Part shown: piece after piece, positions 1-64,000 of the stretch | Layout of the letters: each line of letters starts with the position of its first letter | Numbering within the stretch: the stretch's first letter is position 1 | Virus record (IMG/VR): IMGVR_UViG_3300037067_002170 | Span: 1 to 64,000 of that record | Strand: one strand, 5' to 3' | Source of the DNA: an uncultured virus (IMG/VR IMGVR_UViG_3300037067_002170) | Taxonomy: Duplodnaviria; Heunggongvirae; Uroviricota; Caudoviricetes | DNA: 64,000 nucleotides | Notes under the pieces: generated by a model | The model's input: the letters and a program-made list of their open reading frames with translations, nothing else | What the model was told of the DNA's origin: nothing | Database searches by the model: none | Made by a program: the position numbers and the translations under genes

Positions 1-736
1 TCTAAATGCTGCGTCTAAGGGCGCGTTGCATGCGGGAACATTCTACGGTTCCAACGACACAACTAACGGGGTAGATGGCTCATGGACATCGTTATCCACT
101 CTCGCTGCTCTTGACGTAGATACTGGATGGGACGATACAGCGTTTGCGAATACAACAGCGTACAGATGGTATAAAATTTCTGGCACTCCAAACACTAGTT
201 CCTCGGTGCTTTGTGAATGGGAGATGTTGGAGAGCACTTCCTATCTTATTCCAACAGTAACCACTACAGACACTCCAAATGCACCGTCTATAAACACGGC
301 ATTCCCACCGGCGGTAACTACCACCGACACGGCCAATGCTCCTGGCTATGCGATAGCCATGAAGCCTCCATCTGTTACCACTACAGATACCGCAAATGCT
401 CCATCATGGGCAATCGCTTACACGGTACCAACGGTATATACCATTGATGTTCCAAGCACTCCATCAATGTCTGGAGCTGTTATTAGCCAGAGCATCGCCT
501 TCCCCAATCTATCCGGGAGGCAGGTGTCGTTGGAGTTTATCAATGCAGACACCTTGGGTGGTTCTGAACTATACCACATCCGTCTTAAGATGCTGAAGTC
601 TAACGATCACACTGACCACTATGATGACTTCCCGAATATGGAAGGCACGCACCTGGGTCTAGAGTTCATCCAATCAGCAGACGAAGATCTTACTCTTGCC
701 TATGCATCTATTGGCATGATGAGGAGGTCTGAATGA
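1..736 (+). CDS. C-terminal part of a virion/tail protein (5'-partial), probably the end of the tail tubular B/stabilisation-like gene that starts at 62263
   Basis: Frame is open from base 2 to TGA at 736. Four ~20-aa Thr/Pro-rich repeats (PxVTTTDTxNAP). Ends in duplicated FPN..G....LEFI segments. Confidence 0.6.
   Translation, partial: LNAASKGALHAGTFYGSNDTTNGVDGSWTSLSTLAALDVDTGWDDTAFANTTAYRWYKISGTPNTSSSVLCEWEMLESTSYLIPTVTTTDTPNAPSINTAFPPAVTTTDTANAPGYAIAMKPPSVTTTDTANAPSWAIAYTVPTVYTIDVPSTPSMSGAVISQSIAFPNLSGRQVSLEFINADTLGGSELYHIRLKMLKSNDHTDHYDDFPNMEGTHLGLEFIQSADEDLTLAYASIGMMRRSE
250..470 (+). repeat. 60-nt-period coding tandem repeat (PTVTTTDTPNAPS / PAVTTTDTANAPG / PSVTTTDTANAPS / PTVYTIDVPSTPS)
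   Basis: Visible in the translation and in DNA (gtaaccactacagacac, gtaactaccaccgacac, gttaccactacagatac). Confidence 0.85.
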
Positions 737-1938
737 TAGCACGCCAACGGGATAAGATAGCTAGAACTGAGACCGCAAGGCTCACCCAGATGTACGATGG
801 TAGCTATCAGGACATGCAGAGATCTACTTCGGAGAAGTTTGCTCAGGATAAACTAGGCAAGTTCAAGGAATCAGAGCACCAGAAGGTATATACGCAACCG
901 GAAGAGGATTATCCGGGAGTAGAGAACAATTTCACCCCATATGATTACGTGCCATATAATCCCAGCCCATTTCCAGCCAATGGGAAGCCCAAGCCTCGCA
1001 GACCTGGAAAGAAGCAAGGTGGTTACGAGAATTATAATTGCTGGATACAAGGACATTGTTGTGACAACACCAAGGGTGGGCCAATCGAGTTAATATGTAC
1101 GTATCCTTTTGATGGTCCATACAAAAAGCCAAAATCAGCAACAGATGTGTGGGTGAGAAGGAAACCAGAAGACAATCGAGCTATTATTTGCGCCAAAGAA
1201 GTTACCGATTCAAGTCCAGGAAATCGCTGCGAAGATCAATTCGATGATCTATGGTGCATGGTTTACGGACCGACCCACATTATCGAATGTACAGTTTTCA
1301 ATTTGGTCGATAATAATACAGGATTTTCAGAGTGTACAACCCAGCCAACGCTGTGTGTTCAATTATCCTGTACTCCATCAATTACTTCTACAACCAATCA
1401 GCTTAATGTTGGTGAATCAATTCAATTGACAGCTACCAATACTTGCCCAGAGAAGTCGTACTATTTTAAACTAACATCAGGCAAAGGCAAGGTTACTAAG
1501 ACCGGACTATATACTGCTCCAACTTCTAATCCTGGATGCACATCTAATCCGACTATTGCGCTGGTGTGTGATTGCCAGACGGTAGCCACGAAAACGCTGG
1601 CAGTGAACGCTTATGATTCTGGAGCTACTCCAGCTGTACGTACATATGGAGATTGCGTAGCTGTATGTATACCAGATATTGGATGCACTCCACAGGCTGG
1701 TGGTTATGCGGCCATATCTAAAAAGGCATATGAATATAGCTGCAATGGAACAGTGGTGCTTGATGATCTGTGCAATGGATGTTCCACTGGATGCGGGGGA
1801 TGCCTGTGCCCTCCCATAGCAACTATATGCGCAAACTGTAATTGTGCCACACCTGTAGCTGATTGCCTTGGAGCTGCTGGTGATATACGCACACCCGCTA
1901 TGATTGCAGCTGGATGTTGCCCATCACAGTTACTGTAA
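733..1938 (+). CDS. Cys-rich virion-module protein with an Ig-like segment
   Basis: 401-aa ORF with ATGA overlap to the previous gene. About 30 Cys. 'LNVGESIQLTAT...GKVTKTGLYTAP' resembles bacterial Ig-like (Big_2) repeats. Confidence 0.7.
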   Translation: MIARQRDKIARTETARLTQMYDGSYQDMQRSTSEKFAQDKLGKFKESEHQKVYTQPEEDYPGVENNFTPYDYVPYNPSPFPANGKPKPRRPGKKQGGYENYNCWIQGHCCDNTKGGPIELICTYPFDGPYKKPKSATDVWVRRKPEDNRAIICAKEVTDSSPGNRCEDQFDDLWCMVYGPTHIIECTVFNLVDNNTGFSECTTQPTLCVQLSCTPSITSTTNQLNVGESIQLTATNTCPEKSYYFKLTSGKGKVTKTGLYTAPTSNPGCTSNPTIALVCDCQTVATKTLAVNAYDSGATPAVRTYGDCVAVCIPDIGCTPQAGGYAAISKKAYEYSCNGTVVLDDLCNGCSTGCGGCLCPPIATICANCNCATPVADCLGAAGDIRTPAMIAAGCCPSQLL

Positions 1939-1946
1939 AGGAGAAC

Positions 1947-2336
1947 ATGAAACGATTAACCGAAGAAGAGTTTAGGGAGTATACAGAGCGTGAAGCAGCC
2001 GTTCATCGAGCTCGTGGGATATTCATAAAGGCCGACATCACCAAGAACATCACGGTTGCATTTGAGATGTATCAAGCAATACTGGCAGAGCAAGAGCGTG
2101 AGATAAACATCGTGCATCCAAATGACAAGGTTGTATCAATCTTCGACACGTTGCCCCGCCCCAAGTGTGATCTATGCAACTCGGATATGACCCTGAGATT
2201 TTTGCCACCCAACTCCGAGGGTATAGTGAGCCAGGCGGTATGCACCAATTGCGACAATATATTAGACTTTGAACTTACCCCAGATCAATGGATTGAGTTG
2301 CTGCGAGAGGAGAATGTTTCATATGGATCTATCTAA
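1947..2336 (+). CDS. Hypothetical protein with zinc ribbon (CxxC...CxxC)
   Basis: AAGGAG RBS before ATG 1947; CDLC and CTNC motifs. Confidence 0.7.
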   Translation: MKRLTEEEFREYTEREAAVHRARGIFIKADITKNITVAFEMYQAILAEQEREINIVHPNDKVVSIFDTLPRPKCDLCNSDMTLRFLPPNSEGIVSQAVCTNCDNILDFELTPDQWIELLREENVSYGSI

Positions 2337-2511
2337 GTACATCAAAGGTAGGCGCAAGAAGGATGACCCACTACCAGGTCACACATTGACCGATAACCCG
2401 TGCCCTGGGTGTGGGAAGATGCTGATCCACTCACCACCTTGTTGTTCGTCACCATATCCAGCACTGCGCTGCAATGCCTGTGGCTACATCGAATATGAGG
2501 AATCAATATAA
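2323..2511 (+). CDS. Small zinc-ribbon protein
   Basis: GAGGAG RBS; CPGC...CNAC; stop overlaps the next start. Confidence 0.6.
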   Translation: MDLSKYIKGRRKKDDPLPGHTLTDNPCPGCGKMLIHSPPCCSSPYPALRCNACGYIEYEESI

Positions 2512-2858
2512 TGCCATTGACATTAAAGATATTCTTACTTATAGTATCGGTGGAGGCAATAGTAGAGCTATGGAGAAGAAGCGGCCCAACATATCACGTA
2601 AGGGAGTACTTGATACGCAAGACCCCGTGGTTGTACCATCAAGCACTACAAACACACCCTCTGGACTGCGGCACATGCCTGTCGGTATGGGCTTCTGTGT
2701 TAATAACGATATGGTATTTCTGGTGGGATACTATAATTCTGGATTTTGTGCTGGTATGGTTAGGCGTGACACGGCTATCGAATATTTTTCACACTGGATT
2801 TAGTTATATGCGAGACAAACAAATGGATCTAAGAATAGCACGAAGGACCGGGAGGTAG
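2511..2858 (+). CDS. Membrane protein, DUF1360-like
   Basis: Hydrophobic helices with CGTCLSVW, matching the CxxCxSVW signature of DUF1360-like proteins. Confidence 0.6.
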   Translation: MPLTLKIFLLIVSVEAIVELWRRSGPTYHVREYLIRKTPWLYHQALQTHPLDCGTCLSVWASVLITIWYFWWDTIILDFVLVWLGVTRLSNIFHTGFSYMRDKQMDLRIARRTGR

Positions 2859-2862
2859 AGTA

Positions 2863-3645
2863 ATGGCATACGAAGATGGTAGGCAAGAATATTACGATGG
2901 CACGTGGAATAGCGCAGGTTATGATACTACCGGTGGCAAGGGAATCTCGCTTCCAAATGCTAGAGGAGAGTATTCAAATGCCTATGGATATTCTACCTGG
3001 GCCGATAAAGAGTCTAGTGACAAATTTTGGGCACAGAACCGAGAGGACCAACTTCGCAGTGAGGATTTTAACCGTCAACTCACCCTAGCTAACAACCAGA
3101 ATGCTTGGAGTGGATCTGGTGGAGGAACCAGTAGTTCTGGTTCTGGAGGAGGGGGAAACTCAAGCGGTTGGGGAAATGGTAGCGGTTTCAACAGTTCCGA
3201 CTCCACAAAACTGCTAAACATGCTAAGAGATTCTGGATATGGTTTGGCTAGTTATACCCCAATAGCTGCACCAACATTTACTGCCCCAGAATACAACAAG
3301 TCTGGATACAAACCATATGCTAACGAGATGGCAGCTGGACCCAATAGGGAACTATCCAGAATCATCCAAAAGGTAGTGCTGTCTAGTTATGGCAAGCCAG
3401 CTCCACTCGCTAGGATGAACACGAGCGCTGCACTTGAGAAGGGCGCTGAGGGATTCGCTAATATTGGAGCCAAGGCTACCGAGTATGGCCAGCGTCAGTA
3501 TGAGACAGAATACAACAGAGCCTTCAATGCTGCTATGGCCAACTTCAACGCACAGAACCAGAACATCAATATACAGAATCAAGCCGGTTACAATAAACAA
3601 CAGACGATGGCTAGCACCATCATGAATTCATATATGATGGGATAA
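2863..3645 (+). CDS. Putative internal virion (DNA ejection) protein, Gly/Ser/Asn/Gln-rich
   Basis: GGAGG RBS; low-complexity composition; first of three increasingly large genes typical of podoviral ejection modules. Confidence 0.6.
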   Translation: MAYEDGRQEYYDGTWNSAGYDTTGGKGISLPNARGEYSNAYGYSTWADKESSDKFWAQNREDQLRSEDFNRQLTLANNQNAWSGSGGGTSSSGSGGGGNSSGWGNGSGFNSSDSTKLLNMLRDSGYGLASYTPIAAPTFTAPEYNKSGYKPYANEMAAGPNRELSRIIQKVVLSSYGKPAPLARMNTSAALEKGAEGFANIGAKATEYGQRQYETEYNRAFNAAMANFNAQNQNINIQNQAGYNKQQTMASTIMNSYMMG

Positions 3646-3655
3646 GGAGGATATT

Positions 3656-5251
3656 ATGCCAACCTGGGGAGAAATAGGAAATCAGTTACTTGCGGATACA
3701 GGGGCAGAAATAGCCTCGTTTTCACCCTTTGGTGGATTGACTGAGCAAGAGAAGAACGATTGGTATCGCATAAACGAGGCCACCAGGACCCCTGCCGCAG
3801 ACTTTGGGAATAAACTCACTAACATTGCTAGTACCGTTGGTGCTTTTACAGCTGCACCTACAGTGCTTCCGATGTGGGCAGGAGCCGCCAAGAACGCTGT
3901 TAGTGGTGGTCTTGGAATCCCCAGCCTTGCTCCAGGTGCTGCTGCTACAGAAATGGGAGCCGTTGGTATTCCAGGTGGAACCCCTACTATGATGGAAACC
4001 GCCAAGAGCATTGGCACCTCAGCATTGCCATACATAGGTGGACTGTTGGCTATGAATAGGGGAGGAGAAGCTACTCCAGTCACTTCAACGGCAAAGTCAA
4101 CCGGAGGTGCTGCTACACCTGGGGCCAAAGGAGCTGCCATCAATCCGACAGCAGACCCTGCATACGCTTCATATCTTGGTGAATACCAGAAGGCATACGA
4201 CCTTGGAGATTTTGCTGCTGCATATAGAGCAACCGATGCTTACTATAAATCAAAAGGGATTCCGTTTACTACTGAAATAGCGAATGGAATAGTTAAGGCG
4301 TTTAAGGCTAAAGAGGAAGCGTCTAATCCATCGACACCAGCCCCTGGCGCTCCTCCAATTGAAACTCAGAGAGGCCCCTCTCCGCAAGAGACTAAGGAAC
4401 TAGAGTTCATGAAGCACGCTATTGAGCAAGTGAAGCAGATTACTGGGGTAGATCCTAACCAGGACATAAGCAAGTTAGCGTTACAAAACATAAGTGCCGG
4501 ACCAATGCAAACCGCAAATGGAAGTTGGGTGTCTGGTAATGCGGCGTATCAATTGCAGTACGAGCAAAACTTAGCCAAGATCAAACCAGCATACGACTAC
4601 GCCCAGAAGATGGTTGGGGATATGGTGACCAGATTCAGGGCGATGAATCCACCTGAGGCTGGGCATATAGTGAAAGAGAACGAGAGATACATTGCGCCAG
4701 GAACCGAGGGTACTGGAATAATCGAGGGGAACAAGGTTCTTAAACCTGGAGAACAAGTAGTTCCTGCTGGTGGTGGATCGCCCATCGTGAATCCAAACAA
4801 ACCAGCAACAACTCCTCTTACATCTGCTCAATTAGATGCTCAAACGTTGGCTGTGTTCCCAAGGATAGACACTGTTGTGCGTAGCCAGATATCCAAAGAC
4901 CCTGCTAAACTTAAAGCACTTGATGATGATTTAAGAACGGCAGGGCTGATTACAAACAAAGAGGCAGGAGCGCAGGCAAGAATCTCTGCTTATAAAAAAG
5001 CAGCTCCATCGTTATCTGGTGGCATAGACGGACTATTCCGTACTATTAAGGACGAAATGCACGGTTCGCAGAGGATGGCGGGAACCGCTGTCCCGACTAC
5101 AAGCACTCCCTCTCAGGGCGTATTCTGGAATGGCATGAATGGCCAGGTAGGGACTGGAACAAAGAGACCGGGAGAGAAGTTCTTTAGATCGTCAACTGGT
5201 AAAACTTACGACATGAAAACCAACAAAGAGGTAGACCCCTCAACGATATAG
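3656..5251 (+). CDS. Putative internal virion (DNA ejection) protein
   Basis: AAGGAGG RBS; 531 aa, Ala/Gly/Pro-rich; position before the giant protein. Confidence 0.6.
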   Translation: MPTWGEIGNQLLADTGAEIASFSPFGGLTEQEKNDWYRINEATRTPAADFGNKLTNIASTVGAFTAAPTVLPMWAGAAKNAVSGGLGIPSLAPGAAATEMGAVGIPGGTPTMMETAKSIGTSALPYIGGLLAMNRGGEATPVTSTAKSTGGAATPGAKGAAINPTADPAYASYLGEYQKAYDLGDFAAAYRATDAYYKSKGIPFTTEIANGIVKAFKAKEEASNPSTPAPGAPPIETQRGPSPQETKELEFMKHAIEQVKQITGVDPNQDISKLALQNISAGPMQTANGSWVSGNAAYQLQYEQNLAKIKPAYDYAQKMVGDMVTRFRAMNPPEAGHIVKENERYIAPGTEGTGIIEGNKVLKPGEQVVPAGGGSPIVNPNKPATTPLTSAQLDAQTLAVFPRIDTVVRSQISKDPAKLKALDDDLRTAGLITNKEAGAQARISAYKKAAPSLSGGIDGLFRTIKDEMHGSQRMAGTAVPTTSTPSQGVFWNGMNGQVGTGTKRPGEKFFRSSTGKTYDMKTNKEVDPSTI

Positions 5252-5260
5252 GAGAGAGTA

Positions 5261-8200
5261 ATGGCTTTCATCCCAGATGGACAACCAACTTCTTCCGATG
5301 GATTTGTTCCTGTTGGAAACGAAACGCTTGGAACTCAAAACGACTTTGGTCTTAGTGTTGGAAGCGCTGTACCCACTCAACCAATAGCTGCGCCATCGTC
5401 TCCAGGCTTTATCATGCCTAAGATCTCAGACATACCTAGCGGCTTATATGAAGGCATTACCCGAGGCATCCCTGAGCAGATCGGGAAAGCTCTTCAGTTT
5501 TCCGGCGTAGCGCCAGAAACTGGCAAGCAATTGGCCGATTGGGCTGAGGCTGGGAAGAATACAGATCCAAAAAGTTTCGTAAGAGAGGGAGCTGAAATGA
5601 TCGGCCCCTCGGTAGGTGTGGCTAGTGGCCTATATTACGGAGGGAAAGCACTATCTGCCGTTCCGCACCCCGCAGCAAAGATTATCGGGGTAGGGATGCA
5701 AGCATTGGGTGGATATGCAGCTCCTGCTGTAATGGGGTTGTCCCAAGCTCAGCAAACCAGGGAAACAGCTCAACGAGCCGGGGTTCCAGAGGGCTATGCT
5801 CCTGTCGTTAACGGAATAATCGAGACTGCTGGAGAATTCTTTGGAACAAAATATCTAGGAAAAGCTTTTGGATTGATGCCAATTCCAGAGGGGGCGAAGG
5901 AAACGTTCAAGTCTTTCCTTAAGGTCATGCTAACGAAGGTTGTCCCTGTGGAAATATTGACAGAAATGGGTCAGGCGTTTGGGCAATCGTATGTTGAAAA
6001 ACAGCAAGGGATCAGGCCGGATGCTAACCCGTTAATGGAAGCCCTTGATGTTATTGGTCCCACCTTGGTAATGACAACCCTAATGGGGGCTGCTGGTGCC
6101 ACACACAAGGCATATAGAGGCGACTTCGCCAAGAAGGATGACGTTCTGGCTCCAAACGCTAACCTCGGTCTCGATGCCCAAGAGGATGGGGCAGTTCAAG
6201 TACCAGAGGCTACCATAGTGCAGCAAAAGGCAGTCGATCCATATACCATGACCCCAGAGACGCAAAAGACATGGCAGGATATCATTGCTGGTGAAGCAAC
6301 CAACACTCCATCTGCCGCCACTAAGTCGGTTGCTGTAGATCAAGAGGTTGCTCCTCCGGGAACCATAGTGCGTGCTGGTGAACATGATTTTGTGATTGAT
6401 TCTCATGCTCCAGAAGGAGCTACTGGCCGCAGAATGTTCAATTCTATGGAGGGTGGACTTCCCGCTGATGCATCCGATGCAGCAAAGGCACTATACAACA
6501 GAGCTCAGAGTGAGCTGGAGTTCCTCAAGCGTCAGGGATCTGAGGTCAATCCTGATAGTGTAGTCGAGATGCTAGCAACTGATCCCAAAGCTCCTCCGGT
6601 ATCTTCTGAGGAAGTAGCATCGGTTATAGCTGCCCTAAACAATCCAGCTAAAGCTGTTACTAAATATGGTGAACCAGAAACATACGGTCACGATAAGCTG
6701 ACCATGAAGACAGAGAGGATGGTTCCTCTTGCACAGAAGAATCTCACCATAGAGGAACTCCAGGCGTCCAAACCCAAGACGTTCATTGACATAGTTAACT
6801 TCGTTGCTGCCAAAAAAGCCGAGGGGATGAATGTCAAGAGCGTAGTTGATATGCTCAAAGACGAAGATGCAATGGCATCGTTCTTGCCCAAGGTTGCGGT
6901 TAAGGAAAGGCCATCTCTGAAGTTCCCTAACGCCAAAGAATCTTCGCTAAAACAGTTGAAGCCGAAGACGATGGATGAGATCGAAGAGGCTATTGATGCT
7001 GGAGCTAAGTACGAAGACGTTACCGGCAAGGATGGAGAACGCCATATAGACTACTTCCCGAAAGAGTTGGGGTATCACTTCAAAGATAAGGACTACAAGA
7101 GCGATGCAGAACGCGAGATAGACACCAAAGAGAAAATCAATATCCTCAAGGAGAAGTTGAAGTCTTTCTATAAGCGTAGACAGTTCAAGATGGATGAAGA
7201 GAGATCCAAGCAGTTTGGGTTAGTATCTCAGCAGACTCCAGAGGAATTCACCGCTAAGAATTGGAAGCTCTACCAAGAGAAGGATGATAAGGGCAAGATT
7301 AAGTTCGTTGGTATTGCTAGGATGGCTCCCAAGTTCCAAGGGACTACTGCCAAGTGGATAGGCCCTAAGGTTGAGGAATCACTTAAGGTGGTTGCTGCTG
7401 CATCCAAGGAGCGTAGAGCAGCGCTACTTAAAGACGTACTTGCTACACTTAAGACCTTCGTGAGTATGGGGAAGATAGTCAAGGAGACTGTTGCGGTCAG
7501 ACCCGGAGAGATCAACCTGGTTGATGATCTCCAGAACTACATTGATACACACAGAGATACGCTGTCTGCTGAAGAGATTGCTAGTTACGAGGCACAGATT
7601 GGTGGGAAGAAAGAAGCTACGGAGAAGGAGCTAGAGTCGCTATTTGGTCCCGCTATAGACGGAGAAACTTCTACGTTTGATATAGAGGGGTCCACTCCTG
7701 CTGGTGAAGGATTTGACATGAGCCTTGCAGCTCCCAACGTTAATGACTTTGGGGTACGCAAGTCTATGGCTGTCGGTCAGGTTATCCAGGATATCGAGTC
7801 CTATCTTGCTGGTAAAGGGAAATTGAGCAACGAGAGATTCCAGGCAATCATCTCCAGCATGATCCGCTTTCAGGGTGGTCGTGAGATCATCGACAACTTC
7901 CTCAAGGGCAACAAGACAGCTACTGAAGTGATCCAGCAGGCGAAGGTAAAGAAGATCGTTGAGGCTGGCAAGAAGCAGGACGCAAAAGATAAAGTACAGA
8001 TGGAGAAAGCTGCTGCAAAGGATGAGGCCAAGAAAGGTAAACCTAAAGAGAAAGCCGCTACTGCACCCAAGATAGAGTTCACCAAGGAGCAATGGAGAGA
8101 GTATGTCGAGAAGGTGCGTGAGCTCTATGGTAAAATGTTTGGCAAGGACTTCAGCACTAAGAAGGTTGCTCAGATCAAGGATGCTGTTGTTGGGAAGATT

Positions 8201-11200
8201 CCTAATGGCAAGAAGAACGTAGTTACCGAAGAGCAGTTCAAGGCTATTAATACCCGGATACGAGAAGACATGGCGGGAGTTTCTCCAACTGTTGTGGCTA
8301 AAGAAGCACCAGTTGTGGCGGAAAAGAAAGAGGTCGCTCCTAAGAAGTCCAAAGAAGAGCGCACTGCTGCAATGCTTGCTGGCAAGGAGAAGTTCGCAGA
8401 GATGCGGATGAAGGCCAAGGCTCTCAAGATCACGGTTCCCAAGGGTACCAAGATGCCCCAGCTCGCAGAGATGATAGCCAAGGCAGAGAGTGGGGCTACG
8501 GAAAAGGGCAAGCCTAAGAACAAGGGTAAGGCTAAGGTCGCCAAGACCACGCCCGAGGAACGTAAGGCTGTTGCCGAGGCTCAGGTAACCGTTAAGGGTA
8601 AGCCGATCAAGGGAGAGGTGTCGGAAGAAGAGACTCAAAACAACTTTGATGCAGTATTTGGAGTAAGTGGTGAGGCTAAGCCTGCTCTTGCTAAAAAGGA
8701 GCCGACTCCTAGTTCACCCGCTAAGCCGATCGTCGATCTGGGGGCATCCTCGAAGGCCGAGGCGAAGAAGCCTATGGTTAAAGAGGTTGCGAAGACTATC
8801 GAGGCCAAAGAGTACAAATCGCTACCCGAAGGTAAGGCGCTTCGCAGCGTAGAGCTGAAATCTCCTGAAGCTGCCCAGAAGATGGTGGATAATTTTGTCA
8901 CCATGCAGGATGGGGTTAACAAACTCAACTACGAGATCGCCAATATCGGTGGCAAGTACTATGTGATTAGTGATGCCAAACCGATGAAGGTTGTTAAGGT
9001 TGAACCGGTTGTTCCAATTTCCAAAGAGCGAGAGGCGAAGAATAGAGAAGCGCAGATTGCCAAGCAGAAGAGTGCGATTAGGACTACACTTAGAGAAGCA
9101 ATAGCTACTCTTGATAAAGCTAGAGACATAGGAGACCCCCCAACCAAGGCAGAACTGGACGAGATGACCGAGGTCGTGTATGCTAAGTTCAAACAGAAGG
9201 GTGAATCACCAACTCTCACTAATCTGATTGCGTATGCAGCTCAAAAGATCCAGACTAAATATGGATTGTCTACTAGTAAGCAGGCTAATGCTGCTATGGA
9301 GACAATGGTTAAGCAGAGTATATCTCAAGAGATCGCAGATGTGTTTGCTGCTGAATCTGGACGAGGTGGTGCCACGTCCACTAGCGTTAAACAACTATCC
9401 CGCGAGGAGGAGATCGCTAAGCTGGCTGAGGAGCAGGCACTCGACGCCAGCGATGAGTCGCTTCGTGTGACCGAGATACCCGACATTGACAACCTGACTG
9501 GTCGGGAGATCTACGAGTTCATGCGTAAGGATATTGAGAGTCGTATACCGCTGGTTAAAGATCCAGTTACTAGAGACCAGATGAAGAACATGTTGAAGAT
9601 TGATTTGTCTCGCACCGGAACTAGGTGGAAGGATGCTAAGAGCCATATCATCACAATGATGGATCGCTTTGGAAAAACTGCTCGTCAAACTATGGCAACA
9701 GAGTACAAGCTCAAGGTCATGGATTATGTCAATCAAATGAGCATGGTTGCTGTTCGCCTACGACAAAATCCAGCCATAGCTAAGCTTATAGCTGGCATGG
9801 TTAAGGACAAAAAGTCTAAGAATTACATAGATGATTTCGTATGGACCATTAGTTCTCCATTTTACTATTCCAGTAAAGATATTGATGCTTGGTTTAAAAA
9901 GGTAAAAGATCCTACTCGTAAAAGAACTGACAATTCTATTATATCTAAAGAGAATTTAGTTTGGATAGGTAAGCACTGGGCATTGCGTAAGGATATACAC
10001 AAAGGTAACAAGAATCCTGTATATTATTATCTTGCAGAGCTGACTCCCGAACTGCGTAATGAGCTGGGGATAACTGATGAGGCTGTAGATGCAGCATTGA
10101 AGAGCGACAAGGCTGTTTCTCGTCCCAAGATGGGCGACAAGGTTATCTCGATTACTACCGAAGCTGGCAACTTCGAGTTAATCATTAAGCCTGGCAAGGT
10201 ATTCGTTGCATTCGACAAGGAGACCCTCGCCAAGGATAACATTAAGACTACACTTATCAATGCTGGGATGGAAACTGCATATCGTGGTGATACACTTGGT
10301 GAATCTAGGTTAATCAGTGCCAACGATATCTTAAATCGCAGAATCCCATTTAGCATCACCGTTGAGTCGCTCCAAAAAGAACTTCCAACTGCTACCCATA
10401 TCACTGAGAAGTCTCCAGGAGTATTCCACGTTGGTTGGAAAGGGTTTAGCATAGAGATCCGCAATGGAGAGGTCCAGTACTACGCTAGAGATAATGGTGA
10501 ACCGGTTAAGATCAATGGTCGCTGGAAGATCAAAGAGGGCGGACGCCCTATCATTGAGATATCAAAACTGGCTAAGGACCTGAAGGATTTCAATGTTACT
10601 ATACGCCATGAGATCTTGCACATGGTATTTGATATCTACCTCACCAAGAGCGAGCAGAACAGACTCTATGATATGTATCGTACCAACCCAGGGCAATCAC
10701 TCAAGGACATCCAGGAGTTGATAGCTGAGGACTATGGAACATGGATGCCAGGGCTAAAGACTGCTGAAGAAAAAGCTACGCTATTCACCAAACTGATGAA
10801 TGGTGCTCGTGATCTCCTCTGGAAGATGCAGGGTGTGTTCACTGGTCGCCAGAACTTTTCCACCAAGGATGAGTTGTTTGCTGCCATTAGATCGGGTAGG
10901 ATATTTAATCGCCCACTACAACTTAACATCTCGCTAACTCGTGTTCCTAAGGGACAGAAGATTGCGGCATTTGGTGGTGGTGAGTTGCCAACTACCATTA
11001 AGGGCATCCTTAGCGATCCAAGTCGTGATAGCAAGAGAGAGTGGGCAGGACCTGTAAAAAGAATCCCGCTCATGAAGACGCTAGAGTCTAGCGGGATTAT
11101 AGACTACAGCGAGCTGGAAACCAATGAATCATTGCGTAGGGCCACTGGTCTTGCAGCCACTAACCAGGACAGCATAACCACCGATCGTGCATGGTACGAT

Positions 11201-14002
11201 CTAGTTCTTGATTGGGCAAAGGGTTTGGTGAAATCTAACCCAGATAATCTCCCGATGTCCGGCAAAGAGGTAGGGCGCTGGGAGCACAATCTATCCAACC
11301 CCCTCTGGCTTGGTACCCGCTTTATCGAGTGGACCAAGGCATTGCGTATTGGTGAGAAGCGATCTGCTGATTTCCAGACAGATAAGTACTATATGTACAA
11401 ACGGACTGATAGTTTCCAGAGGTTGGTAGACAAGAGCGTGGCGAAGTTAGATCCACTATTTGTATACGGATCAGCTATATCTCATAGCTATCTGACCAGA
11501 GAGGAATTGTCTAATCCTGCTACCATTGAGAAGATCTATAAACAAACTGGTAGCAAGCTTACAAACTACAACCTTACCAATAAAGAGATAGATGGATACC
11601 TGGAAGTAGTTGCTGAGTCCAAGAGGATTTGGGCAGACAAACTGACCACTGCAAAGATGGCCCTAGTTAAGCCGTTCCTTCCTGCGCTGAGTACCGAACA
11701 GGGTGCGGAGTTGATGAGGCTGCACAAGCTGTTGATCTCTGGAAAAGAACCAGCCAACATCAATGAGCAACTCAATGATAAGCAATGGAGAGATTACTAC
11801 GAACAAGATGGTAAGAAGCGATACGCCAACAAGCTGAAGTCTGCTTATGGAAAGATCAAGGGCCGCTTCAACGAGGTACAGGCCAAATATGCAGACAAGC
11901 AATTCTTGGATGGCTACGCACCCTTGCGTCATGGATCTGGGCCGTTCTATGTAGCGGTTAAGCGTTCGTGGACTGATCCCCAGGGCAAGAGTCATAGCGA
12001 GTGGGTGTGGTCACACCATGCTCAGAGCGAGCAGCACGCAGCAGAGATGACTGGAGAACTTAACAAGCTACTCAAGCAGACGGATGCTACAGATGGCACA
12101 TTCACCATCCATAGTGGTAGATCCCAAAAGCCAGAGGACTCCGTGTTCTTCATGGTTGGTGATATGAATACAGTCAGAGTTATCGACCTTGCTCTTGCAA
12201 ATATTAAGGCCAACGAGGATGCGTCCATCACGATGGAGCAGGCCACCGAGTTAATGGACAACCTTACCGATGCTATCGTTGATATTCGTAGGGCTCGTGG
12301 TGCTGGTGCCAGCGACATTTCCCGCCATGTCCTCAAGTGGGACGAGATGAAGACTGTTGGTGGCTACCAGGATACTGGATTCAGGGATATTTGGAACAGC
12401 TATTTCAATGGATACTATGGAATGAAGACAAAGTTCGGGGCATCTATTGAGTATATGGAACTACTCAAAGATGTGAAGCGAAATACTCCTCAGCTGTTTA
12501 ATGACCTAGTCAAGTATGCACAGGATAACCTGCGTAATAAGGATCAATACGATCGGAGCATAGGCCTTGCCAAGAATGCAATCTTTTACTGGTATCTTGG
12601 AGGCAAACTCTCTACTGCCGTACTCCAGATGACCCAGAACTTTGCAGTTGCCATCCCACGCATGGCAATGGAAATGAGCGCCATGAAGACCAAGGATGGG
12701 ATGTTTGCAGCAGAGGGATACTTCTTCAAGGCAATGAAGGATATTGCTGTCATGAAAAAGAACTCACCCAACGTCTCTGCTCCTGAACGGGCCATGCTTG
12801 AATACTTCGAGAGACGTGGAGAGCTGATGGCTCGCTTCATGCAGACCATCAAGATTGAGGTTGCATCTGGTGGGAACAAGATGGGCATGAAGGCTCTTGA
12901 GGTTCTTGGATGGCCGATGACTTACTCGGAGATCTTTAACCGTAAGTCTACTGCTCTGGCGTACTACAGATTCCTGAAGAAACAGGGTGGGCGTACTGAG
13001 GAGCAGATCTATGATAAGGTTGAAGACTTCATCAACAAGACACACTGGTTGTATGGCCCAGCTAATGCTCCTGCTGTTGCCAGAGGAACCGAGGCAATCA
13101 ACCGTATAGCTCAACTAGCATATACATTTAGACCATTTTCTCACAACTACGTACTTGCTTTGATCTACAACATCAAGAACGAGCAAGGCAATGCTGGGTT
13201 AGTATATGCAGCCAGATCGTTCGCATGGTTAACCCTACTTGGTGGCCTCCCTGCCCTTCCCTGGCTCGCTGACTTCATCGAGTACGTGACTAAGATGACC
13301 GGCGTTCCTATTAGAATGGAAGCACGAAAAATGGTTAAGGAGGCGATGGGCGATCAGGCTGAGAAGTTCTGGAGTGCTGGCGCGCTTGGAATGCTCGGTG
13401 GCATGGATATGTCTGCCGCAATTAGACCGGTGGGGTTACCGTCCTTCCCTTGGAGCGATGACTTCGTTGAATCTACAATGGGCGTATCTGGAGGATTGAT
13501 TAAGAAGGCTGCGAATGCAGCGAAGGCAGGGGCTGTTGGTGACTGGGTAAAGATGACAGAATCTCTGGCACCTACAGCAATGGAGAACATGATTAAGGCG
13601 TATAGACTAAACACCAGGGGAGTTACTACCTCCCAGGAGAAGCAAGTGTTTGGTCCAGACTTTAAGCAGATCAAGCTCGAAGGACTAGATTACTTCAAGC
13701 AGGGTTTTGGCTTCAAGCCGTATGGGTATTCCCAGGACCAAATGGATCTGTGGGAATCTAAAGTAGTGCAGGAACATTGGAATAAGGGGAAACAGAAACT
13801 AGAAAAGGAACGCAGGCTTGCTATAAACGACAAAGACTACACCAAACTTAGTGAAGTTGCTCGCAAATATACAAACTTTAACTTGTCAATACCCAAAGAG
13901 CTCACTGGTATCGTGACTCCAATTAGATGGGGTGTGATGGATAAGCCCGACAAGAAGATGGGCAGAATGTGGGGTGCCTTCGGACCTGGAGCACCTGAAT
14001 AA
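5261..14002 (+). CDS. Giant polyvalent/internal virion protein (2913 aa) with zincin-like HExxH and PLxRFG-like domain
   Basis: AGGAG RBS; HEILH near 10607; YAPLRHGSGPFYVAV near 11914; Lys/Ala/Glu-rich linker; C-terminal helical hydrophobic region. Confidence 0.75.
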   Translation: MAFIPDGQPTSSDGFVPVGNETLGTQNDFGLSVGSAVPTQPIAAPSSPGFIMPKISDIPSGLYEGITRGIPEQIGKALQFSGVAPETGKQLADWAEAGKNTDPKSFVREGAEMIGPSVGVASGLYYGGKALSAVPHPAAKIIGVGMQALGGYAAPAVMGLSQAQQTRETAQRAGVPEGYAPVVNGIIETAGEFFGTKYLGKAFGLMPIPEGAKETFKSFLKVMLTKVVPVEILTEMGQAFGQSYVEKQQGIRPDANPLMEALDVIGPTLVMTTLMGAAGATHKAYRGDFAKKDDVLAPNANLGLDAQEDGAVQVPEATIVQQKAVDPYTMTPETQKTWQDIIAGEATNTPSAATKSVAVDQEVAPPGTIVRAGEHDFVIDSHAPEGATGRRMFNSMEGGLPADASDAAKALYNRAQSELEFLKRQGSEVNPDSVVEMLATDPKAPPVSSEEVASVIAALNNPAKAVTKYGEPETYGHDKLTMKTERMVPLAQKNLTIEELQASKPKTFIDIVNFVAAKKAEGMNVKSVVDMLKDEDAMASFLPKVAVKERPSLKFPNAKESSLKQLKPKTMDEIEEAIDAGAKYEDVTGKDGERHIDYFPKELGYHFKDKDYKSDAEREIDTKEKINILKEKLKSFYKRRQFKMDEERSKQFGLVSQQTPEEFTAKNWKLYQEKDDKGKIKFVGIARMAPKFQGTTAKWIGPKVEESLKVVAAASKERRAALLKDVLATLKTFVSMGKIVKETVAVRPGEINLVDDLQNYIDTHRDTLSAEEIASYEAQIGGKKEATEKELESLFGPAIDGETSTFDIEGSTPAGEGFDMSLAAPNVNDFGVRKSMAVGQVIQDIESYLAGKGKLSNERFQAIISSMIRFQGGREIIDNFLKGNKTATEVIQQAKVKKIVEAGKKQDAKDKVQMEKAAAKDEAKKGKPKEKAATAPKIEFTKEQWREYVEKVRELYGKMFGKDFSTKKVAQIKDAVVGKIPNGKKNVVTEEQFKAINTRIREDMAGVSPTVVAKEAPVVAEKKEVAPKKSKEERTAAMLAGKEKFAEMRMKAKALKITVPKGTKMPQLAEMIAKAESGATEKGKPKNKGKAKVAKTTPEERKAVAEAQVTVKGKPIKGEVSEEETQNNFDAVFGVSGEAKPALAKKEPTPSSPAKPIVDLGASSKAEAKKPMVKEVAKTIEAKEYKSLPEGKALRSVELKSPEAAQKMVDNFVTMQDGVNKLNYEIANIGGKYYVISDAKPMKVVKVEPVVPISKEREAKNREAQIAKQKSAIRTTLREAIATLDKARDIGDPPTKAELDEMTEVVYAKFKQKGESPTLTNLIAYAAQKIQTKYGLSTSKQANAAMETMVKQSISQEIADVFAAESGRGGATSTSVKQLSREEEIAKLAEEQALDASDESLRVTEIPDIDNLTGREIYEFMRKDIESRIPLVKDPVTRDQMKNMLKIDLSRTGTRWKDAKSHIITMMDRFGKTARQTMATEYKLKVMDYVNQMSMVAVRLRQNPAIAKLIAGMVKDKKSKNYIDDFVWTISSPFYYSSKDIDAWFKKVKDPTRKRTDNSIISKENLVWIGKHWALRKDIHKGNKNPVYYYLAELTPELRNELGITDEAVDAALKSDKAVSRPKMGDKVISITTEAGNFELIIKPGKVFVAFDKETLAKDNIKTTLINAGMETAYRGDTLGESRLISANDILNRRIPFSITVESLQKELPTATHITEKSPGVFHVGWKGFSIEIRNGEVQYYARDNGEPVKINGRWKIKEGGRPIIEISKLAKDLKDFNVTIRHEILHMVFDIYLTKSEQNRLYDMYRTNPGQSLKDIQELIAEDYGTWMPGLKTAEEKATLFTKLMNGARDLLWKMQGVFTGRQNFSTKDELFAAIRSGRIFNRPLQLNISLTRVPKGQKIAAFGGGELPTTIKGILSDPSRDSKREWAGPVKRIPLMKTLESSGIIDYSELETNESLRRATGLAATNQDSITTDRAWYDLVLDWAKGLVKSNPDNLPMSGKEVGRWEHNLSNPLWLGTRFIEWTKALRIGEKRSADFQTDKYYMYKRTDSFQRLVDKSVAKLDPLFVYGSAISHSYLTREELSNPATIEKIYKQTGSKLTNYNLTNKEIDGYLEVVAESKRIWADKLTTAKMALVKPFLPALSTEQGAELMRLHKLLISGKEPANINEQLNDKQWRDYYEQDGKKRYANKLKSAYGKIKGRFNEVQAKYADKQFLDGYAPLRHGSGPFYVAVKRSWTDPQGKSHSEWVWSHHAQSEQHAAEMTGELNKLLKQTDATDGTFTIHSGRSQKPEDSVFFMVGDMNTVRVIDLALANIKANEDASITMEQATELMDNLTDAIVDIRRARGAGASDISRHVLKWDEMKTVGGYQDTGFRDIWNSYFNGYYGMKTKFGASIEYMELLKDVKRNTPQLFNDLVKYAQDNLRNKDQYDRSIGLAKNAIFYWYLGGKLSTAVLQMTQNFAVAIPRMAMEMSAMKTKDGMFAAEGYFFKAMKDIAVMKKNSPNVSAPERAMLEYFERRGELMARFMQTIKIEVASGGNKMGMKALEVLGWPMTYSEIFNRKSTALAYYRFLKKQGGRTEEQIYDKVEDFINKTHWLYGPANAPAVARGTEAINRIAQLAYTFRPFSHNYVLALIYNIKNEQGNAGLVYAARSFAWLTLLGGLPALPWLADFIEYVTKMTGVPIRMEARKMVKEAMGDQAEKFWSAGALGMLGGMDMSAAIRPVGLPSFPWSDDFVESTMGVSGGLIKKAANAAKAGAVGDWVKMTESLAPTAMENMIKAYRLNTRGVTTSQEKQVFGPDFKQIKLEGLDYFKQGFGFKPYGYSQDQMDLWESKVVQEHWNKGKQKLEKERRLAINDKDYTKLSEVARKYTNFNLSIPKELTGIVTPIRWGVMDKPDKKMGRMWGAFGPGAPE

Positions 14003-14012
14003 AAACTAGGAA

Positions 14013-14032
14013 GGGGCGGGTAATTCCGCCCC
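14013..14032. terminator. Intrinsic terminator hairpin between convergent late (+) and early/middle (-) transcription
   Basis: GGGGCGG-gtaatt-CCGCCCC hairpin with A-rich left and T-rich right flanks at the strand-switch point. Confidence 0.7.
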
Positions 14033-14128
14033 AACCTATTTACTTCCTCATCCTACCACACACATAGCCAATCCATAGAATCAAAAGCAAAACCGTTGCT
14101 ATTTCCAACACAGCGCCTATCATAGCGA

Positions 14129-14407
14129 TCACGCTGTTCCGGCGGTATCACCGTGTTTGAAGATCTGGCTCATAACCAAATCGTCTATGTCGGTGATTGC
14201 CTGATCTAGATCATCTTTCGATACCACTTGGTAAGCTAACGCATTCAACGCAGCCATCATAACTGTCGAGTCCATATCTGGGTACATATCAAGCAGGTGC
14301 ACTATGTGCTTCATCACCTGAGTGCTGTACTCATCGTCCTCAACCATCCACTCGTATTCTCGTTTGGCTTCAATGACGCTAGCGTCTCCACCGGTAACTC
14401 CACTCAA
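14129..14407 (-). CDS. Hypothetical protein
   Basis: 92-aa ORF, GGAGG RBS, overlaps the upstream stop. Confidence 0.6.
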   Translation of the reverse strand: MSGVTGGDASVIEAKREYEWMVEDDEYSTQVMKHIVHLLDMYPDMDSTVMMAALNALAYQVVSKDDLDQAITDIDDLVMSQIFKHGDTAGTA

Positions 14408-14655
14408 GCAACCTCCTGTTCGATATCGCTAAGAACCTTGCCTTCTGCCTGAAGGATGATGTCAATGAACTCAAAGAGCCTGAAGATGTTATACTTCTTA
14501 CCATGATACACTACATCCTGAGGATGCGAGGCCTGACCACCATCTATGAAGTGGAGACGCATCTGGTTACCCCCCATTTTTTCTATCCTCTTGACCGTAT
14601 CAAGGTTATACCAATGATCCTGATTGCTAATCTTAATCCAATTGTCTAATGCCAT
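14404..14655 (-). CDS. Hypothetical protein
   Basis: 83-aa ORF with AAGGAG RBS, tightly packed. Confidence 0.6.
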   Translation of the reverse strand: MALDNWIKISNQDHWYNLDTVKRIEKMGGNQMRLHFIDGGQASHPQDVVYHGKKYNIFRLFEFIDIILQAEGKVLSDIEQEVA

Positions 14656-15175
14656 TTACTCTCCTTCCCGCATCCATCTCTTATGCGCTTTAAATATCTG
14701 TTTAGCATCCACTGGATAGAAATCCCACTGATCCACCCCCACATTCACCATGTCTGGCTTGAATTTCCATACATCGTGGGAGTGGCCTACGAAAGCAAAG
14801 TCTATCCCTGTAAGCCGCATTACTTCTTTAGCGTCCTCCTCTCTGTGTGCTAGAACGATCGTTCTACCGAATGTTTCAATCACGCAGTATCTCAGGGGAA
14901 CATTCAACCCGTTGTTCTTGTCGTGGTTGCCCCTGATGAATACATGATGACCGTTGAGTTGAGCTGCCAGCTCGTGAACATTGGGTCCTTGGGACGATAC
15001 CTTGAAGTCTCCGAGATGGTATACCGTATGCCCAGGTTTGACCCGCTCGTTATGCCGCTTGATTAGAACGGCGTTCATCTCCTCAACGCACCTGAACGGT
15101 CTAAAAATGAACTTGGTTAAGATGTTCTCGTGGTTAAAATCCTCAATGCTCGTCAGAAGTAAACCAATAAATCAT
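14656..15175 (-). CDS. Calcineurin-like metallophosphoesterase, interrupted after codon 10 by a 7-nt insertion (TGAGGAT, 15145-15139); recoded gene or pseudogene
   Basis: ATG 15175 with GAGGTG RBS gives MIYWFTSDEH*. Removing 7 nt restores SDEHFNHENIL...RPF...EMN..LI, then HLGDF, RGNHD and VGHSH (170 aa). Confidence 0.8.
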
Positions 15176-15762
15176 TGTTCACCTCTAACGAGCACTCCGT
15201 CCCTTTCCGTTAAAATATTCATATAATATTCTCCTTTCTCAAATCTTATTATCTTAAGCTTCAACAACTCTTTCATCATTTTGAATATTTTTCTGACACA
15301 CCTCCCGTGTTCTGAGTGCCCGGAATATAGATGCAAATTGTTTATATTGTTATTATCTTTTACGAAATCTATATGGTGTACTATTTCTCCCTTTAAAACA
15401 GGACGCTGTATGTGGTCTGACATAATCATAATATGCTCACATACATCATTATTGTGATTTCTATTGGGATGCTTTCTGTCCCTTATCAACACATATCCTT
15501 GTTTTGTCATATACTTTGATCCGTGTTTTTTGCAACCAACACACCTTTTGGACCGAAAATCTATACTGTCTCCACAGATCTCACATTTGTTTGGAATAAA
15601 ATATTTTCCAGTTTTATAGTTGCTGTTTTTGCTCCCACTGTTTAGTGCTGATTGCAGCTTTTTATAACATTCGCTAGAGCACGTTTGTCTTGTAAGTGAA
15701 GGATAATACCATCCAATATCTTTGTTGCATACCACACAAACACATAGAATTTTTGATGCCAT
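15172..15762 (-). CDS. Free-standing HNH homing endonuclease with N-terminal zinc fingers
   Basis: GYVLI...EH..IM...EIVHHIDFVKDNNNINNL HNH signature; several CxxC; visibly more AT-rich than its neighbours. Confidence 0.85.
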   Translation of the reverse strand: MASKILCVCVVCNKDIGWYYPSLTRQTCSSECYKKLQSALNSGSKNSNYKTGKYFIPNKCEICGDSIDFRSKRCVGCKKHGSKYMTKQGYVLIRDRKHPNRNHNNDVCEHIMIMSDHIQRPVLKGEIVHHIDFVKDNNNINNLHLYSGHSEHGRCVRKIFKMMKELLKLKIIRFEKGEYYMNILTERDGVLVRGEQ

Positions 15763-15767
15763 TTGAG

Positions 15768-15800
15768 TACACCCCTATATTTTATTTTTATAAGGGTGCA
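15768..15800 (-). promoter_or_regulatory. Hairpin sequestering the HNH ribosome-binding site
   Basis: Minus strand TGCACCCTTATA-aaaataaaa-TATAGGGGTGTA forms 12 bp (2 GU) covering AGGGGTG just before ATG 15762. Confidence 0.65.
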
Positions 15801-15853
15801 CTATTTATGGTAACATGTCAAGTGGTTAAAGTGTTTATCAGTATGTTACCGAT

Positions 15854-16072
15854 TTACAGTACCTCCATAACTGCCGATACAAAGTCTTCATCCTGGATCA
15901 ATGGAGCCTCCATCACTGAGCAATAGTCATCTTGCACCTTGACCAGCTCCCTCTCGTCTGTTTCGTCGTAGTCAACCACAACCACCATAACCTCTGGATC
16001 TGGATTGTTTGTGTAGATTGCCCTTACCATTCCATCCTCGATTACCACCACAATTTTGATCTCCTCTGGCAT
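15854..16072 (-). CDS. Small acidic hypothetical protein
   Basis: GGAGGTG RBS; 72 aa. Confidence 0.65.
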   Translation of the reverse strand: MPEEIKIVVVIEDGMVRAIYTNNPDPEVMVVVVDYDETDERELVKVQDDYCSVMEAPLIQDEDFVSAVMEVL

Positions 16073-16165
16073 TGCATCACCTCCCCATTATCCAATAGAC
16101 TATCCTTCGTTTAATATATGTCCACTCAACCCATAGGTATAAACAGAATCTATTCCATCGCTTTC

Positions 16166-17017
16166 TCATATGGCCGATACCCTCCTCTTGAACATGTCCG
16201 CAGCTCGCTTGGATATTTGCTTCCGAGCCTCCTTGTGGAACTCGATCTCTCCTTCAGCCTCGATTTCTATATCAGCTAGCAACGCTTTAATCACATCACC
16301 AGTTGACTCGATATTCACATCATTGGGAAACTTCTGAAGCACGTGGGTCAATCTCATCTCTGTAGCCCACTCATCGGCTATTGCATTAGCACAAGTAAGT
16401 ATATCGAGTCCCTCTTGTGTGAGGTTACGAGTAGTTCGTGTCTCCATGAACGCATCTGCCTTATGTTTAGCGATTATCCTGGCCCCATTATTTTTGCGCA
16501 TCTCAACTAGTGGCCTAAGCACAATACCCTCGCGAGGACGCTCTTCGATAATACCATTGCGAACTGCCTGAGCTGACGGAAGATCTCTCCATTGGTTGAG
16601 CACATCAATATCGGTGTCGATGATCTGGTAATCAACAAACTCTAACCCAAGCTGTTCAGTTATGGCATGAGCGACCGGAACATTAACGAACATATGCTCG
16701 CCAAACTTAACATCAAACACGATGAACTTCAGCTTGTCACCGTAGGTCTTGCGCATCCCTTGCTGCTTGCCACCATATGCCTCGCCGTAGATGGTAACAT
16801 CGTCATACCCACCAAGCATGAACTTGTATATCAGCAGCTCCTTATCGAACAACTCAACGAACCTCTCGTAGCTCTCTCCACCAGAGAAGAAGTGGACATC
16901 ACCGTTGTTCCAAGACAGGTGCGCTGATGTACCGTGAATCTTCTCCATTGCATAGCACTGCTTGAACAACATGATGTCTCGATCCTTGTACAGATTTGGA
17001 ATCTTCATGTAACCCAT
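16166..17017 (-). CDS. ATP-dependent RNA ligase (Rnl2-like nucleotidyltransferase)
   Basis: Motif I EKIHGTS; IYGE; FIVFDV; EGIVLRP; AKHK. Confidence 0.8.
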   Translation of the reverse strand: MGYMKIPNLYKDRDIMLFKQCYAMEKIHGTSAHLSWNNGDVHFFSGGESYERFVELFDKELLIYKFMLGGYDDVTIYGEAYGGKQQGMRKTYGDKLKFIVFDVKFGEHMFVNVPVAHAITEQLGLEFVDYQIIDTDIDVLNQWRDLPSAQAVRNGIIEERPREGIVLRPLVEMRKNNGARIIAKHKADAFMETRTTRNLTQEGLDILTCANAIADEWATEMRLTHVLQKFPNDVNIESTGDVIKALLADIEIEAEGEIEFHKEARKQISKRAADMFKRRVSAI

Positions 17018-17021
17018 TAAC

Positions 17022-17399
17022 TTACCTCCCTAACCCACCATTCTGTTTAGCTTCTCTGGCATACTCCCATGCCTCTATCTGCCTCTCTGCCTTAAGGTCG
17101 TTTGCATATTCTTGAGATGCGTCCATAATTTTCTCGTATAGTGAATCATCTCCATATAGCATGGAACACAGTTTGCGATACCCCTTTGATTTATTATCTA
17201 CCAACTTGGTACCGGTAAATGTATCAATATAGATATCGCCAATTTCAAAGCCCTCTACATAATTATCCCTCTTGTCATAGCTCCACTGGCTGCCTCGCTG
17301 ATACCACCCTATCCCATCATTGCCATACTCAATATTCTCAACCTCAACGGTAAGGTTAAGTTCTAGTCCGTATAGATATACACTATGAGTTATTATCAT
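17022..17399 (-). CDS. Hypothetical protein
   Basis: GGAGG RBS before ATG 17399. Confidence 0.6.
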   Translation of the reverse strand: MIITHSVYLYGLELNLTVEVENIEYGNDGIGWYQRGSQWSYDKRDNYVEGFEIGDIYIDTFTGTKLVDNKSKGYRKLCSMLYGDDSLYEKIMDASQEYANDLKAERQIEAWEYAREAKQNGGLGR

Positions 17400-17448
17400 A
17401 GCATCCTCCGTAAATATGCGTGTTCGGTATGCGCATCCCACCAATAAC

Positions 17449-18597
17449 CTAGTTAGCTCTACTTATCGCTAGTGCATCATGCCCACAGTCCATGCAGTAG
17501 CCCTGCTTATTGACATCCCCATAGCATAGCTCACACCACTCACCACCTGAGTCATAGGCTAGTTCGCTACGCTCCCGTTCCGTCCATGTACCCTCAGATA
17601 GTCCGTGTATCCCGACGTGTTTCTTCTCCCCCTTGTCGTTGGTTCCGTACCAGTCATCCTTCCAGGGGTCTTTGTACCACGATCCGTATCCACCCCACTT
17701 AGAATCCTTGGCCTTATCGGCTGGTATCTTGTACTTCTTGGCGATTGGATGTTTAACCATCAAGATACATCTTGCTATTGACATCTCTAGTTCATCGAGG
17801 TGTAGCCGTTCATGAACTGTATGCTGGTTATGGTAGCCAACACTAACGTTCACATGTGGTGTATACATCTCCTCGCTAATGAACATGCAATCGCTAAAAC
17901 TGCCTACCTTCTCCGACCATCCGAACAACTTGGCGTGATCCTTCACGGCCTGATGGCTCCAGGTGTACTGTACAAACTCATTAGCTCCTTGTCTGTCCAT
18001 GGCTATTAGCATCCGATAGCGGAGGACTTCTTCCTTCAGCTTAGTATCTCCATCTAAATCCTCGATGAAGTCTAGCATTCCCCAGCCACCCTGTTCTTCT
18101 CCGTTGGTGAACAGTAGCCCCGGAGTTTTGCCTCCCTCATTCTTGACCGCATGATACACCCGTATCATGGCAAACACACCAGCCCGGTCGTCTGCTCCAA
18201 GTATACCGAACTTGTTGGTTACTACGTTCCCTTTACGCTCTATGAACACTCCCTGCTTGGCTGGGATCATGGTATCCACGTGAGACTGCAATAACGTGGT
18301 GTGGCCAGGAACGTATAGGTATGATGTCTCCCCTAGTTTGTCAAGACCAACGATTGTCCTTTCGCTCTCGAATATCGTTCTGAGAACGTCAAAGCACTGG
18401 GTGTCATTAGCCTTGAGCAACAACTCCAGCAGTTTGTATTCGCTTTTCCCCATAGCCATCTCTGTGTACGCAACTACAGGAGCTTCTTTCTTATCCTGCC
18501 GTTCTTTCCTATCCTCGCTAACAAGCTTTGCTCGTCTACCCACAGGCTGCAACTTTCTCCCCGTGATCTTGTCCGTTAATGCTGGCGTTCTCCTCAT
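17449..18597 (-). CDS. M28/M20-like zinc metallopeptidase
   Basis: SHVDT, LGADDRAGV, GEEQGG, AMDRQG and HTVHE motifs; C-terminal CxxC pair. Start codon uncertain. Confidence 0.8.
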   Translation of the reverse strand: MRRTPALTDKITGRKLQPVGRRAKLVSEDRKERQDKKEAPVVAYTEMAMGKSEYKLLELLLKANDTQCFDVLRTIFESERTIVGLDKLGETSYLYVPGHTTLLQSHVDTMIPAKQGVFIERKGNVVTNKFGILGADDRAGVFAMIRVYHAVKNEGGKTPGLLFTNGEEQGGWGMLDFIEDLDGDTKLKEEVLRYRMLIAMDRQGANEFVQYTWSHQAVKDHAKLFGWSEKVGSFSDCMFISEEMYTPHVNVSVGYHNQHTVHERLHLDELEMSIARCILMVKHPIAKKYKIPADKAKDSKWGGYGSWYKDPWKDDWYGTNDKGEKKHVGIHGLSEGTWTERERSELAYDSGGEWCELCYGDVNKQGYCMDCGHDALAISRAN

Positions 18598-20161
18598 TAT
18601 ATCTATCCCTTTCATCTTCGCTATGGAATATTTTATTATTGAAAGACTTGTATGTTGATTGTGTAAAACAATCACTACATAAATACACATCATCATGTGT
18701 AGTGAAAGACTTGTCTACATGAATACACTCCTCACACTCTTCACATATTACGAGATACCTGTCCGCACACCTCTGGCAGTACTGGTTGCCTTCAGAGTCC
18801 CCGGTCCTAGGCTCGTTGTCTCCACATCTAGACCCAGATATGAAATTGCACTCGCAATGGCTACAAGTAAATCCTATATCACTAAAGCACGATTCGCATA
18901 TATATGAGCCATTTTCAATGCAAATACGATAATCGTCATGTGTGCCCTCTCCGCAATGGCCACAATAGAATGCAAACCCAGAGAAGCAGTCTTCGCAATA
19001 TGGGCCGCTACCGTCGTTCACATAACATGCATCGTCTTCACTAATTCCACGTTCACATTCTTCACACCTATATCCATCAGTAGCGCAATCACAACACGCA
19101 TATCCGGCCTCATGTCCATCAATATCTCCTCCACACTCCAGACAAGTTCCCTCCTTAAACCGGAAGAATGTTTGCTCTGGCGTTCCCTTGACGATAGACA
19201 TAATTCCGTAGCCATAGTCTAGATAACCACTTCCATCGTTACAGCAATCATTGCCTTGCAAGGTGAGCTTTCCGCTCCGCTTGGTCCACTTAGCTATGGA
19301 CGACCTTCCCTCCCCACCAAACAGATCGTAGTTGTCATCAGGCAGCAACTTCTGTTGGATGTGGTCCCGCACTAGCAACAGATCGCTATCAAAGATGGAG
19401 CCGTACTCTCTACCCTGAAACACAGCATTAGGGTTGATGTACACCACACACCTACCCTCCTTGAAGTTCAAGTTCTCAGGCTTAGCTGTGTACATGATAG
19501 CCACACAGTCACTAGCAAGATAGCTCAAGATCGTATTGGCATACTCACCATCCGGCCTGATACATGAAGTGAAACCACAGAACTCGTGGTTGCCATCTGA
19601 TGCGGTAATAAAATCGAACGGATTGAGCGATAACACAGCCACCCTGCCATTCTTAACGTAATCTCCATACCACACGTGGAACTTATGGATGTCTTCTTCG
19701 GCGCTAGATTGGTTGGTCTCCATGTTCAATGGATGTAGAATCTTTGCTTCTCCGCAACATTTGGCAAAGAAAGTATTAGTGCAATCGCGTCTCCATTGCA
19801 CACAAGCATCCTTAACTAGATCTCCCCACATGGACTGGATGATCTTCGTTACCCTGATCTTGTTCTTTTCTTTCCACATAAACTGGAGATCAAGAAAGCG
19901 GTACTTGTGTTCGGATAAGCGCTCTATGTCTTGGAGCAATCCCACCGCCAAGGGCCTAGTATCAGCTGTATTGGCAAGATTAAATACTTTTCGGTATCCA
20001 TCCTTCTCTCCGATTCCCAGTGCATCGAGTATCCATTGTTTGTTAATGTAGTGCCTGTTGAGCACATCGCCCAAATAGGCAGTTGGTAATCCATAATAAA
20101 CCAATACTTGCTTGCAGTTAGTCTGAATATTCTCCTTACTGTTCATCTCTAGCACGTTCAT
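18536..20161 (-). CDS. Hypothetical protein with C-terminal tandem CxxC zinc-ribbon repeats
   Basis: Ten CxxC motifs in a ~34-aa paired period; N-terminal domain with S.NP.DF...S....FTSC motif. Confidence 0.75.
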   Translation of the reverse strand: MNVLEMNSKENIQTNCKQVLVYYGLPTAYLGDVLNRHYINKQWILDALGIGEKDGYRKVFNLANTADTRPLAVGLLQDIERLSEHKYRFLDLQFMWKEKNKIRVTKIIQSMWGDLVKDACVQWRRDCTNTFFAKCCGEAKILHPLNMETNQSSAEEDIHKFHVWYGDYVKNGRVAVLSLNPFDFITASDGNHEFCGFTSCIRPDGEYANTILSYLASDCVAIMYTAKPENLNFKEGRCVVYINPNAVFQGREYGSIFDSDLLLVRDHIQQKLLPDDNYDLFGGEGRSSIAKWTKRSGKLTLQGNDCCNDGSGYLDYGYGIMSIVKGTPEQTFFRFKEGTCLECGGDIDGHEAGYACCDCATDGYRCEECERGISEDDACYVNDGSGPYCEDCFSGFAFYCGHCGEGTHDDYRICIENGSYICESCFSDIGFTCSHCECNFISGSRCGDNEPRTGDSEGNQYCQRCADRYLVICEECEECIHVDKSFTTHDDVYLCSDCFTQSTYKSFNNKIFHSEDERDRYNEENASINGQDHGEKVAACG

Positions 20162-20836
20162 TTCTTCCCTCCCCACACTTGGTAATATCCAAGATTATAA
20201 TCCCACTTTACACTCTCAATAGCAATATTGTGATTTTTAGAGAAATCTGCCATTGCTTTCTCTAGGGTCCAAAAATAAGCTGGATAGTTTTTTACTATCA
20301 TTTCTTCCTCCTGAATTCCAAACATCCACCTTTGCGTGGAACACAGATTCCGATGAGTTTGCACTTCTTGGCAACCCTCTCTCGGCAATCCTTACAGTAT
20401 TCTGGTGCAACCGGCTTCTCCTGCTTTTCTGATTCATTCATAGGCATACACTTGTCCTTTCGCTACTCGTTAGCTCGATTGTTTATTCCTTCCTGCATCA
20501 TCAGCGCAAGCAGTATAGCGTGGGTGGGGGAGGAGTAGGACTTCTTGAAAATAATCAGGGTTCATGGTCGGCCTCCTTTATGATTTGTACTACATCGCAA
20601 CCATTATTACCATCTGTCATTATTCTCAGATCACCTTTGTGGTGTTTTGTAGCATCTTGAAAACGAAAACCTTGACAGTCTTATCTCGCTGTGGACATTC
20701 TTAATCATCCCCTTGCCGCCCTTGGACAGCACTACAGCTTTGAGCGCAGCAGCCAAACCAAATTCAAGGGGGGTGCTTAATACGCACTCTTGTTTACCGC
20801 TATAAACCTTCATCCCTTCTCCCCTCTCTCCTTCAT

Positions 20837-21148
20837 CTAGATCGCCAAGTGGATCAAGGCATCGGTTGGGTTGATGTCGAACATTGGATTACTACCTGGC
20901 CCCACATGAGCAACTGTAGTTCCATCTTTTTCCTTAAACATATGCGCTTCCGGCAACTCCCTCCACATCTCAGCGAGGGAAGGGGCGGGGACGCTAGGAA
21001 CGTTAGAATAACGGAGCCTAAACTCCAATCTATCAAATAGCTCATACTGTCCGCAGAAGTCTACCCATACGCAATCCGTCTCCATCACAATACCCGCAGC
21101 TTGTAGTGCTTGGCAGGACTCAAGGGTTCCGTAGTTGTCAGCGTTCAT
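20837..21148 (-). CDS. Hypothetical protein
   Basis: GGAGG RBS; ATGA overlap with the upstream gene. Confidence 0.55.
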   Translation of the reverse strand: MNADNYGTLESCQALQAAGIVMETDCVWVDFCGQYELFDRLEFRLRYSNVPSVPAPSLAEMWRELPEAHMFKEKDGTTVAHVGPGSNPMFDINPTDALIHLAI

Positions 21149-23184
21149 TTGATTACCTCCACCTTATGCCAACCTTTATCGGCAAGACTATAAGCGTAAT
21201 CTTCTGCCCATTCTCTTGCAGAAATATCCAGATCTTTACTATCTTCAAATACCTGTTTCACAACCATCGTTTCCTGCGTTTCGGGGTCAGTGTATGTAAT
21301 CTTAAAGTTCATTTGGTTCACTCCCACATCTTGCACAGACCATTAAGTTTGCACCGTTCCAGTGACCACAGCCACAGTACCAATGATGATCTGCTTGGTT
21401 GGAAAGTATGTCTGCTATTTGCTGCAACTTCTCAGTTATCTTTTCAAGCCAGTGCTCATTCATATTTCCCTCCTTAAAAGGTCACGGGCATGATTTATCA
21501 TTCGTTTCTACCTCCATTCTTAGCAATAGACTCTATGCATTGAGTCCATAGTCCCTCCTTATGCGCTTTAAGTGTCCAATATGCCTGTTCCATCATGGCC
21601 GCATCAACTTGAGCGATGCGTACTTGCCATAGGTTAGGATCTTCGCTACTCAGAATGTTGCACATAGAGCGTTTTCCTTCTAACCATTCGGTTGCTTCTT
21701 GTCTATCCATTTATGTCTTCTCCTTCCTCAGCCACCAATGGAAAGGGTCAAATACAAAGCACGCTGCTATCCTAAAATCCCATCCTGATTCCATGCCTCT
21801 ACCTTCTTTGAACAGGTTATGGCAAACAGGCTCCGTGCATTCATATACCCATCCCCAGGGGACTCTGCATCTACGGCGGTAGCTATCTATCTCTTCCCAG
21901 TTCATACTCCCTCCTTCTGCCCAAGGGCTTCACAGGCAATTATCAATCGCTATATATCCTTTTTTAACGAGGTTGCTTCTTACCCGTGGAGACAAAGTTT
22001 TTGATGTGCCGGGGCCAGTATTGATCGGATGTTGTAACCAAAAATGATGCGACGAAGAACTTTCCCGTCTTTCGCTGAATATCCACCCTTTGGCAATTAA
22101 CTTTTCGGCCTCTGTTGTGGAAATGAGCTTTAAGCAATCAAAATAATGTGGATTTGTACGTTTCATGCCCCCTCCTTCTGCTCAAGATGTTTCCACGCCT
22201 CATCTTCCTCCGGCGTATCCCAATCTCTTGTTATGGGATCAGTGAGCTTCTCAAGGGCGGCTTTGATGATTCTTCCCACAAGCACCCAATCCCTACCAGC
22301 GGCAAACGCTTTCTCCAACGCTTCCCTCAGAGCCGTGTTCTCGAGCTGTAACTGGTCACACATAGTCACAGTTTCCATACGCCGTTCACCTAACTCCCGC
22401 ACCCTCACCTTGAGGGCGGTGACATCCTTGACATGATCGTTAAAGCTCACATATCCCCCGAGTTCTTGCTCTTTTCCGTATCCCCATAATGAATATCTTT
22501 TCATATCTCCTCCTTCACATTCCATTTCTTCAACACATCAAGAGCTGCCCCTGGCCTATATCTCAATAGCTTCTTATACTGGCGATAGGCAAACTCACTC
22601 GATAGCGTGAACGTGTACTTTTTGCCATCAATCAACACACTCACATGATACAACCCATCGTTTATCAAGGACAGCTCTTGGAGTTTCATGATTATTTCCT
22701 CCCAATGATTTTAAGCCCAGAAACGAATCGTTCTAATAGCTTGTCGTGGTGTTTTTCTCTATACTCAACGTCGGTTAGTCCTCCATACTTGGCCATATGC
22801 CTAAGGTCGGATTGCGAATAGATTCTTTTCTGTTTTTTCTTCTTCACGCCATTACCTCGCAAAGTATTGAATCACCATCCCAAATGCATACCCGCAGCAA
22901 TAGCCGATAAACATCACTATCAGTAAGTCAATCGAGAGTTGTACTTTGTCCTTTCTGTTCCAGAAGTTTCTCATCGCATCCTCCTATACCAACTTCAACT
23001 GGCAGAGCTTGAGGTTGTAGATCGCTAACTCCATATGTGCTGTGGCCTGTACAAAGCACAACTCAGCTTCTCTGTTGGCGTTGTTCTCGAACACCTCATC
23101 AACATCATCCTCTCGATCGCCAAAGAGCATGTCGCACCTGAGATCTTCGATGTCCGCTACCCACTCGTCGATGTATCCCTTCAT
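21145..23184 (-). other. Array of small early-type hypothetical ORFs (21145-21336, 21498-21710, 21711-21905, 21930-22166, 22163-22525, 22501-22689, 22984-23184)
   Basis: Consecutive short minus-strand ORFs, most with GGAGG-type RBS and stop/start overlaps; no recognisable domains. Confidence 0.55.
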
Positions 23185-23354
23185 GTTGCCCTCCTTATCT
23201 CGTTCATCTGTGCAGCTTTGATAAACACCATCGTTTTTCCCTCTACCGATCTCCTACCCAACCTCATGATCTCGTTCCGCTTCTCTCGATGATTCTCTTT
23301 ACGCAATACAATCATCATCCGCTTCATCTTGTCGTCTGCACTCATGTCGTCCTC

Positions 23355-23768
23355 CTATTGTATGGTTCGTTTTACAAAGTCCACACCTTCGCTGTAATAG
23401 CCGTTACTTGTTCCATACCACTTTAGGGTTACGAATCCTTTTGCGGTAGAAATGGAGTAGAATGTCCAAGTGAATGAGTCATCGGGTATAATTTTATCAT
23501 TGTCTGCATAGCTCTTATATCCCTTTGGATTATCTTGGTTGGTGCTCTCGTAAGCATCTAGCACAACTGAGTTAATTAGATCATCGAGATCTCCAACGAT
23601 ATCCTCAAGCTCTACCTGTTCACAACAATCCTGTTGATGATACATTTCATACACTACACCATCATCGCAATGGAACACAAGCATATCGTCTGTGTTATCA
23701 ATCTTAGTAATGGTCTTTCCAACAAGATCCTCGATTTTATCCCTACTATACATTTTCATATCCTCCAT
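23355..23768 (-). CDS. Conserved phage hypothetical protein (H.QDCCE.V / WTFY / W.G.SNGYYS family)
   Basis: MYHQQDCCEQV, TWTFYSI and WYGTSNGYYSE motifs, which recur in phage hypothetical proteins. Confidence 0.7.
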   Translation of the reverse strand: MEDMKMYSRDKIEDLVGKTITKIDNTDDMLVFHCDDGVVYEMYHQQDCCEQVELEDIVGDLDDLINSVVLDAYESTNQDNPKGYKSYADNDKIIPDDSFTWTFYSISTAKGFVTLKWYGTSNGYYSEGVDFVKRTIQ

Positions 23769-23803
23769 TATATAATCCCTCCAGAGAGCCGAGGCCGATC
23801 CCC

Positions 23804-23813
23804 NNNNNNNNNN
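23804..23813. other. Assembly gap (10 N)
   Basis: Run of n in the sequence. Confidence 1.
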
Positions 23814-24104
23814 ACTCCCCGGAGGTGGTTAGCGTTATAATCCCTTACGTTCCAGTAGTTGGCTCAACCGATAGTATCCACCATCGCCTTGAGGTACATC
23901 AGCAAAATCAAGGCATTCACCATAGAATTTAGTGGCCTGGTAAACTGGTCCATCGTCATTCTCCGACACCCATATCTGATAATCACCGACATTAAAAAAC
24001 CTACGCCACATATTAATTCCTCCTTGTTTTATTTTAGTGTTGTGGTGCTATAAACTAGGCTGGAAGCCTAAGCCTCCAACCTAGCGTGTAGAACTCAACA
24101 GCTA

Positions 24105-24377
24105 TTACGCCTTGGCGTACAGATCCTTGGCGCTATTGACGATAGGATCTTCAATGACAACGATCGTCTTGGTGATGGGAGCTTCTGCCTTCACGAGCCA
24201 GTAGTACAGATCCGGCGCAGCACTCTTGGCGATGGTACAGCTCAGCCCGTAATCCCTATTGGCAATAGGACCAACAGCCTGGAGTTTGATCGTGCTGGAA
24301 CCCTCGGTGCGTGCCTGGATTACCGTATAGATTTTGTCCGTGTTCGCCATCGTGTTTACTCTAAGTGCCTTCTTCAT
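24105..24377 (-). CDS. Hypothetical protein followed by a terminator-like hairpin (about 24055-24084)
   Basis: GAGGAG RBS; strongly biased codon usage; CTAGG...CCTAG hairpin downstream. Confidence 0.65.
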   Translation of the reverse strand: MKKALRVNTMANTDKIYTVIQARTEGSSTIKLQAVGPIANRDYGLSCTIAKSAAPDLYYWLVKAEAPITKTIVVIEDPIVNSAKDLYAKA

Positions 24378-24416
24378 AATATTCTCCTCTATAGATTTGG
24401 GTTAGTTGTTTATTCC

Positions 24417-24983
24417 TTATCCAGCGGTGTATACTTTCGATGGAATAATCCAAGGCCGCGCTTCCGAAGTCACCTCCCTTCCTGTTACCTTCGCTATATA
24501 CTCTACCTGCCCTTCTGTTTCAACTACCTGTCTGCAATAGACAGTACGAACATACTCGACTGGGCAAATATCCTCGGGGATCAACCCGAGCAAGCATCCT
24601 ATGATGCATAACGCTGTACCGGTTCTTCCATGCCCACCATCACAGATGAATACTAGGCTCATGGCCTCCTTTCTAGCCTGTATTAGCTCTGCAAACTCAA
24701 CCCAGAATATGGGATGCACTCTTGGTATCCCGCCGTCAGGCCATGCGATCTTCACAAACTTCCCCGTGTTGTATTTCTCTAGCGCCTTGAACGCTCCGTT
24801 GCACTCTATAGTCTTGCCGTAGTTATCAGCAAGATCTATAATTATATCCTGCTTCTCGAACACCGGACACCTGTTCCTTCCGGCACCATAAATCTCTAAG
24901 TCACCGCTTGCGAAGGTCAATACGCTACCCTCATGGCACGATGGTTTCTTTTCCTTTGTCCAGTCTTCCCATGATTGGAACAT
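24417..24983 (-). CDS. Protein-tyrosine/dual-specificity phosphatase family (CX5R)
   Basis: WPDGG loop, CDGGHGRTG P-loop, VETEGQ Q-loop. Confidence 0.85.
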   Translation of the reverse strand: MFQSWEDWTKEKKPSCHEGSVLTFASGDLEIYGAGRNRCPVFEKQDIIIDLADNYGKTIECNGAFKALEKYNTGKFVKIAWPDGGIPRVHPIFWVEFAELIQARKEAMSLVFICDGGHGRTGTALCIIGCLLGLIPEDICPVEYVRTVYCRQVVETEGQVEYIAKVTGREVTSEARPWIIPSKVYTAG

Positions 24984-24987
24984 CAGT

Positions 24988-26295
24988 TCATCCTCCTTTG
25001 CTTGCTATTGCAAGTGGTGCAGTTATGGGTTCACAGGCAAGCCATTGTGTATTTGTGGCAAGCATCGCGGACGGATTGATAGAAATCAGCATACTGGGTA
25101 ACACAGCCACACTTTTGGCTTGTTTAGCATAACATGCTTTGCATTGCGGACAATCACAATCGGGGTCTGGTACGAACTCGTCATCACCATCGGACCTTGG
25201 ATCATCCTTTGGATCGTTCACTACCAACACCAGCTTTTTGTTGCCATACTCAATGTTGTGAGTTAGGTTAAGCGTTGTACTGACCGGGTAATCTTTGACC
25301 TCAACGAGTCCCTTTCCGGCTGCATCCTGGATGAAATCAAGACATTCTTTGGTCACCGGTATGTACAGATGAGCAGCGGCCTCTATAGGATCGCCATTGG
25401 CCTTCCCCCTCCGTTCAAGAAAGGCATCTATCCTGCGGATACATACACCATTCGCTTTGTATTCATATTCATCGGTCAGTTCGTCCTCGAAGAAGATAGG
25501 TTTGTTGAATATGGTTCCATTGTTATGTTGAAGGTGCACAATGCTATCAATAAACACCCTGTCAGATATTGAGCCATACTGCCTACCTGCACCAGCTAAA
25601 TGCCCCCACTTCTTCCCACCAAACGAACCTTCGTCTCCCCACCTTACCTCATTGAAAGCTTTTTCCATAAGCTCCAGTGCATACATCGGATCGTATTCAG
25701 ATGCTCTCAAATACACCGTGTGTCTGTGTCTTTCCCTATTGTCACCATTATTCGGTGGCAGTAACTCAGGGAACACATACTCTTCTCGTGTTTGCGCTTT
25801 CGAGTGCCTCGACTCACCCATACACACGAATACCGTGTAGTCGAAGAGCATTTTAGCAAACACCTTCTCGAACTGTTTGGTGTACGCCCTGAATTGAAAG
25901 GAATTATATCCCTTAGTCTCTAGCTCTATAAGGATATAGAACGTAGCTGCAAACGAGAGCAACCTCTGCCTGGGGCTCGAAAGTATTTGCATCAAGGGAT
26001 TATTCATCATGCTGTTGTATTCAGAGATTGTAAGTAATAGCGCTGGCATCTTATCTGCCGGAACAATAAACTCTTCGGTATTCAGATGGTAACTGCTCCC
26101 CCTGACATATAGCATATTTGTTTTCATCTCTGGACAATTGCAAGATTCCAGCCTAAAACCATTACTAGCTGTAAAAGAGTTGCCTGCGCCAACGAACTTA
26201 CTGCCTGTGAATTTTTGTTCCGTAATGGTTACCTTGAATCCGTTAGCCTTTGGCCTGCATTGCTTAAAACTGATAGCTAAATATACTTCATCCAT
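24988..26295 (-). CDS. Two-domain hypothetical protein (N-terminal domain shared with 27417-28082)
   Basis: AAGGAGG RBS; C-terminal part has FGGKKW...FID..VHLQHNNG..FNK motif and CDCPQCKAC. Confidence 0.7.
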   Translation of the reverse strand: MDEVYLAISFKQCRPKANGFKVTITEQKFTGSKFVGAGNSFTASNGFRLESCNCPEMKTNMLYVRGSSYHLNTEEFIVPADKMPALLLTISEYNSMMNNPLMQILSSPRQRLLSFAATFYILIELETKGYNSFQFRAYTKQFEKVFAKMLFDYTVFVCMGESRHSKAQTREEYVFPELLPPNNGDNRERHRHTVYLRASEYDPMYALELMEKAFNEVRWGDEGSFGGKKWGHLAGAGRQYGSISDRVFIDSIVHLQHNNGTIFNKPIFFEDELTDEYEYKANGVCIRRIDAFLERRGKANGDPIEAAAHLYIPVTKECLDFIQDAAGKGLVEVKDYPVSTTLNLTHNIEYGNKKLVLVVNDPKDDPRSDGDDEFVPDPDCDCPQCKACYAKQAKSVAVLPSMLISINPSAMLATNTQWLACEPITAPLAIASKGG

Positions 26296-26373
26296 GTGTA
26301 CCTCCTTCCCCATGCTCGCTGACTTTCCTTGGTCTCATTTCACACCTCCAGTTATTATTCACCAGCCCAATTG

Positions 26374-27345
26374 CTAGCGTATTTCTCCATACATCTCGTT
26401 GTAATCACTAAAGCTATTGTTATAGTCGACACACACATCCAAGCAGTTCTTGGAGCATATCTTATCACAGTGTGTATCGTGGTTAAGAAACCAAGACAAT
26501 CTCTCGTTATACATGTTAAGCCCAACCTTACCAATGGGTCTACCTGACTCTCTCATGTAGATAATACACGGATAGTGATACTCATGGTTAATGGCGATAT
26601 CATCAATCACCAGCCCACAGCGATCCGAGTCAGATTTACGCAGCCCCCTCACGCTCTTATTGTCCATTATGTTCTGAACTCGATAAGCAAGTATTGGGCA
26701 TTTGCGGAGTATATCGTGCTTAACAGACAACCCACACAACGACTCACCCTCTTGTGCTGCTGGGATTATCCGTATATCGTATACCCCAAGATCATAAGCA
26801 AACTGGATAGTCTCGCTTGCTTTGGCCATATTGTTCTCTGTCAGCACGATACCTACAGTGGTGTATGATTTCTTGGATAGATGCTCAATGTTGTGAATTA
26901 TCTTCTCCCATGATCCCTTGATCCCACCATTCATGAACTCGACATCCTCAGCACAGCAAGCATCGAGGGAGATGGAGAAATCATTAACTCCACAATCTAT
27001 CAAGTGCTCATATAAGCTCGTGTCCGCAGAACCATTGGTGGACAATGCAATACGATTCACCTTCAGCCTCTTGGCCAACATACAAAGCTTATCAAGCCCA
27101 TCATACAGCGTTGGCTCCCCACCAGAGAACCTGATCGCCTTGACACCTCTTGAGGACATCATCGCAAGGTCAAGACACACATCCATGTAATCCATATCTG
27201 GACCACCAACATTACGACAATACTTGCATTTGAAGTTGCACCTCGATGTAAGCACTATCTCACATCGTGATACTGGGGTCAAGTGTGATGCCGTTGCCGC
27301 CCTCGCATCACTCAACGTATAAAATCCTATCTCTTCTAGCTTCAT
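26374..27345 (-). CDS. Radical SAM protein (MoaA/SPASM-twitch-like)
   Basis: CNFKCKYC, FSGGEP, STNG, SISLD; C-terminal Cys cluster (C...YPC...C...C...C). Confidence 0.9.
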   Translation of the reverse strand: MKLEEIGFYTLSDARAATASHLTPVSRCEIVLTSRCNFKCKYCRNVGGPDMDYMDVCLDLAMMSSRGVKAIRFSGGEPTLYDGLDKLCMLAKRLKVNRIALSTNGSADTSLYEHLIDCGVNDFSISLDACCAEDVEFMNGGIKGSWEKIIHNIEHLSKKSYTTVGIVLTENNMAKASETIQFAYDLGVYDIRIIPAAQEGESLCGLSVKHDILRKCPILAYRVQNIMDNKSVRGLRKSDSDRCGLVIDDIAINHEYHYPCIIYMRESGRPIGKVGLNMYNERLSWFLNHDTHCDKICSKNCLDVCVDYNNSFSDYNEMYGEIR

Positions 27346-27416
27346 AACTACCTCCTTTTGTTAGCGTTATACGATGGATACGAAGCCCATAATCTCCTCG
27401 TACCCATCCCATAATG

Positions 27417-28082
27417 CTACATTCCTTTCCAGTAGTTCTCGTTGATGAACTCCTTGAGATCTCTGATCTTGTTCGATGTTTCCATGTATGCCGATTCATA
27501 TGTTGAGCATATGCCATGCTTGTCCTTGTACGTGCAACCTTCACAAGCATTGCCGTTAAGAACACAGAACGGACAAGTGTCAATTCCCATTGGTACGCAG
27601 CCCAGCAAGCCAGTCATGAGCCTGACCTTTGCTTTCATTGCGCTATCCATATCTGTTGATTGGTTGATGTTGGTTGCAAAGGTGGCGAAGATGCTTGCTG
27701 CCCTTGATGCGATATCTTTTGAGTAAGAGACAATCCCGTCCTTCTGCGATTGTGTGAGTGCTACAACCTTGGGCCTGGCCATTACCTCGTTGTACTCGTT
27801 GATGGTAACGAGCAGCTTATCGAACAAGTTCTTGTCGGTGGTCGATATTGTTTTGTTGTCATCGTGCCGGCAATTTCCCCTGACATACATGGTCGACCAG
27901 CCATCAGGTCCGTGAAGTTGGGGAGCCCCCACAGACTTAAGAATCGTCCCGTTGCTTCCACTAAAGGAAGCAGCCCCTTTGTAAAAGTTGCCCCTCTCGT
28001 ATTTCTGTTTCACGATCTTCATATAGCCTTCACCCTTGATCTCGCTCCACTCTGCCTGCACTACTAACGCCCTGTTGTCCAT
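27417..28082 (-). CDS. Hypothetical protein: shared N-terminal domain plus C-terminal Cys cluster (CPFC....CEGC......C)
   Basis: AAGGAGG RBS; N-terminus aligns by eye with that of 24988-26295. Confidence 0.7.
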   Translation of the reverse strand: MDNRALVVQAEWSEIKGEGYMKIVKQKYERGNFYKGAASFSGSNGTILKSVGAPQLHGPDGWSTMYVRGNCRHDDNKTISTTDKNLFDKLLVTINEYNEVMARPKVVALTQSQKDGIVSYSKDIASRAASIFATFATNINQSTDMDSAMKAKVRLMTGLLGCVPMGIDTCPFCVLNGNACEGCTYKDKHGICSTYESAYMETSNKIRDLKEFINENYWKGM

Positions 28083-28093
28083 TGAGTCCTCCT

Positions 28094-28423
28094 TTACCAA
28101 CTCTTAGTGGTTATAATATTCACATACTCCCCAACAGCATAATACCTATTCGGGGAGAATGTGTCTCTCAACGCATCTTTACAGTCATCATTAGATATCC
28201 AAACGATATTGTTCTTACCATCGTACCTCATGGCCTGTGCATGACTGCCGGTGTCTCCAATAACTGGCCCATTGGCTATCCTGACCGTATCCGCTCCGTA
28301 TTGCTCCCCAACAACTAATGCACAGGCAACTGCCTTATGTCTACACACTAATTGTGATTGCGCTGTTGCACATCCCTGGGCTACAACCAGAGATGCTGCT
28401 GCAATCCAGAGATGTAGTTTCAT
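28094..28423 (-). CDS. Putative lipoprotein/exported protein
   Basis: MK + hydrophobic stretch + AQGC lipobox-like sequence; GGAGG RBS. Confidence 0.55.
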   Translation of the reverse strand: MKLHLWIAAASLVVAQGCATAQSQLVCRHKAVACALVVGEQYGADTVRIANGPVIGDTGSHAQAMRYDGKNNIVWISNDDCKDALRDTFSPNRYYAVGEYVNIITTKSW

Positions 28424-28707
28424 GGTTTATCCTCCATATATAATATCCATTAAGAGTATGGCCACAACAAGGTAGCCCATAACCAATAGCGTGTTCATTC
28501 GGCGTCCCCCTTACCAGTACTTGATTATGAAGTGAAGGGCCACATAGCCACACCCTATCTTGGCCGCCAGGACTATACATGCCCAAAGCAGCGTAAGGCA
28601 TTCGTCTACATCCATATTCAGTCCTCCTTGCCGGTGTAGTCAACATCAACACCAATTGTTACCCTGCGTGGTTCAAGGGACGGCTTCGCCAGCTCTTCCA
28701 TGAGAGC

Positions 28708-28965
28708 CTATTTAGTTGAAAAGTCCTCGGGAGACCACCCTTCCCACGTGCCATAATCGCTCCATATTGTGTACGTTAACCGGGAACTCTCCTTGATATC
28801 CAGCGTCAACTCGTTGAGCAATGATTCCAGGGAGTACTTATACCCTCTCCAGAATGTTGCCGACGTTTCGTGTCCTCGGTCATATGAGGCATCGGCTACT
28901 TGCATGGCCTCATCCTTACGCTTCTTGATATGCTCCAATAACTCTTGGCTTGCTTTGATACCCAT
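28708..28965 (-). CDS. Hypothetical protein
   Basis: GGAGG RBS; 85 aa. Confidence 0.55.
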   Translation of the reverse strand: MGIKASQELLEHIKKRKDEAMQVADASYDRGHETSATFWRGYKYSLESLLNELTLDIKESSRLTYTIWSDYGTWEGWSPEDFSTK

Positions 28966-29667
28966 GTTCAGCCCTCCGTTAATATAAAGCGTAATTTCTG
29001 TATCCTCTCGGCTGCTATAATCAGAAGATACTTTAATGCGATGTTCTCCTGTGATTCTGCCGCTTTGTTCAATGTGTCAATCAACTCATGATCTTCATTC
29101 TCAGTCCTCCCTTCCAGGCTAATTCCTCATTTACCATCCAAACATCCAGCACTTCGATTGCTCCATCATAACCAACAACCAGTACCCACTAATCCAGAAG
29201 GCGAGTTCCTGATCGTTTGCTATATCCACATCCTTCTGTAGCGGGTAACCAGTCATTGAGTTGTCCTCCCTCATTATTTATTACGCCTCACGTCAATACT
29301 CCCAGAATACACATACACGTCTTTCCATGTAGCCTTGCAGGTATTGCACACGGCTACTTGATACATCTTGCCATCTGGTTTGCAACTTGGATTATAATAT
29401 CCCAGGTCTTTACCCCTGCACATGGGGCAACCAACGAACTTCTTAATCTTCACGGCACACCTCCATGTTATAGTGTAAAGTAATGTTTATTGGCCTATCA
29501 CATCCATAAGCGCAATTCTCAGGAGACGAACAGAGACATATAAAGCATCTCCATGCTTCTCAAGAATAGCATCACTACCTTTCATCTGTTCGAGTTGCTT
29601 AAGAGCAAGCCTAATCAACATAGCTTTGTCCTCATTCATAAATGCCTCCATATCGTGTATCATGTGA

Positions 29668-29707
29668 ACTGGTGAAATTCACCACTCGACTGGTGAAAAT
29701 CACCACT
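29668..29707. promoter_or_regulatory. Tandem palindromic operator-like repeats
   Basis: ACTGGTGAAATTCACCACT (29668-29686) and ACTGGTGAAAATCACCACT (29689-29707), 21-bp period, intergenic, upstream of the leftward gene array. Confidence 0.7.
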
Positions 29708-29853
29708 TATTGCCCCGGCTGTATCCATACTTAACATTCACCATCCATACTCCACCAATCCAGTAGAGCATCGGATGTAATTACAATGTGATTACACGCA
29801 GAAAAGGGAGCCTATGGAAGCGCTCCCTAAACGGTATGACGAATTATCATACC

Positions 29854-30057
29854 CTATCCGAAGAGGGCCTCATACCGGGTCTCTGTCTTCCCAGGGCCAT
29901 GCTCCTTCGCCGTGGGCTTGGTCAGATATCCGGTCAGCCAGAGGCGATCCCCGTTGCTCGTCGTCACCCAGCCCGATACGTTGCGGGTCAGCCCGCCGCT
30001 CTTACTGGTTCGCTCTTCACTCAACCCTGTCACGTCTACGATCATGCGTCTCTTCAT
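29854..30057 (-). CDS. Small hypothetical protein followed by a terminator hairpin (about 29804-29828)
   Basis: AGGAG RBS before ATG 30057; AGGGAGC...GCTCCCT hairpin with T-run on the minus strand. Confidence 0.6.
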   Translation of the reverse strand: MKRRMIVDVTGLSEERTSKSGGLTRNVSGWVTTSNGDRLWLTGYLTKPTAKEHGPGKTETRYEALFG

Positions 30058-30501
30058 TGTGTTGTCTCCTATGTGTGTGATGTGTGTTATGACCGAAGTT
30101 CGGCCTTTGCCCTTATTGCAGCTGGTTTGGGAAAGAGGGGCTAAAGGCGCATGGTTATTGGCGTGGCACAGCTGTTGCAAGGGCGGGGGCTGGATGGGGT
30201 GGGGGGGAGTCGAGATGGGGGGCGCACGTGGAGGCAGTTGAGGCGTAGCCGGAATCCTACCCTCTCACACACACCTACTCCACCAAAATAAAATAAAAAA
30301 AGTATTCCCGCTGGGGAATAAAATAGCAAAAGTAGCGCCAGTCGGGGGACAATATGCCCGAACGGGAATACAAGATCCTAGATCTGTGATTCTGCATCTA
30401 AGGGAGCGGGTAAGATCTTAGATCTATAGGGGAATGGGGTAGATGCACAAAAGCCCCAAGCGGGGTGCCTGAGGCTCGTGTGGTTAGTGGGGTACTCGGT
30501 A

Positions 30502-30642
30502 CTAGCTGAACTTGAGTGACATGACGAAATGATTAACTGTTCCCAGCAGCCGATCGAGTACGTCGAGCAACTGGATGTTCTTGTTGGTAGCTTCCAACTG
30601 CTTGCCAATCTCGGTAACGAGAGCCTTTTGCAACTCTTCCAT
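30502..30642 (-). CDS. 46-aa helical peptide (MEELQKALVTEIGKQLE...), not in the ORF track
   Basis: AAAGGAGG RBS, ATG 30642, TAG 30502. Confidence 0.65.
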   Translation of the reverse strand: MEELQKALVTEIGKQLEATNKNIQLLDVLDRLLGTVNHFVMSLKFS

Positions 30643-30662
30643 TGTAGCCTCCTTTCTTATTA

Positions 30663-30872
30663 TTATAGTGGCCGGAACCCCAACCGGCCGTCTTTGTTTC
30701 CTGGTGCTCCTAACTGACCCGGCCCCAGTTCGATCTGGTTAGCAGAGGTTGTACTACCTATCAGGTGCGCTCCCCTCTAGATACGCCCGGTTATCATTAT
30801 ACATTGCTATTGCCCGGCCCTCTTGGAACAGGTAACCCAACATGAGGGAGAGTACCACGTAGCCCACTATAA
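30663..30872 (-). ncRNA. Candidate ~210-nt structured RNA of unknown class
   Basis: Intergenic; 9-bp terminal stem TTATAGTGG/CCACTATAA enclosing several hairpins. Strand inferred from flanking genes. Confidence 0.4.
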
Positions 30873-30884
30873 CTATTCGCTTTA

Positions 30885-31205
30885 TCATGCGCCGGTATCC
30901 TCCTCCTTGTCAGAAATACTAACCAACTTTTCTCCCTCATCAACCTCGTCTAGCACATTGCCAATATCTATAAGGTAGGCCCTAAAGCTCTCATTTGTGA
31001 ATGCAATAGGGGGCTTATCATTGGCAGCGGGAGAGGGAATCGAACCCTCACGTCCAGGAGTCAAAGTCCTGTCTGCCCCCAGGGCGTCCCGCAGTGCATT
31101 ATGTAGATCCATCTCCATCTTATCAACAAACTCACAGAAGTGGGCATATGCGCTTCCGCCACAAGGCCTCTCCCAGGTGGTCTGGGTAGAATCACGATCG
31201 GTCAT
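30885..31205 (-). CDS. Hypothetical protein whose ORF spans the tRNA-Gln
   Basis: GGAGG 7 nt before ATG 31205; stays open through the tRNA on the same strand. Confidence 0.5.
   Translation of the reverse strand: MTDRDSTQTTWERPCGGSAYAHFCEFVDKMEMDLHNALRDALGADRTLTPGREGSIPSPAANDKPPIAFTNESFRAYLIDIGNVLDEVDEGEKLVSISDKEEDTGA
31022..31093 (-). tRNA. tRNA-Gln(UUG) with shortened D-arm and encoded CCA
   Basis: Acceptor TGCGGGA/TCCCGCT (1:72 U-U), G73, CCA; anticodon arm CAGGA-CT TTG AC-TCCTG; T-arm GAGGG-TTCGATT-CCCTC; D-arm only GCCC-TGG-GGGC. Confidence 0.8.
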
Positions 31206-31392
31206 ACCAGCGCCTCCACTCGTTATAATCCTGCTCGTTCATGTTCCCTATCTCTATGGTCACGGTATGGGAGATGTCATCAAGGAATATGCTAGTGTGT
31301 CTCATCATCCAATCGTCATCCGGTCCATACCCCTCGGTAAAATCAACCATATACTCCTGGAGGTGGTTCACTAGGTGTCTAGAGATACTCAT
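31192..31392 (-). CDS. Small acidic hypothetical protein
   Basis: GGAGG RBS; ATGA overlap with the upstream gene. Confidence 0.55.
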   Translation of the reverse strand: MSISRHLVNHLQEYMVDFTEGYGPDDDWMMRHTSIFLDDISHTVTIEIGNMNEQDYNEWRRWYDRS

Positions 31393-31685
31393 ATTCCCTC
31401 CGGGAGCGTGTAGGTGAAGACATCTGGATTGTTGGCAATCACTGCATATACCCCCTCCGAGATCTGGCAGAGCAAATGGTGATCGAACTTCTGCTCCCCC
31501 CAATCATTAATAGCAGTGAGGGCTTCCAAAATTTCATGCATCAGGGTTTCCTTCTTCAGCTGCTCCGGGAAGCTGGGGTCTATCTCGATAGTGGTTTCCC
31601 CATGACAGCATGTACCACGGTTTCCCATAGTGCGTTCCAGGTCCTTGTTCGCCTTGATCGTATATTCATACGCAGCTATCTTCAT
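31389..31685 (-). CDS. Small zincin-like protein (HExxE variant)
   Basis: G.C......IEID.......ETLMHEILEA pattern of minimal phage metallopeptidase-like proteins. Confidence 0.6.
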   Translation of the reverse strand: MKIAAYEYTIKANKDLERTMGNRGTCCHGETTIEIDPSFPEQLKKETLMHEILEALTAINDWGEQKFDHHLLCQISEGVYAVIANNPDVFTYTLPEGI

Positions 31686-32164
31686 TGATTATACTCCTTT
31701 ATCACCTTAGCCAGTTGGATCTTATCATATACCCGCTTATACGGGGCCACCACGCTCTGGTTATAGGGCCAGTCGATCAGGATGATCTGTGAGTAGTCGG
31801 TGAAGAGGGGGTAGTCTTCGATCAATAAGTCCTCTCTAGCCAGCAGGTCGAGCTTCTCTTCGCCACTCTCAACGTAGGTAACGGTGGTTGTAGCCATATT
31901 AAAGCGCTTCTTGATCCAAGCATCCGTAAACGGCCTCCAACCATCAGGCTGTGCTGAGATAATACTAATCGCGGGTAGCGCTCTAGCTATACAATAGTAC
32001 TGGGTTGGTGGGCATAGCGCCAGTATCTCCTTGTTGTCGTTGATCCACGCACAGATGTCCCAGCCGTTGGGGAGGAGCTGGCTCCACGATAAGGGTGCCA
32101 TGCCTCCATGTAGGGGTGCGGCTAGGTCTCGGATGCAACCATCAAGATCCCAATGAATACGCAT
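31682..32164 (-). CDS. HAD-family 5'(3')-deoxyribonucleotidase-like protein
   Basis: WDLDGCIRD motif I; LIEDYP; DWPYNQ. Confidence 0.75.
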   Translation of the reverse strand: MRIHWDLDGCIRDLAAPLHGGMAPLSWSQLLPNGWDICAWINDNKEILALCPPTQYYCIARALPAISIISAQPDGWRPFTDAWIKKRFNMATTTVTYVESGEEKLDLLAREDLLIEDYPLFTDYSQIILIDWPYNQSVVAPYKRVYDKIQLAKVIKEYNQ

Positions 32165-32607
32165 TATCGCCCCTCCATATCTGCCCGATATAGCTCCATA
32201 TAGTGGATGATCTTATCCACATCAGCCGCCAGGTACCCCCTAGTAAGCAGCCTGAAAGCATACTTGATTACATCTGTGAGCGCCTTGATATCAAAGGCGT
32301 TATAACTCTCATGGGGCTTAGCGCTCCTGTAGAGATCTATGGGCTCCACGTTCTCGGTCTTGTAGTGCTGGGACCCCTTCTGTTTACACTCCTCCCAGCG
32401 ATCTACATAAATATTATCCAGCTGTTTGTTGGTATAAAATGCATGCATATTTCTAGATCCTGGTTCTGGAACAAACTTCGCCTTCTCGTCGCTCCACACC
32501 ATTACCGGTTCTCCTTTTGACTCCATCGAGTAACGAGATCCACCATCCCCCGTGTTAGGCTCTCCTTTTCCCCATACTTTACATGGCCCTAATTTTGGTA
32601 CCTTCAT
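32164..32607 (-). CDS. DUF3310/SaV-like protein
   Basis: GSQHYK...EPID...VIKY..R......DVDKIIHYMEL pattern. Confidence 0.65.
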   Translation of the reverse strand: MKVPKLGPCKVWGKGEPNTGDGGSRYSMESKGEPVMVWSDEKAKFVPEPGSRNMHAFYTNKQLDNIYVDRWEECKQKGSQHYKTENVEPIDLYRSAKPHESYNAFDIKALTDVIKYAFRLLTRGYLAADVDKIIHYMELYRADMEGR

Positions 32608-32834
32608 CTCTCCTCCTCCACTTTCTTATTATGCACCAAATCATAGTATCTACCCTTAAAGTAGTCCCGTTCCTTGGTGATCTTCTTGATCCACTCCTTC
32701 AATGCCGCGTTCTCCTTCAGCAGTATAACCTCAAGTTCCGTCTCGACCATTGCTCTGCCGCCTTTTGGCCCGGTACACCAACAACCCGAGCGCTATGAAA
32801 TATAATACGCTAACTGCTACGCTCCACCAGTCCA

Positions 32835-33806
32835 TCATACAATTTTACCGCTCGGGAGTATCCGTCTGTTCTCAACCTCAAATCCCCCGTTCTTCTCTAC
32901 GCTTACCAAAGCTACTCCCCAGTTCCAGCGCGCCGCATAAGGATTATAATCAGGACTCAAATCGCACAGGCAACCCACGCTCCAGGTGGTGAGATACTTC
33001 CCAAATACATTGCGCTCAGTATGCTCACTAGTGCTATGGCAGTGCCCACACATAGCCCAGGTGTTGGTGCGATTAAACAAACCCCTGGCAGCATTAACGG
33101 CTACATGGATAAACGGGAACTCGTTCCCATGAAAGATAGGCAGCTTCCCAGCAAGAACCATCTGGTTATACTGGAGCATCTCTATGCCCCTATACTCCAA
33201 ACCGAGTACCGTGTCAAATGCTAAAAGCGGGAGCCCCATCAGATCAGGAGCCATCTTCTGGTACATCAGCGGCAACCGGTATTCGTGATTACCCGGTTTG
33301 AACACCTTCTTAGCAGTAGGGAACTCATTATCAATAAGATCGAGCACATCAATCACCACCTCAACCTCTTTATCGAAGTTACGCTTATACGATGAGGGCC
33401 AGTATGAGATAGCAGCACAATCCTGGAGGTCCCCGTTGAACAGGATGCCCGTTGCTCCCTGGGCCTGACCATATTTAATAGCGGCTTCAAGCGCTACCGG
33501 TTCATGAAATGGTGCATGAATATCACAAAGTATCAGCCATAACCCTGGGTCCAACTTATAGGGATTACGAACCTTCCTCCAGGTCTGAGGCATTACCACC
33601 TTATCCCTTGCAATAACCTTATCCCCGATGCCTTTGCGCATCGCCTTCCCCTTCTTGCCGGTCTGGTATCTCACCATGCTCCTGATCTTCTCCAGATCAC
33701 CATCAAACATATCCCCATAGTTATAGAGCACATATCTAGCTACGGTCTTAAGAGGCAAACACGGGAATCTTTCTAATGCATCTCTGATTATCGCTTGTTT
33801 ACTCAT
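32835..33806 (-). CDS. Calcineurin-like metallophosphoesterase
   Basis: DIHAP, NGDLQD, GNHE, FHG, GHCH motifs. Confidence 0.85.
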   Translation of the reverse strand: MSKQAIIRDALERFPCLPLKTVARYVLYNYGDMFDGDLEKIRSMVRYQTGKKGKAMRKGIGDKVIARDKVVMPQTWRKVRNPYKLDPGLWLILCDIHAPFHEPVALEAAIKYGQAQGATGILFNGDLQDCAAISYWPSSYKRNFDKEVEVVIDVLDLIDNEFPTAKKVFKPGNHEYRLPLMYQKMAPDLMGLPLLAFDTVLGLEYRGIEMLQYNQMVLAGKLPIFHGNEFPFIHVAVNAARGLFNRTNTWAMCGHCHSTSEHTERNVFGKYLTTWSVGCLCDLSPDYNPYAARWNWGVALVSVEKNGGFEVENRRILPSGKIV

Positions 33807-33967
33807 TATACATACCTATCGCTTTCTGGTTAAACAGCAGCTCTTCAACCGTGGGGTTATATTCGCTAAATGTATTGCATTCGCAATCACCGCATATATC
33901 TAACTTCGATGCCGATAACTCCACTCCCCATCTGTGACTTGCCCAACCACACGGGCATATACTTTTA

Positions 33968-34234
33968 CTAGTTATGTCCATTGGTCCCCCTTTTTATTGC
34001 AGATATGGCGCTCTTTAGAGTATCCCTTCCCCTTTGAGTTCTGGCATATAAAAAAGATGCCGCTATACCAAAATAACCCATAGGAAGTCCAGACCTTGAC
34101 ACCGCTATCAAGCACTCTTCGTACGAGTAATCACCAAGCTCCATTGATAATACCGGTTTCATTGAGTTGCTAACTAGTTTGTTGTCAGCTTCCCACGCCC
34201 GGAACTCTTTCCACCTATTAAACAATTTAATCAT
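33968..34234 (-). CDS. Hypothetical protein
   Basis: GGAGGAG RBS; tightly packed. Confidence 0.55.
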   Translation of the reverse strand: MIKLFNRWKEFRAWEADNKLVSNSMKPVLSMELGDYSYEECLIAVSRSGLPMGYFGIAASFLYARTQRGRDTLKSAISAIKRGTNGHN

Positions 34235-34374
34235 TTCTTCTCCTCCGTAAATCCCTCAAGCATCAGTTTAATAGCCACCCTTACCAGCGCACTCATCGTG
34301 GTCTCCTGGCGCTTAGCCTCTTTCCTTAGCTCCTTATAGAGCTTATCCGGGAACACAAAGTTAACTCGTTTCAT
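34231..34374 (-). CDS. Ribbon-helix-helix (CopG/Arc-like) DNA-binding protein, 47 aa, not in the ORF track
   Basis: MKRVNFVFPDKLYKELRKEAKRQETTMSALVRVAI; ATGA overlaps at both ends. Confidence 0.8.
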   Translation of the reverse strand: MKRVNFVFPDKLYKELRKEAKRQETTMSALVRVAIKLMLEGFTEEKK

Positions 34375-34565
34375 TTGAATATATCTCCAAAGATATCTTT
34401 AAAATCACTGGCCGCTGGTTTCTTCATGTGTGCAAGTTCGATCTCCACCTCAACCAGCTTTTGCTTGTACTTACCCAGTGCAGTCTCCAGTTCCAACACT
34501 CGCTCCTTGAGTTTGTTTAACAACCTATACGTATTAACATATTCCCTAATATCTACTATTAACAT
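34371..34565 (-). CDS. Small coiled-coil protein
   Basis: AAAGGAGG RBS directly after the tRNA-Pro. Confidence 0.6.
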   Translation of the reverse strand: MLIVDIREYVNTYRLLNKLKERVLELETALGKYKQKLVEVEIELAHMKKPAASDFKDIFGDIFK

Positions 34566-34582
34566 ATCTCCTCCTTTCTAAA

Positions 34583-34660
34583 TGGTCGAGATAAGAGGAT
34601 TCGAACCTCCGACTCCCCGGTCCCAAGCCGGGTACTCTGACCATGCTGAGCTACATCCCG
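34583..34660 (-). tRNA. tRNA-Pro(UGG) with encoded CCA
   Basis: CGGGATG acceptor; TAGCTCAGCATGGTCAGAGT D-arm; CCCGG-CT TGG GA-CCGGG; GGAGGTTCGAATCCTCT T-arm; ACCA end. Confidence 0.95.
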
Positions 34661-34697
34661 ATCTTGTATGTATCATATGCACACTTCTTACATAAAG

Positions 34698-35012
34698 TCA
34701 AGGAAAAGTTTTGTTCCAAGCGCATATTTTAGAAGTCTGCCAATCCTTATCTCCCTCGAACAGGCGACAACTCTTGGGTCTCACCGGATATATGCTACAT
34801 CCCATCGGGGTAAGTTTGGGGCATATATGGTCTAATATAGCATATATACGCCTGCGCCCTCCCTCCATAACCTCAACTAGTTTTATCCCTCTTGCTTTAT
34901 AGAACGATATGCTCTCCAGGGACACATCACCTGCGTAGGGGATTCTTAAGGTCTGGCAGCATTTCAAACAACTAAGACATAGATCCGATTTATCTTTATC
35001 ACTTAGAGCCAT
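34698..35012 (-). CDS. YkgJ-family CxxCxxCC (putative Fe-S/Zn cluster) protein
   Basis: CLSCLKCC...CPKL....CSIYPVRPKSCRLF. Confidence 0.85.
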   Translation of the reverse strand: MALSDKDKSDLCLSCLKCCQTLRIPYAGDVSLESISFYKARGIKLVEVMEGGRRRIYAILDHICPKLTPMGCSIYPVRPKSCRLFEGDKDWQTSKICAWNKTFP

Positions 35013-35239
35013 TACGCCTCCTTGTTCTCGTGGTATCGTTTAAGGTTTACGTCCCTAGTGCACACCCTGCAGGCGCTAGAAAGCCCACTTATTAAATTGG
35101 GCCTCTCGTAGAACGCTTCCCTGTCCTTAGGTTTCTTGCATATACTGCACTTCTTCACCAGTGTAGTAACCGGGCAGGCTGCAAGCTGCTCACGCCTATC
35201 CTTGCTCCACCATATATGGAGGTTGCTCAATCCACCCAT
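35012..35239 (-). CDS. Small zinc-finger protein
   Basis: KKCSICKKPK...FY.......LSSACRVC, resembling the N-terminal finger of endonuclease VII/HNH proteins. Confidence 0.6.
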   Translation of the reverse strand: MGGLSNLHIWWSKDRREQLAACPVTTLVKKCSICKKPKDREAFYERPNLISGLSSACRVCTRDVNLKRYHENKEA

Positions 35240-35745
35240 GTCGCGTGCTCCACCTTCTCCCCGCAGTGCGGACACACCACACCCGCGTGAATGATCCCAG
35301 GAAGCTCTCCACTGAGATATTTGTTCCTGGCGGCTAGTGCCTCACGAATTCTGTTAACTCTCAACCTGCCCAATCCTGGAGCGTCAAGGAGCCTTTCTGA
35401 GGAGTACATGTGCAGCTTATCAGGATCGGTGCACCCGAACCTCTTGAGGGCGGTTACGGTCCAGGCATCAAGCCCCATCCATTCCCCGTTACCATGTTTA
35501 AGCTGAAACCTCTTGTCAATCAACTTGTTAAACCTGGCAATAGCCATACGTTCTTTGCCATTGGTAGGTGGAATCACCAACATCTTTGGTGTACTAGGCA
35601 CTTCCGCACATTGCTCCATATAGATCTGGTGCACCCTAGTTTCAGTGATTCCATATAATCCAGCAAGTGTAGACACGGGATCAGCTCCATAGTGGAGACT
35701 GTTCCAAATATACCTATCCCTCTTATCGTTCTTTCTATTAGCCAT
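35227..35745 (-). CDS. Putative transcription regulator: N-terminal HTH plus RNA polymerase alpha-CTD-like domain plus zinc knuckle
   Basis: LAGLYGITETRVHQI (sigma4-like HTH); ALKRFGC...L...SSERLLDAPGLGRLRVNRIREAL (alpha-CTD/HhH-like); CPHCG. Confidence 0.65.
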   Translation of the reverse strand: MANRKNDKRDRYIWNSLHYGADPVSTLAGLYGITETRVHQIYMEQCAEVPSTPKMLVIPPTNGKERMAIARFNKLIDKRFQLKHGNGEWMGLDAWTVTALKRFGCTDPDKLHMYSSERLLDAPGLGRLRVNRIREALAARNKYLSGELPGIIHAGVVCPHCGEKVEHATWVD

Positions 35746-37295
35746 TAGTAGTCTCTCAACCTCCAGCTTTCCGTCATCCTAATATCCCAACCATCGTATA
35801 TGTCAAACTTACAACCCAACCCATCAAGGTGCCTATCCTTTCTGGTGCAGTTTTTTCCCTTAACTATATAGGCGGAACCATAGTCTACAGCAACATACAG
35901 TCTGGGTTTATGCAACCCGAATGTTCCCCCGGTCCCCATGCTCTTCCCGGCATTCTTCTGCAACGCTATAATTGCAATCCCGTTCTCTAGCTTATCATGG
36001 ATCTCCCTGATTGGTTTAGCCACCCTCCAGAAGTCGTCGTATATCTCCATGAAGTCAATAATATTAACCCCGTTAGGATCTATAACATCAGCAAAGTTCT
36101 CCATGCGTTCCTTGGGCGAGAATCTCCAATCGTCCTGTTTAACCGGGAATTTCTCCAACCGTATCCTCATCTCCAGTGGCGACATCTCCGAACTAAAGTA
36201 GCTTATCTTATGCTTATTCATGTTCTCTTTAACTATATTAAGTAGCAGCGCTGTCTTCCCAGAGTTAGGGGCACCAGCAAAGATAATGATATTCTTAGTA
36301 TAGGTGTGGGACATCTTGTGTAGGTTCAAAGGTAACCATATATCCATAGGTTCTCCAGTGGCCCCTTTCCAATTGATATCCTCGACCTCTTCATCAATCT
36401 TCCTGAAGTCCCCGGTCTTAGATCCATATCTAGTGATGACATTATCCTTGATGAGTCTCGACAGTACCCCAGAAACATGCTTCTTTTCTTCCCTACTAGA
36501 CAAACACATAGCAGAGTAGATGTCCTTTATGGTGAACTGACCATCTTGCTGATCTATCCAGCTCATGATATCACTGGTCATGTTCTCAGCATTGTGCCTC
36601 TTTACGGCGCTAGAAACCTTTTCCCGTATCTCGCTTCTAGGAAACGGAGGAACACACAGATCTCCAAATGTACACAGCACGTCCATGATCTCACCACGGG
36701 GCATTCCTCCCCTAGCAAGAGCATTGGCGACATGGAACAAATCCTCATCCCTCCTACCATGTTTAAACATCTCGGTGGTAGCAGCTACTTCTTGTGGAGT
36801 GACCCTAGCTATATAAGCCTCAGGCAGCAACGGTGGTTTTACTAACTCTATGGGCGTCAACCAATGATATCCACCAGATGGAAGATCTGAGGGCGGGGCT
36901 ATAATATACCCTCCCTCCCCCCTGAAGTCGCAACCAGGTATAACCTTTACATTATTGCTCACCCTCACGCTAGGCGTCTTGAAGTACATATGCTTCCCAC
37001 CCCTTGGCGTTATAGCCACAGGAGGGCGATCGGTAATATACTGCTCCATCTCCACCTCGCCCTGTGGCTCATCTATATCAACCACCGACACTCCCGATAG
37101 TGATCCGGTAACGATAGCTATATTGGGTGAGTTAAAATCCTTAAACCACTTCCTAAGCTCCGACTCACTCGGATGCCTCTTTTGGAACTGCTCCCACTTG
37201 ATAAGCGGCTTTTTGCTATCTTTGCATATCGGGATGACCGAATAATCGAAGTGGTTGAGGTACATCAGAGCGCTCGCTAATTTAAGATCTCTCAT
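35745..37295 (-). CDS. Bifunctional primase-polymerase fused to winged helix and RecA-type helicase
   Basis: VIPI...KKP, NIAIVTG..SG..VVDID, TPRGGKHMYF, DFRGEGGYIIAPPS; Walker A GAPNSGKT; SSEM; IIDF. Confidence 0.9.
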   Translation of the reverse strand: MRDLKLASALMYLNHFDYSVIPICKDSKKPLIKWEQFQKRHPSESELRKWFKDFNSPNIAIVTGSLSGVSVVDIDEPQGEVEMEQYITDRPPVAITPRGGKHMYFKTPSVRVSNNVKVIPGCDFRGEGGYIIAPPSDLPSGGYHWLTPIELVKPPLLPEAYIARVTPQEVAATTEMFKHGRRDEDLFHVANALARGGMPRGEIMDVLCTFGDLCVPPFPRSEIREKVSSAVKRHNAENMTSDIMSWIDQQDGQFTIKDIYSAMCLSSREEKKHVSGVLSRLIKDNVITRYGSKTGDFRKIDEEVEDINWKGATGEPMDIWLPLNLHKMSHTYTKNIIIFAGAPNSGKTALLLNIVKENMNKHKISYFSSEMSPLEMRIRLEKFPVKQDDWRFSPKERMENFADVIDPNGVNIIDFMEIYDDFWRVAKPIREIHDKLENGIAIIALQKNAGKSMGTGGTFGLHKPRLYVAVDYGSAYIVKGKNCTRKDRHLDGLGCKFDIYDGWDIRMTESWRLRDY

Positions 37296-37319
37296 GCAAG
37301 ATCCTCCATATTACATCTA

Positions 37320-37600
37320 ACCATATATAATATATAATAAATATAAATATAGATTACATGTCTGTCTGTCTTTATATAGGCGAATAGAGAAATATCCACC
37401 CCCAAATCCAGCCCCGTTTTTCATTTCTTCCGTAACTCCTTGATAAATGCTACTATTATAATTGTTCATGACTGAGCGCCCTCAAAAAGTGTCCGCCATT
37501 GTCGCGCAAGTGCCCGCCATCGTCCGAAATATCCACCAAATCCCATAATGTCCACCTAATCTACAATGTCCGTTTTGTCCGATTCGTCCACTTCGTCCCA
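37320..37600. other. Candidate replication origin (AT-rich tract plus GTCC-core repeats)
   Basis: AT-only tract 37323-37351; AAGTG(T/C)CCGCCAT(T/C)GTC at 37487 and 37508; further GTCC at ~9-nt period; directly upstream of prim-pol. Confidence 0.5.
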
Positions 37601-37834
37601 TTCTCTCCTTTTGGCCTTGGCTTTAGCGACTAGTTCGTCGCTTATCCTGAACTTCCCCCTCTTTTTTTTACTGCGTTCTAGAAACCCCGCTTTCTCCAAT
37701 ATCCCTATAACCCAAGACACCTGCTTACGATCTCCCCTCGTTATTGCTCCAACATCTGGGTATATTTCGTCTATAAAAAATACCCCTCGTTTCCCTGCAA
37801 CCCACGCTTCAATATCTCTTGTCCTTACTCCCAT
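37556..37834 (-). CDS. Stand-alone winged-helix protein paralogous to the prim-pol internal domain
   Basis: AAAGGAG RBS; IEAWV....GVFFIDEIY...ITRGDRKQVSWVI..LEK....ER.....GKFR aligns with the prim-pol linker. Confidence 0.7.
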   Translation of the reverse strand: MGVRTRDIEAWVAGKRGVFFIDEIYPDVGAITRGDRKQVSWVIGILEKAGFLERSKKKRGKFRISDELVAKAKAKRREWDEVDESDKTDIVD

Positions 37835-37899
37835 AAAAACTCCTTTCGTATTCGGTACGGACACCTTACGCACAACCAACGGAAGATGTCAAGACACGA

Positions 37900-38412
37900 T
37901 TACACGGTATGCACCCATTTCCAGTAATAGAGCATCCTGTCGAGTAGCCACCTAGCTACATCCTCGCGTTTTGATGAGTAATATATCTGAAGGCCAAACC
38001 GTATATTAAAGGAGCATAAGGCTTGCCTGATTGCCTCAGGTGCCATCATTGAGAAGTCTTGGGGACGAAGCAGGTCTCGCTCGTCAGCCTCTATCACCAG
38101 GCACTTGTACTTAAAATGCTGGATAGCATTCAGTTTTTTGACGGTCCTCTCCCGCTCCTTGCCCACATAGCTCATAAAGTCTGATATACCCTTGCGCTCC
38201 GCGAAAAAACCACCGTCTTCGTGTCCCCCGATGCTATAGTCCCCATGTTCTAGCTTCTTGGAGCAAATAACTAACCCAGGGGGTAGTCTGGTGAAAAGAG
38301 GCTTTTGCTCCCTTGTGTCTATAGTCATCGAGAATCCTTCAGGAATAGTCCATCCCTTCAGCTTGAATGGTGTTAGCTTTGAAATTCCTGATCGCGAACC
38401 CTTAACCCTCAT
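37900..38412 (-). CDS. ERCC4/XPF-family nuclease (probable resolvase)
   Basis: IDTREQKP, GDYSI, ERKGISDF, LVIE motifs. Confidence 0.9.
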   Translation of the reverse strand: MRVKGSRSGISKLTPFKLKGWTIPEGFSMTIDTREQKPLFTRLPPGLVICSKKLEHGDYSIGGHEDGGFFAERKGISDFMSYVGKERERTVKKLNAIQHFKYKCLVIEADERDLLRPQDFSMMAPEAIRQALCSFNIRFGLQIYYSSKREDVARWLLDRMLYYWKWVHTV

Positions 38413-38432
38413 CTTTTATCCTCTTAAATAGA

Positions 38433-38450
38433 GAGGGCGTTTCCGCCCTC
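38433..38450 (-). terminator. Intrinsic terminator after the SSB gene
   Basis: GAGGGCG-GAAA-CGCCCTC followed by TCTATTT on the minus strand. Confidence 0.6.
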
Positions 38451-38510
38451 CCTGTGTTATTGTTTAGGAAATCTCCGTTTGGGTATAAACGGTAACTTGT
38501 CTAGTGGGTC

Positions 38511-38990
38511 TCAGTCGGGCCATTCTTCGCCCGTAGTCTTCGCAGCTTTAGGAGCGCTCTTTGGTGCAGCCTTCCCTCCGATATCCGCCTTGGGCGAAAC
38601 CACCCGGTTGATATTCTGATACCCAGACTTATTGGTATCAATGTAGATCTTAACCTGATAGCCGGGGAGCTCCCTCATCAACTTCGCAAGCACCTTGGGA
38701 TTGAACATGCTGACATCATCCCCAGGGAACGCCTTATCGAACGCAGGTTCCAGTCCAGCAGCCAGCAGCACGTTAGCGATCTTCCTCTCCCCGAACTCGG
38801 TATCCCAATCACAGTACAGCGTAGAGAAGGCACCCTCACTCTCGCCTTCAACGATCTTAAAGTTAACCGTAAGGCTCCGCTTGTTATTCTTATTGGTGAA
38901 ATCCTCAACCTTGTCGATCTCAGCCAAGTGCCAACCATCTACCAGTGTTCTGCTTCCCCAATCCGCCTCTGAATTTCCCTTAAACTTCAT
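38511..38990 (-). CDS. Single-stranded DNA-binding protein (DUF669-like)
   Basis: OB-fold-like pattern (LVDGWHLAEI...LTVNFKIVEG); acidic/aromatic tail EEWPD; downstream of the Sak4-like gene. Confidence 0.75.
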   Translation of the reverse strand: MKFKGNSEADWGSRTLVDGWHLAEIDKVEDFTNKNNKRSLTVNFKIVEGESEGAFSTLYCDWDTEFGERKIANVLLAAGLEPAFDKAFPGDDVSMFNPKVLAKLMRELPGYQVKIYIDTNKSGYQNINRVVSPKADIGGKAAPKSAPKAAKTTGEEWPD

Positions 38991-39013
38991 AGTGTTCTCC
39001 TTTATATTAAATG

Positions 39014-39280
39014 TTAGTAAGTCTGTCTTTTACCGTTTCTAATCCCAAGCTCAGCCTTCTTGTTAAACAAGACACCCCGAGCAAACTTGAAACTCTTAAG
39101 GTACTGGTTGATAGGAACCTTGTACCCCTCATGCAGCTCTCGGATATGAATATCCAAATCTTCTCCGTGTACCCTGAAAGAAACATGTCCCTCTCCTGCA
39201 TCAATTGCCTCAAAGTCATGACCGCGACAGTGCAGATACGCTACCATCGTCACATCGTCCAGATCCGTAGATCCTTCCAT
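39014..39280 (-). CDS. Hypothetical protein (DUF5659-like)
   Basis: D....AYL...G........G...F pattern; AAGGAG RBS. Confidence 0.55.
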   Translation of the reverse strand: MEGSTDLDDVTMVAYLHCRGHDFEAIDAGEGHVSFRVHGEDLDIHIRELHEGYKVPINQYLKSFKFARGVLFNKKAELGIRNGKRQTY

Positions 39281-39313
39281 CGTTCTCTCCTTTCGTTATT
39301 ATTTGATTTGTCC

Positions 39314-39553
39314 TCAGCTCTTTTCCTCCTTTCTAGTCTCAAGCATATTTAGCGCTTCCTTTATATAGTCCGCAACAACCTCAAGGTTGTATTTGACACT
39401 AGAGGCAAGGTGCTTGCTTTGGAGTAGCTGGGCTACCGTTGTGTTCATCGAAGCAATCCTTCCCTTAGCTATAAACAATTCTCTTTGCCTTACCTGTTTG
39501 TCCGTAGGCGCTCTACTATCCAAAGAAGGCAGCGCTATCTCTGATAGCTTCAT
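39314..39553 (-). CDS. Hypothetical protein
   Basis: AAGGAGG RBS; ATGA overlap. Confidence 0.6.
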   Translation of the reverse strand: MKLSEIALPSLDSRAPTDKQVRQRELFIAKGRIASMNTTVAQLLQSKHLASSVKYNLEVVADYIKEALNMLETRKEEKS

Positions 39554-40362
39554 GCCTTTTCCTCCTTTCCTTTTTTCTTTGCTTCCCCATTACCTCCATT
39601 AGCAACCTGGAGTATCTTGCAAATATGAAGGGGCTTGTTCTGTACCCCACCCTCTGGCATCTTGCCAGTAAACTTACACATGAACGATCCATCGCCTTCA
39701 AAGCTAACGGCAGGAGGATAAATAACCTCTCCGTTCTCGTCGGTGCGGCTTTCCACTAACCCGATAAAGTCGAAGAAGCCCTGCATATGCTTGCTGTACT
39801 CCTGTCCCTTTAACGCAGGTGCTGCACTAAGCTGCTTGTTATACTTCGGGTTCTCCTCAATGCGAGCCAAACACACCACAACCTTGCCAAGCTGACTAAG
39901 CTTGCTAATCGAGTTAGTGAACCTCAGCATAGACCCACCAAGCGTTCCGTAGCCCTCCATCGACATCTTGGCTCTCATGGTGAGTGGCTTGTCGATGCCC
40001 TTCTTACTCTTGGCGTCCAGCTTATCGAACCCTTCCTCAAGGATCTCGTCGCTAAGACTGATGGCAATCAAGTGGCTAAGACTGTCAACAACGATCGTGT
40101 TGTACCGCTCGAAGTTGCTCGTGTCGTTAACAAACTCCATCAGCTCCTCGAATCCCTCATAGAATGCGAAGTCGATATCAACGTCTTCACGCCCTGATGC
40201 CACCACAAACTTCTCCGTCGAGCGGGGTTCTATCATTATGTACATAATAGGGTCTTTAGCTGTTTGTATAGTAGTAACGCTCTTACCAACCCCTGCGGGA
40301 CCGTACAGCAGCATTAAGTCTCCAGATACATCTTTCATCTCTGATCTCTTCCAAATCTTCAT
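39550..40362 (-). CDS. Sak4-like (AAA_24) ATPase/recombinase
   Basis: LLYGPAGVGKS Walker A; TIVVDSLS Walker B; FDFIG; sits between exonuclease and SSB. Confidence 0.85.
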   Translation of the reverse strand: MKIWKRSEMKDVSGDLMLLYGPAGVGKSVTTIQTAKDPIMYIMIEPRSTEKFVVASGREDVDIDFAFYEGFEELMEFVNDTSNFERYNTIVVDSLSHLIAISLSDEILEEGFDKLDAKSKKGIDKPLTMRAKMSMEGYGTLGGSMLRFTNSISKLSQLGKVVVCLARIEENPKYNKQLSAAPALKGQEYSKHMQGFFDFIGLVESRTDENGEVIYPPAVSFEGDGSFMCKFTGKMPEGGVQNKPLHICKILQVANGGNGEAKKKGKEEKA

Positions 40363-40553
40363 ATGCTTCCTCCTTCCGTTTCCATCGTACCAAGTATCTC
40401 TGGATAATCCCCAATTATTGCTTCTTTTATCCACTGGCCATGCCCCAACTGGCGAGTCCCCTTAACAGCATTTGCTGACATGGTTTTCTCAACCCATGAT
40501 CTTGGACCAACATATTCCAATATTCTTAACACCCGCACCCTATCATCAATCAT
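40359..40553 (-). CDS. Hypothetical protein
   Basis: GAGGAG RBS; ATGA overlaps at both ends. Confidence 0.6.
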   Translation of the reverse strand: MIDDRVRVLRILEYVGPRSWVEKTMSANAVKGTRQLGHGQWIKEAIIGDYPEILGTMETEGGSI

Positions 40554-41647
40554 ATCTTATCTCCTCTCGTTAAATCTAGCTCTTCTTGTTTGAGTGGCTC
40601 AGCTTTTGCGGGTTCAATCCACACCAACTTTTCCCTCACTTGGTACACATCCTCGCTCATCGTGTTGAACCTGCATATTCCGAGGTAATCGCAGGCCTGT
40701 CCTGGGAATACATTCTTACAGCTGCGGTCATTCCGGTAGAAACCATCACACATCAATGCCTCATAGATGTTTATAAACAATCTCTTATATCTACCCTGCA
40801 CATCGTCAAGATCAAACTCGTTACGGAAGAACTTCTTGCCGTAGGTATGTGTGTCCTTATTATATCCAAGGAAGTAATAAGCAGGTCTAGCCATCACATC
40901 GTTATATACCCGCTCTCCGAACGCCGCTATGTCGTCCTCTTCCCGCTTGGTGATCTTCAGCGCCGGAGTCCTGGCGATCTCCATGATACAATACTCCAGG
41001 TTGGGGTCAGCCAGGAAGTAGGTAGCACACTGACTCTGGATCAAATAAATGTCCAGGTAATTGTCCGGGCGACTACTCAACTTGTTCTCCGCGAAGTAGT
41101 TGGAATACTTACGGTCATAAAACCCACGCACTAGCAATCTAACCGCGTGTCCGTTTCCCCATGTCCACACCCCGTGACCGAAATCTTCTATATAAAGGTT
41201 AACTGGAGCCTGTAGCCTACCGCCCTCTTCCACTTTGATCCCGAGATCCCTGTACGCCTTGTATAGCGCCTTGATGCTCTCCACCCCGTGCTCCGGGATA
41301 TCATAGTCATCAACGACCTCCTGAATCCCCACTGTCTTGTCCCCCAGGTACCATTGTAATACCGTGTCCCAAAGCTTACCCAGCTTCAATGGCATTCCCA
41401 TGTGGGCATTCTTGACCTGTATCCCCCTCACCTGCTTGTAATAAAACAGCCTCGGGCACGTCATGAAGTCCTGGATGCTGGAATGGCTAAGCGGCAGGGG
41501 CTTATCAGCGATCTCAGCGATACACCGATAGTTCTCTGGAAGCTTGCACAATCCACACACGCTCCCCTTGCTCTGTTCAATGTAATAATGGCACAGGTTC
41601 TCAGTGCCGAAGGTGGGACTAAACTGCGCACACAACTCACTTCTCAT
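40550..41647 (-). CDS. Cas4/AddB-like PD-(D/E)XK exonuclease with Fe-S cysteines
   Basis: LSHSSIQDFMTCPRLFYY; GFYD......ENK; Q...Y; C-terminal C......CDY..IC. Confidence 0.85.
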   Translation of the reverse strand: MRSELCAQFSPTFGTENLCHYYIEQSKGSVCGLCKLPENYRCIAEIADKPLPLSHSSIQDFMTCPRLFYYKQVRGIQVKNAHMGMPLKLGKLWDTVLQWYLGDKTVGIQEVVDDYDIPEHGVESIKALYKAYRDLGIKVEEGGRLQAPVNLYIEDFGHGVWTWGNGHAVRLLVRGFYDRKYSNYFAENKLSSRPDNYLDIYLIQSQCATYFLADPNLEYCIMEIARTPALKITKREEDDIAAFGERVYNDVMARPAYYFLGYNKDTHTYGKKFFRNEFDLDDVQGRYKRLFINIYEALMCDGFYRNDRSCKNVFPGQACDYLGICRFNTMSEDVYQVREKLVWIEPAKAEPLKQEELDLTRGDKI

Positions 41648-41697
41648 AATCTCTCCTTTCTTATTAATCATCAATTCTCAATCTCAACGTTGATTGC

Positions 41698-41726
41698 ACA
41701 CTACTCTTTTTTTTCATTCTTGTCAA
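41698..41726 (-). promoter_or_regulatory. Sigma70-type promoter for the replication operon
   Basis: TTGACA-17 nt-TAGTGT on the minus strand in the divergent AT-rich intergenic region. Confidence 0.75.
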
Positions 41727-41906
41727 GCATTACTTTTGATTTAATAGATATTTCTAAAAAAGCATTTACTTTTCAGAGTGTGGATCAAGAAGTTTCCAAG
41801 CCTCTTTGTAGGGAGCCCTCAGGTTGTTGTAATTGTGAAAAGTTTTTGCAGAAAGTTCTTGCATTAAAACAAAAAATATGCTTAAGTTATATCTAGAAAG
41901 GAGGAC

Positions 41907-42188
41907 ATGATGACCGTAGCGACAATTGAAGTAGACTTGGTTTCAAAAAACTTTAAGAACCTAAGCGAGCAGGTGTATTTTGTTGGGCGAAGGTTGCGTG
42001 ATGAACTCTCGGCAATAAATACTAAAGATTGTAGGGTCCATTGCAAGGGTATCGTCGGTACCATTATTAGTTATGAGGTGGAGAAGGAAGGGGGGCGACA
42101 CGAACTTCCCGATCGGAGCACCTATTATGTCTCTAGCTGGAGACGCCGATTGCCCAAAAGAAAGATATTGGTATATGAAAACAATTAA
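41907..42188 (+). CDS. Hypothetical protein
   Basis: AAAGGAGG RBS; possible TTGCAT promoter at 41859. Confidence 0.6.
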   Translation: MMTVATIEVDLVSKNFKNLSEQVYFVGRRLRDELSAINTKDCRVHCKGIVGTIISYEVEKEGGRHELPDRSTYYVSSWRRRLPKRKILVYENN

Positions 42189-42437
42189 AGATCTGCGCAA
42201 GGCGTTAGTGGGCATACCTTCTGATCGCATCATAGGTGCGAATCACGGTACAACAGAGCTTTTCGCTCAAGATGAGACTGGTCGCCCACGCAAGTTCTTC
42301 TCGTTCTTGGAACCAGAAGAACCACGCGAGGATACGGTATAAAGAAGTCCCCTACTCGGTCATGTAGTATGATAACTGCAACAGCGGATGCAATGTCCAG
42401 CGGCTAGTGTGATACGAGTAGGGGCTGTTTTTACCTA

Positions 42438-42466
42438 TTGACATCTATAGTAATATCGTTTAGCGT
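42438..42466 (+). promoter_or_regulatory. Sigma70-type promoter for the packaging operon
   Basis: TTGACA-17 nt-TAGCGT upstream of TerS. Confidence 0.7.
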
Positions 42467-42484
42467 GCATTCGGAGAGTGCACT

Positions 42485-43138
42485 ATGTCAAAAAGAAAAC
42501 CAGGTACCCCACCCAAGGCAACAGGGCGTCCAAAAGGGATGAATACAGAAGCTATTTATGAGAAAGCCGCTGCTGATGCCGCCGAAGAAATCGCACTTAT
42601 CCCCGAAGTAGTAGATAATCTTCCTGTACCAACCAAGCGCAAAAAGACATGGTGGGAGAACTCCAAGGTTAAGAAAGCAATAATGGAGACGGGGCAGGTT
42701 GCAGAGACCGATGACCAACGTAATGCCTTTGACGAGTATCTATCAATGGGCAGCGGGAGATCGCTGGCTGGTGTTGCTCGAAAAATAGGGCGTAACATCA
42801 ATACGGTTTCTAATAGGGCATAAAAACATAACTGGACAAAGAGGGTCATTGAGTGGTCGCAGGAAGAGTCTCTATCTAGGTCCATCGAGCCAATCGAAGA
42901 CTACATTGCCAATAAGCGTTTCTCGGTAAAGATCATAGACAAGATCCTCCAAGACGCAGTAACAGTGGACGACGAAGGCAACATCATCACATCAAACATC
43001 AGGGCGGTTACAGCGGCAGACCTAAAAACGCTAATCACCCTGCGCAACGACATACTAAATATCAATCCCGGCAAACAAGAAGGCGGCAAGGGTGGAAACA
43101 CCCAAATCGGACAGGCAGTTTTTATCATCAAGAAATAA
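42485..43138 (+). CDS. terS: Terminase small subunit (HTH), with an in-frame TAA at 42821-42823
   Basis: AFDEYLSMGSGRSLAGVARKIG HTH; frame continues past TAA (KHNWTKRV...) to TAA 43138 directly before TerL. Confidence 0.7.
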
Positions 43139-43147
43139 GGATCATTG

Positions 43148-46100
43148 ATGGCAGAACAGTTCATGCGGATATACGATTATGATGATGCACCCACTATCCG
43201 TGCGTTCAACGAGGATAAGCGGTTCTTTAAGTGTATCTACGGCCCGTTTGGGTGCTTATCAGCAGACACGGAATACCTAACTCCATATGGATGGAAATAC
43301 ATTAATGAATACAATGGATCAGATCCAATTGCTGAATTTGATTTAGATACATCTAGGCTTGTATTCTCGAAACCACAAGCGTATATCAAGCTTCCATGTG
43401 AGTCTTTCTTGCATCTCAAAAATCAATACGGAATAGACCAGTTGCTTAGTGATGAGCATACTGTTTTGTTTAACACTAGGTTTAAGCCGGAAGAGTGGAG
43501 GACCATTTCTGCCCTTGATCTTGCAACATCCCACAATAAGCTGAAGGACGGATGGTCTGGCAGAATCCCCACTACGTTTAAGGCCCCCCATGCAGGCGGT
43601 GTGGATCTTGATGATTTCGAGTTGCGCCTCATGGTTGCTATTTCTGCCGATGGGCACTTTCCCAAAAACCAAGACCCTCCTCCATGTATGGTGTGTGTTA
43701 GAAAGCAAAGGAAGAAGGATAGGATGAGATGGCTGCTTTCTGAATGCAATATTGATTGGAAAGAACGCAACTATGCTGCTCGGCCAACAGAAACAACCTT
43801 TGTGTTTAAGGCCCCAGAACAGAATAAGCTTTTGTGGAAATATATTGATGCTACCGAAGAACAGCTGGCAATCATAGCCGACGAGTTCACTTATTGGGAT
43901 GGGCACGAGGATTGTTACGGTGGAAGGGTCTATGCTTCAATCATAAAAGAGAATGCTGATTTTATTCAATACGCTCTCGCAACCGTTGGCATAAGATCTA
44001 CGATATCAATCATAGAACATGAAAACGAAAAATGGCATGACGGATATAGACTATATGCTGGAACTGGAGCAACCTTTTTGTCTATGCGACAGGCTCCTAA
44101 GATAGAGCGAGTTCCGTCTGTAGATGGATTTAAGTATTGCTTCACTACTAATACTGGGTTTTTTGTAGCTCGTCGCAATGGGAGAATATTTATCACTGGC
44201 AATAGCGGCAAGTCTAGTGGTTGTATAGCCGAAATAATAGACATAGGTGTTAATCAGGCTCCAGATCAAACTAAAACACGCAGAACTAAGTGGGCAATAG
44301 TAAGAAATTGCTACGATGACGAAACCGAGGTTCTCACCGAAAAGAACGGATGGGTGTTGTTTAAGGATTTGCAACCAGAGGATAAAGTTGCAATGCTGGA
44401 GAACGAAAAGTTAGTATTTATTAGTCCAACATATTACTATACGGCAGATTACGATGGGGAAATGGTTGGCTTTCAAAACGAAGGCGTAGATTTCTGCGTT
44501 ACCCCCGACCACAAGATGTATATTTCAATGCGCAATGCTCGCAAAAAGATTTGGGAGGATTATCGCTTTAGAACCGCTGATGATATTTATGGAAACAAGA
44601 ACATTGCGGTAAAGAGAAACGCCAACCATTGGGATGGTGTAATCCCTCCGTATTCAATTGACTTTTGTGAATGGTTAGGGTTTTGGACAGCAGAAGGATC
44701 GGCGTCTTTGTACCTGCATGGTGGTTATGCTCGTAGAAGATGCGTAATAACCAACAAAAATGACGTAGAATATACAAGAAAGTTATTTAAAAATGCCAAT
44801 ATCCCCTTTGGAGAAAATATTCGCCAAGATGGGGGGATTAATTTTGTAGTAAGAATTAACGAAGAAACCAAACCTCTTATAGATATGCTTATCCCGTTGG
44901 CCGGTTCTGGGAACAAACATGTTCTTCAGTGGTTGAAAGATTCTCCTCCTGAATACATAAAGGCTTTTATCAAAGGGTATCTTGCTGGAGACGGTAGCCA
45001 TAGTTCCGATGGTACAATCGGGGCAACAACGGCTTCTGCCCAACTTGCTGACGATATACAAGAGTTGGCTCTTCGAGCCGGAATGGTTGTCAATCTACAC
45101 ACTAGCAAAAAAATAGACCACATGGTTATTGGGGGCGTTGATACAAAACAAAATTACGATACGAATAGAATAACATTTGTCAAGGAATGCAAGTACGAAC
45201 CAATGCTCACGGTAGGAGGGTATGCTAAAAAATACACAGGGTGGTATAAAAAACAATACAACGGAAAGGTGTACTGCATAGAGGTTCCAACGCATGTTAT
45301 TTATGTCAGGAGAAATAAAAAAGCTTTTTGGTGTTCACAGACATATAAAGTCCTGCTAGATACTACTATGGCCACTTTCTTTCATTGGCTCCCTCCTGAA
45401 TATTTCGGAACATTCAACGTAACAAACTTCTCCTATAAGATAGACAAGATCGTTCTAGACGATGGGACCAAGGTGGAGATAGAGGTTATCTTCCGAGCGC
45501 TGGACAAACCAGAGCAGGTTAGGAACCTTCTCTCCCTCGAGTTAACTGGTGCGTGGTTTAACGAGATCCGCGAGATGCCCAAGGCGATCATTGATGCTAT
45601 GGAGGGGCGTGTTGATAGGTTCCCTGCCCAAGATGATGGTGGCCCCACGTGGACCGGTATCATTGCTGACTCTAATCCCCCCGACCAAGAATCGTGGCTC
45701 TATAAGTTCTTTGAGGAAAAGGTGCCCAAGGACCCAGAGTTACAATCTAAATATGTCCTCTATCGCCAACCATCAGGCAGGTCTCCCCAAGCAGAAAATA
45801 GGAAGCACCTTTCAGATACCTACTACACCAATATGGCAATCGGGAAAGACCCGGAATACATCAAGGTATATATTGATGGAGACTATGGATATATCAGAGA
45901 CGGCAAGCCAGTATTTGGGAATTATTCCGACTCTTTGCATTGCGCTGATGATATCATTATCCCTGTTCGTGGAGTCCCCGTTATAGTTGGGGTCGACTTC
46001 GGATTGACTCCCGCTGCCGTGTTTACCCAGTATCTCCCCAAGGGAAACTTTAACATCTTTCACGAGTTCACTTCTGAAGACATGGGCATTAGAAGGTTTT

Positions 46101-46585
46101 TCACAGATATAATCAAACCATATATATTTGCTAACCTACGGGGATATGATGTAGTTGTCACCGGCGATCCCGCTGGTGTAAGGAGGCAAGATACCGACGA
46201 ACGTTCTTGCTTCGACGAGTTACGTCTTATGGGCTATCCGGCTACACCTGCCCACTCTAACGCCTTCCTTGCCAGATACAATGCTATCGACCAGTTCCTG
46301 GTAAAACTAATAGAGGGAAAGCCAGCTTTCCAGCTATCTCCGAATTGCACAATGCTGCGAAGGGGGTTTATTGGGGAGTACAAGCTCAAGAAATATCGCG
46401 GTCTTAACGACAGATTTTCAGAGATCCCAGCGAAGGATGAATGGTCGCACCCGATGGATGCTGCTCAATATGCAGCAATGATAGTAGATCGTGCGGCTAA
46501 TATGGAGAAAACACGGACCCCATCACAGCTTCGTTACGCAAGCAAGTACGCTGCTGCTAGACCACAGATGTCAGCCTGGACATAG
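43148..46585 (+). CDS. terL: Terminase large subunit with two inteins (mature about 484 aa)
   Basis: Spliced Walker A GPFG|SGKS; AIVRN|TY; LELTGAWFNE; DSNPP; GVDFGLTPA; GDPAG; SHPMDAAQY. Confidence 0.95.
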   Translation: MAEQFMRIYDYDDAPTIRAFNEDKRFFKCIYGPFGCLSADTEYLTPYGWKYINEYNGSDPIAEFDLDTSRLVFSKPQAYIKLPCESFLHLKNQYGIDQLLSDEHTVLFNTRFKPEEWRTISALDLATSHNKLKDGWSGRIPTTFKAPHAGGVDLDDFELRLMVAISADGHFPKNQDPPPCMVCVRKQRKKDRMRWLLSECNIDWKERNYAARPTETTFVFKAPEQNKLLWKYIDATEEQLAIIADEFTYWDGHEDCYGGRVYASIIKENADFIQYALATVGIRSTISIIEHENEKWHDGYRLYAGTGATFLSMRQAPKIERVPSVDGFKYCFTTNTGFFVARRNGRIFITGNSGKSSGCIAEIIDIGVNQAPDQTKTRRTKWAIVRNCYDDETEVLTEKNGWVLFKDLQPEDKVAMLENEKLVFISPTYYYTADYDGEMVGFQNEGVDFCVTPDHKMYISMRNARKKIWEDYRFRTADDIYGNKNIAVKRNANHWDGVIPPYSIDFCEWLGFWTAEGSASLYLHGGYARRRCVITNKNDVEYTRKLFKNANIPFGENIRQDGGINFVVRINEETKPLIDMLIPLAGSGNKHVLQWLKDSPPEYIKAFIKGYLAGDGSHSSDGTIGATTASAQLADDIQELALRAGMVVNLHTSKKIDHMVIGGVDTKQNYDTNRITFVKECKYEPMLTVGGYAKKYTGWYKKQYNGKVYCIEVPTHVIYVRRNKKAFWCSQTYKVLLDTTMATFFHWLPPEYFGTFNVTNFSYKIDKIVLDDGTKVEIEVIFRALDKPEQVRNLLSLELTGAWFNEIREMPKAIIDAMEGRVDRFPAQDDGGPTWTGIIADSNPPDQESWLYKFFEEKVPKDPELQSKYVLYRQPSGRSPQAENRKHLSDTYYTNMAIGKDPEYIKVYIDGDYGYIRDGKPVFGNYSDSLHCADDIIIPVRGVPVIVGVDFGLTPAAVFTQYLPKGNFNIFHEFTSEDMGIRRFFTDIIKPYIFANLRGYDVVVTGDPAGVRRQDTDERSCFDELRLMGYPATPAHSNAFLARYNAIDQFLVKLIEGKPAFQLSPNCTMLRRGFIGEYKLKKYRGLNDRFSEIPAKDEWSHPMDAAQYAAMIVDRAANMEKTRTPSQLRYASKYAAARPQMSAWT
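43253..44203 (+). mobile_element. Intein 1 in TerL Walker A (317 aa, LAGLIDADG-type endonuclease)
   Basis: Starts CLSADTEYLT; ends FFVARRNGRIFITGN followed by Ser; VAISADG and FTYWDG motifs. Confidence 0.95.
44309..45340 (+). mobile_element. Intein 2 in TerL (344 aa, LAGLIDADG endonuclease, C-terminal Gln)
   Basis: Starts CYDDETEVLT; block B VTPDHKM; LGFWTAEG and GYLAGDG; ends VYCIEV...FWCSQ followed by Thr. Confidence 0.95.
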
Positions 46586-46593
46586 GAGACGAA

Positions 46594-49500
46594 ATGCAAG
46601 TTATCCCAAACTCTGAAATAGGCAGGATGGAAGGAGAGCAGGCTACACTGGATGGTATCCTCGACGATACCGCCGCTGTGGGGCTTCAGAATTCCATGAT
46701 CTCGGACTACATCTGGAACTGCTGGGAGAAGGCCAAGCGTTTCAAGGAGAACGGGGCAGAGGCTCGTATTCTCGCAAATATGCGACAGATAGACGGCCAG
46801 TATGATCCCGGTAAACTTGCCGACATCAAGAAGATCGGTGGTTCTGAAGTCTTCATGATGATTACTGATGCCAAACAAAAGAACGCTAGTTACTGGGTGC
46901 AGGACATTCTTTTCCAGCCAGGACAGAGATCTTGGGGAATAGAGCCCTCCCCGGTACCAGAGCTTCCCCCTGAAGTTAAAGAGCAGATCGTAACCGCTAT
47001 ATTCCAATCACTAATGGAGGGACTATCTCAAGCAGCAGAACTCACTGGGCAGATGCCCAACGAGCAGTATATCCAGGGCGAGATAGCCAGCGCTATGCCG
47101 GAGATAGAGAAGGCGGTTAAGGAAGAGATCCTCCGTACTGCCAGAGAGAGGGCCAAAGACACAGAGCAATCGGTAGATGACAAGCTCACCGAGGGTGGGT
47201 ACTACTCAGCTCTCCGCAAGATGATCCCCAATTGCATTGCCCACACAGGGTTCCTAAAGGGTCCAATTAACAAGAAGCGCAGGATCATGAAGGTGGTTAC
47301 CGATGGAGAGGGTAGACTTACCAAGCAAGTTACCGAGGAGATTTACCCCACATGGGAATCCCGTCACCCCCTCTATATTTACCCTGCACCGGGTTCTGTG
47401 GACGTAAACGATGGATACCTCATTGACAGGGTTAAACTCACGCCACTTGCCCTCCAGGACCTCCTAGGGGTGGATGGTTATGACTCCGAAGAGATTATGG
47501 CAGTACTCGATGAAGCAGAGAGCGGAAAACTGTTCGAGTGGCTCCCTGTAGACCAGGACATCGCAGACATCAACGAAGAGAATTCTATGATCTCCTACGA
47601 CTCTGACAAGATAGATTGCTTGGAGTTTTGGGGAACAGTAAGAGGCTCCTACCTTGCTGATTGGGGGTTAGCCGTAGAGAACGAATCTTTCTTCTACAAC
47701 ATCAAGGCATATCTCATTGGTAGTCACGTTATTGGTATACAGTTTAACGATGACCCTATGGGGCGTAAACCGTTCTATAAGGATTCATTTGAGAACAAAG
47801 ATGGATCGTTCTGGGGTAAGGGGCTCCCTGAAGTAATTGCAGATTGCCAGGGTGTGTGTAATGCTGTCTCTAGAGCAATCGTGAACAACGCAGCTATGGC
47901 TAGCGGTCCACAGGTGGAACGCAACATAGATCGCATCCCTCCCCACGCTCGAGAAGACACAGCGCTCATCCCCTGGAAGGTGTGGGACACTACATCTGAT
48001 ATGATGAGCAATGGGAAAGCCATCGAGTTCTTCCAACCGCCAATGGTGGTAGAGAAGTTGCTCCAGGTATACAATGCTTATTCCAAGATTGCAGACGAGC
48101 ACTCGGGGGTTCCGGGATTTGCTCATGGTGATACACAGGTCGGGGGAGCTGGCAACGCTCTAGCAAACTACGAGGAGATCTTGACTCCTTGTGGGCCGGT
48201 TGCAATGGGTGATGTTTCTGTTGGGGATGAAGTTGTAAATACTTATGGTGGGGTCTCTAAAATAACCGGAGTTTATCCGCAGGGAGAATCCGATATCTTT
48301 AGAATGTATTTTAATAATGGCGAACACGTAGATTGCGATATGAACCACAGGTGGTCAGTTGAGGCATTCGATCATTATGATCGTAAAGTCAGAACAATGA
48401 CTACTGCCGAGTTACTGGAACGTGGACTTTTCCAGAAAACGAAAAAAACAGACAAGTACCCGGACGGTTACAGGCCAAAATGGGCATTGCCGTTGATAGA
48501 TGGGGTGGAGTTTGCTCCCAGAGATGTCAAAATTGACCCATATACTCTGGGTTGTTTAATTGGAGATGGCACGTATGGAAGTCGTAGTTGCAAACTAATA
48601 AGCATGGACCAGGAAATATTTGACCGGATACCATATCCATTGGGCAAGAAGCAATTTAGACCGGAAAATAAATCATGGGTGCAATCAATAGGAACCATTA
48701 CTGGTGATTTTAGAAGTTATGGTCTCAACTGTAAATCAATTCACAGGTTTATCCCAGAAGACTATCTGTACAATACAAGAGAAGTGCGTTTAGAATTGCT
48801 AAGAGGGTTGATGGACACGGACGGTACTGCGTATAAGACAGGTTCTGTGCGTTACTATACATCTTCAAAGAGGCTCGCTCGCGACTTTAAGGACCTCGTA
48901 AATTCTCTGGGTGCTAACGTTCAGCAAATAGAGAGAAGAGAGAATGGGTCGTTTGTTATTAAAGGCAAGAAGTATGTGAGTAAAACGTCTTATAGTGTTG
49001 TCTTTAATCTACCCGGAGAAAAAATATTTCACTTAGAAAGAAAACAGTCAAAGGTAATAACATCCGCAAAACCGCCACATACTTTTATAGTTGGAGTTAA
49101 ATACATCGGAAAATTCGAAGCCACCTGTATTTCGGTGGACTCTAGCAATGAACTGTTTGTTTGCAAAAACCTAATAGTTACGCATAACACAGCTTCGGGA
49201 TTGAACATGTTGATGTCTTCGGCAGCTCGTGGCATCCGTGGGTTAGTGTCCTCTCTTGACGAGAACGTCATCAAGCCAGCGGTCGAACGCCAGTACGTAT
49301 ATATAGTCGACACCGAACCAAACTATGGATTCATTTGTGACTACAATATTGTAACCTCTGGATCTGCCGCAGCTCTAGTGAAAGAGCAGATGGCAGCACG
49401 CCGGATCGAGTTCATGAACGCTACAGCCAACCCACTCGATGCTCAGATCCTTGGGATCGAAGGACGCAAGTACCTCCTGGAGGAAACAGCTAGATCTATC

Positions 49501-49656
49501 CAATTGGATCTGTCTCGCGTGTTTCCGCCAGCACAAACAGCACCCCCACAACCAGCTGGTCCTGGCGACCAGTCAGAGAAACCACAGGCATTAGATGCGG
49601 CAGGAAGCCCCGTAGTTGGGCAAGACTCGCGCGCTTTCAATCAACCAGCACAATAG
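46594..49656 (+). CDS. Portal protein with one intein (mature about 676 aa)
   Basis: Follows TerL; GSFWGKGLPE, NNAAMASGPQ and spliced GAGN|TASGL.MLM motifs of podoviral portals. Confidence 0.9.
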   Translation: MQVIPNSEIGRMEGEQATLDGILDDTAAVGLQNSMISDYIWNCWEKAKRFKENGAEARILANMRQIDGQYDPGKLADIKKIGGSEVFMMITDAKQKNASYWVQDILFQPGQRSWGIEPSPVPELPPEVKEQIVTAIFQSLMEGLSQAAELTGQMPNEQYIQGEIASAMPEIEKAVKEEILRTARERAKDTEQSVDDKLTEGGYYSALRKMIPNCIAHTGFLKGPINKKRRIMKVVTDGEGRLTKQVTEEIYPTWESRHPLYIYPAPGSVDVNDGYLIDRVKLTPLALQDLLGVDGYDSEEIMAVLDEAESGKLFEWLPVDQDIADINEENSMISYDSDKIDCLEFWGTVRGSYLADWGLAVENESFFYNIKAYLIGSHVIGIQFNDDPMGRKPFYKDSFENKDGSFWGKGLPEVIADCQGVCNAVSRAIVNNAAMASGPQVERNIDRIPPHAREDTALIPWKVWDTTSDMMSNGKAIEFFQPPMVVEKLLQVYNAYSKIADEHSGVPGFAHGDTQVGGAGNALANYEEILTPCGPVAMGDVSVGDEVVNTYGGVSKITGVYPQGESDIFRMYFNNGEHVDCDMNHRWSVEAFDHYDRKVRTMTTAELLERGLFQKTKKTDKYPDGYRPKWALPLIDGVEFAPRDVKIDPYTLGCLIGDGTYGSRSCKLISMDQEIFDRIPYPLGKKQFRPENKSWVQSIGTITGDFRSYGLNCKSIHRFIPEDYLYNTREVRLELLRGLMDTDGTAYKTGSVRYYTSSKRLARDFKDLVNSLGANVQQIERRENGSFVIKGKKYVSKTSYSVVFNLPGEKIFHLERKQSKVITSAKPPHTFIVGVKYIGKFEATCISVDSSNELFVCKNLIVTHNTASGLNMLMSSAARGIRGLVSSLDENVIKPAVERQYVYIVDTEPNYGFICDYNIVTSGSAAALVKEQMAARRIEFMNATANPLDAQILGIEGRKYLLEETARSIQLDLSRVFPPAQTAPPQPAGPGDQSEKPQALDAAGSPVVGQDSRAFNQPAQ
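48157..49188 (+). mobile_element. Ala-start intein in portal (344 aa; class 3 WCT signature; LAGLIDADG endonuclease)
   Basis: ALANYEEILTP.G; block B NHRW; block F ATCISVD; block G IVTHN followed by Thr; LGCLIGDG and LLRGLMDTDG. Confidence 0.92.
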
Positions 49657-49667
49657 GAGGAAATAAA

Positions 49668-50129
49668 ATGGCAACAGCCGCAGCTCTTACAGTCACCACA
49701 AACAACAAATGGATGAGTCCTCATGACGATGATGTAAACGATCCTTGTCTTATTACTCTCGATTGGACATCTACTGATCTTGGTGTAGTGTCGCTTGGGG
49801 TATGCGAGGAGTACAACGATGCGTGGGCAGCAGCAGGGAAGAAGTTACCATATGTTGCTGCTATTAACGGTCGTATTTCAACAATTGAGACTATTCCTGG
49901 GGCACTCGGGGTACCGGCAACCACGCCTCCTACAGACCTCTACGACGTTACCCTATTGGATGCATATGGATATGATGTGGCAGACGGTAACCTGGCTAAT
50001 TTGTCCAGCACTTTGGCCAAAACGTTGGTGTTCGACACACCTATCGCAATCAACAGCGAAATCACCCTTACCATTTCCGCAGCTGGAGATGCAAAAAATG
50101 GTCGCATAATCATCACGGTAGTTAAATAA
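49668..50129 (+). CDS. Putative virion structural protein
   Basis: AGGAGG RBS; beta-rich Ala/Thr composition. Confidence 0.6.
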   Translation: MATAAALTVTTNNKWMSPHDDDVNDPCLITLDWTSTDLGVVSLGVCEEYNDAWAAAGKKLPYVAAINGRISTIETIPGALGVPATTPPTDLYDVTLLDAYGYDVADGNLANLSSTLAKTLVFDTPIAINSEITLTISAAGDAKNGRIIITVVK

Positions 50130-50141
50130 GGAGGACTAGCA

Positions 50142-51389
50142 ATGGCAGCAGGAACCGGAGTAGGTATCACCTACAAGACCTTCAAGGAACGGGGATCCAC
50201 GCCCTCGACCCCTACAGCCACGTATCATCGACTTTATTACAAGGAAGACGGAAAACTCTACACCATTAACTCTGCCGGATATGAGGAGATGGTGGGTTCT
50301 AGCGTTAATCTCGACTACCAAAACTCAGTCAAAGCGATTGCAACCGCCACTAGCGTTCCCCCAACCGAAGTCGCTGGGGACCGCTATCTCATCAGCGCTA
50401 CTGGAACCCCACATGCCAACTGGGATGGTGCGTTAAATAACGACATTGTTGAATTCGATGGTATCGTGTGGATTGCTACACATCCAACCGAGGGTATGTA
50501 TACAGAAGTAGAAGCTCTTGACACCATATATATATACCTCACTTCTTGGGCTGCATGGCAGAATCAGGCGACAACAACAACCTCAAGTGTCACCTTCGCA
50601 AACCTCACCCTTGGTGACTCAGGAATTATGACTTGGGACAACGCCCCCGCCGCTAACAACGGCTTCTCTGGTGATGTAGAATCAGTCACAGCGGGTGAAA
50701 CAGTAGCCCTCAGTAATGTCCTATACGAGAAATCTGACGGGGAGTGGTATCTTGCAGACGCAGACGCCTCATCTACTATGCCAGCAATGAGAATGGCCGT
50801 AGGCGCAGGGACAGATGGTAATGCGGTAAGCACTATAACTCGTGGGGTGGTCCGCTATGACTCATGGACGTGGACTGTTGGCGCACCCATCTACGTAAGC
50901 ACCACAGGGACGACCACAAATACTCTGACTCAAACGGCTCCCTCTGGCGATGGAGATCAGATTCAAATAGTCGGCTATGCTTTATCGGCTACGGTGATGT
51001 ACTTCAATCCATCTCCCGTAGTGGTCGAGATTGGTCTGGATATAGTAGACCTCGGCACAGCAACTCCTTCAACAATCACCTTCGCAGAGATGACAGCTAT
51101 CCCTAAGACTTGGATGGCTAACCATAGTAGCGATCAGACAATCACCTTTGCGGCTCCTGTAGCTGCGGACGTTGGGAAGCGGTTCACTATTGTCAAGAAC
51201 GGGACAGGCGCAGGGAAACTAATCCTCGATGCTCCTGCCGACGTGTATCTGCATAGCGCTAGTTTTAGCTCTGCCGCCAGTGGTACAGCTTACCTTGCCG
51301 CAAGTGCCTACGGAAGCATGACGTGGCTAGTGACATCTGCTACGACCCTTCAACTACTCACCGCAGATGGCTCTGTGACGTTCACGTAA
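50142..51389 (+). CDS. Putative fibre/decoration protein (DUF2793-like plus capsid-cement-like segments)
   Basis: PP....GDRYLI.......W.G....I..F.G..W....P.EG pattern, then AGETV....VLY...DG.WYLADA. Confidence 0.65.
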   Translation: MAAGTGVGITYKTFKERGSTPSTPTATYHRLYYKEDGKLYTINSAGYEEMVGSSVNLDYQNSVKAIATATSVPPTEVAGDRYLISATGTPHANWDGALNNDIVEFDGIVWIATHPTEGMYTEVEALDTIYIYLTSWAAWQNQATTTTSSVTFANLTLGDSGIMTWDNAPAANNGFSGDVESVTAGETVALSNVLYEKSDGEWYLADADASSTMPAMRMAVGAGTDGNAVSTITRGVVRYDSWTWTVGAPIYVSTTGTTTNTLTQTAPSGDGDQIQIVGYALSATVMYFNPSPVVVEIGLDIVDLGTATPSTITFAEMTAIPKTWMANHSSDQTITFAAPVAADVGKRFTIVKNGTGAGKLILDAPADVYLHSASFSSAASGTAYLAASAYGSMTWLVTSATTLQLLTADGSVTFT

Positions 51390-51398
51390 GGAGGCGAT

Positions 51399-52049
51399 AT
51401 GGCTACAGGAACACTTATACATGGAGTCCCTACAACACTACCCATCCCAGGTATCCAGATTGGGACAGGGGCAGACAAGGCAGTTATATCTAGCAGTGGA
51501 GTAATCACATGGGAGGGCACAGCCAAGCGTACCCTTACGATGCGTCCCTTCTTGGAGTTTACGATACTTAAACAAACCACAAAGCCCACAAGCGTCCCAG
51601 TTGGGTTGTTCCAGTCGTATTCCATGCCTATCTACAATGTGGATAATGAGGAGCTGTTCTTCCGCATGAGAGTTCCCTATCGTTGGGATGGGACTACTAA
51701 CCCTTATTTCAGGATGATAGTAGCTCTTGCTGACGCCGAAGATATAGGCGACAAGTTTCAGTTCCAGTTTAGCTGGAACAACGTCTCAGTTACTGGGGTT
51801 ATTCCAGTTGACTCCCATGATGTGCCTGTGGAGACTACGGTTATTGCTGACCATGTGGCTCAGTATTCTACATATTCAGTATCGTTTGAGTTAGACCTTG
51901 ATGTAGCTGACCCTCACATGACTTCAAGAGACAACTTGGTAGGTAGGCTCCGGCGCATTGCTGCAAGTGGTAGTGAAGTTAGTAACGAGATATTAGTTCT
52001 CGATTGGATAACCTGCTGGACTGTAGACAAAATATACGGATCATTCTAA
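51399..52049 (+). CDS. Putative virion structural protein (beta-sandwich)
   Basis: AAGGAGG RBS; MATGTLIHG N-terminus shared with 52806. Confidence 0.6.
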   Translation: MATGTLIHGVPTTLPIPGIQIGTGADKAVISSSGVITWEGTAKRTLTMRPFLEFTILKQTTKPTSVPVGLFQSYSMPIYNVDNEELFFRMRVPYRWDGTTNPYFRMIVALADAEDIGDKFQFQFSWNNVSVTGVIPVDSHDVPVETTVIADHVAQYSTYSVSFELDLDVADPHMTSRDNLVGRLRRIAASGSEVSNEILVLDWITCWTVDKIYGSF

Positions 52050-52059
52050 GGATAGCGAT

Positions 52060-52794
52060 ATGATAGTTAAAACTATAGGACAAAAAGGCAGGTTGAGCAT
52101 ACCAACTGTAATCCCCGGCACAAGTACAGGACTACGCATCTCCGCTGTGGACTTAGCAGCCTTCCTCGATAACGATGTCGCTATTGCTCAGTACGCAGAT
52201 GGCCGTTCACGTATCAGGATATATGATGCCAGCTTGAGGTACTGCGAGGCGATACTGGGCAGCGTGGGGACGGGGGAAACGTACGGAACAAACTTTTTTA
52301 CTACGTTAGATTTTACTGTCGGTTGGACCGGCTCGGGGACGGCTGTTGATGCTGACAGTTTTTCTTCTGCCGCAGTCGGGGGACTTGAAAAGACAAACTT
52401 ACTTACTGCCTACGCCCTATATAAATGTGCTCTAAACGCATCTACAACAGCTAGTGGCTGTGCATTAAAGAATACGTCAAGTTCCGCAACATACGCAACG
52501 TCAATTGGAGCCGATGCGAAATATACTACGTGTCTATCAACAAACTTAGGATTGTATTTCCGTAATGACTCGGCAGGTCAAACGGACGTAAACAAGGGTA
52601 CGTCTTTACTATATACCGTCCTAACCCCCACATCCAACGGCTGCACTCTCAAGAACGCAGCAGGGGCGCAGAGCTTCATCAGTAAGGACGCCAACTTCAC
52701 GTATAATGCAGCGTCCTATACATACAAGATATTCACCAACAGGCGCATAGTAAACCCCCGCAGCATCATGGGCGTGAACACCTTTAGGAATTAA
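52060..52794 (+). CDS. Putative receptor-binding/fibre accessory protein
   Basis: Shares split N- and C-terminal motifs with 53221-54732. Confidence 0.55.
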   Translation: MIVKTIGQKGRLSIPTVIPGTSTGLRISAVDLAAFLDNDVAIAQYADGRSRIRIYDASLRYCEAILGSVGTGETYGTNFFTTLDFTVGWTGSGTAVDADSFSSAAVGGLEKTNLLTAYALYKCALNASTTASGCALKNTSSSATYATSIGADAKYTTCLSTNLGLYFRNDSAGQTDVNKGTSLLYTVLTPTSNGCTLKNAAGAQSFISKDANFTYNAASYTYKIFTNRRIVNPRSIMGVNTFRN

Positions 52795-52805
52795 GGAGGC
52801 CAATA

Positions 52806-53219
52806 ATGGCAACTGGAACAGCTATACACGGATTCCCAAAGTCGGGAGGGGCACTGACTGACCTGAACGCCGGGTTACTCACATACAAGATGGTGCTTGT
52901 AACGGACTCTGAAACGGGAACCCTAGACGCCGCCAATATGTACGGGCAGGTCCATCGGGTAACGGGGAATTACACGCTCACCCTTCCGACGGGTGCAGCG
53001 GGAATGAGCGCTACATTCCGGGCGACTACGGCCTCTACCTACTCTATTAAAGCTGGAGAAACCGATAATTTCATCCTTCTGGGAACGGCGCTTAATGATG
53101 CAGACAAGATAACCTCTATGGGTGGTGCTGGGGATACCGTCTCGATCTATTGGGACGATACAGTGAGCGCATGGATAGCGGATAGTATGAATGTCCTCTT
53201 TACGGATGGAGGAGCGTAA
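52806..53219 (+). CDS. Putative fibre-related structural protein
   Basis: AAGGAGG RBS; TLTLP..AAGM...F motif common in phage fibre C-terminal domains. Confidence 0.6.
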   Translation: MATGTAIHGFPKSGGALTDLNAGLLTYKMVLVTDSETGTLDAANMYGQVHRVTGNYTLTLPTGAAGMSATFRATTASTYSIKAGETDNFILLGTALNDADKITSMGGAGDTVSIYWDDTVSAWIADSMNVLFTDGGA

Positions 53220-53220
53220 G

Positions 53221-54732
53221 ATGCTTGGGATGATGACAATGCCGAGTAGTATCCCTGTCTACAAGGCTGTTGGGCAGACTTTGAGAATGGGAATGGGGGT
53301 TCAGTCGGGGGGTAATAAGTATGGGTTTTATTTCATATGGCATCCCACTACTGATTTAAGCGGTTTTGCGTGTCCAGAAGTAGATCCTGTATTTATTCCA
53401 GTAGAGTCTGGGGCTATCGACTCTAATGCTCAATACACTAACCCCTACTATTGGGTAAACGACTACAATCCAGAAGAATCGGTAGGCACAGGGCATTTTG
53501 TACCCGTACCCTGGTTATGCCGTCCGAACCTGAAAGATGGTGAAGCGTTCCTTGATATGACCGGAAAGAATATGACGGACTATGCCGGTGATGATGTGGG
53601 TTCTACTCCATATCGTATAGAGTTGTTCGATAGTAGTGATAACTGCGCAAAAGGATTTATCGGGGCGGCAGGGACGGAATACACCCTTGGCGAAGAACTG
53701 ATAACCGGATGGACAGAAGTTAAAGAAGGCACTTGGGAGTTCGCTACGCTAACCACGGATGGTAAAGATATAGACGTAATGGAAATCAATTATCCCACGT
53801 CTGGGGGTACTGCCGGACAGTGTAGATCTAACGCGCTATCACTTTCTGCGGGGAAAGTGTATAGGGTATATTTTGACGCTACTAGGGAGGGAGGCGATGC
53901 TCGCCCAGAAGTACATATAGGTACATCTGTTGGACCCACCGGAGCAGGTACTTATAGGATAGCTTATGTGGGGTATGGAAGTAACTATCTTGAGTTTACT
54001 GCTACGGCTGCTGACGTAACCGCAGGGTATCTATGGTTTGTGCTCCCCGGTAATGCACGGTGGACAGGCATGGCAGTCTCCATGAAGGAAAAAACTGAGC
54101 CGGTAGTAACGCTTGGCGGTGTGCATATTGTTTCCGCAGACGGCGGTTCTACTCGTAACTGGACTTTAATAGATGGTTCATTCAACGCTCACGCTATTTA
54201 CTCCTTCAAGATTTACAATCACGACGATGTAGGTCTCCCTGCTTACCGATTCAGAGTCCAAGTACGTGATCCAGCTAACAACAAATGGGCGAGAGGATGG
54301 ATAGGGGGAACGGGTGGCAGCAATCCTTTTATAAGCCATGTGGTTACTGTACAGAACATCAGCAAGGCTAACCCAGGGGTAGTTACAGCAATCGGGACTC
54401 CCCCTTTTTCGGCAGGCCAACTTGCGTATTTTACGGGTCTGCAAGAGATGACGGAATTAAATGGTAGATATCTAACTATTGGAGCTAATGTTGGAGAATC
54501 TATAGATGGGTGGTGCTTAGACCATAACTTAATTGACACGAGTAGCTTTGGAACCGCAGAAACCTCCGATACCACGAGCAGTCTCATGTATTGGGATTGT
54601 AACGAAACTGGTCTGGATGTGTACAACAGCAAAACCGCACCTGAGACTTCCTCTAAGGGATGGGAATCTGTTGATGCTGGTTTCGACCCCAACCGTACCG
54701 ACTACGAAGTATATATAACCTTGGAGAGATAA
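53221..54732 (+). CDS. Putative receptor-binding protein with nested repeated domain
   Basis: GGAGG RBS; two copies of the 52060-type domain; ISKANPGVVT...GLQEMTELNG segment seen in phage tail proteins. Confidence 0.6.
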   Translation: MLGMMTMPSSIPVYKAVGQTLRMGMGVQSGGNKYGFYFIWHPTTDLSGFACPEVDPVFIPVESGAIDSNAQYTNPYYWVNDYNPEESVGTGHFVPVPWLCRPNLKDGEAFLDMTGKNMTDYAGDDVGSTPYRIELFDSSDNCAKGFIGAAGTEYTLGEELITGWTEVKEGTWEFATLTTDGKDIDVMEINYPTSGGTAGQCRSNALSLSAGKVYRVYFDATREGGDARPEVHIGTSVGPTGAGTYRIAYVGYGSNYLEFTATAADVTAGYLWFVLPGNARWTGMAVSMKEKTEPVVTLGGVHIVSADGGSTRNWTLIDGSFNAHAIYSFKIYNHDDVGLPAYRFRVQVRDPANNKWARGWIGGTGGSNPFISHVVTVQNISKANPGVVTAIGTPPFSAGQLAYFTGLQEMTELNGRYLTIGANVGESIDGWCLDHNLIDTSSFGTAETSDTTSSLMYWDCNETGLDVYNSKTAPETSSKGWESVDAGFDPNRTDYEVYITLER

Positions 54733-54734
54733 CA

Positions 54735-55076
54735 ATGAGCATCTTCAGCCCAACGCTAGGAGAACTAGTCAACACTTACAACCACGCATCTGACTCGGTA
54801 TCGGAGGAGACTGATAACGTAGTTGATTTGGACATCACCGTGCGGGTGAGGCTGTTTGGTAGGAGCGAGGACAAGAAGTGGGCATGGAATCAGTTGTGCG
54901 ATAGTCCTGTCCAGTGGGCCACGATTGCAACTGATCCACCTCAGATATTCGGAGACTTGCGGGAAGTGGACGGGGAGTTGTTTGTGAACGTGGCAATGCT
55001 TGGGCATGAGTTGGTTCATGTCTTGAGATTGAAAGATAAGAGGATTAAAGACCCTGACACCTATGAGGGTTTGTAA
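54735..55076 (+). CDS. Small HExxH protein
   Basis: LGHELVHVL motif; GGAG RBS. Confidence 0.55.
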   Translation: MSIFSPTLGELVNTYNHASDSVSEETDNVVDLDITVRVRLFGRSEDKKWAWNQLCDSPVQWATIATDPPQIFGDLREVDGELFVNVAMLGHELVHVLRLKDKRIKDPDTYEGL

Positions 55077-55113
55077 TACAGCACCGCCACTAAGATTGAG
55101 GAGTAATGACAAC

Positions 55114-55365
55114 ATGGAGGATAAACGCGCAAACGGAATAGGAGAAAGCACGCTTACAATTAAATGGTGGGGCGTTCTTATAGTTATCATTACGTTCCTT
55201 GGCTGGATAACCCTTTCTGTAACTGCTCAAGAAACGCGAATAACAAAAATAGAGACCCAGTTTACATATATATCGCAATCTTTAAGTGAGGTAAAACAAT
55301 TGACAGGAGAGATACGCCTAGATCAACTTAGGCGATACAGGGAAGAGGCAAATAAAGCAAGATAA
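55114..55365 (+). CDS. Holin/anti-holin-like membrane protein
   Basis: One TM helix plus coiled coil (ETRITKIE); upstream of endolysin. Confidence 0.55.
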   Translation: MEDKRANGIGESTLTIKWWGVLIVIITFLGWITLSVTAQETRITKIETQFTYISQSLSEVKQLTGEIRLDQLRRYREEANKAR

Positions 55366-55485
55366 TGTGGTGGATGGCCTACAAAATCATCCCCGTTCCC
55401 CACGCCTTCGTTCTCCCCTGGCTGATATGGTGGCTCCCTTTTATGGTAGATGAACGCATGGCGAAAAAGCAGTTGAGGTTTATCA

Positions 55486-55971
55486 ATGGCAAATGACAAG
55501 TTGAAAAAGATGATTAAGCGGCATGAGGGATATTCTAATCACGTCTATCTCTGTCCGGCTGGCAAACGGACTATCGGGTGGGGATGGAATATAGACGCTC
55601 ACCCTCTCCCGAAGCCCATGCAGGTTTATCTTGACACTTGGGGATACCTGTTGCCGGAACATTGTGAGCAACTTCTTGATATGGCTATCGGACTGGCAAC
55701 TATTGATTGTAAGCGGCTGTACCCCAACTTCTCCGGGTTCACTGAGAACAGGCAGAACGCTCTTGTGGATTTTGTGTTCAATGTAGGTGTGGGAACGGCC
55801 AGGACATTTAAGAACACCAACAGGGCTATCAACGAAGGCCGGTGGGATGACGCAGCGGAAGGGCTTAGAAAATCCCTCTACTGGAAGCAGTTGGGCGGCG
55901 ATCCTCCCGGAACAGATGATGGAAAGCTTGAACGACCCGAAGAAGTAGCGAAGTTGCTAAGGGATGGATAA
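55486..55971 (+). CDS. Endolysin, phage lysozyme (GH24-like)
   Basis: IKRHEG....VYLCPAGKRTIGWG; ALVDFVFNVG. Confidence 0.9.
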   Translation: MANDKLKKMIKRHEGYSNHVYLCPAGKRTIGWGWNIDAHPLPKPMQVYLDTWGYLLPEHCEQLLDMAIGLATIDCKRLYPNFSGFTENRQNALVDFVFNVGVGTARTFKNTNRAINEGRWDDAAEGLRKSLYWKQLGGDPPGTDDGKLERPEEVAKLLRDG

Positions 55972-56369
55972 TGGCTAAATTCCTATCGTACTTGGTCATC
56001 AAGGACATTACGGACGACATTTGGGAGCTTCACGAACCCCTTATCTACGAATCCGACATTTTGGGTCGCATAGAGGTTCCTGTGGGCTTTCAGACGGACT
56101 TGGCATCTGTCCCGAAGGTTCCCCTTGTCTATGAGGCATGGGGCAACAGGAGTCATTACGAGGCCGTTATCCATGACTGGCTGTACCGGATCGACAGCGT
56201 TCCCCAAGCAACTTTCGATCAGGCCAACGATGTTTTTCTTGAGGCGATGGAAGTAAGGGGGAAGCCGTGGTATATCAGAAAGCCGATGTATTGGGGAGTC
56301 TGCATAGGGGGTAGATCAAGCTATCATAAAAGGAAGGTGGGAGAATGTTTGACGGAAATGCATGGATAA
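55971..56369 (+). CDS. DUF1353 family protein
   Basis: VPVGFQTDLASVP; AVIHDWLY; A..VFLEAM. Confidence 0.85.
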   Translation: MAKFLSYLVIKDITDDIWELHEPLIYESDILGRIEVPVGFQTDLASVPKVPLVYEAWGNRSHYEAVIHDWLYRIDSVPQATFDQANDVFLEAMEVRGKPWYIRKPMYWGVCIGGRSSYHKRKVGECLTEMHG

Positions 56370-56504
56370 ATGAAACTGATTGGCAAGAATTGGGTGCTGT
56401 TAATCCTGCTTTACAATATCCTTGCTGTTGTGTTCCCTGATGCCCAATGGCTGAAAAGATTAGGCGATGCCTTTGCTGACAGGTTCCCGGTGTTCAAGAA
56501 GTAG
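56370..56504 (+). CDS. 44-aa membrane peptide, possible holin (not in the ORF track)
   Basis: MKLIGKNWVLLILLYNILAVVFP...FKK; abuts the DUF1353 stop. Confidence 0.55.
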   Translation: MKLIGKNWVLLILLYNILAVVFPDAQWLKRLGDAFADRFPVFKK

Positions 56505-56568
56505 CAAAACCCCTGCGCCTCTCAACGATGCGAAATTCAGGGGGTCTTTAGAAAGGCGGTGATCCGAC

Positions 56569-56625
56569 ATGGGGTGTAAAAAAGGTGGAAAGGGTAAGGG
56601 CTCTAAGGGCGGCAAAGGCAAATAG
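56569..56625 (+). CDS. 18-aa Gly/Lys micropeptide MGCKKGGKGKGSKGGKGK
   Basis: Preceded by AAGGCGGTGATCC, a 12/13 match to the complement of the 16S rRNA 3' end. Confidence 0.55.
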   Translation: MGCKKGGKGKGSKGGKGK

Positions 56626-56630
56626 TTGTA

Positions 56631-56662
56631 TATTGACATCTAATAGAACGTATGTTCTATAG
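56631..56662 (+). promoter_or_regulatory. Promoter of head operon with palindromic operator ATAGAAC-GTAT-GTTCTAT
   Basis: TTGACA at 56633; TATTGACATCTA identical to the TerS promoter; palindrome at 56643-56660. Confidence 0.6.
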
Positions 56663-56676
56663 CAACACAGGATTAT

Positions 56677-56922
56677 ATGAAAAATATATCAAAAGAAGTA
56701 GCCAAGGCGCTCGACACATTATCTGGATCTAAAGAGTTCCAGGTGTTTGTATCGTTCATTGAGGACGATCTTCGCAAGTTGCAAGCCGCCTCTGCTACGA
56801 TGCTAGATGACACATTACTCCGTTGGAACCAAGGCCGCTGTCAGGTGTTACAAGAGCAACTAGACATTATTGCCAATTCACGTTCCAACCTGGAGAAATT
56901 AATTAAAGCGGAACACAGATAG
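56677..56922 (+). CDS. Small head-module protein (Bbp19-like, usually portal-adjacent)
   Basis: LRWNQGRCQVL motif; precedes the scaffold gene. Confidence 0.6.
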   Translation: MKNISKEVAKALDTLSGSKEFQVFVSFIEDDLRKLQAASATMLDDTLLRWNQGRCQVLQEQLDIIANSRSNLEKLIKAEHR

Positions 56923-56966
56923 CTCCGCGAAACCGGGAAGACGAAAGCTCCCAGAAAGGTGACACA

Positions 56967-57851
56967 ATGGATTTAGACAAGATGGAACAAGAGATCGACG
57001 AGCTGCACAAAGAGGCATACGGAACAGACGACGCTCAGGGTGCCGACGATGTAAACGATAGCGACGATCTTGGATCAGAAGGTGATGATGAACCTGAGGT
57101 TAAAAAAGAAGAGGACTTCAAGCATAAATACGAAGTTCTTCAGGGGAAGTACAACGCTGAGATGGGGCGCATGAACGAGTTGCTTTCTGCAACGCTTTCA
57201 GAACGCGCAAAGGTTGACACTGGAAAGGACGATACGTTTAGCGACGGATCGGACGACGAGGAAGATCTTATCACCCAACTCAAAGAAGAGTTCCCCACAA
57301 TAGCCAAGGGCGTTGAAGCCTTCATGAAAAAAGAAATTAAGGCTAAGTTGGCACCATCAGAGAGCAGGATTAACGAGCTAGCTGAGGCAACTAATACTGT
57401 TGTCGTCAACGATTATCTCGAAGCACTCGATGGAGCAATGTCACAATGGAGGGGGATTAGGGAAAAACCAGAATTTGTACAATGGCTTGGGCAGCAAGAT
57501 CGCTATACTGGGCAGACCAAGTTGAGTCTGCTCCAGAACGCTGATGCTAGACGCAATGTAAAAGCCGTTGCAGCCTTCTATGAGGACTTTGCTCGTGAGA
57601 GTGGGTTGCTCAACGATGAGGGCGCAAATGATAATGGTGCCGATACTCCTCCGCCGCCTAAAAAGAATATGGCCCCCTCTACATCCCAAAACCTGGCACC
57701 CTCTACGGGATCAAAGGGAACAATCACACGAGCTGAAATAACTCAATTCTATAGAGATCGCGCCTTGGGTAAGTACAGTGGATCAGAAGAGGACGCAGCG
57801 AAAGCTGAGGGTCGCATCATGAAGGCTGTACGTGAGGGTAAGGTCCGATAG
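56967..57851 (+). CDS. Capsid scaffolding protein
   Basis: Acidic coiled-coil; KYEVLQGKYNAE; C-terminal I.KA.REG.V; directly upstream of the capsid gene. Confidence 0.8.
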   Translation: MDLDKMEQEIDELHKEAYGTDDAQGADDVNDSDDLGSEGDDEPEVKKEEDFKHKYEVLQGKYNAEMGRMNELLSATLSERAKVDTGKDDTFSDGSDDEEDLITQLKEEFPTIAKGVEAFMKKEIKAKLAPSESRINELAEATNTVVVNDYLEALDGAMSQWRGIREKPEFVQWLGQQDRYTGQTKLSLLQNADARRNVKAVAAFYEDFARESGLLNDEGANDNGADTPPPPKKNMAPSTSQNLAPSTGSKGTITRAEITQFYRDRALGKYSGSEEDAAKAEGRIMKAVREGKVR

Positions 57852-57865
57852 AGAGGACAATAACA

Positions 57866-59578
57866 ATGTCAGTTGCAAGAGTGTCGGGTCACCCCGATTA
57901 TAGTAATGACGGGACTTCCCGCTTCATACCGGAATTGTGGTCGGGTAAGTTTCTCGTTAAATATTACATGGCTACCTTCTGGAGGGATATCACAAATACC
58001 GACTATGAAGGCGAGATCAAAAACCAGGGCGATACGGTTATCATCCGTACCATCCCTACCCTGACCATCAATGATTATCAGAAGGGTCAGAAACTCAACT
58101 ACGAGCGCCCTGAGTCTACTCCGCTTGAGATGGTTATCGACAAGGGAAAATACTGGGGCTTCACTGTTGACGACATCGACGCATATCAGTCCGATATGAA
58201 GTTGATGAATGCGTTCTCGCAGGATGCTGGTGAGCAGTTGAAGATCACGGTTGACGCCGATGTTCTCCAGGGAATCACCTATGGCTCCGCTGGAACGTTC
58301 CCTGGCTCGTCTTATAATGCTGGCGCTACTGCCGGTTATGAGAGTTCGAGCTTTAATCTGGGTGCCTCTGGCTCCCCTGTTCAGCTTACTAAAGCCAACG
58401 TCCTTGACTACATCATCGACTGCGGTACGGTTCTTGATGAACAGAATATTCCGAGCACTGGCCGTTGGATGGTTATCCCCTCCTGGATGTCTAACCTTTT
58501 GATTAAGTCTGATCTTAAGGATGCCTCCATGATTGGTGGAGAGTCCACGTTGAGAAATGGGAGAATAGGTGTGATTGAATCTCGATCCCTTGCACAGTAA
58601 TGTGCATTGAATAACTGGGTGAATTCAGGGAAAGCTAAATTATGTGGATACTGATCGGACAAGAAAAAGCAACTGATGGAAGAACGATGAATCGCTGGAA
58701 ATGCGGAGCGTGTGGATATGAATCCTGTTCCAGGTTTAAGCGATCTCAAGATCACATCAAATGCAAAAAGTGCTTGACGATCGAACGCAATAGGGCAACA
58801 TTCGGTAAGCATCGTGGAGTTGGTGATCTTACCAGTACATTCTTTACATATTTCAAGGGCGTAGCAAGAAGAAGGGGTATATCTTTTTCTGTTACCATTG
58901 AAGAGTTGTGGGATCTTTTTGTGAAACAGGGAGGCAAGTGCGCCCTGTCTGGATTACCGATCACTCTTTCCAGGTGCGTATACCGGGGAAATTATGAAGC
59001 GTGTACATCTTCCATTGATCGCATTAATTCACACAAGGGGTACGAGTTGGATAATGTCCAATGGGTACACAAATATGTGAATGTAATGAAAAATGGTTTT
59101 GCCCAAGATGAGTTTATTCATCTGTGTCACAAAGTAGCTACACAACATGCTGATCCTGAGCCAAGCTCTCTGAAAGGGTATTTGCTAAAAGACGGAGAGA
59201 AGGTGCAGAGACTAACTGGTGAGGAATCCCTTTCCAATAAACCAGACACGAGCGCCCGGCATCCTTTAAAGAAGGATGATGATATAGTCCGACACTCCAA
59301 GGAAACTCGGAGGATGCTTTTAAGTGAAGCAGCATAAACATTTGGACACCTTTACTCTTTATAAAAGTAACAACCTGTACAGCGCTACAGACGGTTCCTT
59401 CACGGGTTACTACATCCCGTTTGGTACCAACACGGCTACCTCCTTTGCGGCACAGATCACCAAGACCGAATCGCTTAGGGCAGAATCTACCTTTGGCGAT
59501 CTCATCCGTGGCCTTATGGTCTATGGTTATAAGGTTGTTAAACCCGAAGCTCTTGGGCTTCTGTACGCACGTAAGTAA
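57866..59578 (+). CDS. Major capsid protein, two exons (57866-58576, 59345-59578; 314 aa spliced)
   Basis: FIPELWSG, NTDYEGEIK..GDTV.I; spliced NGRIGVI|DTFTLYKSNNL; FGDLIRGLMVYGYKVVKPEAL. Confidence 0.92.
58577..59344 (+). mobile_element. Group I self-splicing intron (768 nt) in the capsid gene
   Basis: Exon ends in U pairing with G in P1 (GATTGA/TCGATC); P2 with GTAA loop; P GAATTCAGGGAA; Q ATCCTGAGCCAAG; R GTGCAGAGACTA; S GATATAGTCC; P3 CTGGGTG/CGCCCGG; terminal G. Confidence 0.95.
58642..59337 (+). CDS. Intron-encoded HNH-type homing endonuclease
   Basis: Q.GKCALSGL; SIDRINSHKGY..DNVQWVHK.VN.MK; N-terminal CxxC pairs. Confidence 0.9.
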   Translation: MWILIGQEKATDGRTMNRWKCGACGYESCSRFKRSQDHIKCKKCLTIERNRATFGKHRGVGDLTSTFFTYFKGVARRRGISFSVTIEELWDLFVKQGGKCALSGLPITLSRCVYRGNYEACTSSIDRINSHKGYELDNVQWVHKYVNVMKNGFAQDEFIHLCHKVATQHADPEPSSLKGYLLKDGEKVQRLTGEESLSNKPDTSARHPLKKDDDIVRHSKETRRMLLSEAA

Positions 59579-59604
59579 GACTCTAGGAAAGGAGAAAGCA
59601 AACT

Positions 59605-60087
59605 ATGGCTAACACTTATGATTTTACGGTAGCAGCAGAGGGCGGGATGAACGCCCCCTGGGATCGCCACGAGAACTTCTTCATTATGAAGAAAACGATT
59701 GACTTTGGCGACAGCGATGTCCTTACGGCTGATCTCGCGTCTGACGACACCTATCAATTGTTCGACATCCCGGCCAACACCTACGTTCTTGGCGCTTGGC
59801 TGGTGGTTACGGAAGCGGAAGCTACCAATACCACGGCTACTCTGGCTATTGGTGACACTAACAGCACCGCTGGGTATCTGACTGCAACCGAAGTTAAGGT
59901 TACCGGTGGGTTCGGTGGACTTAAGGCTGGCTCAGAAGCATATCGTGCTCTTGCTGGACGGTTCTACGGGTCTGGCCAGGGAGATGCGGATGGTGCTGCT
60001 GAGAGGGTTATCTCTGCCATCGCTGGCACAGCTGCTCTTAGCAATGCGGTAATCGACTTCTATGTGGCCGGTATTAAAATGACCTAA
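59605..60087 (+). CDS. Capsid decoration/minor head protein
   Basis: AAAGGAG RBS; follows the capsid gene; IPANTYVL; terminator follows. Confidence 0.65.
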   Translation: MANTYDFTVAAEGGMNAPWDRHENFFIMKKTIDFGDSDVLTADLASDDTYQLFDIPANTYVLGAWLVVTEAEATNTTATLAIGDTNSTAGYLTATEVKVTGGFGGLKAGSEAYRALAGRFYGSGQGDADGAAERVISAIAGTAALSNAVIDFYVAGIKMT

Positions 60088-60098
60088 GGAATAAACAC

Positions 60099-60125
60099 GG
60101 GGCCGGGGTAACTCCCGGCTCCTTA
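60099..60125 (+). terminator. Intrinsic terminator after the capsid genes
   Basis: GGGGCCGGG-GTAACT-CCCGGCTCC followed by TTAA. Confidence 0.7.
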
Positions 60126-60188
60126 ACTATCCTCTCGCGGGTAGGCTCCATTGCTCAGTCCCGTATTGGATGAAAGGAGTATTAAATT

Positions 60189-61127
60189 ATGGCAAGACAT
60201 GAACAGTTTAGCGTGAACGAACTGACCGTGAACAAGATTTTTAATCCCTATGGGTCAAACATTACCCCTGGGGCAAACCCCACTGGTGCTATGGATTACT
60301 TTGTTGATCTCAACACGAGCAATTCTACGGCAGATGGACTCAGTTGGGATACGGCATTCGATACGATTGCTGAAGCCATTACCGCATCTAATGCATCTAT
60401 TGGGCTTGCTGCTAATCGTTGGTGGGCTAGACGGAACAGAATCTTTGTTTTGGGCGATGGTATTACTGAATCACTGACCGTTCTCCCCGAAAAGTGCGAC
60501 ATTATCGGTTGCGGGTCCGACCTTTATCCCTTCCCTCGCGTTACTGGTGCGCATACGATTGAGGTTGCTAAGGTTGGTTGCCGATTCATCAATATGGGGT
60601 TCCAGGCCAGTGGCACCGGTGATCTTTTTGTTGCTCCTGCGGCATGTCACGGGCTTTCTTTCCTCGGCTGCACCTTTACATCTTCTGCTGCTGGAAATAC
60701 CAAGGCCCTGGAAATCACTGACTGTGCTCACGTAAGGATCGAAGGTTGTAACTTCCAGCCCGGAGCTGGTGTTGCTACCACGGGTCTGTTCGCTCTCGGC
60801 ATCGGAATCGAAGGGACGGCCTCTATTCATGATCTCTATATCGCTGGTAACAGGATCTTCGCTACGGCAGGTATCGCAATTGCTGCTGGCGATCTGAATG
60901 GCAGCGTTGTGGAAAACAACATCATCAGATGTATGGGTTCTGGCAAGGCTTGTGTTGACAGTTCCAGTGAAGTAGCTTTCATTAACAATAGGCTCATGAC
61001 CGCTATCAACGATTTGGCAGTTGCTAGTTCCTGTACATGGAACGCTGCTATCGCAGTTGGTAACCTGCTTAATACGGTTCAGGCTCGTAACGCTGATATC
61101 CCAATCCAGGTTGTTATGACCTCCTAA
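60189..61127 (+). CDS. Right-handed beta-helix (pectin-lyase-like) virion protein
   Basis: DGLSWDTAFDTIAEAI; repeated I.GC.F / I.GN.I / V.NN.I coils. Confidence 0.75.
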   Translation: MARHEQFSVNELTVNKIFNPYGSNITPGANPTGAMDYFVDLNTSNSTADGLSWDTAFDTIAEAITASNASIGLAANRWWARRNRIFVLGDGITESLTVLPEKCDIIGCGSDLYPFPRVTGAHTIEVAKVGCRFINMGFQASGTGDLFVAPAACHGLSFLGCTFTSSAAGNTKALEITDCAHVRIEGCNFQPGAGVATTGLFALGIGIEGTASIHDLYIAGNRIFATAGIAIAAGDLNGSVVENNIIRCMGSGKACVDSSSEVAFINNRLMTAINDLAVASSCTWNAAIAVGNLLNTVQARNADIPIQVVMTS

Positions 61128-61199
61128 GATTAACCCCCTTCCCCAGGGAGAATCAGGACCGTCCTGCTCTTCTCCCTGGACCTCCTTAAAGGACGCACC

Positions 61200-61343
61200 G
61201 TGGAAATGATTCAGTGCAGAAAATGTCTTACCACCCAGGAGTATAAGGGTGAGAAATGCGTAGTCTGCGGTAAACCATTTCTTGGTCCGTATGTTCCCGA
61301 AGCAAAGAAACCCAAACGATCACGTAAGAAGAAGGAGGCGTAA
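61200..61343 (+). CDS. 47-aa zinc-ribbon basic protein (not in the ORF track)
   Basis: AAAGGA RBS, GTG start, CRKC...CVVCG; stop overlaps the next ATG. Confidence 0.55.
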   Translation: MEMIQCRKCLTTQEYKGEKCVVCGKPFLGPYVPEAKKPKRSRKKKEA

Positions 61344-62263
61344 TGACTTCCGCTGAATATTTAACATCTATTCGTCAGTGGTTGAACGATGAAGTATCTA
61401 CCACTTACAAATGGACTACCTCCGAGCTTATCAATTATATTAACTATGCGTTTGATGAGCTGGCTAGGGACTCCGAGTATTTTAAGGATGCATACACTAG
61501 TGCAGTAGCAGAGGTAACACTTGTTGCTGGAACATCTGATTATGCTCTAGATTCTCGTGTTACCAAGATAAACTCGGTCAGGATGGCCGGAGAAACCACA
61601 AACTTGGATAGTATTTCCACACACGATCTAACGGAATACTCTATTACGTGGCGTTATAATAACTCGTTATACGGTGCGGACATCTCGTTTGCCGATAGTA
61701 ATCCAGACACGATCATATCGACCACTACTGACCTCACTAGCGCCGACTTTGGTGATACAGACTACCTGGAAATCAGTGGGTGTGTGACAGCTGCCAACAA
61801 CAAGGTGGTGCTTTCCGCCTCTATTGCTGAACACCTTATCACGCTAGCAACGGCTGCTACACTTACGGCCAGGGTTGCGGGCGACCCAATTTTGCTGCGC
61901 TCTGTTAATGTTGGCACTCCAACTAAATACACCCTTGATTATAGAGATGGGTATATTACGTTGTTTCCCGCCCCTGACACTGCCAATAAGTTGTTCATGC
62001 ATGTAGACCGCTGGCCTCTTACTCCGTGGACTTCGGCCAACTATGGAACGGAGAGCGTACCGTTTAATGCCCACTATCATCAAGAGCTAGTACACGGTCC
62101 CTTGTCCCTTGCTTATCTTAAATCTGGACCATCTACGTTTAATGTTGATAAAGCTTCTATACACAAAGGGGAGTTCACCCTTCTGAAAAAGAAGATCAAA
62201 AGAGATCTACTTAACCTAAGGGGGAAATCGGCAAATCTTTCACCAGCACGTGGGGCATTGTAA
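61343..62263 (+). CDS. Head-tail adaptor / tail tubular A-like protein with internal inserted domain
   Basis: W...ELINYIN.A; LVAGTSDYAL; GTP..Y......LFPAPD; YHQELV. Confidence 0.75.
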   Translation: MTSAEYLTSIRQWLNDEVSTTYKWTTSELINYINYAFDELARDSEYFKDAYTSAVAEVTLVAGTSDYALDSRVTKINSVRMAGETTNLDSISTHDLTEYSITWRYNNSLYGADISFADSNPDTIISTTTDLTSADFGDTDYLEISGCVTAANNKVVLSASIAEHLITLATAATLTARVAGDPILLRSVNVGTPTKYTLDYRDGYITLFPAPDTANKLFMHVDRWPLTPWTSANYGTESVPFNAHYHQELVHGPLSLAYLKSGPSTFNVDKASIHKGEFTLLKKKIKRDLLNLRGKSANLSPARGAL

Positions 62264-64000
62264 TGGCGAATCCAACTCTGAGATCCAAGTCCCATGCGAT
62301 AGAAGGGGTACGTATAGTGCCAGAGATGGACTATATCCCGTTTCAAGGTGGAATGGATACCTACCACGAGATATATCAGTTGCCCCTGTCTGGATATTCT
62401 AATATCGTCAATTATCGCCCTATGCGTCCAGGGTTTCGCAAACGCAAGGGAGCCCTCAAGTTGCACAGCACACCCGATAGCTCCAACAAGGTAATGTCGA
62501 TGTATATGTACTCCAAAGGCAAACAGTCGTCGTTGGAGTTTTTTGCGCAGATGAGTGATGGCGATGTACTAAAGGCCACCAATAATCCTCCTGCTGTTAC
62601 AACTGGGGCGTTCGGATCTGCCGCATACACGTCAGCCGCGCCCTCAACCATGCTACCCGCTTCCTGGGCTATCATCAACGATCGGATGATGTATGCTGAT
62701 GGCACTAATGGAGGCAAGATATATTCCTCTACCAACGAGAAGGTTGGTGGGTTCATCGTCTATATCGGGGCAGAGACTATCCCTGTTATCCCCACTAAGG
62801 GTGAGGACTGGACGTTGCAGGTGATAGATGACAGCTTGACTACATATGCTGAGGTTGGGTCTCTTTCTACCCTTGCAGCATATGACTGTATCTATATCAA
62901 AACAGATACCCCCGCTAACACGTTTAATTTCCTCTTCAGCGCATTAAATGTCGATGCCGCAGTGTTCCAGTTGCACTATTGGAACGGCGACTGGGCGGCA
63001 ACGTCAGGCTTCTCAGACGGTACTTCGTTAACCTCCTGTGGATTTGGACAACCTGGAGCAATGACATGGACCGATACGACAGACCATCGTCCACATTATA
63101 TGTTTGGGCAACCCGGATATTGGTATCGTTTGTCGTTGGCATCTGGAGCCCTTAGCGCTGGAGCCCAGGTGTGTTCGGTAACCTACAACTCTAGTTGGAA
63201 CTCCCTTCAGAATGTGTGGGACGGTATTCCCATTGCTGCTGCCGAAAGCTATGTCTATAACGCAGACGATGCTACATATGCATTCTACGCTAGTTCCTCT
63301 ATTGATATTGGCGGTATGACATCAACCGGCAAGTATTACTTCAACTCCAAGTATCCAGTGATCGGGATGTATGTGTCGGTTGGTAGTGTACCAAATACAA
63401 CGGCAGCTACGACAGCGGCTATTAAGTACTGGAACTCTACGAGTTTTACTGCTGTAGCCGGGACATCCGACGCCACCATTGAGGATGCTAAGTCTCACGC
63501 TAAGGATGGATGGATCACTTGGAATCATCCTACCGATGAACAGCCGACCATGTTCCAATCAGCCGAGTACTTCTCCTACTGGTATGAGGTTAGTTTCGAT
63601 ACTACCATTGCAGACGACATGACTATCAGTGTAGAGGTTATGCCGTACTTATCTATGGATGACTACGGGAACTGCTTGGCACTATCTACCTTCAAGACAC
63701 GCATGGCATATGGATATAAGTATCTCCCCGGATACGTGTTACTCTCTGCGAGTATCAACCCCATGACGCTGGAAGGATCTGATGCTATCATTCGAGACAT
63801 TGGAGATGGTAGGGCTAACGATATTACCTGCATCAAGAAGTTCTACAATGAGATCATCGTATGGCAGGCAGAGAAGGGCAAGGATGGTGGGTGTACAACT
63901 CTCGTTGAGGGATACGATAAGGACACCATCGGTATCAGGTTGATCTCCACCAAGTACGGAACGTTCTCTGCCAAGTCAGCAGTGGTTGTGGAGGATGTGC
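62263..64000 (+). CDS. Tail tubular B / stabilisation-like protein (3'-partial)
   Basis: ATG overlaps the adaptor stop; open to the window end (MANPTLRS...PFQGGMDT...RKRKG); expected position after the adaptor. Confidence 0.65.
   Translation, partial: MANPTLRSKSHAIEGVRIVPEMDYIPFQGGMDTYHEIYQLPLSGYSNIVNYRPMRPGFRKRKGALKLHSTPDSSNKVMSMYMYSKGKQSSLEFFAQMSDGDVLKATNNPPAVTTGAFGSAAYTSAAPSTMLPASWAIINDRMMYADGTNGGKIYSSTNEKVGGFIVYIGAETIPVIPTKGEDWTLQVIDDSLTTYAEVGSLSTLAAYDCIYIKTDTPANTFNFLFSALNVDAAVFQLHYWNGDWAATSGFSDGTSLTSCGFGQPGAMTWTDTTDHRPHYMFGQPGYWYRLSLASGALSAGAQVCSVTYNSSWNSLQNVWDGIPIAAAESYVYNADDATYAFYASSSIDIGGMTSTGKYYFNSKYPVIGMYVSVGSVPNTTAATTAAIKYWNSTSFTAVAGTSDATIEDAKSHAKDGWITWNHPTDEQPTMFQSAEYFSYWYEVSFDTTIADDMTISVEVMPYLSMDDYGNCLALSTFKTRMAYGYKYLPGYVLLSASINPMTLEGSDAIIRDIGDGRANDITCIKKFYNEIIVWQAEKGKDGGCTTLVEGYDKDTIGIRLISTKYGTFSAKSAVVVEDV

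Follow-up and report, generated by a model that had tools for sequence, protein, structure and literature searches.

Stop-led short gaps in a phage metallophosphoesterase gene: a candidate ribosome-bypass device of homing endonuclease cassettes

Introduction

Can a gene whose first metal-binding motif is followed directly by a stop codon, only ten codons from the start, still give rise to its enzyme? The question is raised by a calcineurin-like metallophosphoesterase gene in the stretch of DNA analysed here (the window), which comprises 64 kb of a 65,382-base tailed-phage sequence and contains capsid, terminase, primase and endolysin genes. A free-standing HNH endonuclease gene lies directly upstream, and the original prediction was that the interruption might be repaired at translation. 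Very few systems are known to use programmed bypassing, namely T4 gene 60 with its kin, the byps of yeast mitochondria and a candidate in a Streptomyces phage.

Results

The phosphoesterase gene starts with the ATG at 15175, has the ribosome-binding site GAGGTG at 15185-15180, and overlaps the end of the HNH open reading frame (15762-15172) as ATGA (15172-15175), all as read previously. On the minus strand the sequence is ATG (15175) ATT TAT TGG TTT ACT TCT GAC GAG CAT, then TGAGGAT (15145-15139), then TTT AAC CAC. The first ten codons (15146-15175) encode M-I-Y-W-F-T-S-D-E-H and end in the proposed take-off codon CAU (15148-15146). The 7-nt coding gap consists of a UGA stop (15145-15143), one base, and the proposed landing codon GAU (15141-15139). 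From 15138 the frame is open for 160 codons to a stop at 14656. This resumed frame (14656-15138, minus strand; 160 aa, phrog_547) starts with FNHENI, and its GD, GNHD, GHSH and NVGVD motifs are undamaged. The original prediction that removing the 7 nt gives SDEHFNH with the other motifs whole is thus borne out.

The DxH, GD, GNH and GHxH motifs and the fold of a calcineurin-like metallophosphoesterase are all present, with DxH in a separate upstream frame. The closest solved structure is Aquifex Aq1665 (1XM7); the predicted model of an intact relative, P0004, matches it with a TM score of 0.78. The first strand, which carries the D-x-H metal ligands (a strand at residues 2-6 in the P0004 model), lies within the ten codons before the gap. 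Judging from this model and from general knowledge of the fold, a start at the internal ATG at 15078 would presumably yield a protein without the first strand and two ligands. D7, H9 and H12 are invariant in 74 aligned proteins (alignment A5), and the D-x-H-x-x-H spacing is kept in 184 of 189 unbroken alleles. The window product is stored as a 140-aa fragment, and intact 169-aa relatives share its 90% cluster.

The 7-nt stop-containing insert, reported earlier at 15145-15139, is real. A Logan contig of run X1, a groundwater metagenome, has no differences from the window over 13500-18500. X1 has a mean depth of about 6.5 and is possibly the window's source sample, so that its agreement rules out assembler-specific error only. 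A near-identical phage is present in run X2, from another study; the listed X2 pieces leave 15003-15336 uncovered and are uninformative on the gap. No RNA run containing the stretch is listed. A chance origin of the insert is excluded by recurrence: 16 further distinct loci have differing inserts at these codons (see below).

The HNH gene (15172-15762, minus strand) encodes a protein of 196 aa with a zinc-finger-like N-terminus and has a GC content of 35%, compared to 46-48% in the flanks. The protein matches Pfam HNH_3 with an E value of 5e-5, slightly below the curated cut-off, and PHROG HNH families with E values down to 9e-14, and is 44-46% identical to the HNH proteins upstream of two other interrupted alleles, L036 and L052. 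In a relative from run X4, position 15112 is joined to 15854, and the HNH gene is therefore absent there. At the left edge of the insertion lies a decayed stub of the original 5' end of the phosphoesterase gene, TDKHFNH without a start codon (15822-15842, minus strand). It matches the insert-free site at 16 of 21 bases, a joint-best score in the 65-kb genome, tied with one unrelated site. Clearer stubs were found by motif search upstream of the endonuclease in L036 (NYWFTADTHFGHAN), L052 (KTWFTSDTHF), L076 (MGKLFFTSDLHLN) and L077 (MKYFFTSDL), and upstream in L192; a stub in L190 was recognised by eye. By motif search, 6/17 broken alleles have such a dead remnant of the original start upstream, as against 0/180 intact ones; the latter include 11 with an endonuclease neighbour, all of them lacking a stub. 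Given that stubs are present only upstream of broken alleles, we conclude that the HNH gene was inserted into the motif and brought a replacement start with it. The stubs stop no more than about four codons from D-x-H; this puts the point of insertion in these codons, and presumably the target as well. The HNH gene does adjoin the phosphoesterase gene, as had been noted, but it is more than a neighbour: it is inserted into the gene, whose first ten codons are element-borne. A homing element is characterised by an endonuclease gene that sits at a conserved site and is missing from the corresponding alleles of relatives; this is represented here by the stub, the replacement start, the HNH-less X4 relative and the intact close relatives. 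A search of viral contigs with an HNH alignment returned only two already-known loci, and the reverse test is therefore small.

A 14-bp RNA hairpin (15766-15802, minus strand; -19 kcal/mol) is predicted to bury the HNH ribosome-binding site GGGGTG, and the region 15750-15870 has a folding z of -4.4, with 0/200 shuffles as stable. The homing endonucleases of T4 likewise have their own ribosome-binding sites buried in a hairpin. With 11 sites found and 8.2 expected, a promoter scan gave no site above chance level before the HNH gene. Just upstream of the HNH gene, the inverted repeat GGTAACAT/ATGTTACC (15809-15850, minus strand) flanks the stub and a TTGACA hexamer. It is possibly an operator resembling the target site, for which autorepression by I-TevI provides a precedent; more speculatively, the stub itself (15822-15842) may double as an operator.

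Homology searches of viral contigs yielded 132 distinct viral loci. In eleven of these the D-x-H-F-x-H codons are interrupted, and no locus has a break anywhere else; one search used a full-length query, which favours intact alleles, and without it the count is 11/79. Pattern scans added L025, L027, L190, L192 and L195, while seven of ten metagenome pattern matches were unrelated sequence and were dropped. Including the window there are 17 distinct broken alleles: 13 with gaps of 4-8 nt, three with one extra base and one with a 31-nt duplication. The take-off codons and gaps of the 13 are CAT/TGAGGAT (window), CAT/TAGCTAC (L005), CAC/TGAT (L025), CAT/TAGTTTGT (L027), CAT/TAGTTAT (L064), TTC/TGAATTT (L065), ACC/TGAAAACT (L076), CTT/TAACTT (L077), TGG/TAATGT (L081), CAT/TAGCTT (L085), CAC/TGACCAC (L190), CAC/TAACAA (L192) and CAT/TAGGTAC (L195). 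The gaps are 4, 6, 7 or 8 nt long, with 6 nt in L077, L081, L085 and L192 and 8 nt in L027 and L076. A stop codon opens the gap directly after the take-off codon in 13/13, a count to be read with the fact that L195 came from a stop-requiring pattern and that members of the homology set were recognised by their break. In three scans that allowed any insert of 0-30 or 1-30 nt, the gap was stop-led in 5/5 true-homologue alleles with a gap of at least 4 nt.

The last three bases of the gap match the take-off codon at two or three positions in 12 of the 13 (binomial 6e-7 at p 0.25). Exact landings are CTT-TAA-CTT (L077) and CAC-TGA-C-CAC (L190); the pairs TTC/TTT and ACC/ACT are synonymous. Landing codons of the form xAY recur in L005, L025, L064 and L195. 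The N-terminus of the protein P0074 reads as the +1 frame of the D-x-H-F-x-H motif, from which we infer a further gapped case with an xAY landing; it is not included in the counts. Some of the resemblance of the landing codons to the take-off codons could stem from tandem duplication.

The remaining broken alleles look different. L036, L051 and L052 have one extra base (about 2995-3005), reading CAC-UUU-CGG, and lack the hairpin described below; they may undergo a +1 slip at UUU-C, the next codon being a rare Arg codon, and such slipping would be a second way to tolerate a break. The 31-nt duplication insert of L057 (about 3000-3035) lies between CATGA repeats and contains an internal hairpin, the perfect palindrome TAGCTACTA-TT-TAGTAGCTA, the start of which resembles the L005 gap.

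The gap is absent in 77 distinct genome-contig loci. Four genome-contig loci were set aside: L133, L180 (frameshift elsewhere), L111 (cut by the contig end) and L182 (ambiguous). L133, from an alphaproteobacterial MAG, has an in-frame TGA (about 3004-3006) in the same motif, where its relatives have Trp; this is either a nonsense point change, recoding or another genetic code, and falls outside the broken set. Among cultured phages 1001 records match, at less than 60% identity among the 60 matches listed; the one opened, Phass-1, is intact. In a FastTree protein tree the broken alleles are dispersed between intact ones, the clade L051/L052/L057 being the exception; L025, L077, L085 and L195 are unlabelled in this tree or absent from it.

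What the stop-type alleles share is an RNA hairpin on the 5' side of the gap. In the window it is predicted to have 23-24 bp (15145-15196, minus strand): the HNH tail and the GAGGUG ribosome-binding site (15196-15173) pair with codons 3-10, and the stem closes at the take-off CAU. The window hairpin has a z of -4.35 (0/200 shuffles as stable), or -5.3 in the 75-nt test described next, and, with 23 pairs (5 of them G-U), is paired over a greater length than any other of the set. A strong hairpin ending at or near the take-off codon is predicted in 13/13 gapped alleles. When 75 nt ending at the His position were folded, a z below -2.5 was obtained for 13/13 stop-type, 0/4 other broken, 4/114 intact viral and 3/75 genome-contig alleles (Fisher 1e-14). 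The stems of the stop-type alleles contain 27 G-U pairs and one A-C mismatch, counted in minimum-energy structures, which favour G-U; this suggests that selection acts on the RNA and speaks against a decaying palindrome in the DNA. An alignment of five alleles, onto which the window structure was placed, has 94% of cells paired and 6/14 pairs changed on both sides, with 0/500 shuffles as high and 34-57% paired in controls slid along the sequence. In L064, L081 and L195 an in-frame start is located upstream of the stem, which therefore lies inside the translated region and cannot be an initiation block only. Neither an A-site nor a 3' stem-loop is predicted at the window locus (z -0.50 for 15120-15175 and -0.56 for 15060-15138).

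The HNH tail of the window also contains a possible coupling leader (15172-15235, minus strand), a 16-codon open reading frame with AGGAG at 15235-15231 and ATG at 15222, which crosses the 5' arm of the hairpin and stops on the phosphoesterase start codon. A homologous leader survives in the HNH-less L027, and a similar one is present in L005. We rejected a separate leader with its own ribosome-binding site as a general feature, since it occurs in only these 3/13 stop-type alleles, compared to 9/114 intact ones; in several other stop-type alleles, it is the upstream gene that runs across the 5' arm and has its stop at the start codon. The leader sequence MIIKRNNL is common to P0125 and L005 (about 2893-2965), broken alleles from different phosphoesterase subclades, and its sharing suggests that a single element remnant moved between them.

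An endonuclease neighbour is clear in 8/17 broken alleles and 11/121 intact ones (Fisher p 3e-4; a hand tally, in which both neighbours were scanned in some but not all of the 121 intact alleles). In the homology-found set only, the numbers are 4/11 and 11/121 (p 0.02). The neighbours of the window, L036 and L052 belong to one HNH family; those of L065 and L076 are NUMOD3-bearing members of phrog_23051, which we read as HNH-like from sequence; that of L192 carries NUMOD1; and in L025 and L195 the endonuclease gene is downstream. The co-occurrence of insert and HNH that the original prediction anticipated is therefore an enrichment, not a rule: besides the 11 intact alleles with a neighbour, 7/17 broken alleles have no recognisable endonuclease neighbour, and two others have weak remnants only. 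In L199 an intact phosphoesterase gene lies beside a short (102-aa) HNH gene of the window's family, without a stub; this is either a counter-example or a decayed case.

The reading that best accommodates these observations, and which we think probable on the sequence evidence, is a ribosome hop from CAU to GAU across the 7 nt, pushed by the hairpin and giving SDEHFNH. A mobile HNH cassette would have inserted into the D-x-H-F-x-H codons of the phage gene, its right end being the gap of 7 nt by which the presumed recognition site is split. By analogy with MobA, whose nicking is blocked by the bypass insert (Manning and Atkins, 10.1101/2022.08.31.505936), we infer that the gap shields its carrier from its own HNH. 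Ribosomes translating the HNH tail or the leader would melt the hairpin, with coupling to the AUG. Ten codons later the ribosome would stall, its A site occupied by UGA and its peptidyl-tRNA-His paired to CAU. The mRNA exiting behind it could then zip back onto the upstream arm and push the ribosome forward, much as the sliding on gene 60 is directed by mRNA that folds anew behind the ribosome (PMC11194080; Wills et al., 10.1101/2024.12.09.627546). Finally, tRNA-His would re-pair 7 nt further on at GAU (2/3 positions) and decoding would resume at UUU, restoring the wild-type sequence. For assumed ribosome footprints of 9-15 nt, an illustrative calculation gives 12 to 3 kcal/mol of stem pairing freed by a 7-nt advance. 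Three features sit less easily with a hop: the window landing codon is mismatched at its first position (G against anticodon G), as the landing is imperfect in 9/13 gapped alleles; the nascent peptide is only 10 aa long, which favours drop-off and counts against bypassing; and, as noted above, folding predicts neither an A-site nor a 3' stem-loop.

The mismatch is an argument for the leading alternative, namely that the bypass class is real and the window allele is decayed or low-yielding, its gene being nearly silent. The gap would then be kept only for blocking the HNH, as a protective scar or in a young pseudogene. The terminal branch of the window allele measures just 0.04 and intact relatives share its 90% cluster, leaving no time for decay to show; the broken alleles are polyphyletic, so each could be young, and the enzyme may be dispensable. 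Against this, GD, GNHD (GDHD in one) and (G/A)HxH motifs are kept in 17/17 broken alleles and none has a second lesion; the window hairpin has the longest pairing of all, and its type of landing recurs in the four alleles named above and presumably in P0074. A mere scar, moreover, needs neither a stop, nor a landing codon, nor an RNA stem. The original prediction had proposed dN/dS below 1 as a check, and the sister alleles L051 and L052, which have the same one-base break, indeed differ by a pS of 0.72 and a pN of 0.14; this covers the 1-nt class only, as no such pair exists among stop-type alleles, and the break possibly arose twice. We regard decay of the window allele as unlikely.

A +1 frameshift at CAU-UGA, producing SDEH-ED-FNH, was the second repair route originally offered beside the hop. 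The +1 frame is open in the window, the 4- and 7-nt gaps are in the majority (8/13), and L036, L051 and L052 look like a true +1 slip at CAC-UUU-CGG. That 1-nt class, however, lacks the hairpin, and a shift leaves the 6-nt (L077, L081, L085, L192) and 8-nt gaps (L027, L076), which have the same hairpin, unexplained. Re-pairing of tRNA-His on AUU would be poor. Given the invariant D7, H9 and H12 and the near-universal spacing between them, a two-residue insertion would also be without precedent here. It is on the gap lengths and the conserved spacing that we favour the hop; the +1 shift is distinctly unlikely.

Alternatively, the 7 nt might be cut from the mRNA and the ends rejoined, for instance by a nuclease and an RNA ligase, with the hairpin as a guide. 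The stem ends exactly at the gap, and an RNA ligase gene (16166-17017, minus strand) lies 400 nt upstream of the HNH gene. However, RNA ligase genes are also found beside the intact alleles L002, L101 and L203; the gaps share neither terminal bases nor length; excision would require no stop or landing codon; and the locus matches no Rfam family. We consider excision very unlikely. Assembly or sequencing error, raised as an alternative in the original prediction, is exceedingly improbable: the low read depth and the possibly common source of the sole covering contig are outweighed by the agreement of the separate X1 assembly, the co-adapted hairpin and stub, the 16 other broken loci, and the occurrence of the L005 allele in a second record (L032), with its truncated product on 11 contigs.

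Three further readings were rejected. A hop from GAG to GAG, a perfect match, would have a sense codon in the A site and remove the ligand His. If ribosomes read through the HNH stop into the frame downstream, the fusion would be without D-x-H. A remnant of a group I intron, with an insert ending in G, agrees with the window but not with L005. No group I intron core (RF00028) was detected at the gap locus, the sole match in the window lying at 58567-59312.

RNA ligase or polynucleotide kinase genes often flank the phosphoesterase gene (in the window, L002, L057, L101, L203, L082 and L257, the L057 neighbour being read by eye, without a family match), hinting at a role of the enzyme in RNA end-healing.

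Discussion

The proposed kinship with mobA and gene 60 has held up, through the recurrent stop-led gaps, the near-matched landings, the RNA-selected hairpin, the stubs and the enrichment of endonucleases. The hairpin before the gap, the stub and the hairpin over the HNH ribosome-binding site had no part in the original prediction. The window cassette works like the T4 system but is not a member of it, as several defining features differ. We compare the two using the parts of the cited sources that were accessible. In the T4 mobA/gene 39/gene 60 region, too, an endonuclease is inserted in a conserved gene, followed by a replacement N-terminal segment and then by a gap at the 3' end of the element; MobA can give way to other nucleases and is outlived by the gap, in line with the different endonuclease families at one site and the nuclease-free gaps seen here (10.1101/2022.08.31.505936; Bonocora 2011 as cited there). 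Gene 60 also has a stop directly after the take-off codon, like UGA 15145-15143 and all 13 gaps, and a 5' RNA stem; that of the window is predicted, covaries, and differs in geometry, ending at the take-off codon. The host gene is a phosphoesterase here and a topoisomerase II gene in T4. The gap has 4-8 nt, compared to 20-50 nt in gene 60 and its homologues, and take-off occurs at codon 10 rather than about 46, whereas the nascent-peptide signal of gene 60 is some 45 aa long. Gene 60 has stem-loops within the gap (take-off/A-site) and a 3' barrier stem-loop, of which none is predicted in the window. All gene 60 homologues covered by these sources have take-off and landing codons read by one tRNA; CAU and GAU in the window are not, and the same tRNA would serve in 4/13 gapped alleles (L065, L076, L077 and L190). 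The T4 system is one homologous cassette, whereas many independent gap sequences are found here. The mini Shine-Dalgarno sequence 5-7 nt before the gene 60 landing site has a possible counterpart in GAG (Glu9), 7 nt before GAU in the window and likewise placed in L005, but this codon is coding-constrained and absent in most relatives.

Closest in size is the 10-nt gap in the gene for the terminase of Streptomyces phage phiHau3, for which a 5' stem-loop has also been proposed and a peptide spanning the bypass junction was detected in E. coli when a UAA version was used; its natural trigger differs, being the sense codon UUA when hungry, for which a role in regulation has been proposed, and the word 'homing' is absent from the accessible text of the paper (PMC10732093). 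The synthetic stop hops of Weiss et al. (1987) have the same form as the 6-nt relatives here, and the 2016 review that describes them states, in its accessible text, that natural in-frame stop hopping was not known (PMC5009743). Our candidates are natural and have a dedicated hairpin, and the 7-nt gap of the window itself is out of frame. The byps of Magnusiomyces mitochondria are likewise recurrent inserts made harmless by bypassing, but they measure 27-55 nt, place an unused sense codon in the A site of mitochondrial ribosomes, and are described without an endonuclease cassette in the accessible part of the source (10.1101/2022.08.31.505936). No published report of such gaps in phosphoesterase genes was found in a search outside which lay most subscription papers and the bioRxiv supplements, including the metagenomic tables of Manning and Atkins.

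We incline slightly towards a general view: that phage homing endonucleases repeatedly evolve a minimal recoding device, consisting of a hairpin complementary to the first codons of the target gene, a stop and a 4-8-nt gap, and that bacterial ribosomes hop efficiently with a 10-residue peptide, even onto mismatched codons. If this is true, natural stop hops exist, and tiny gaps have repeatedly served homing endonucleases for self-immunity, as a third route to a nuclease-resistant yet functional allele that needs neither intron nor intein. The device would be present in 8-14% of the phage alleles of this phosphoesterase family (with the 1-nt class counted), hiding as annotated pseudogenes, and gene callers would truncate such genes, as in the 140-aa fragment of the window. 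The 13 natural alleles differ in gap length, take-off codon and landing match and have essentially one common signal, the 5' hairpin. They are thus a series well suited to asking whether mRNA zipping alone drives the ribosome and how little landing pairing suffices.

Other features of these sequences deserve mention. The window contains two tRNA genes on the minus strand, Gln(TTG) at 31022-31093 and Pro(TGG) at 34583-34660; neither is a His or suppressor tRNA gene. The group I intron at 58567-59339 (plus strand; RF00028, 70.6 bits) lies close to the 3' end of the major capsid gene, which it splits, and contains an endonuclease open reading frame (58642-59334). Beside the small terminase gene, two large adjacent open reading frames (43145-46582 and 46594-49653, plus strand) each contain a LAGLIDADG domain, the first also having a weak Hint match; they are probably the large terminase and portal genes with inteins. 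Lastly, the phosphoesterases of L011, L013, L049, L063, L077, L082, L094, L113, L118 and L121 have in-frame insertions of about 15-40 residues after an R-P-F motif, perhaps a second endonuclease target site in the gene; in L049 and L082 the insertions adjoin a different HNH.
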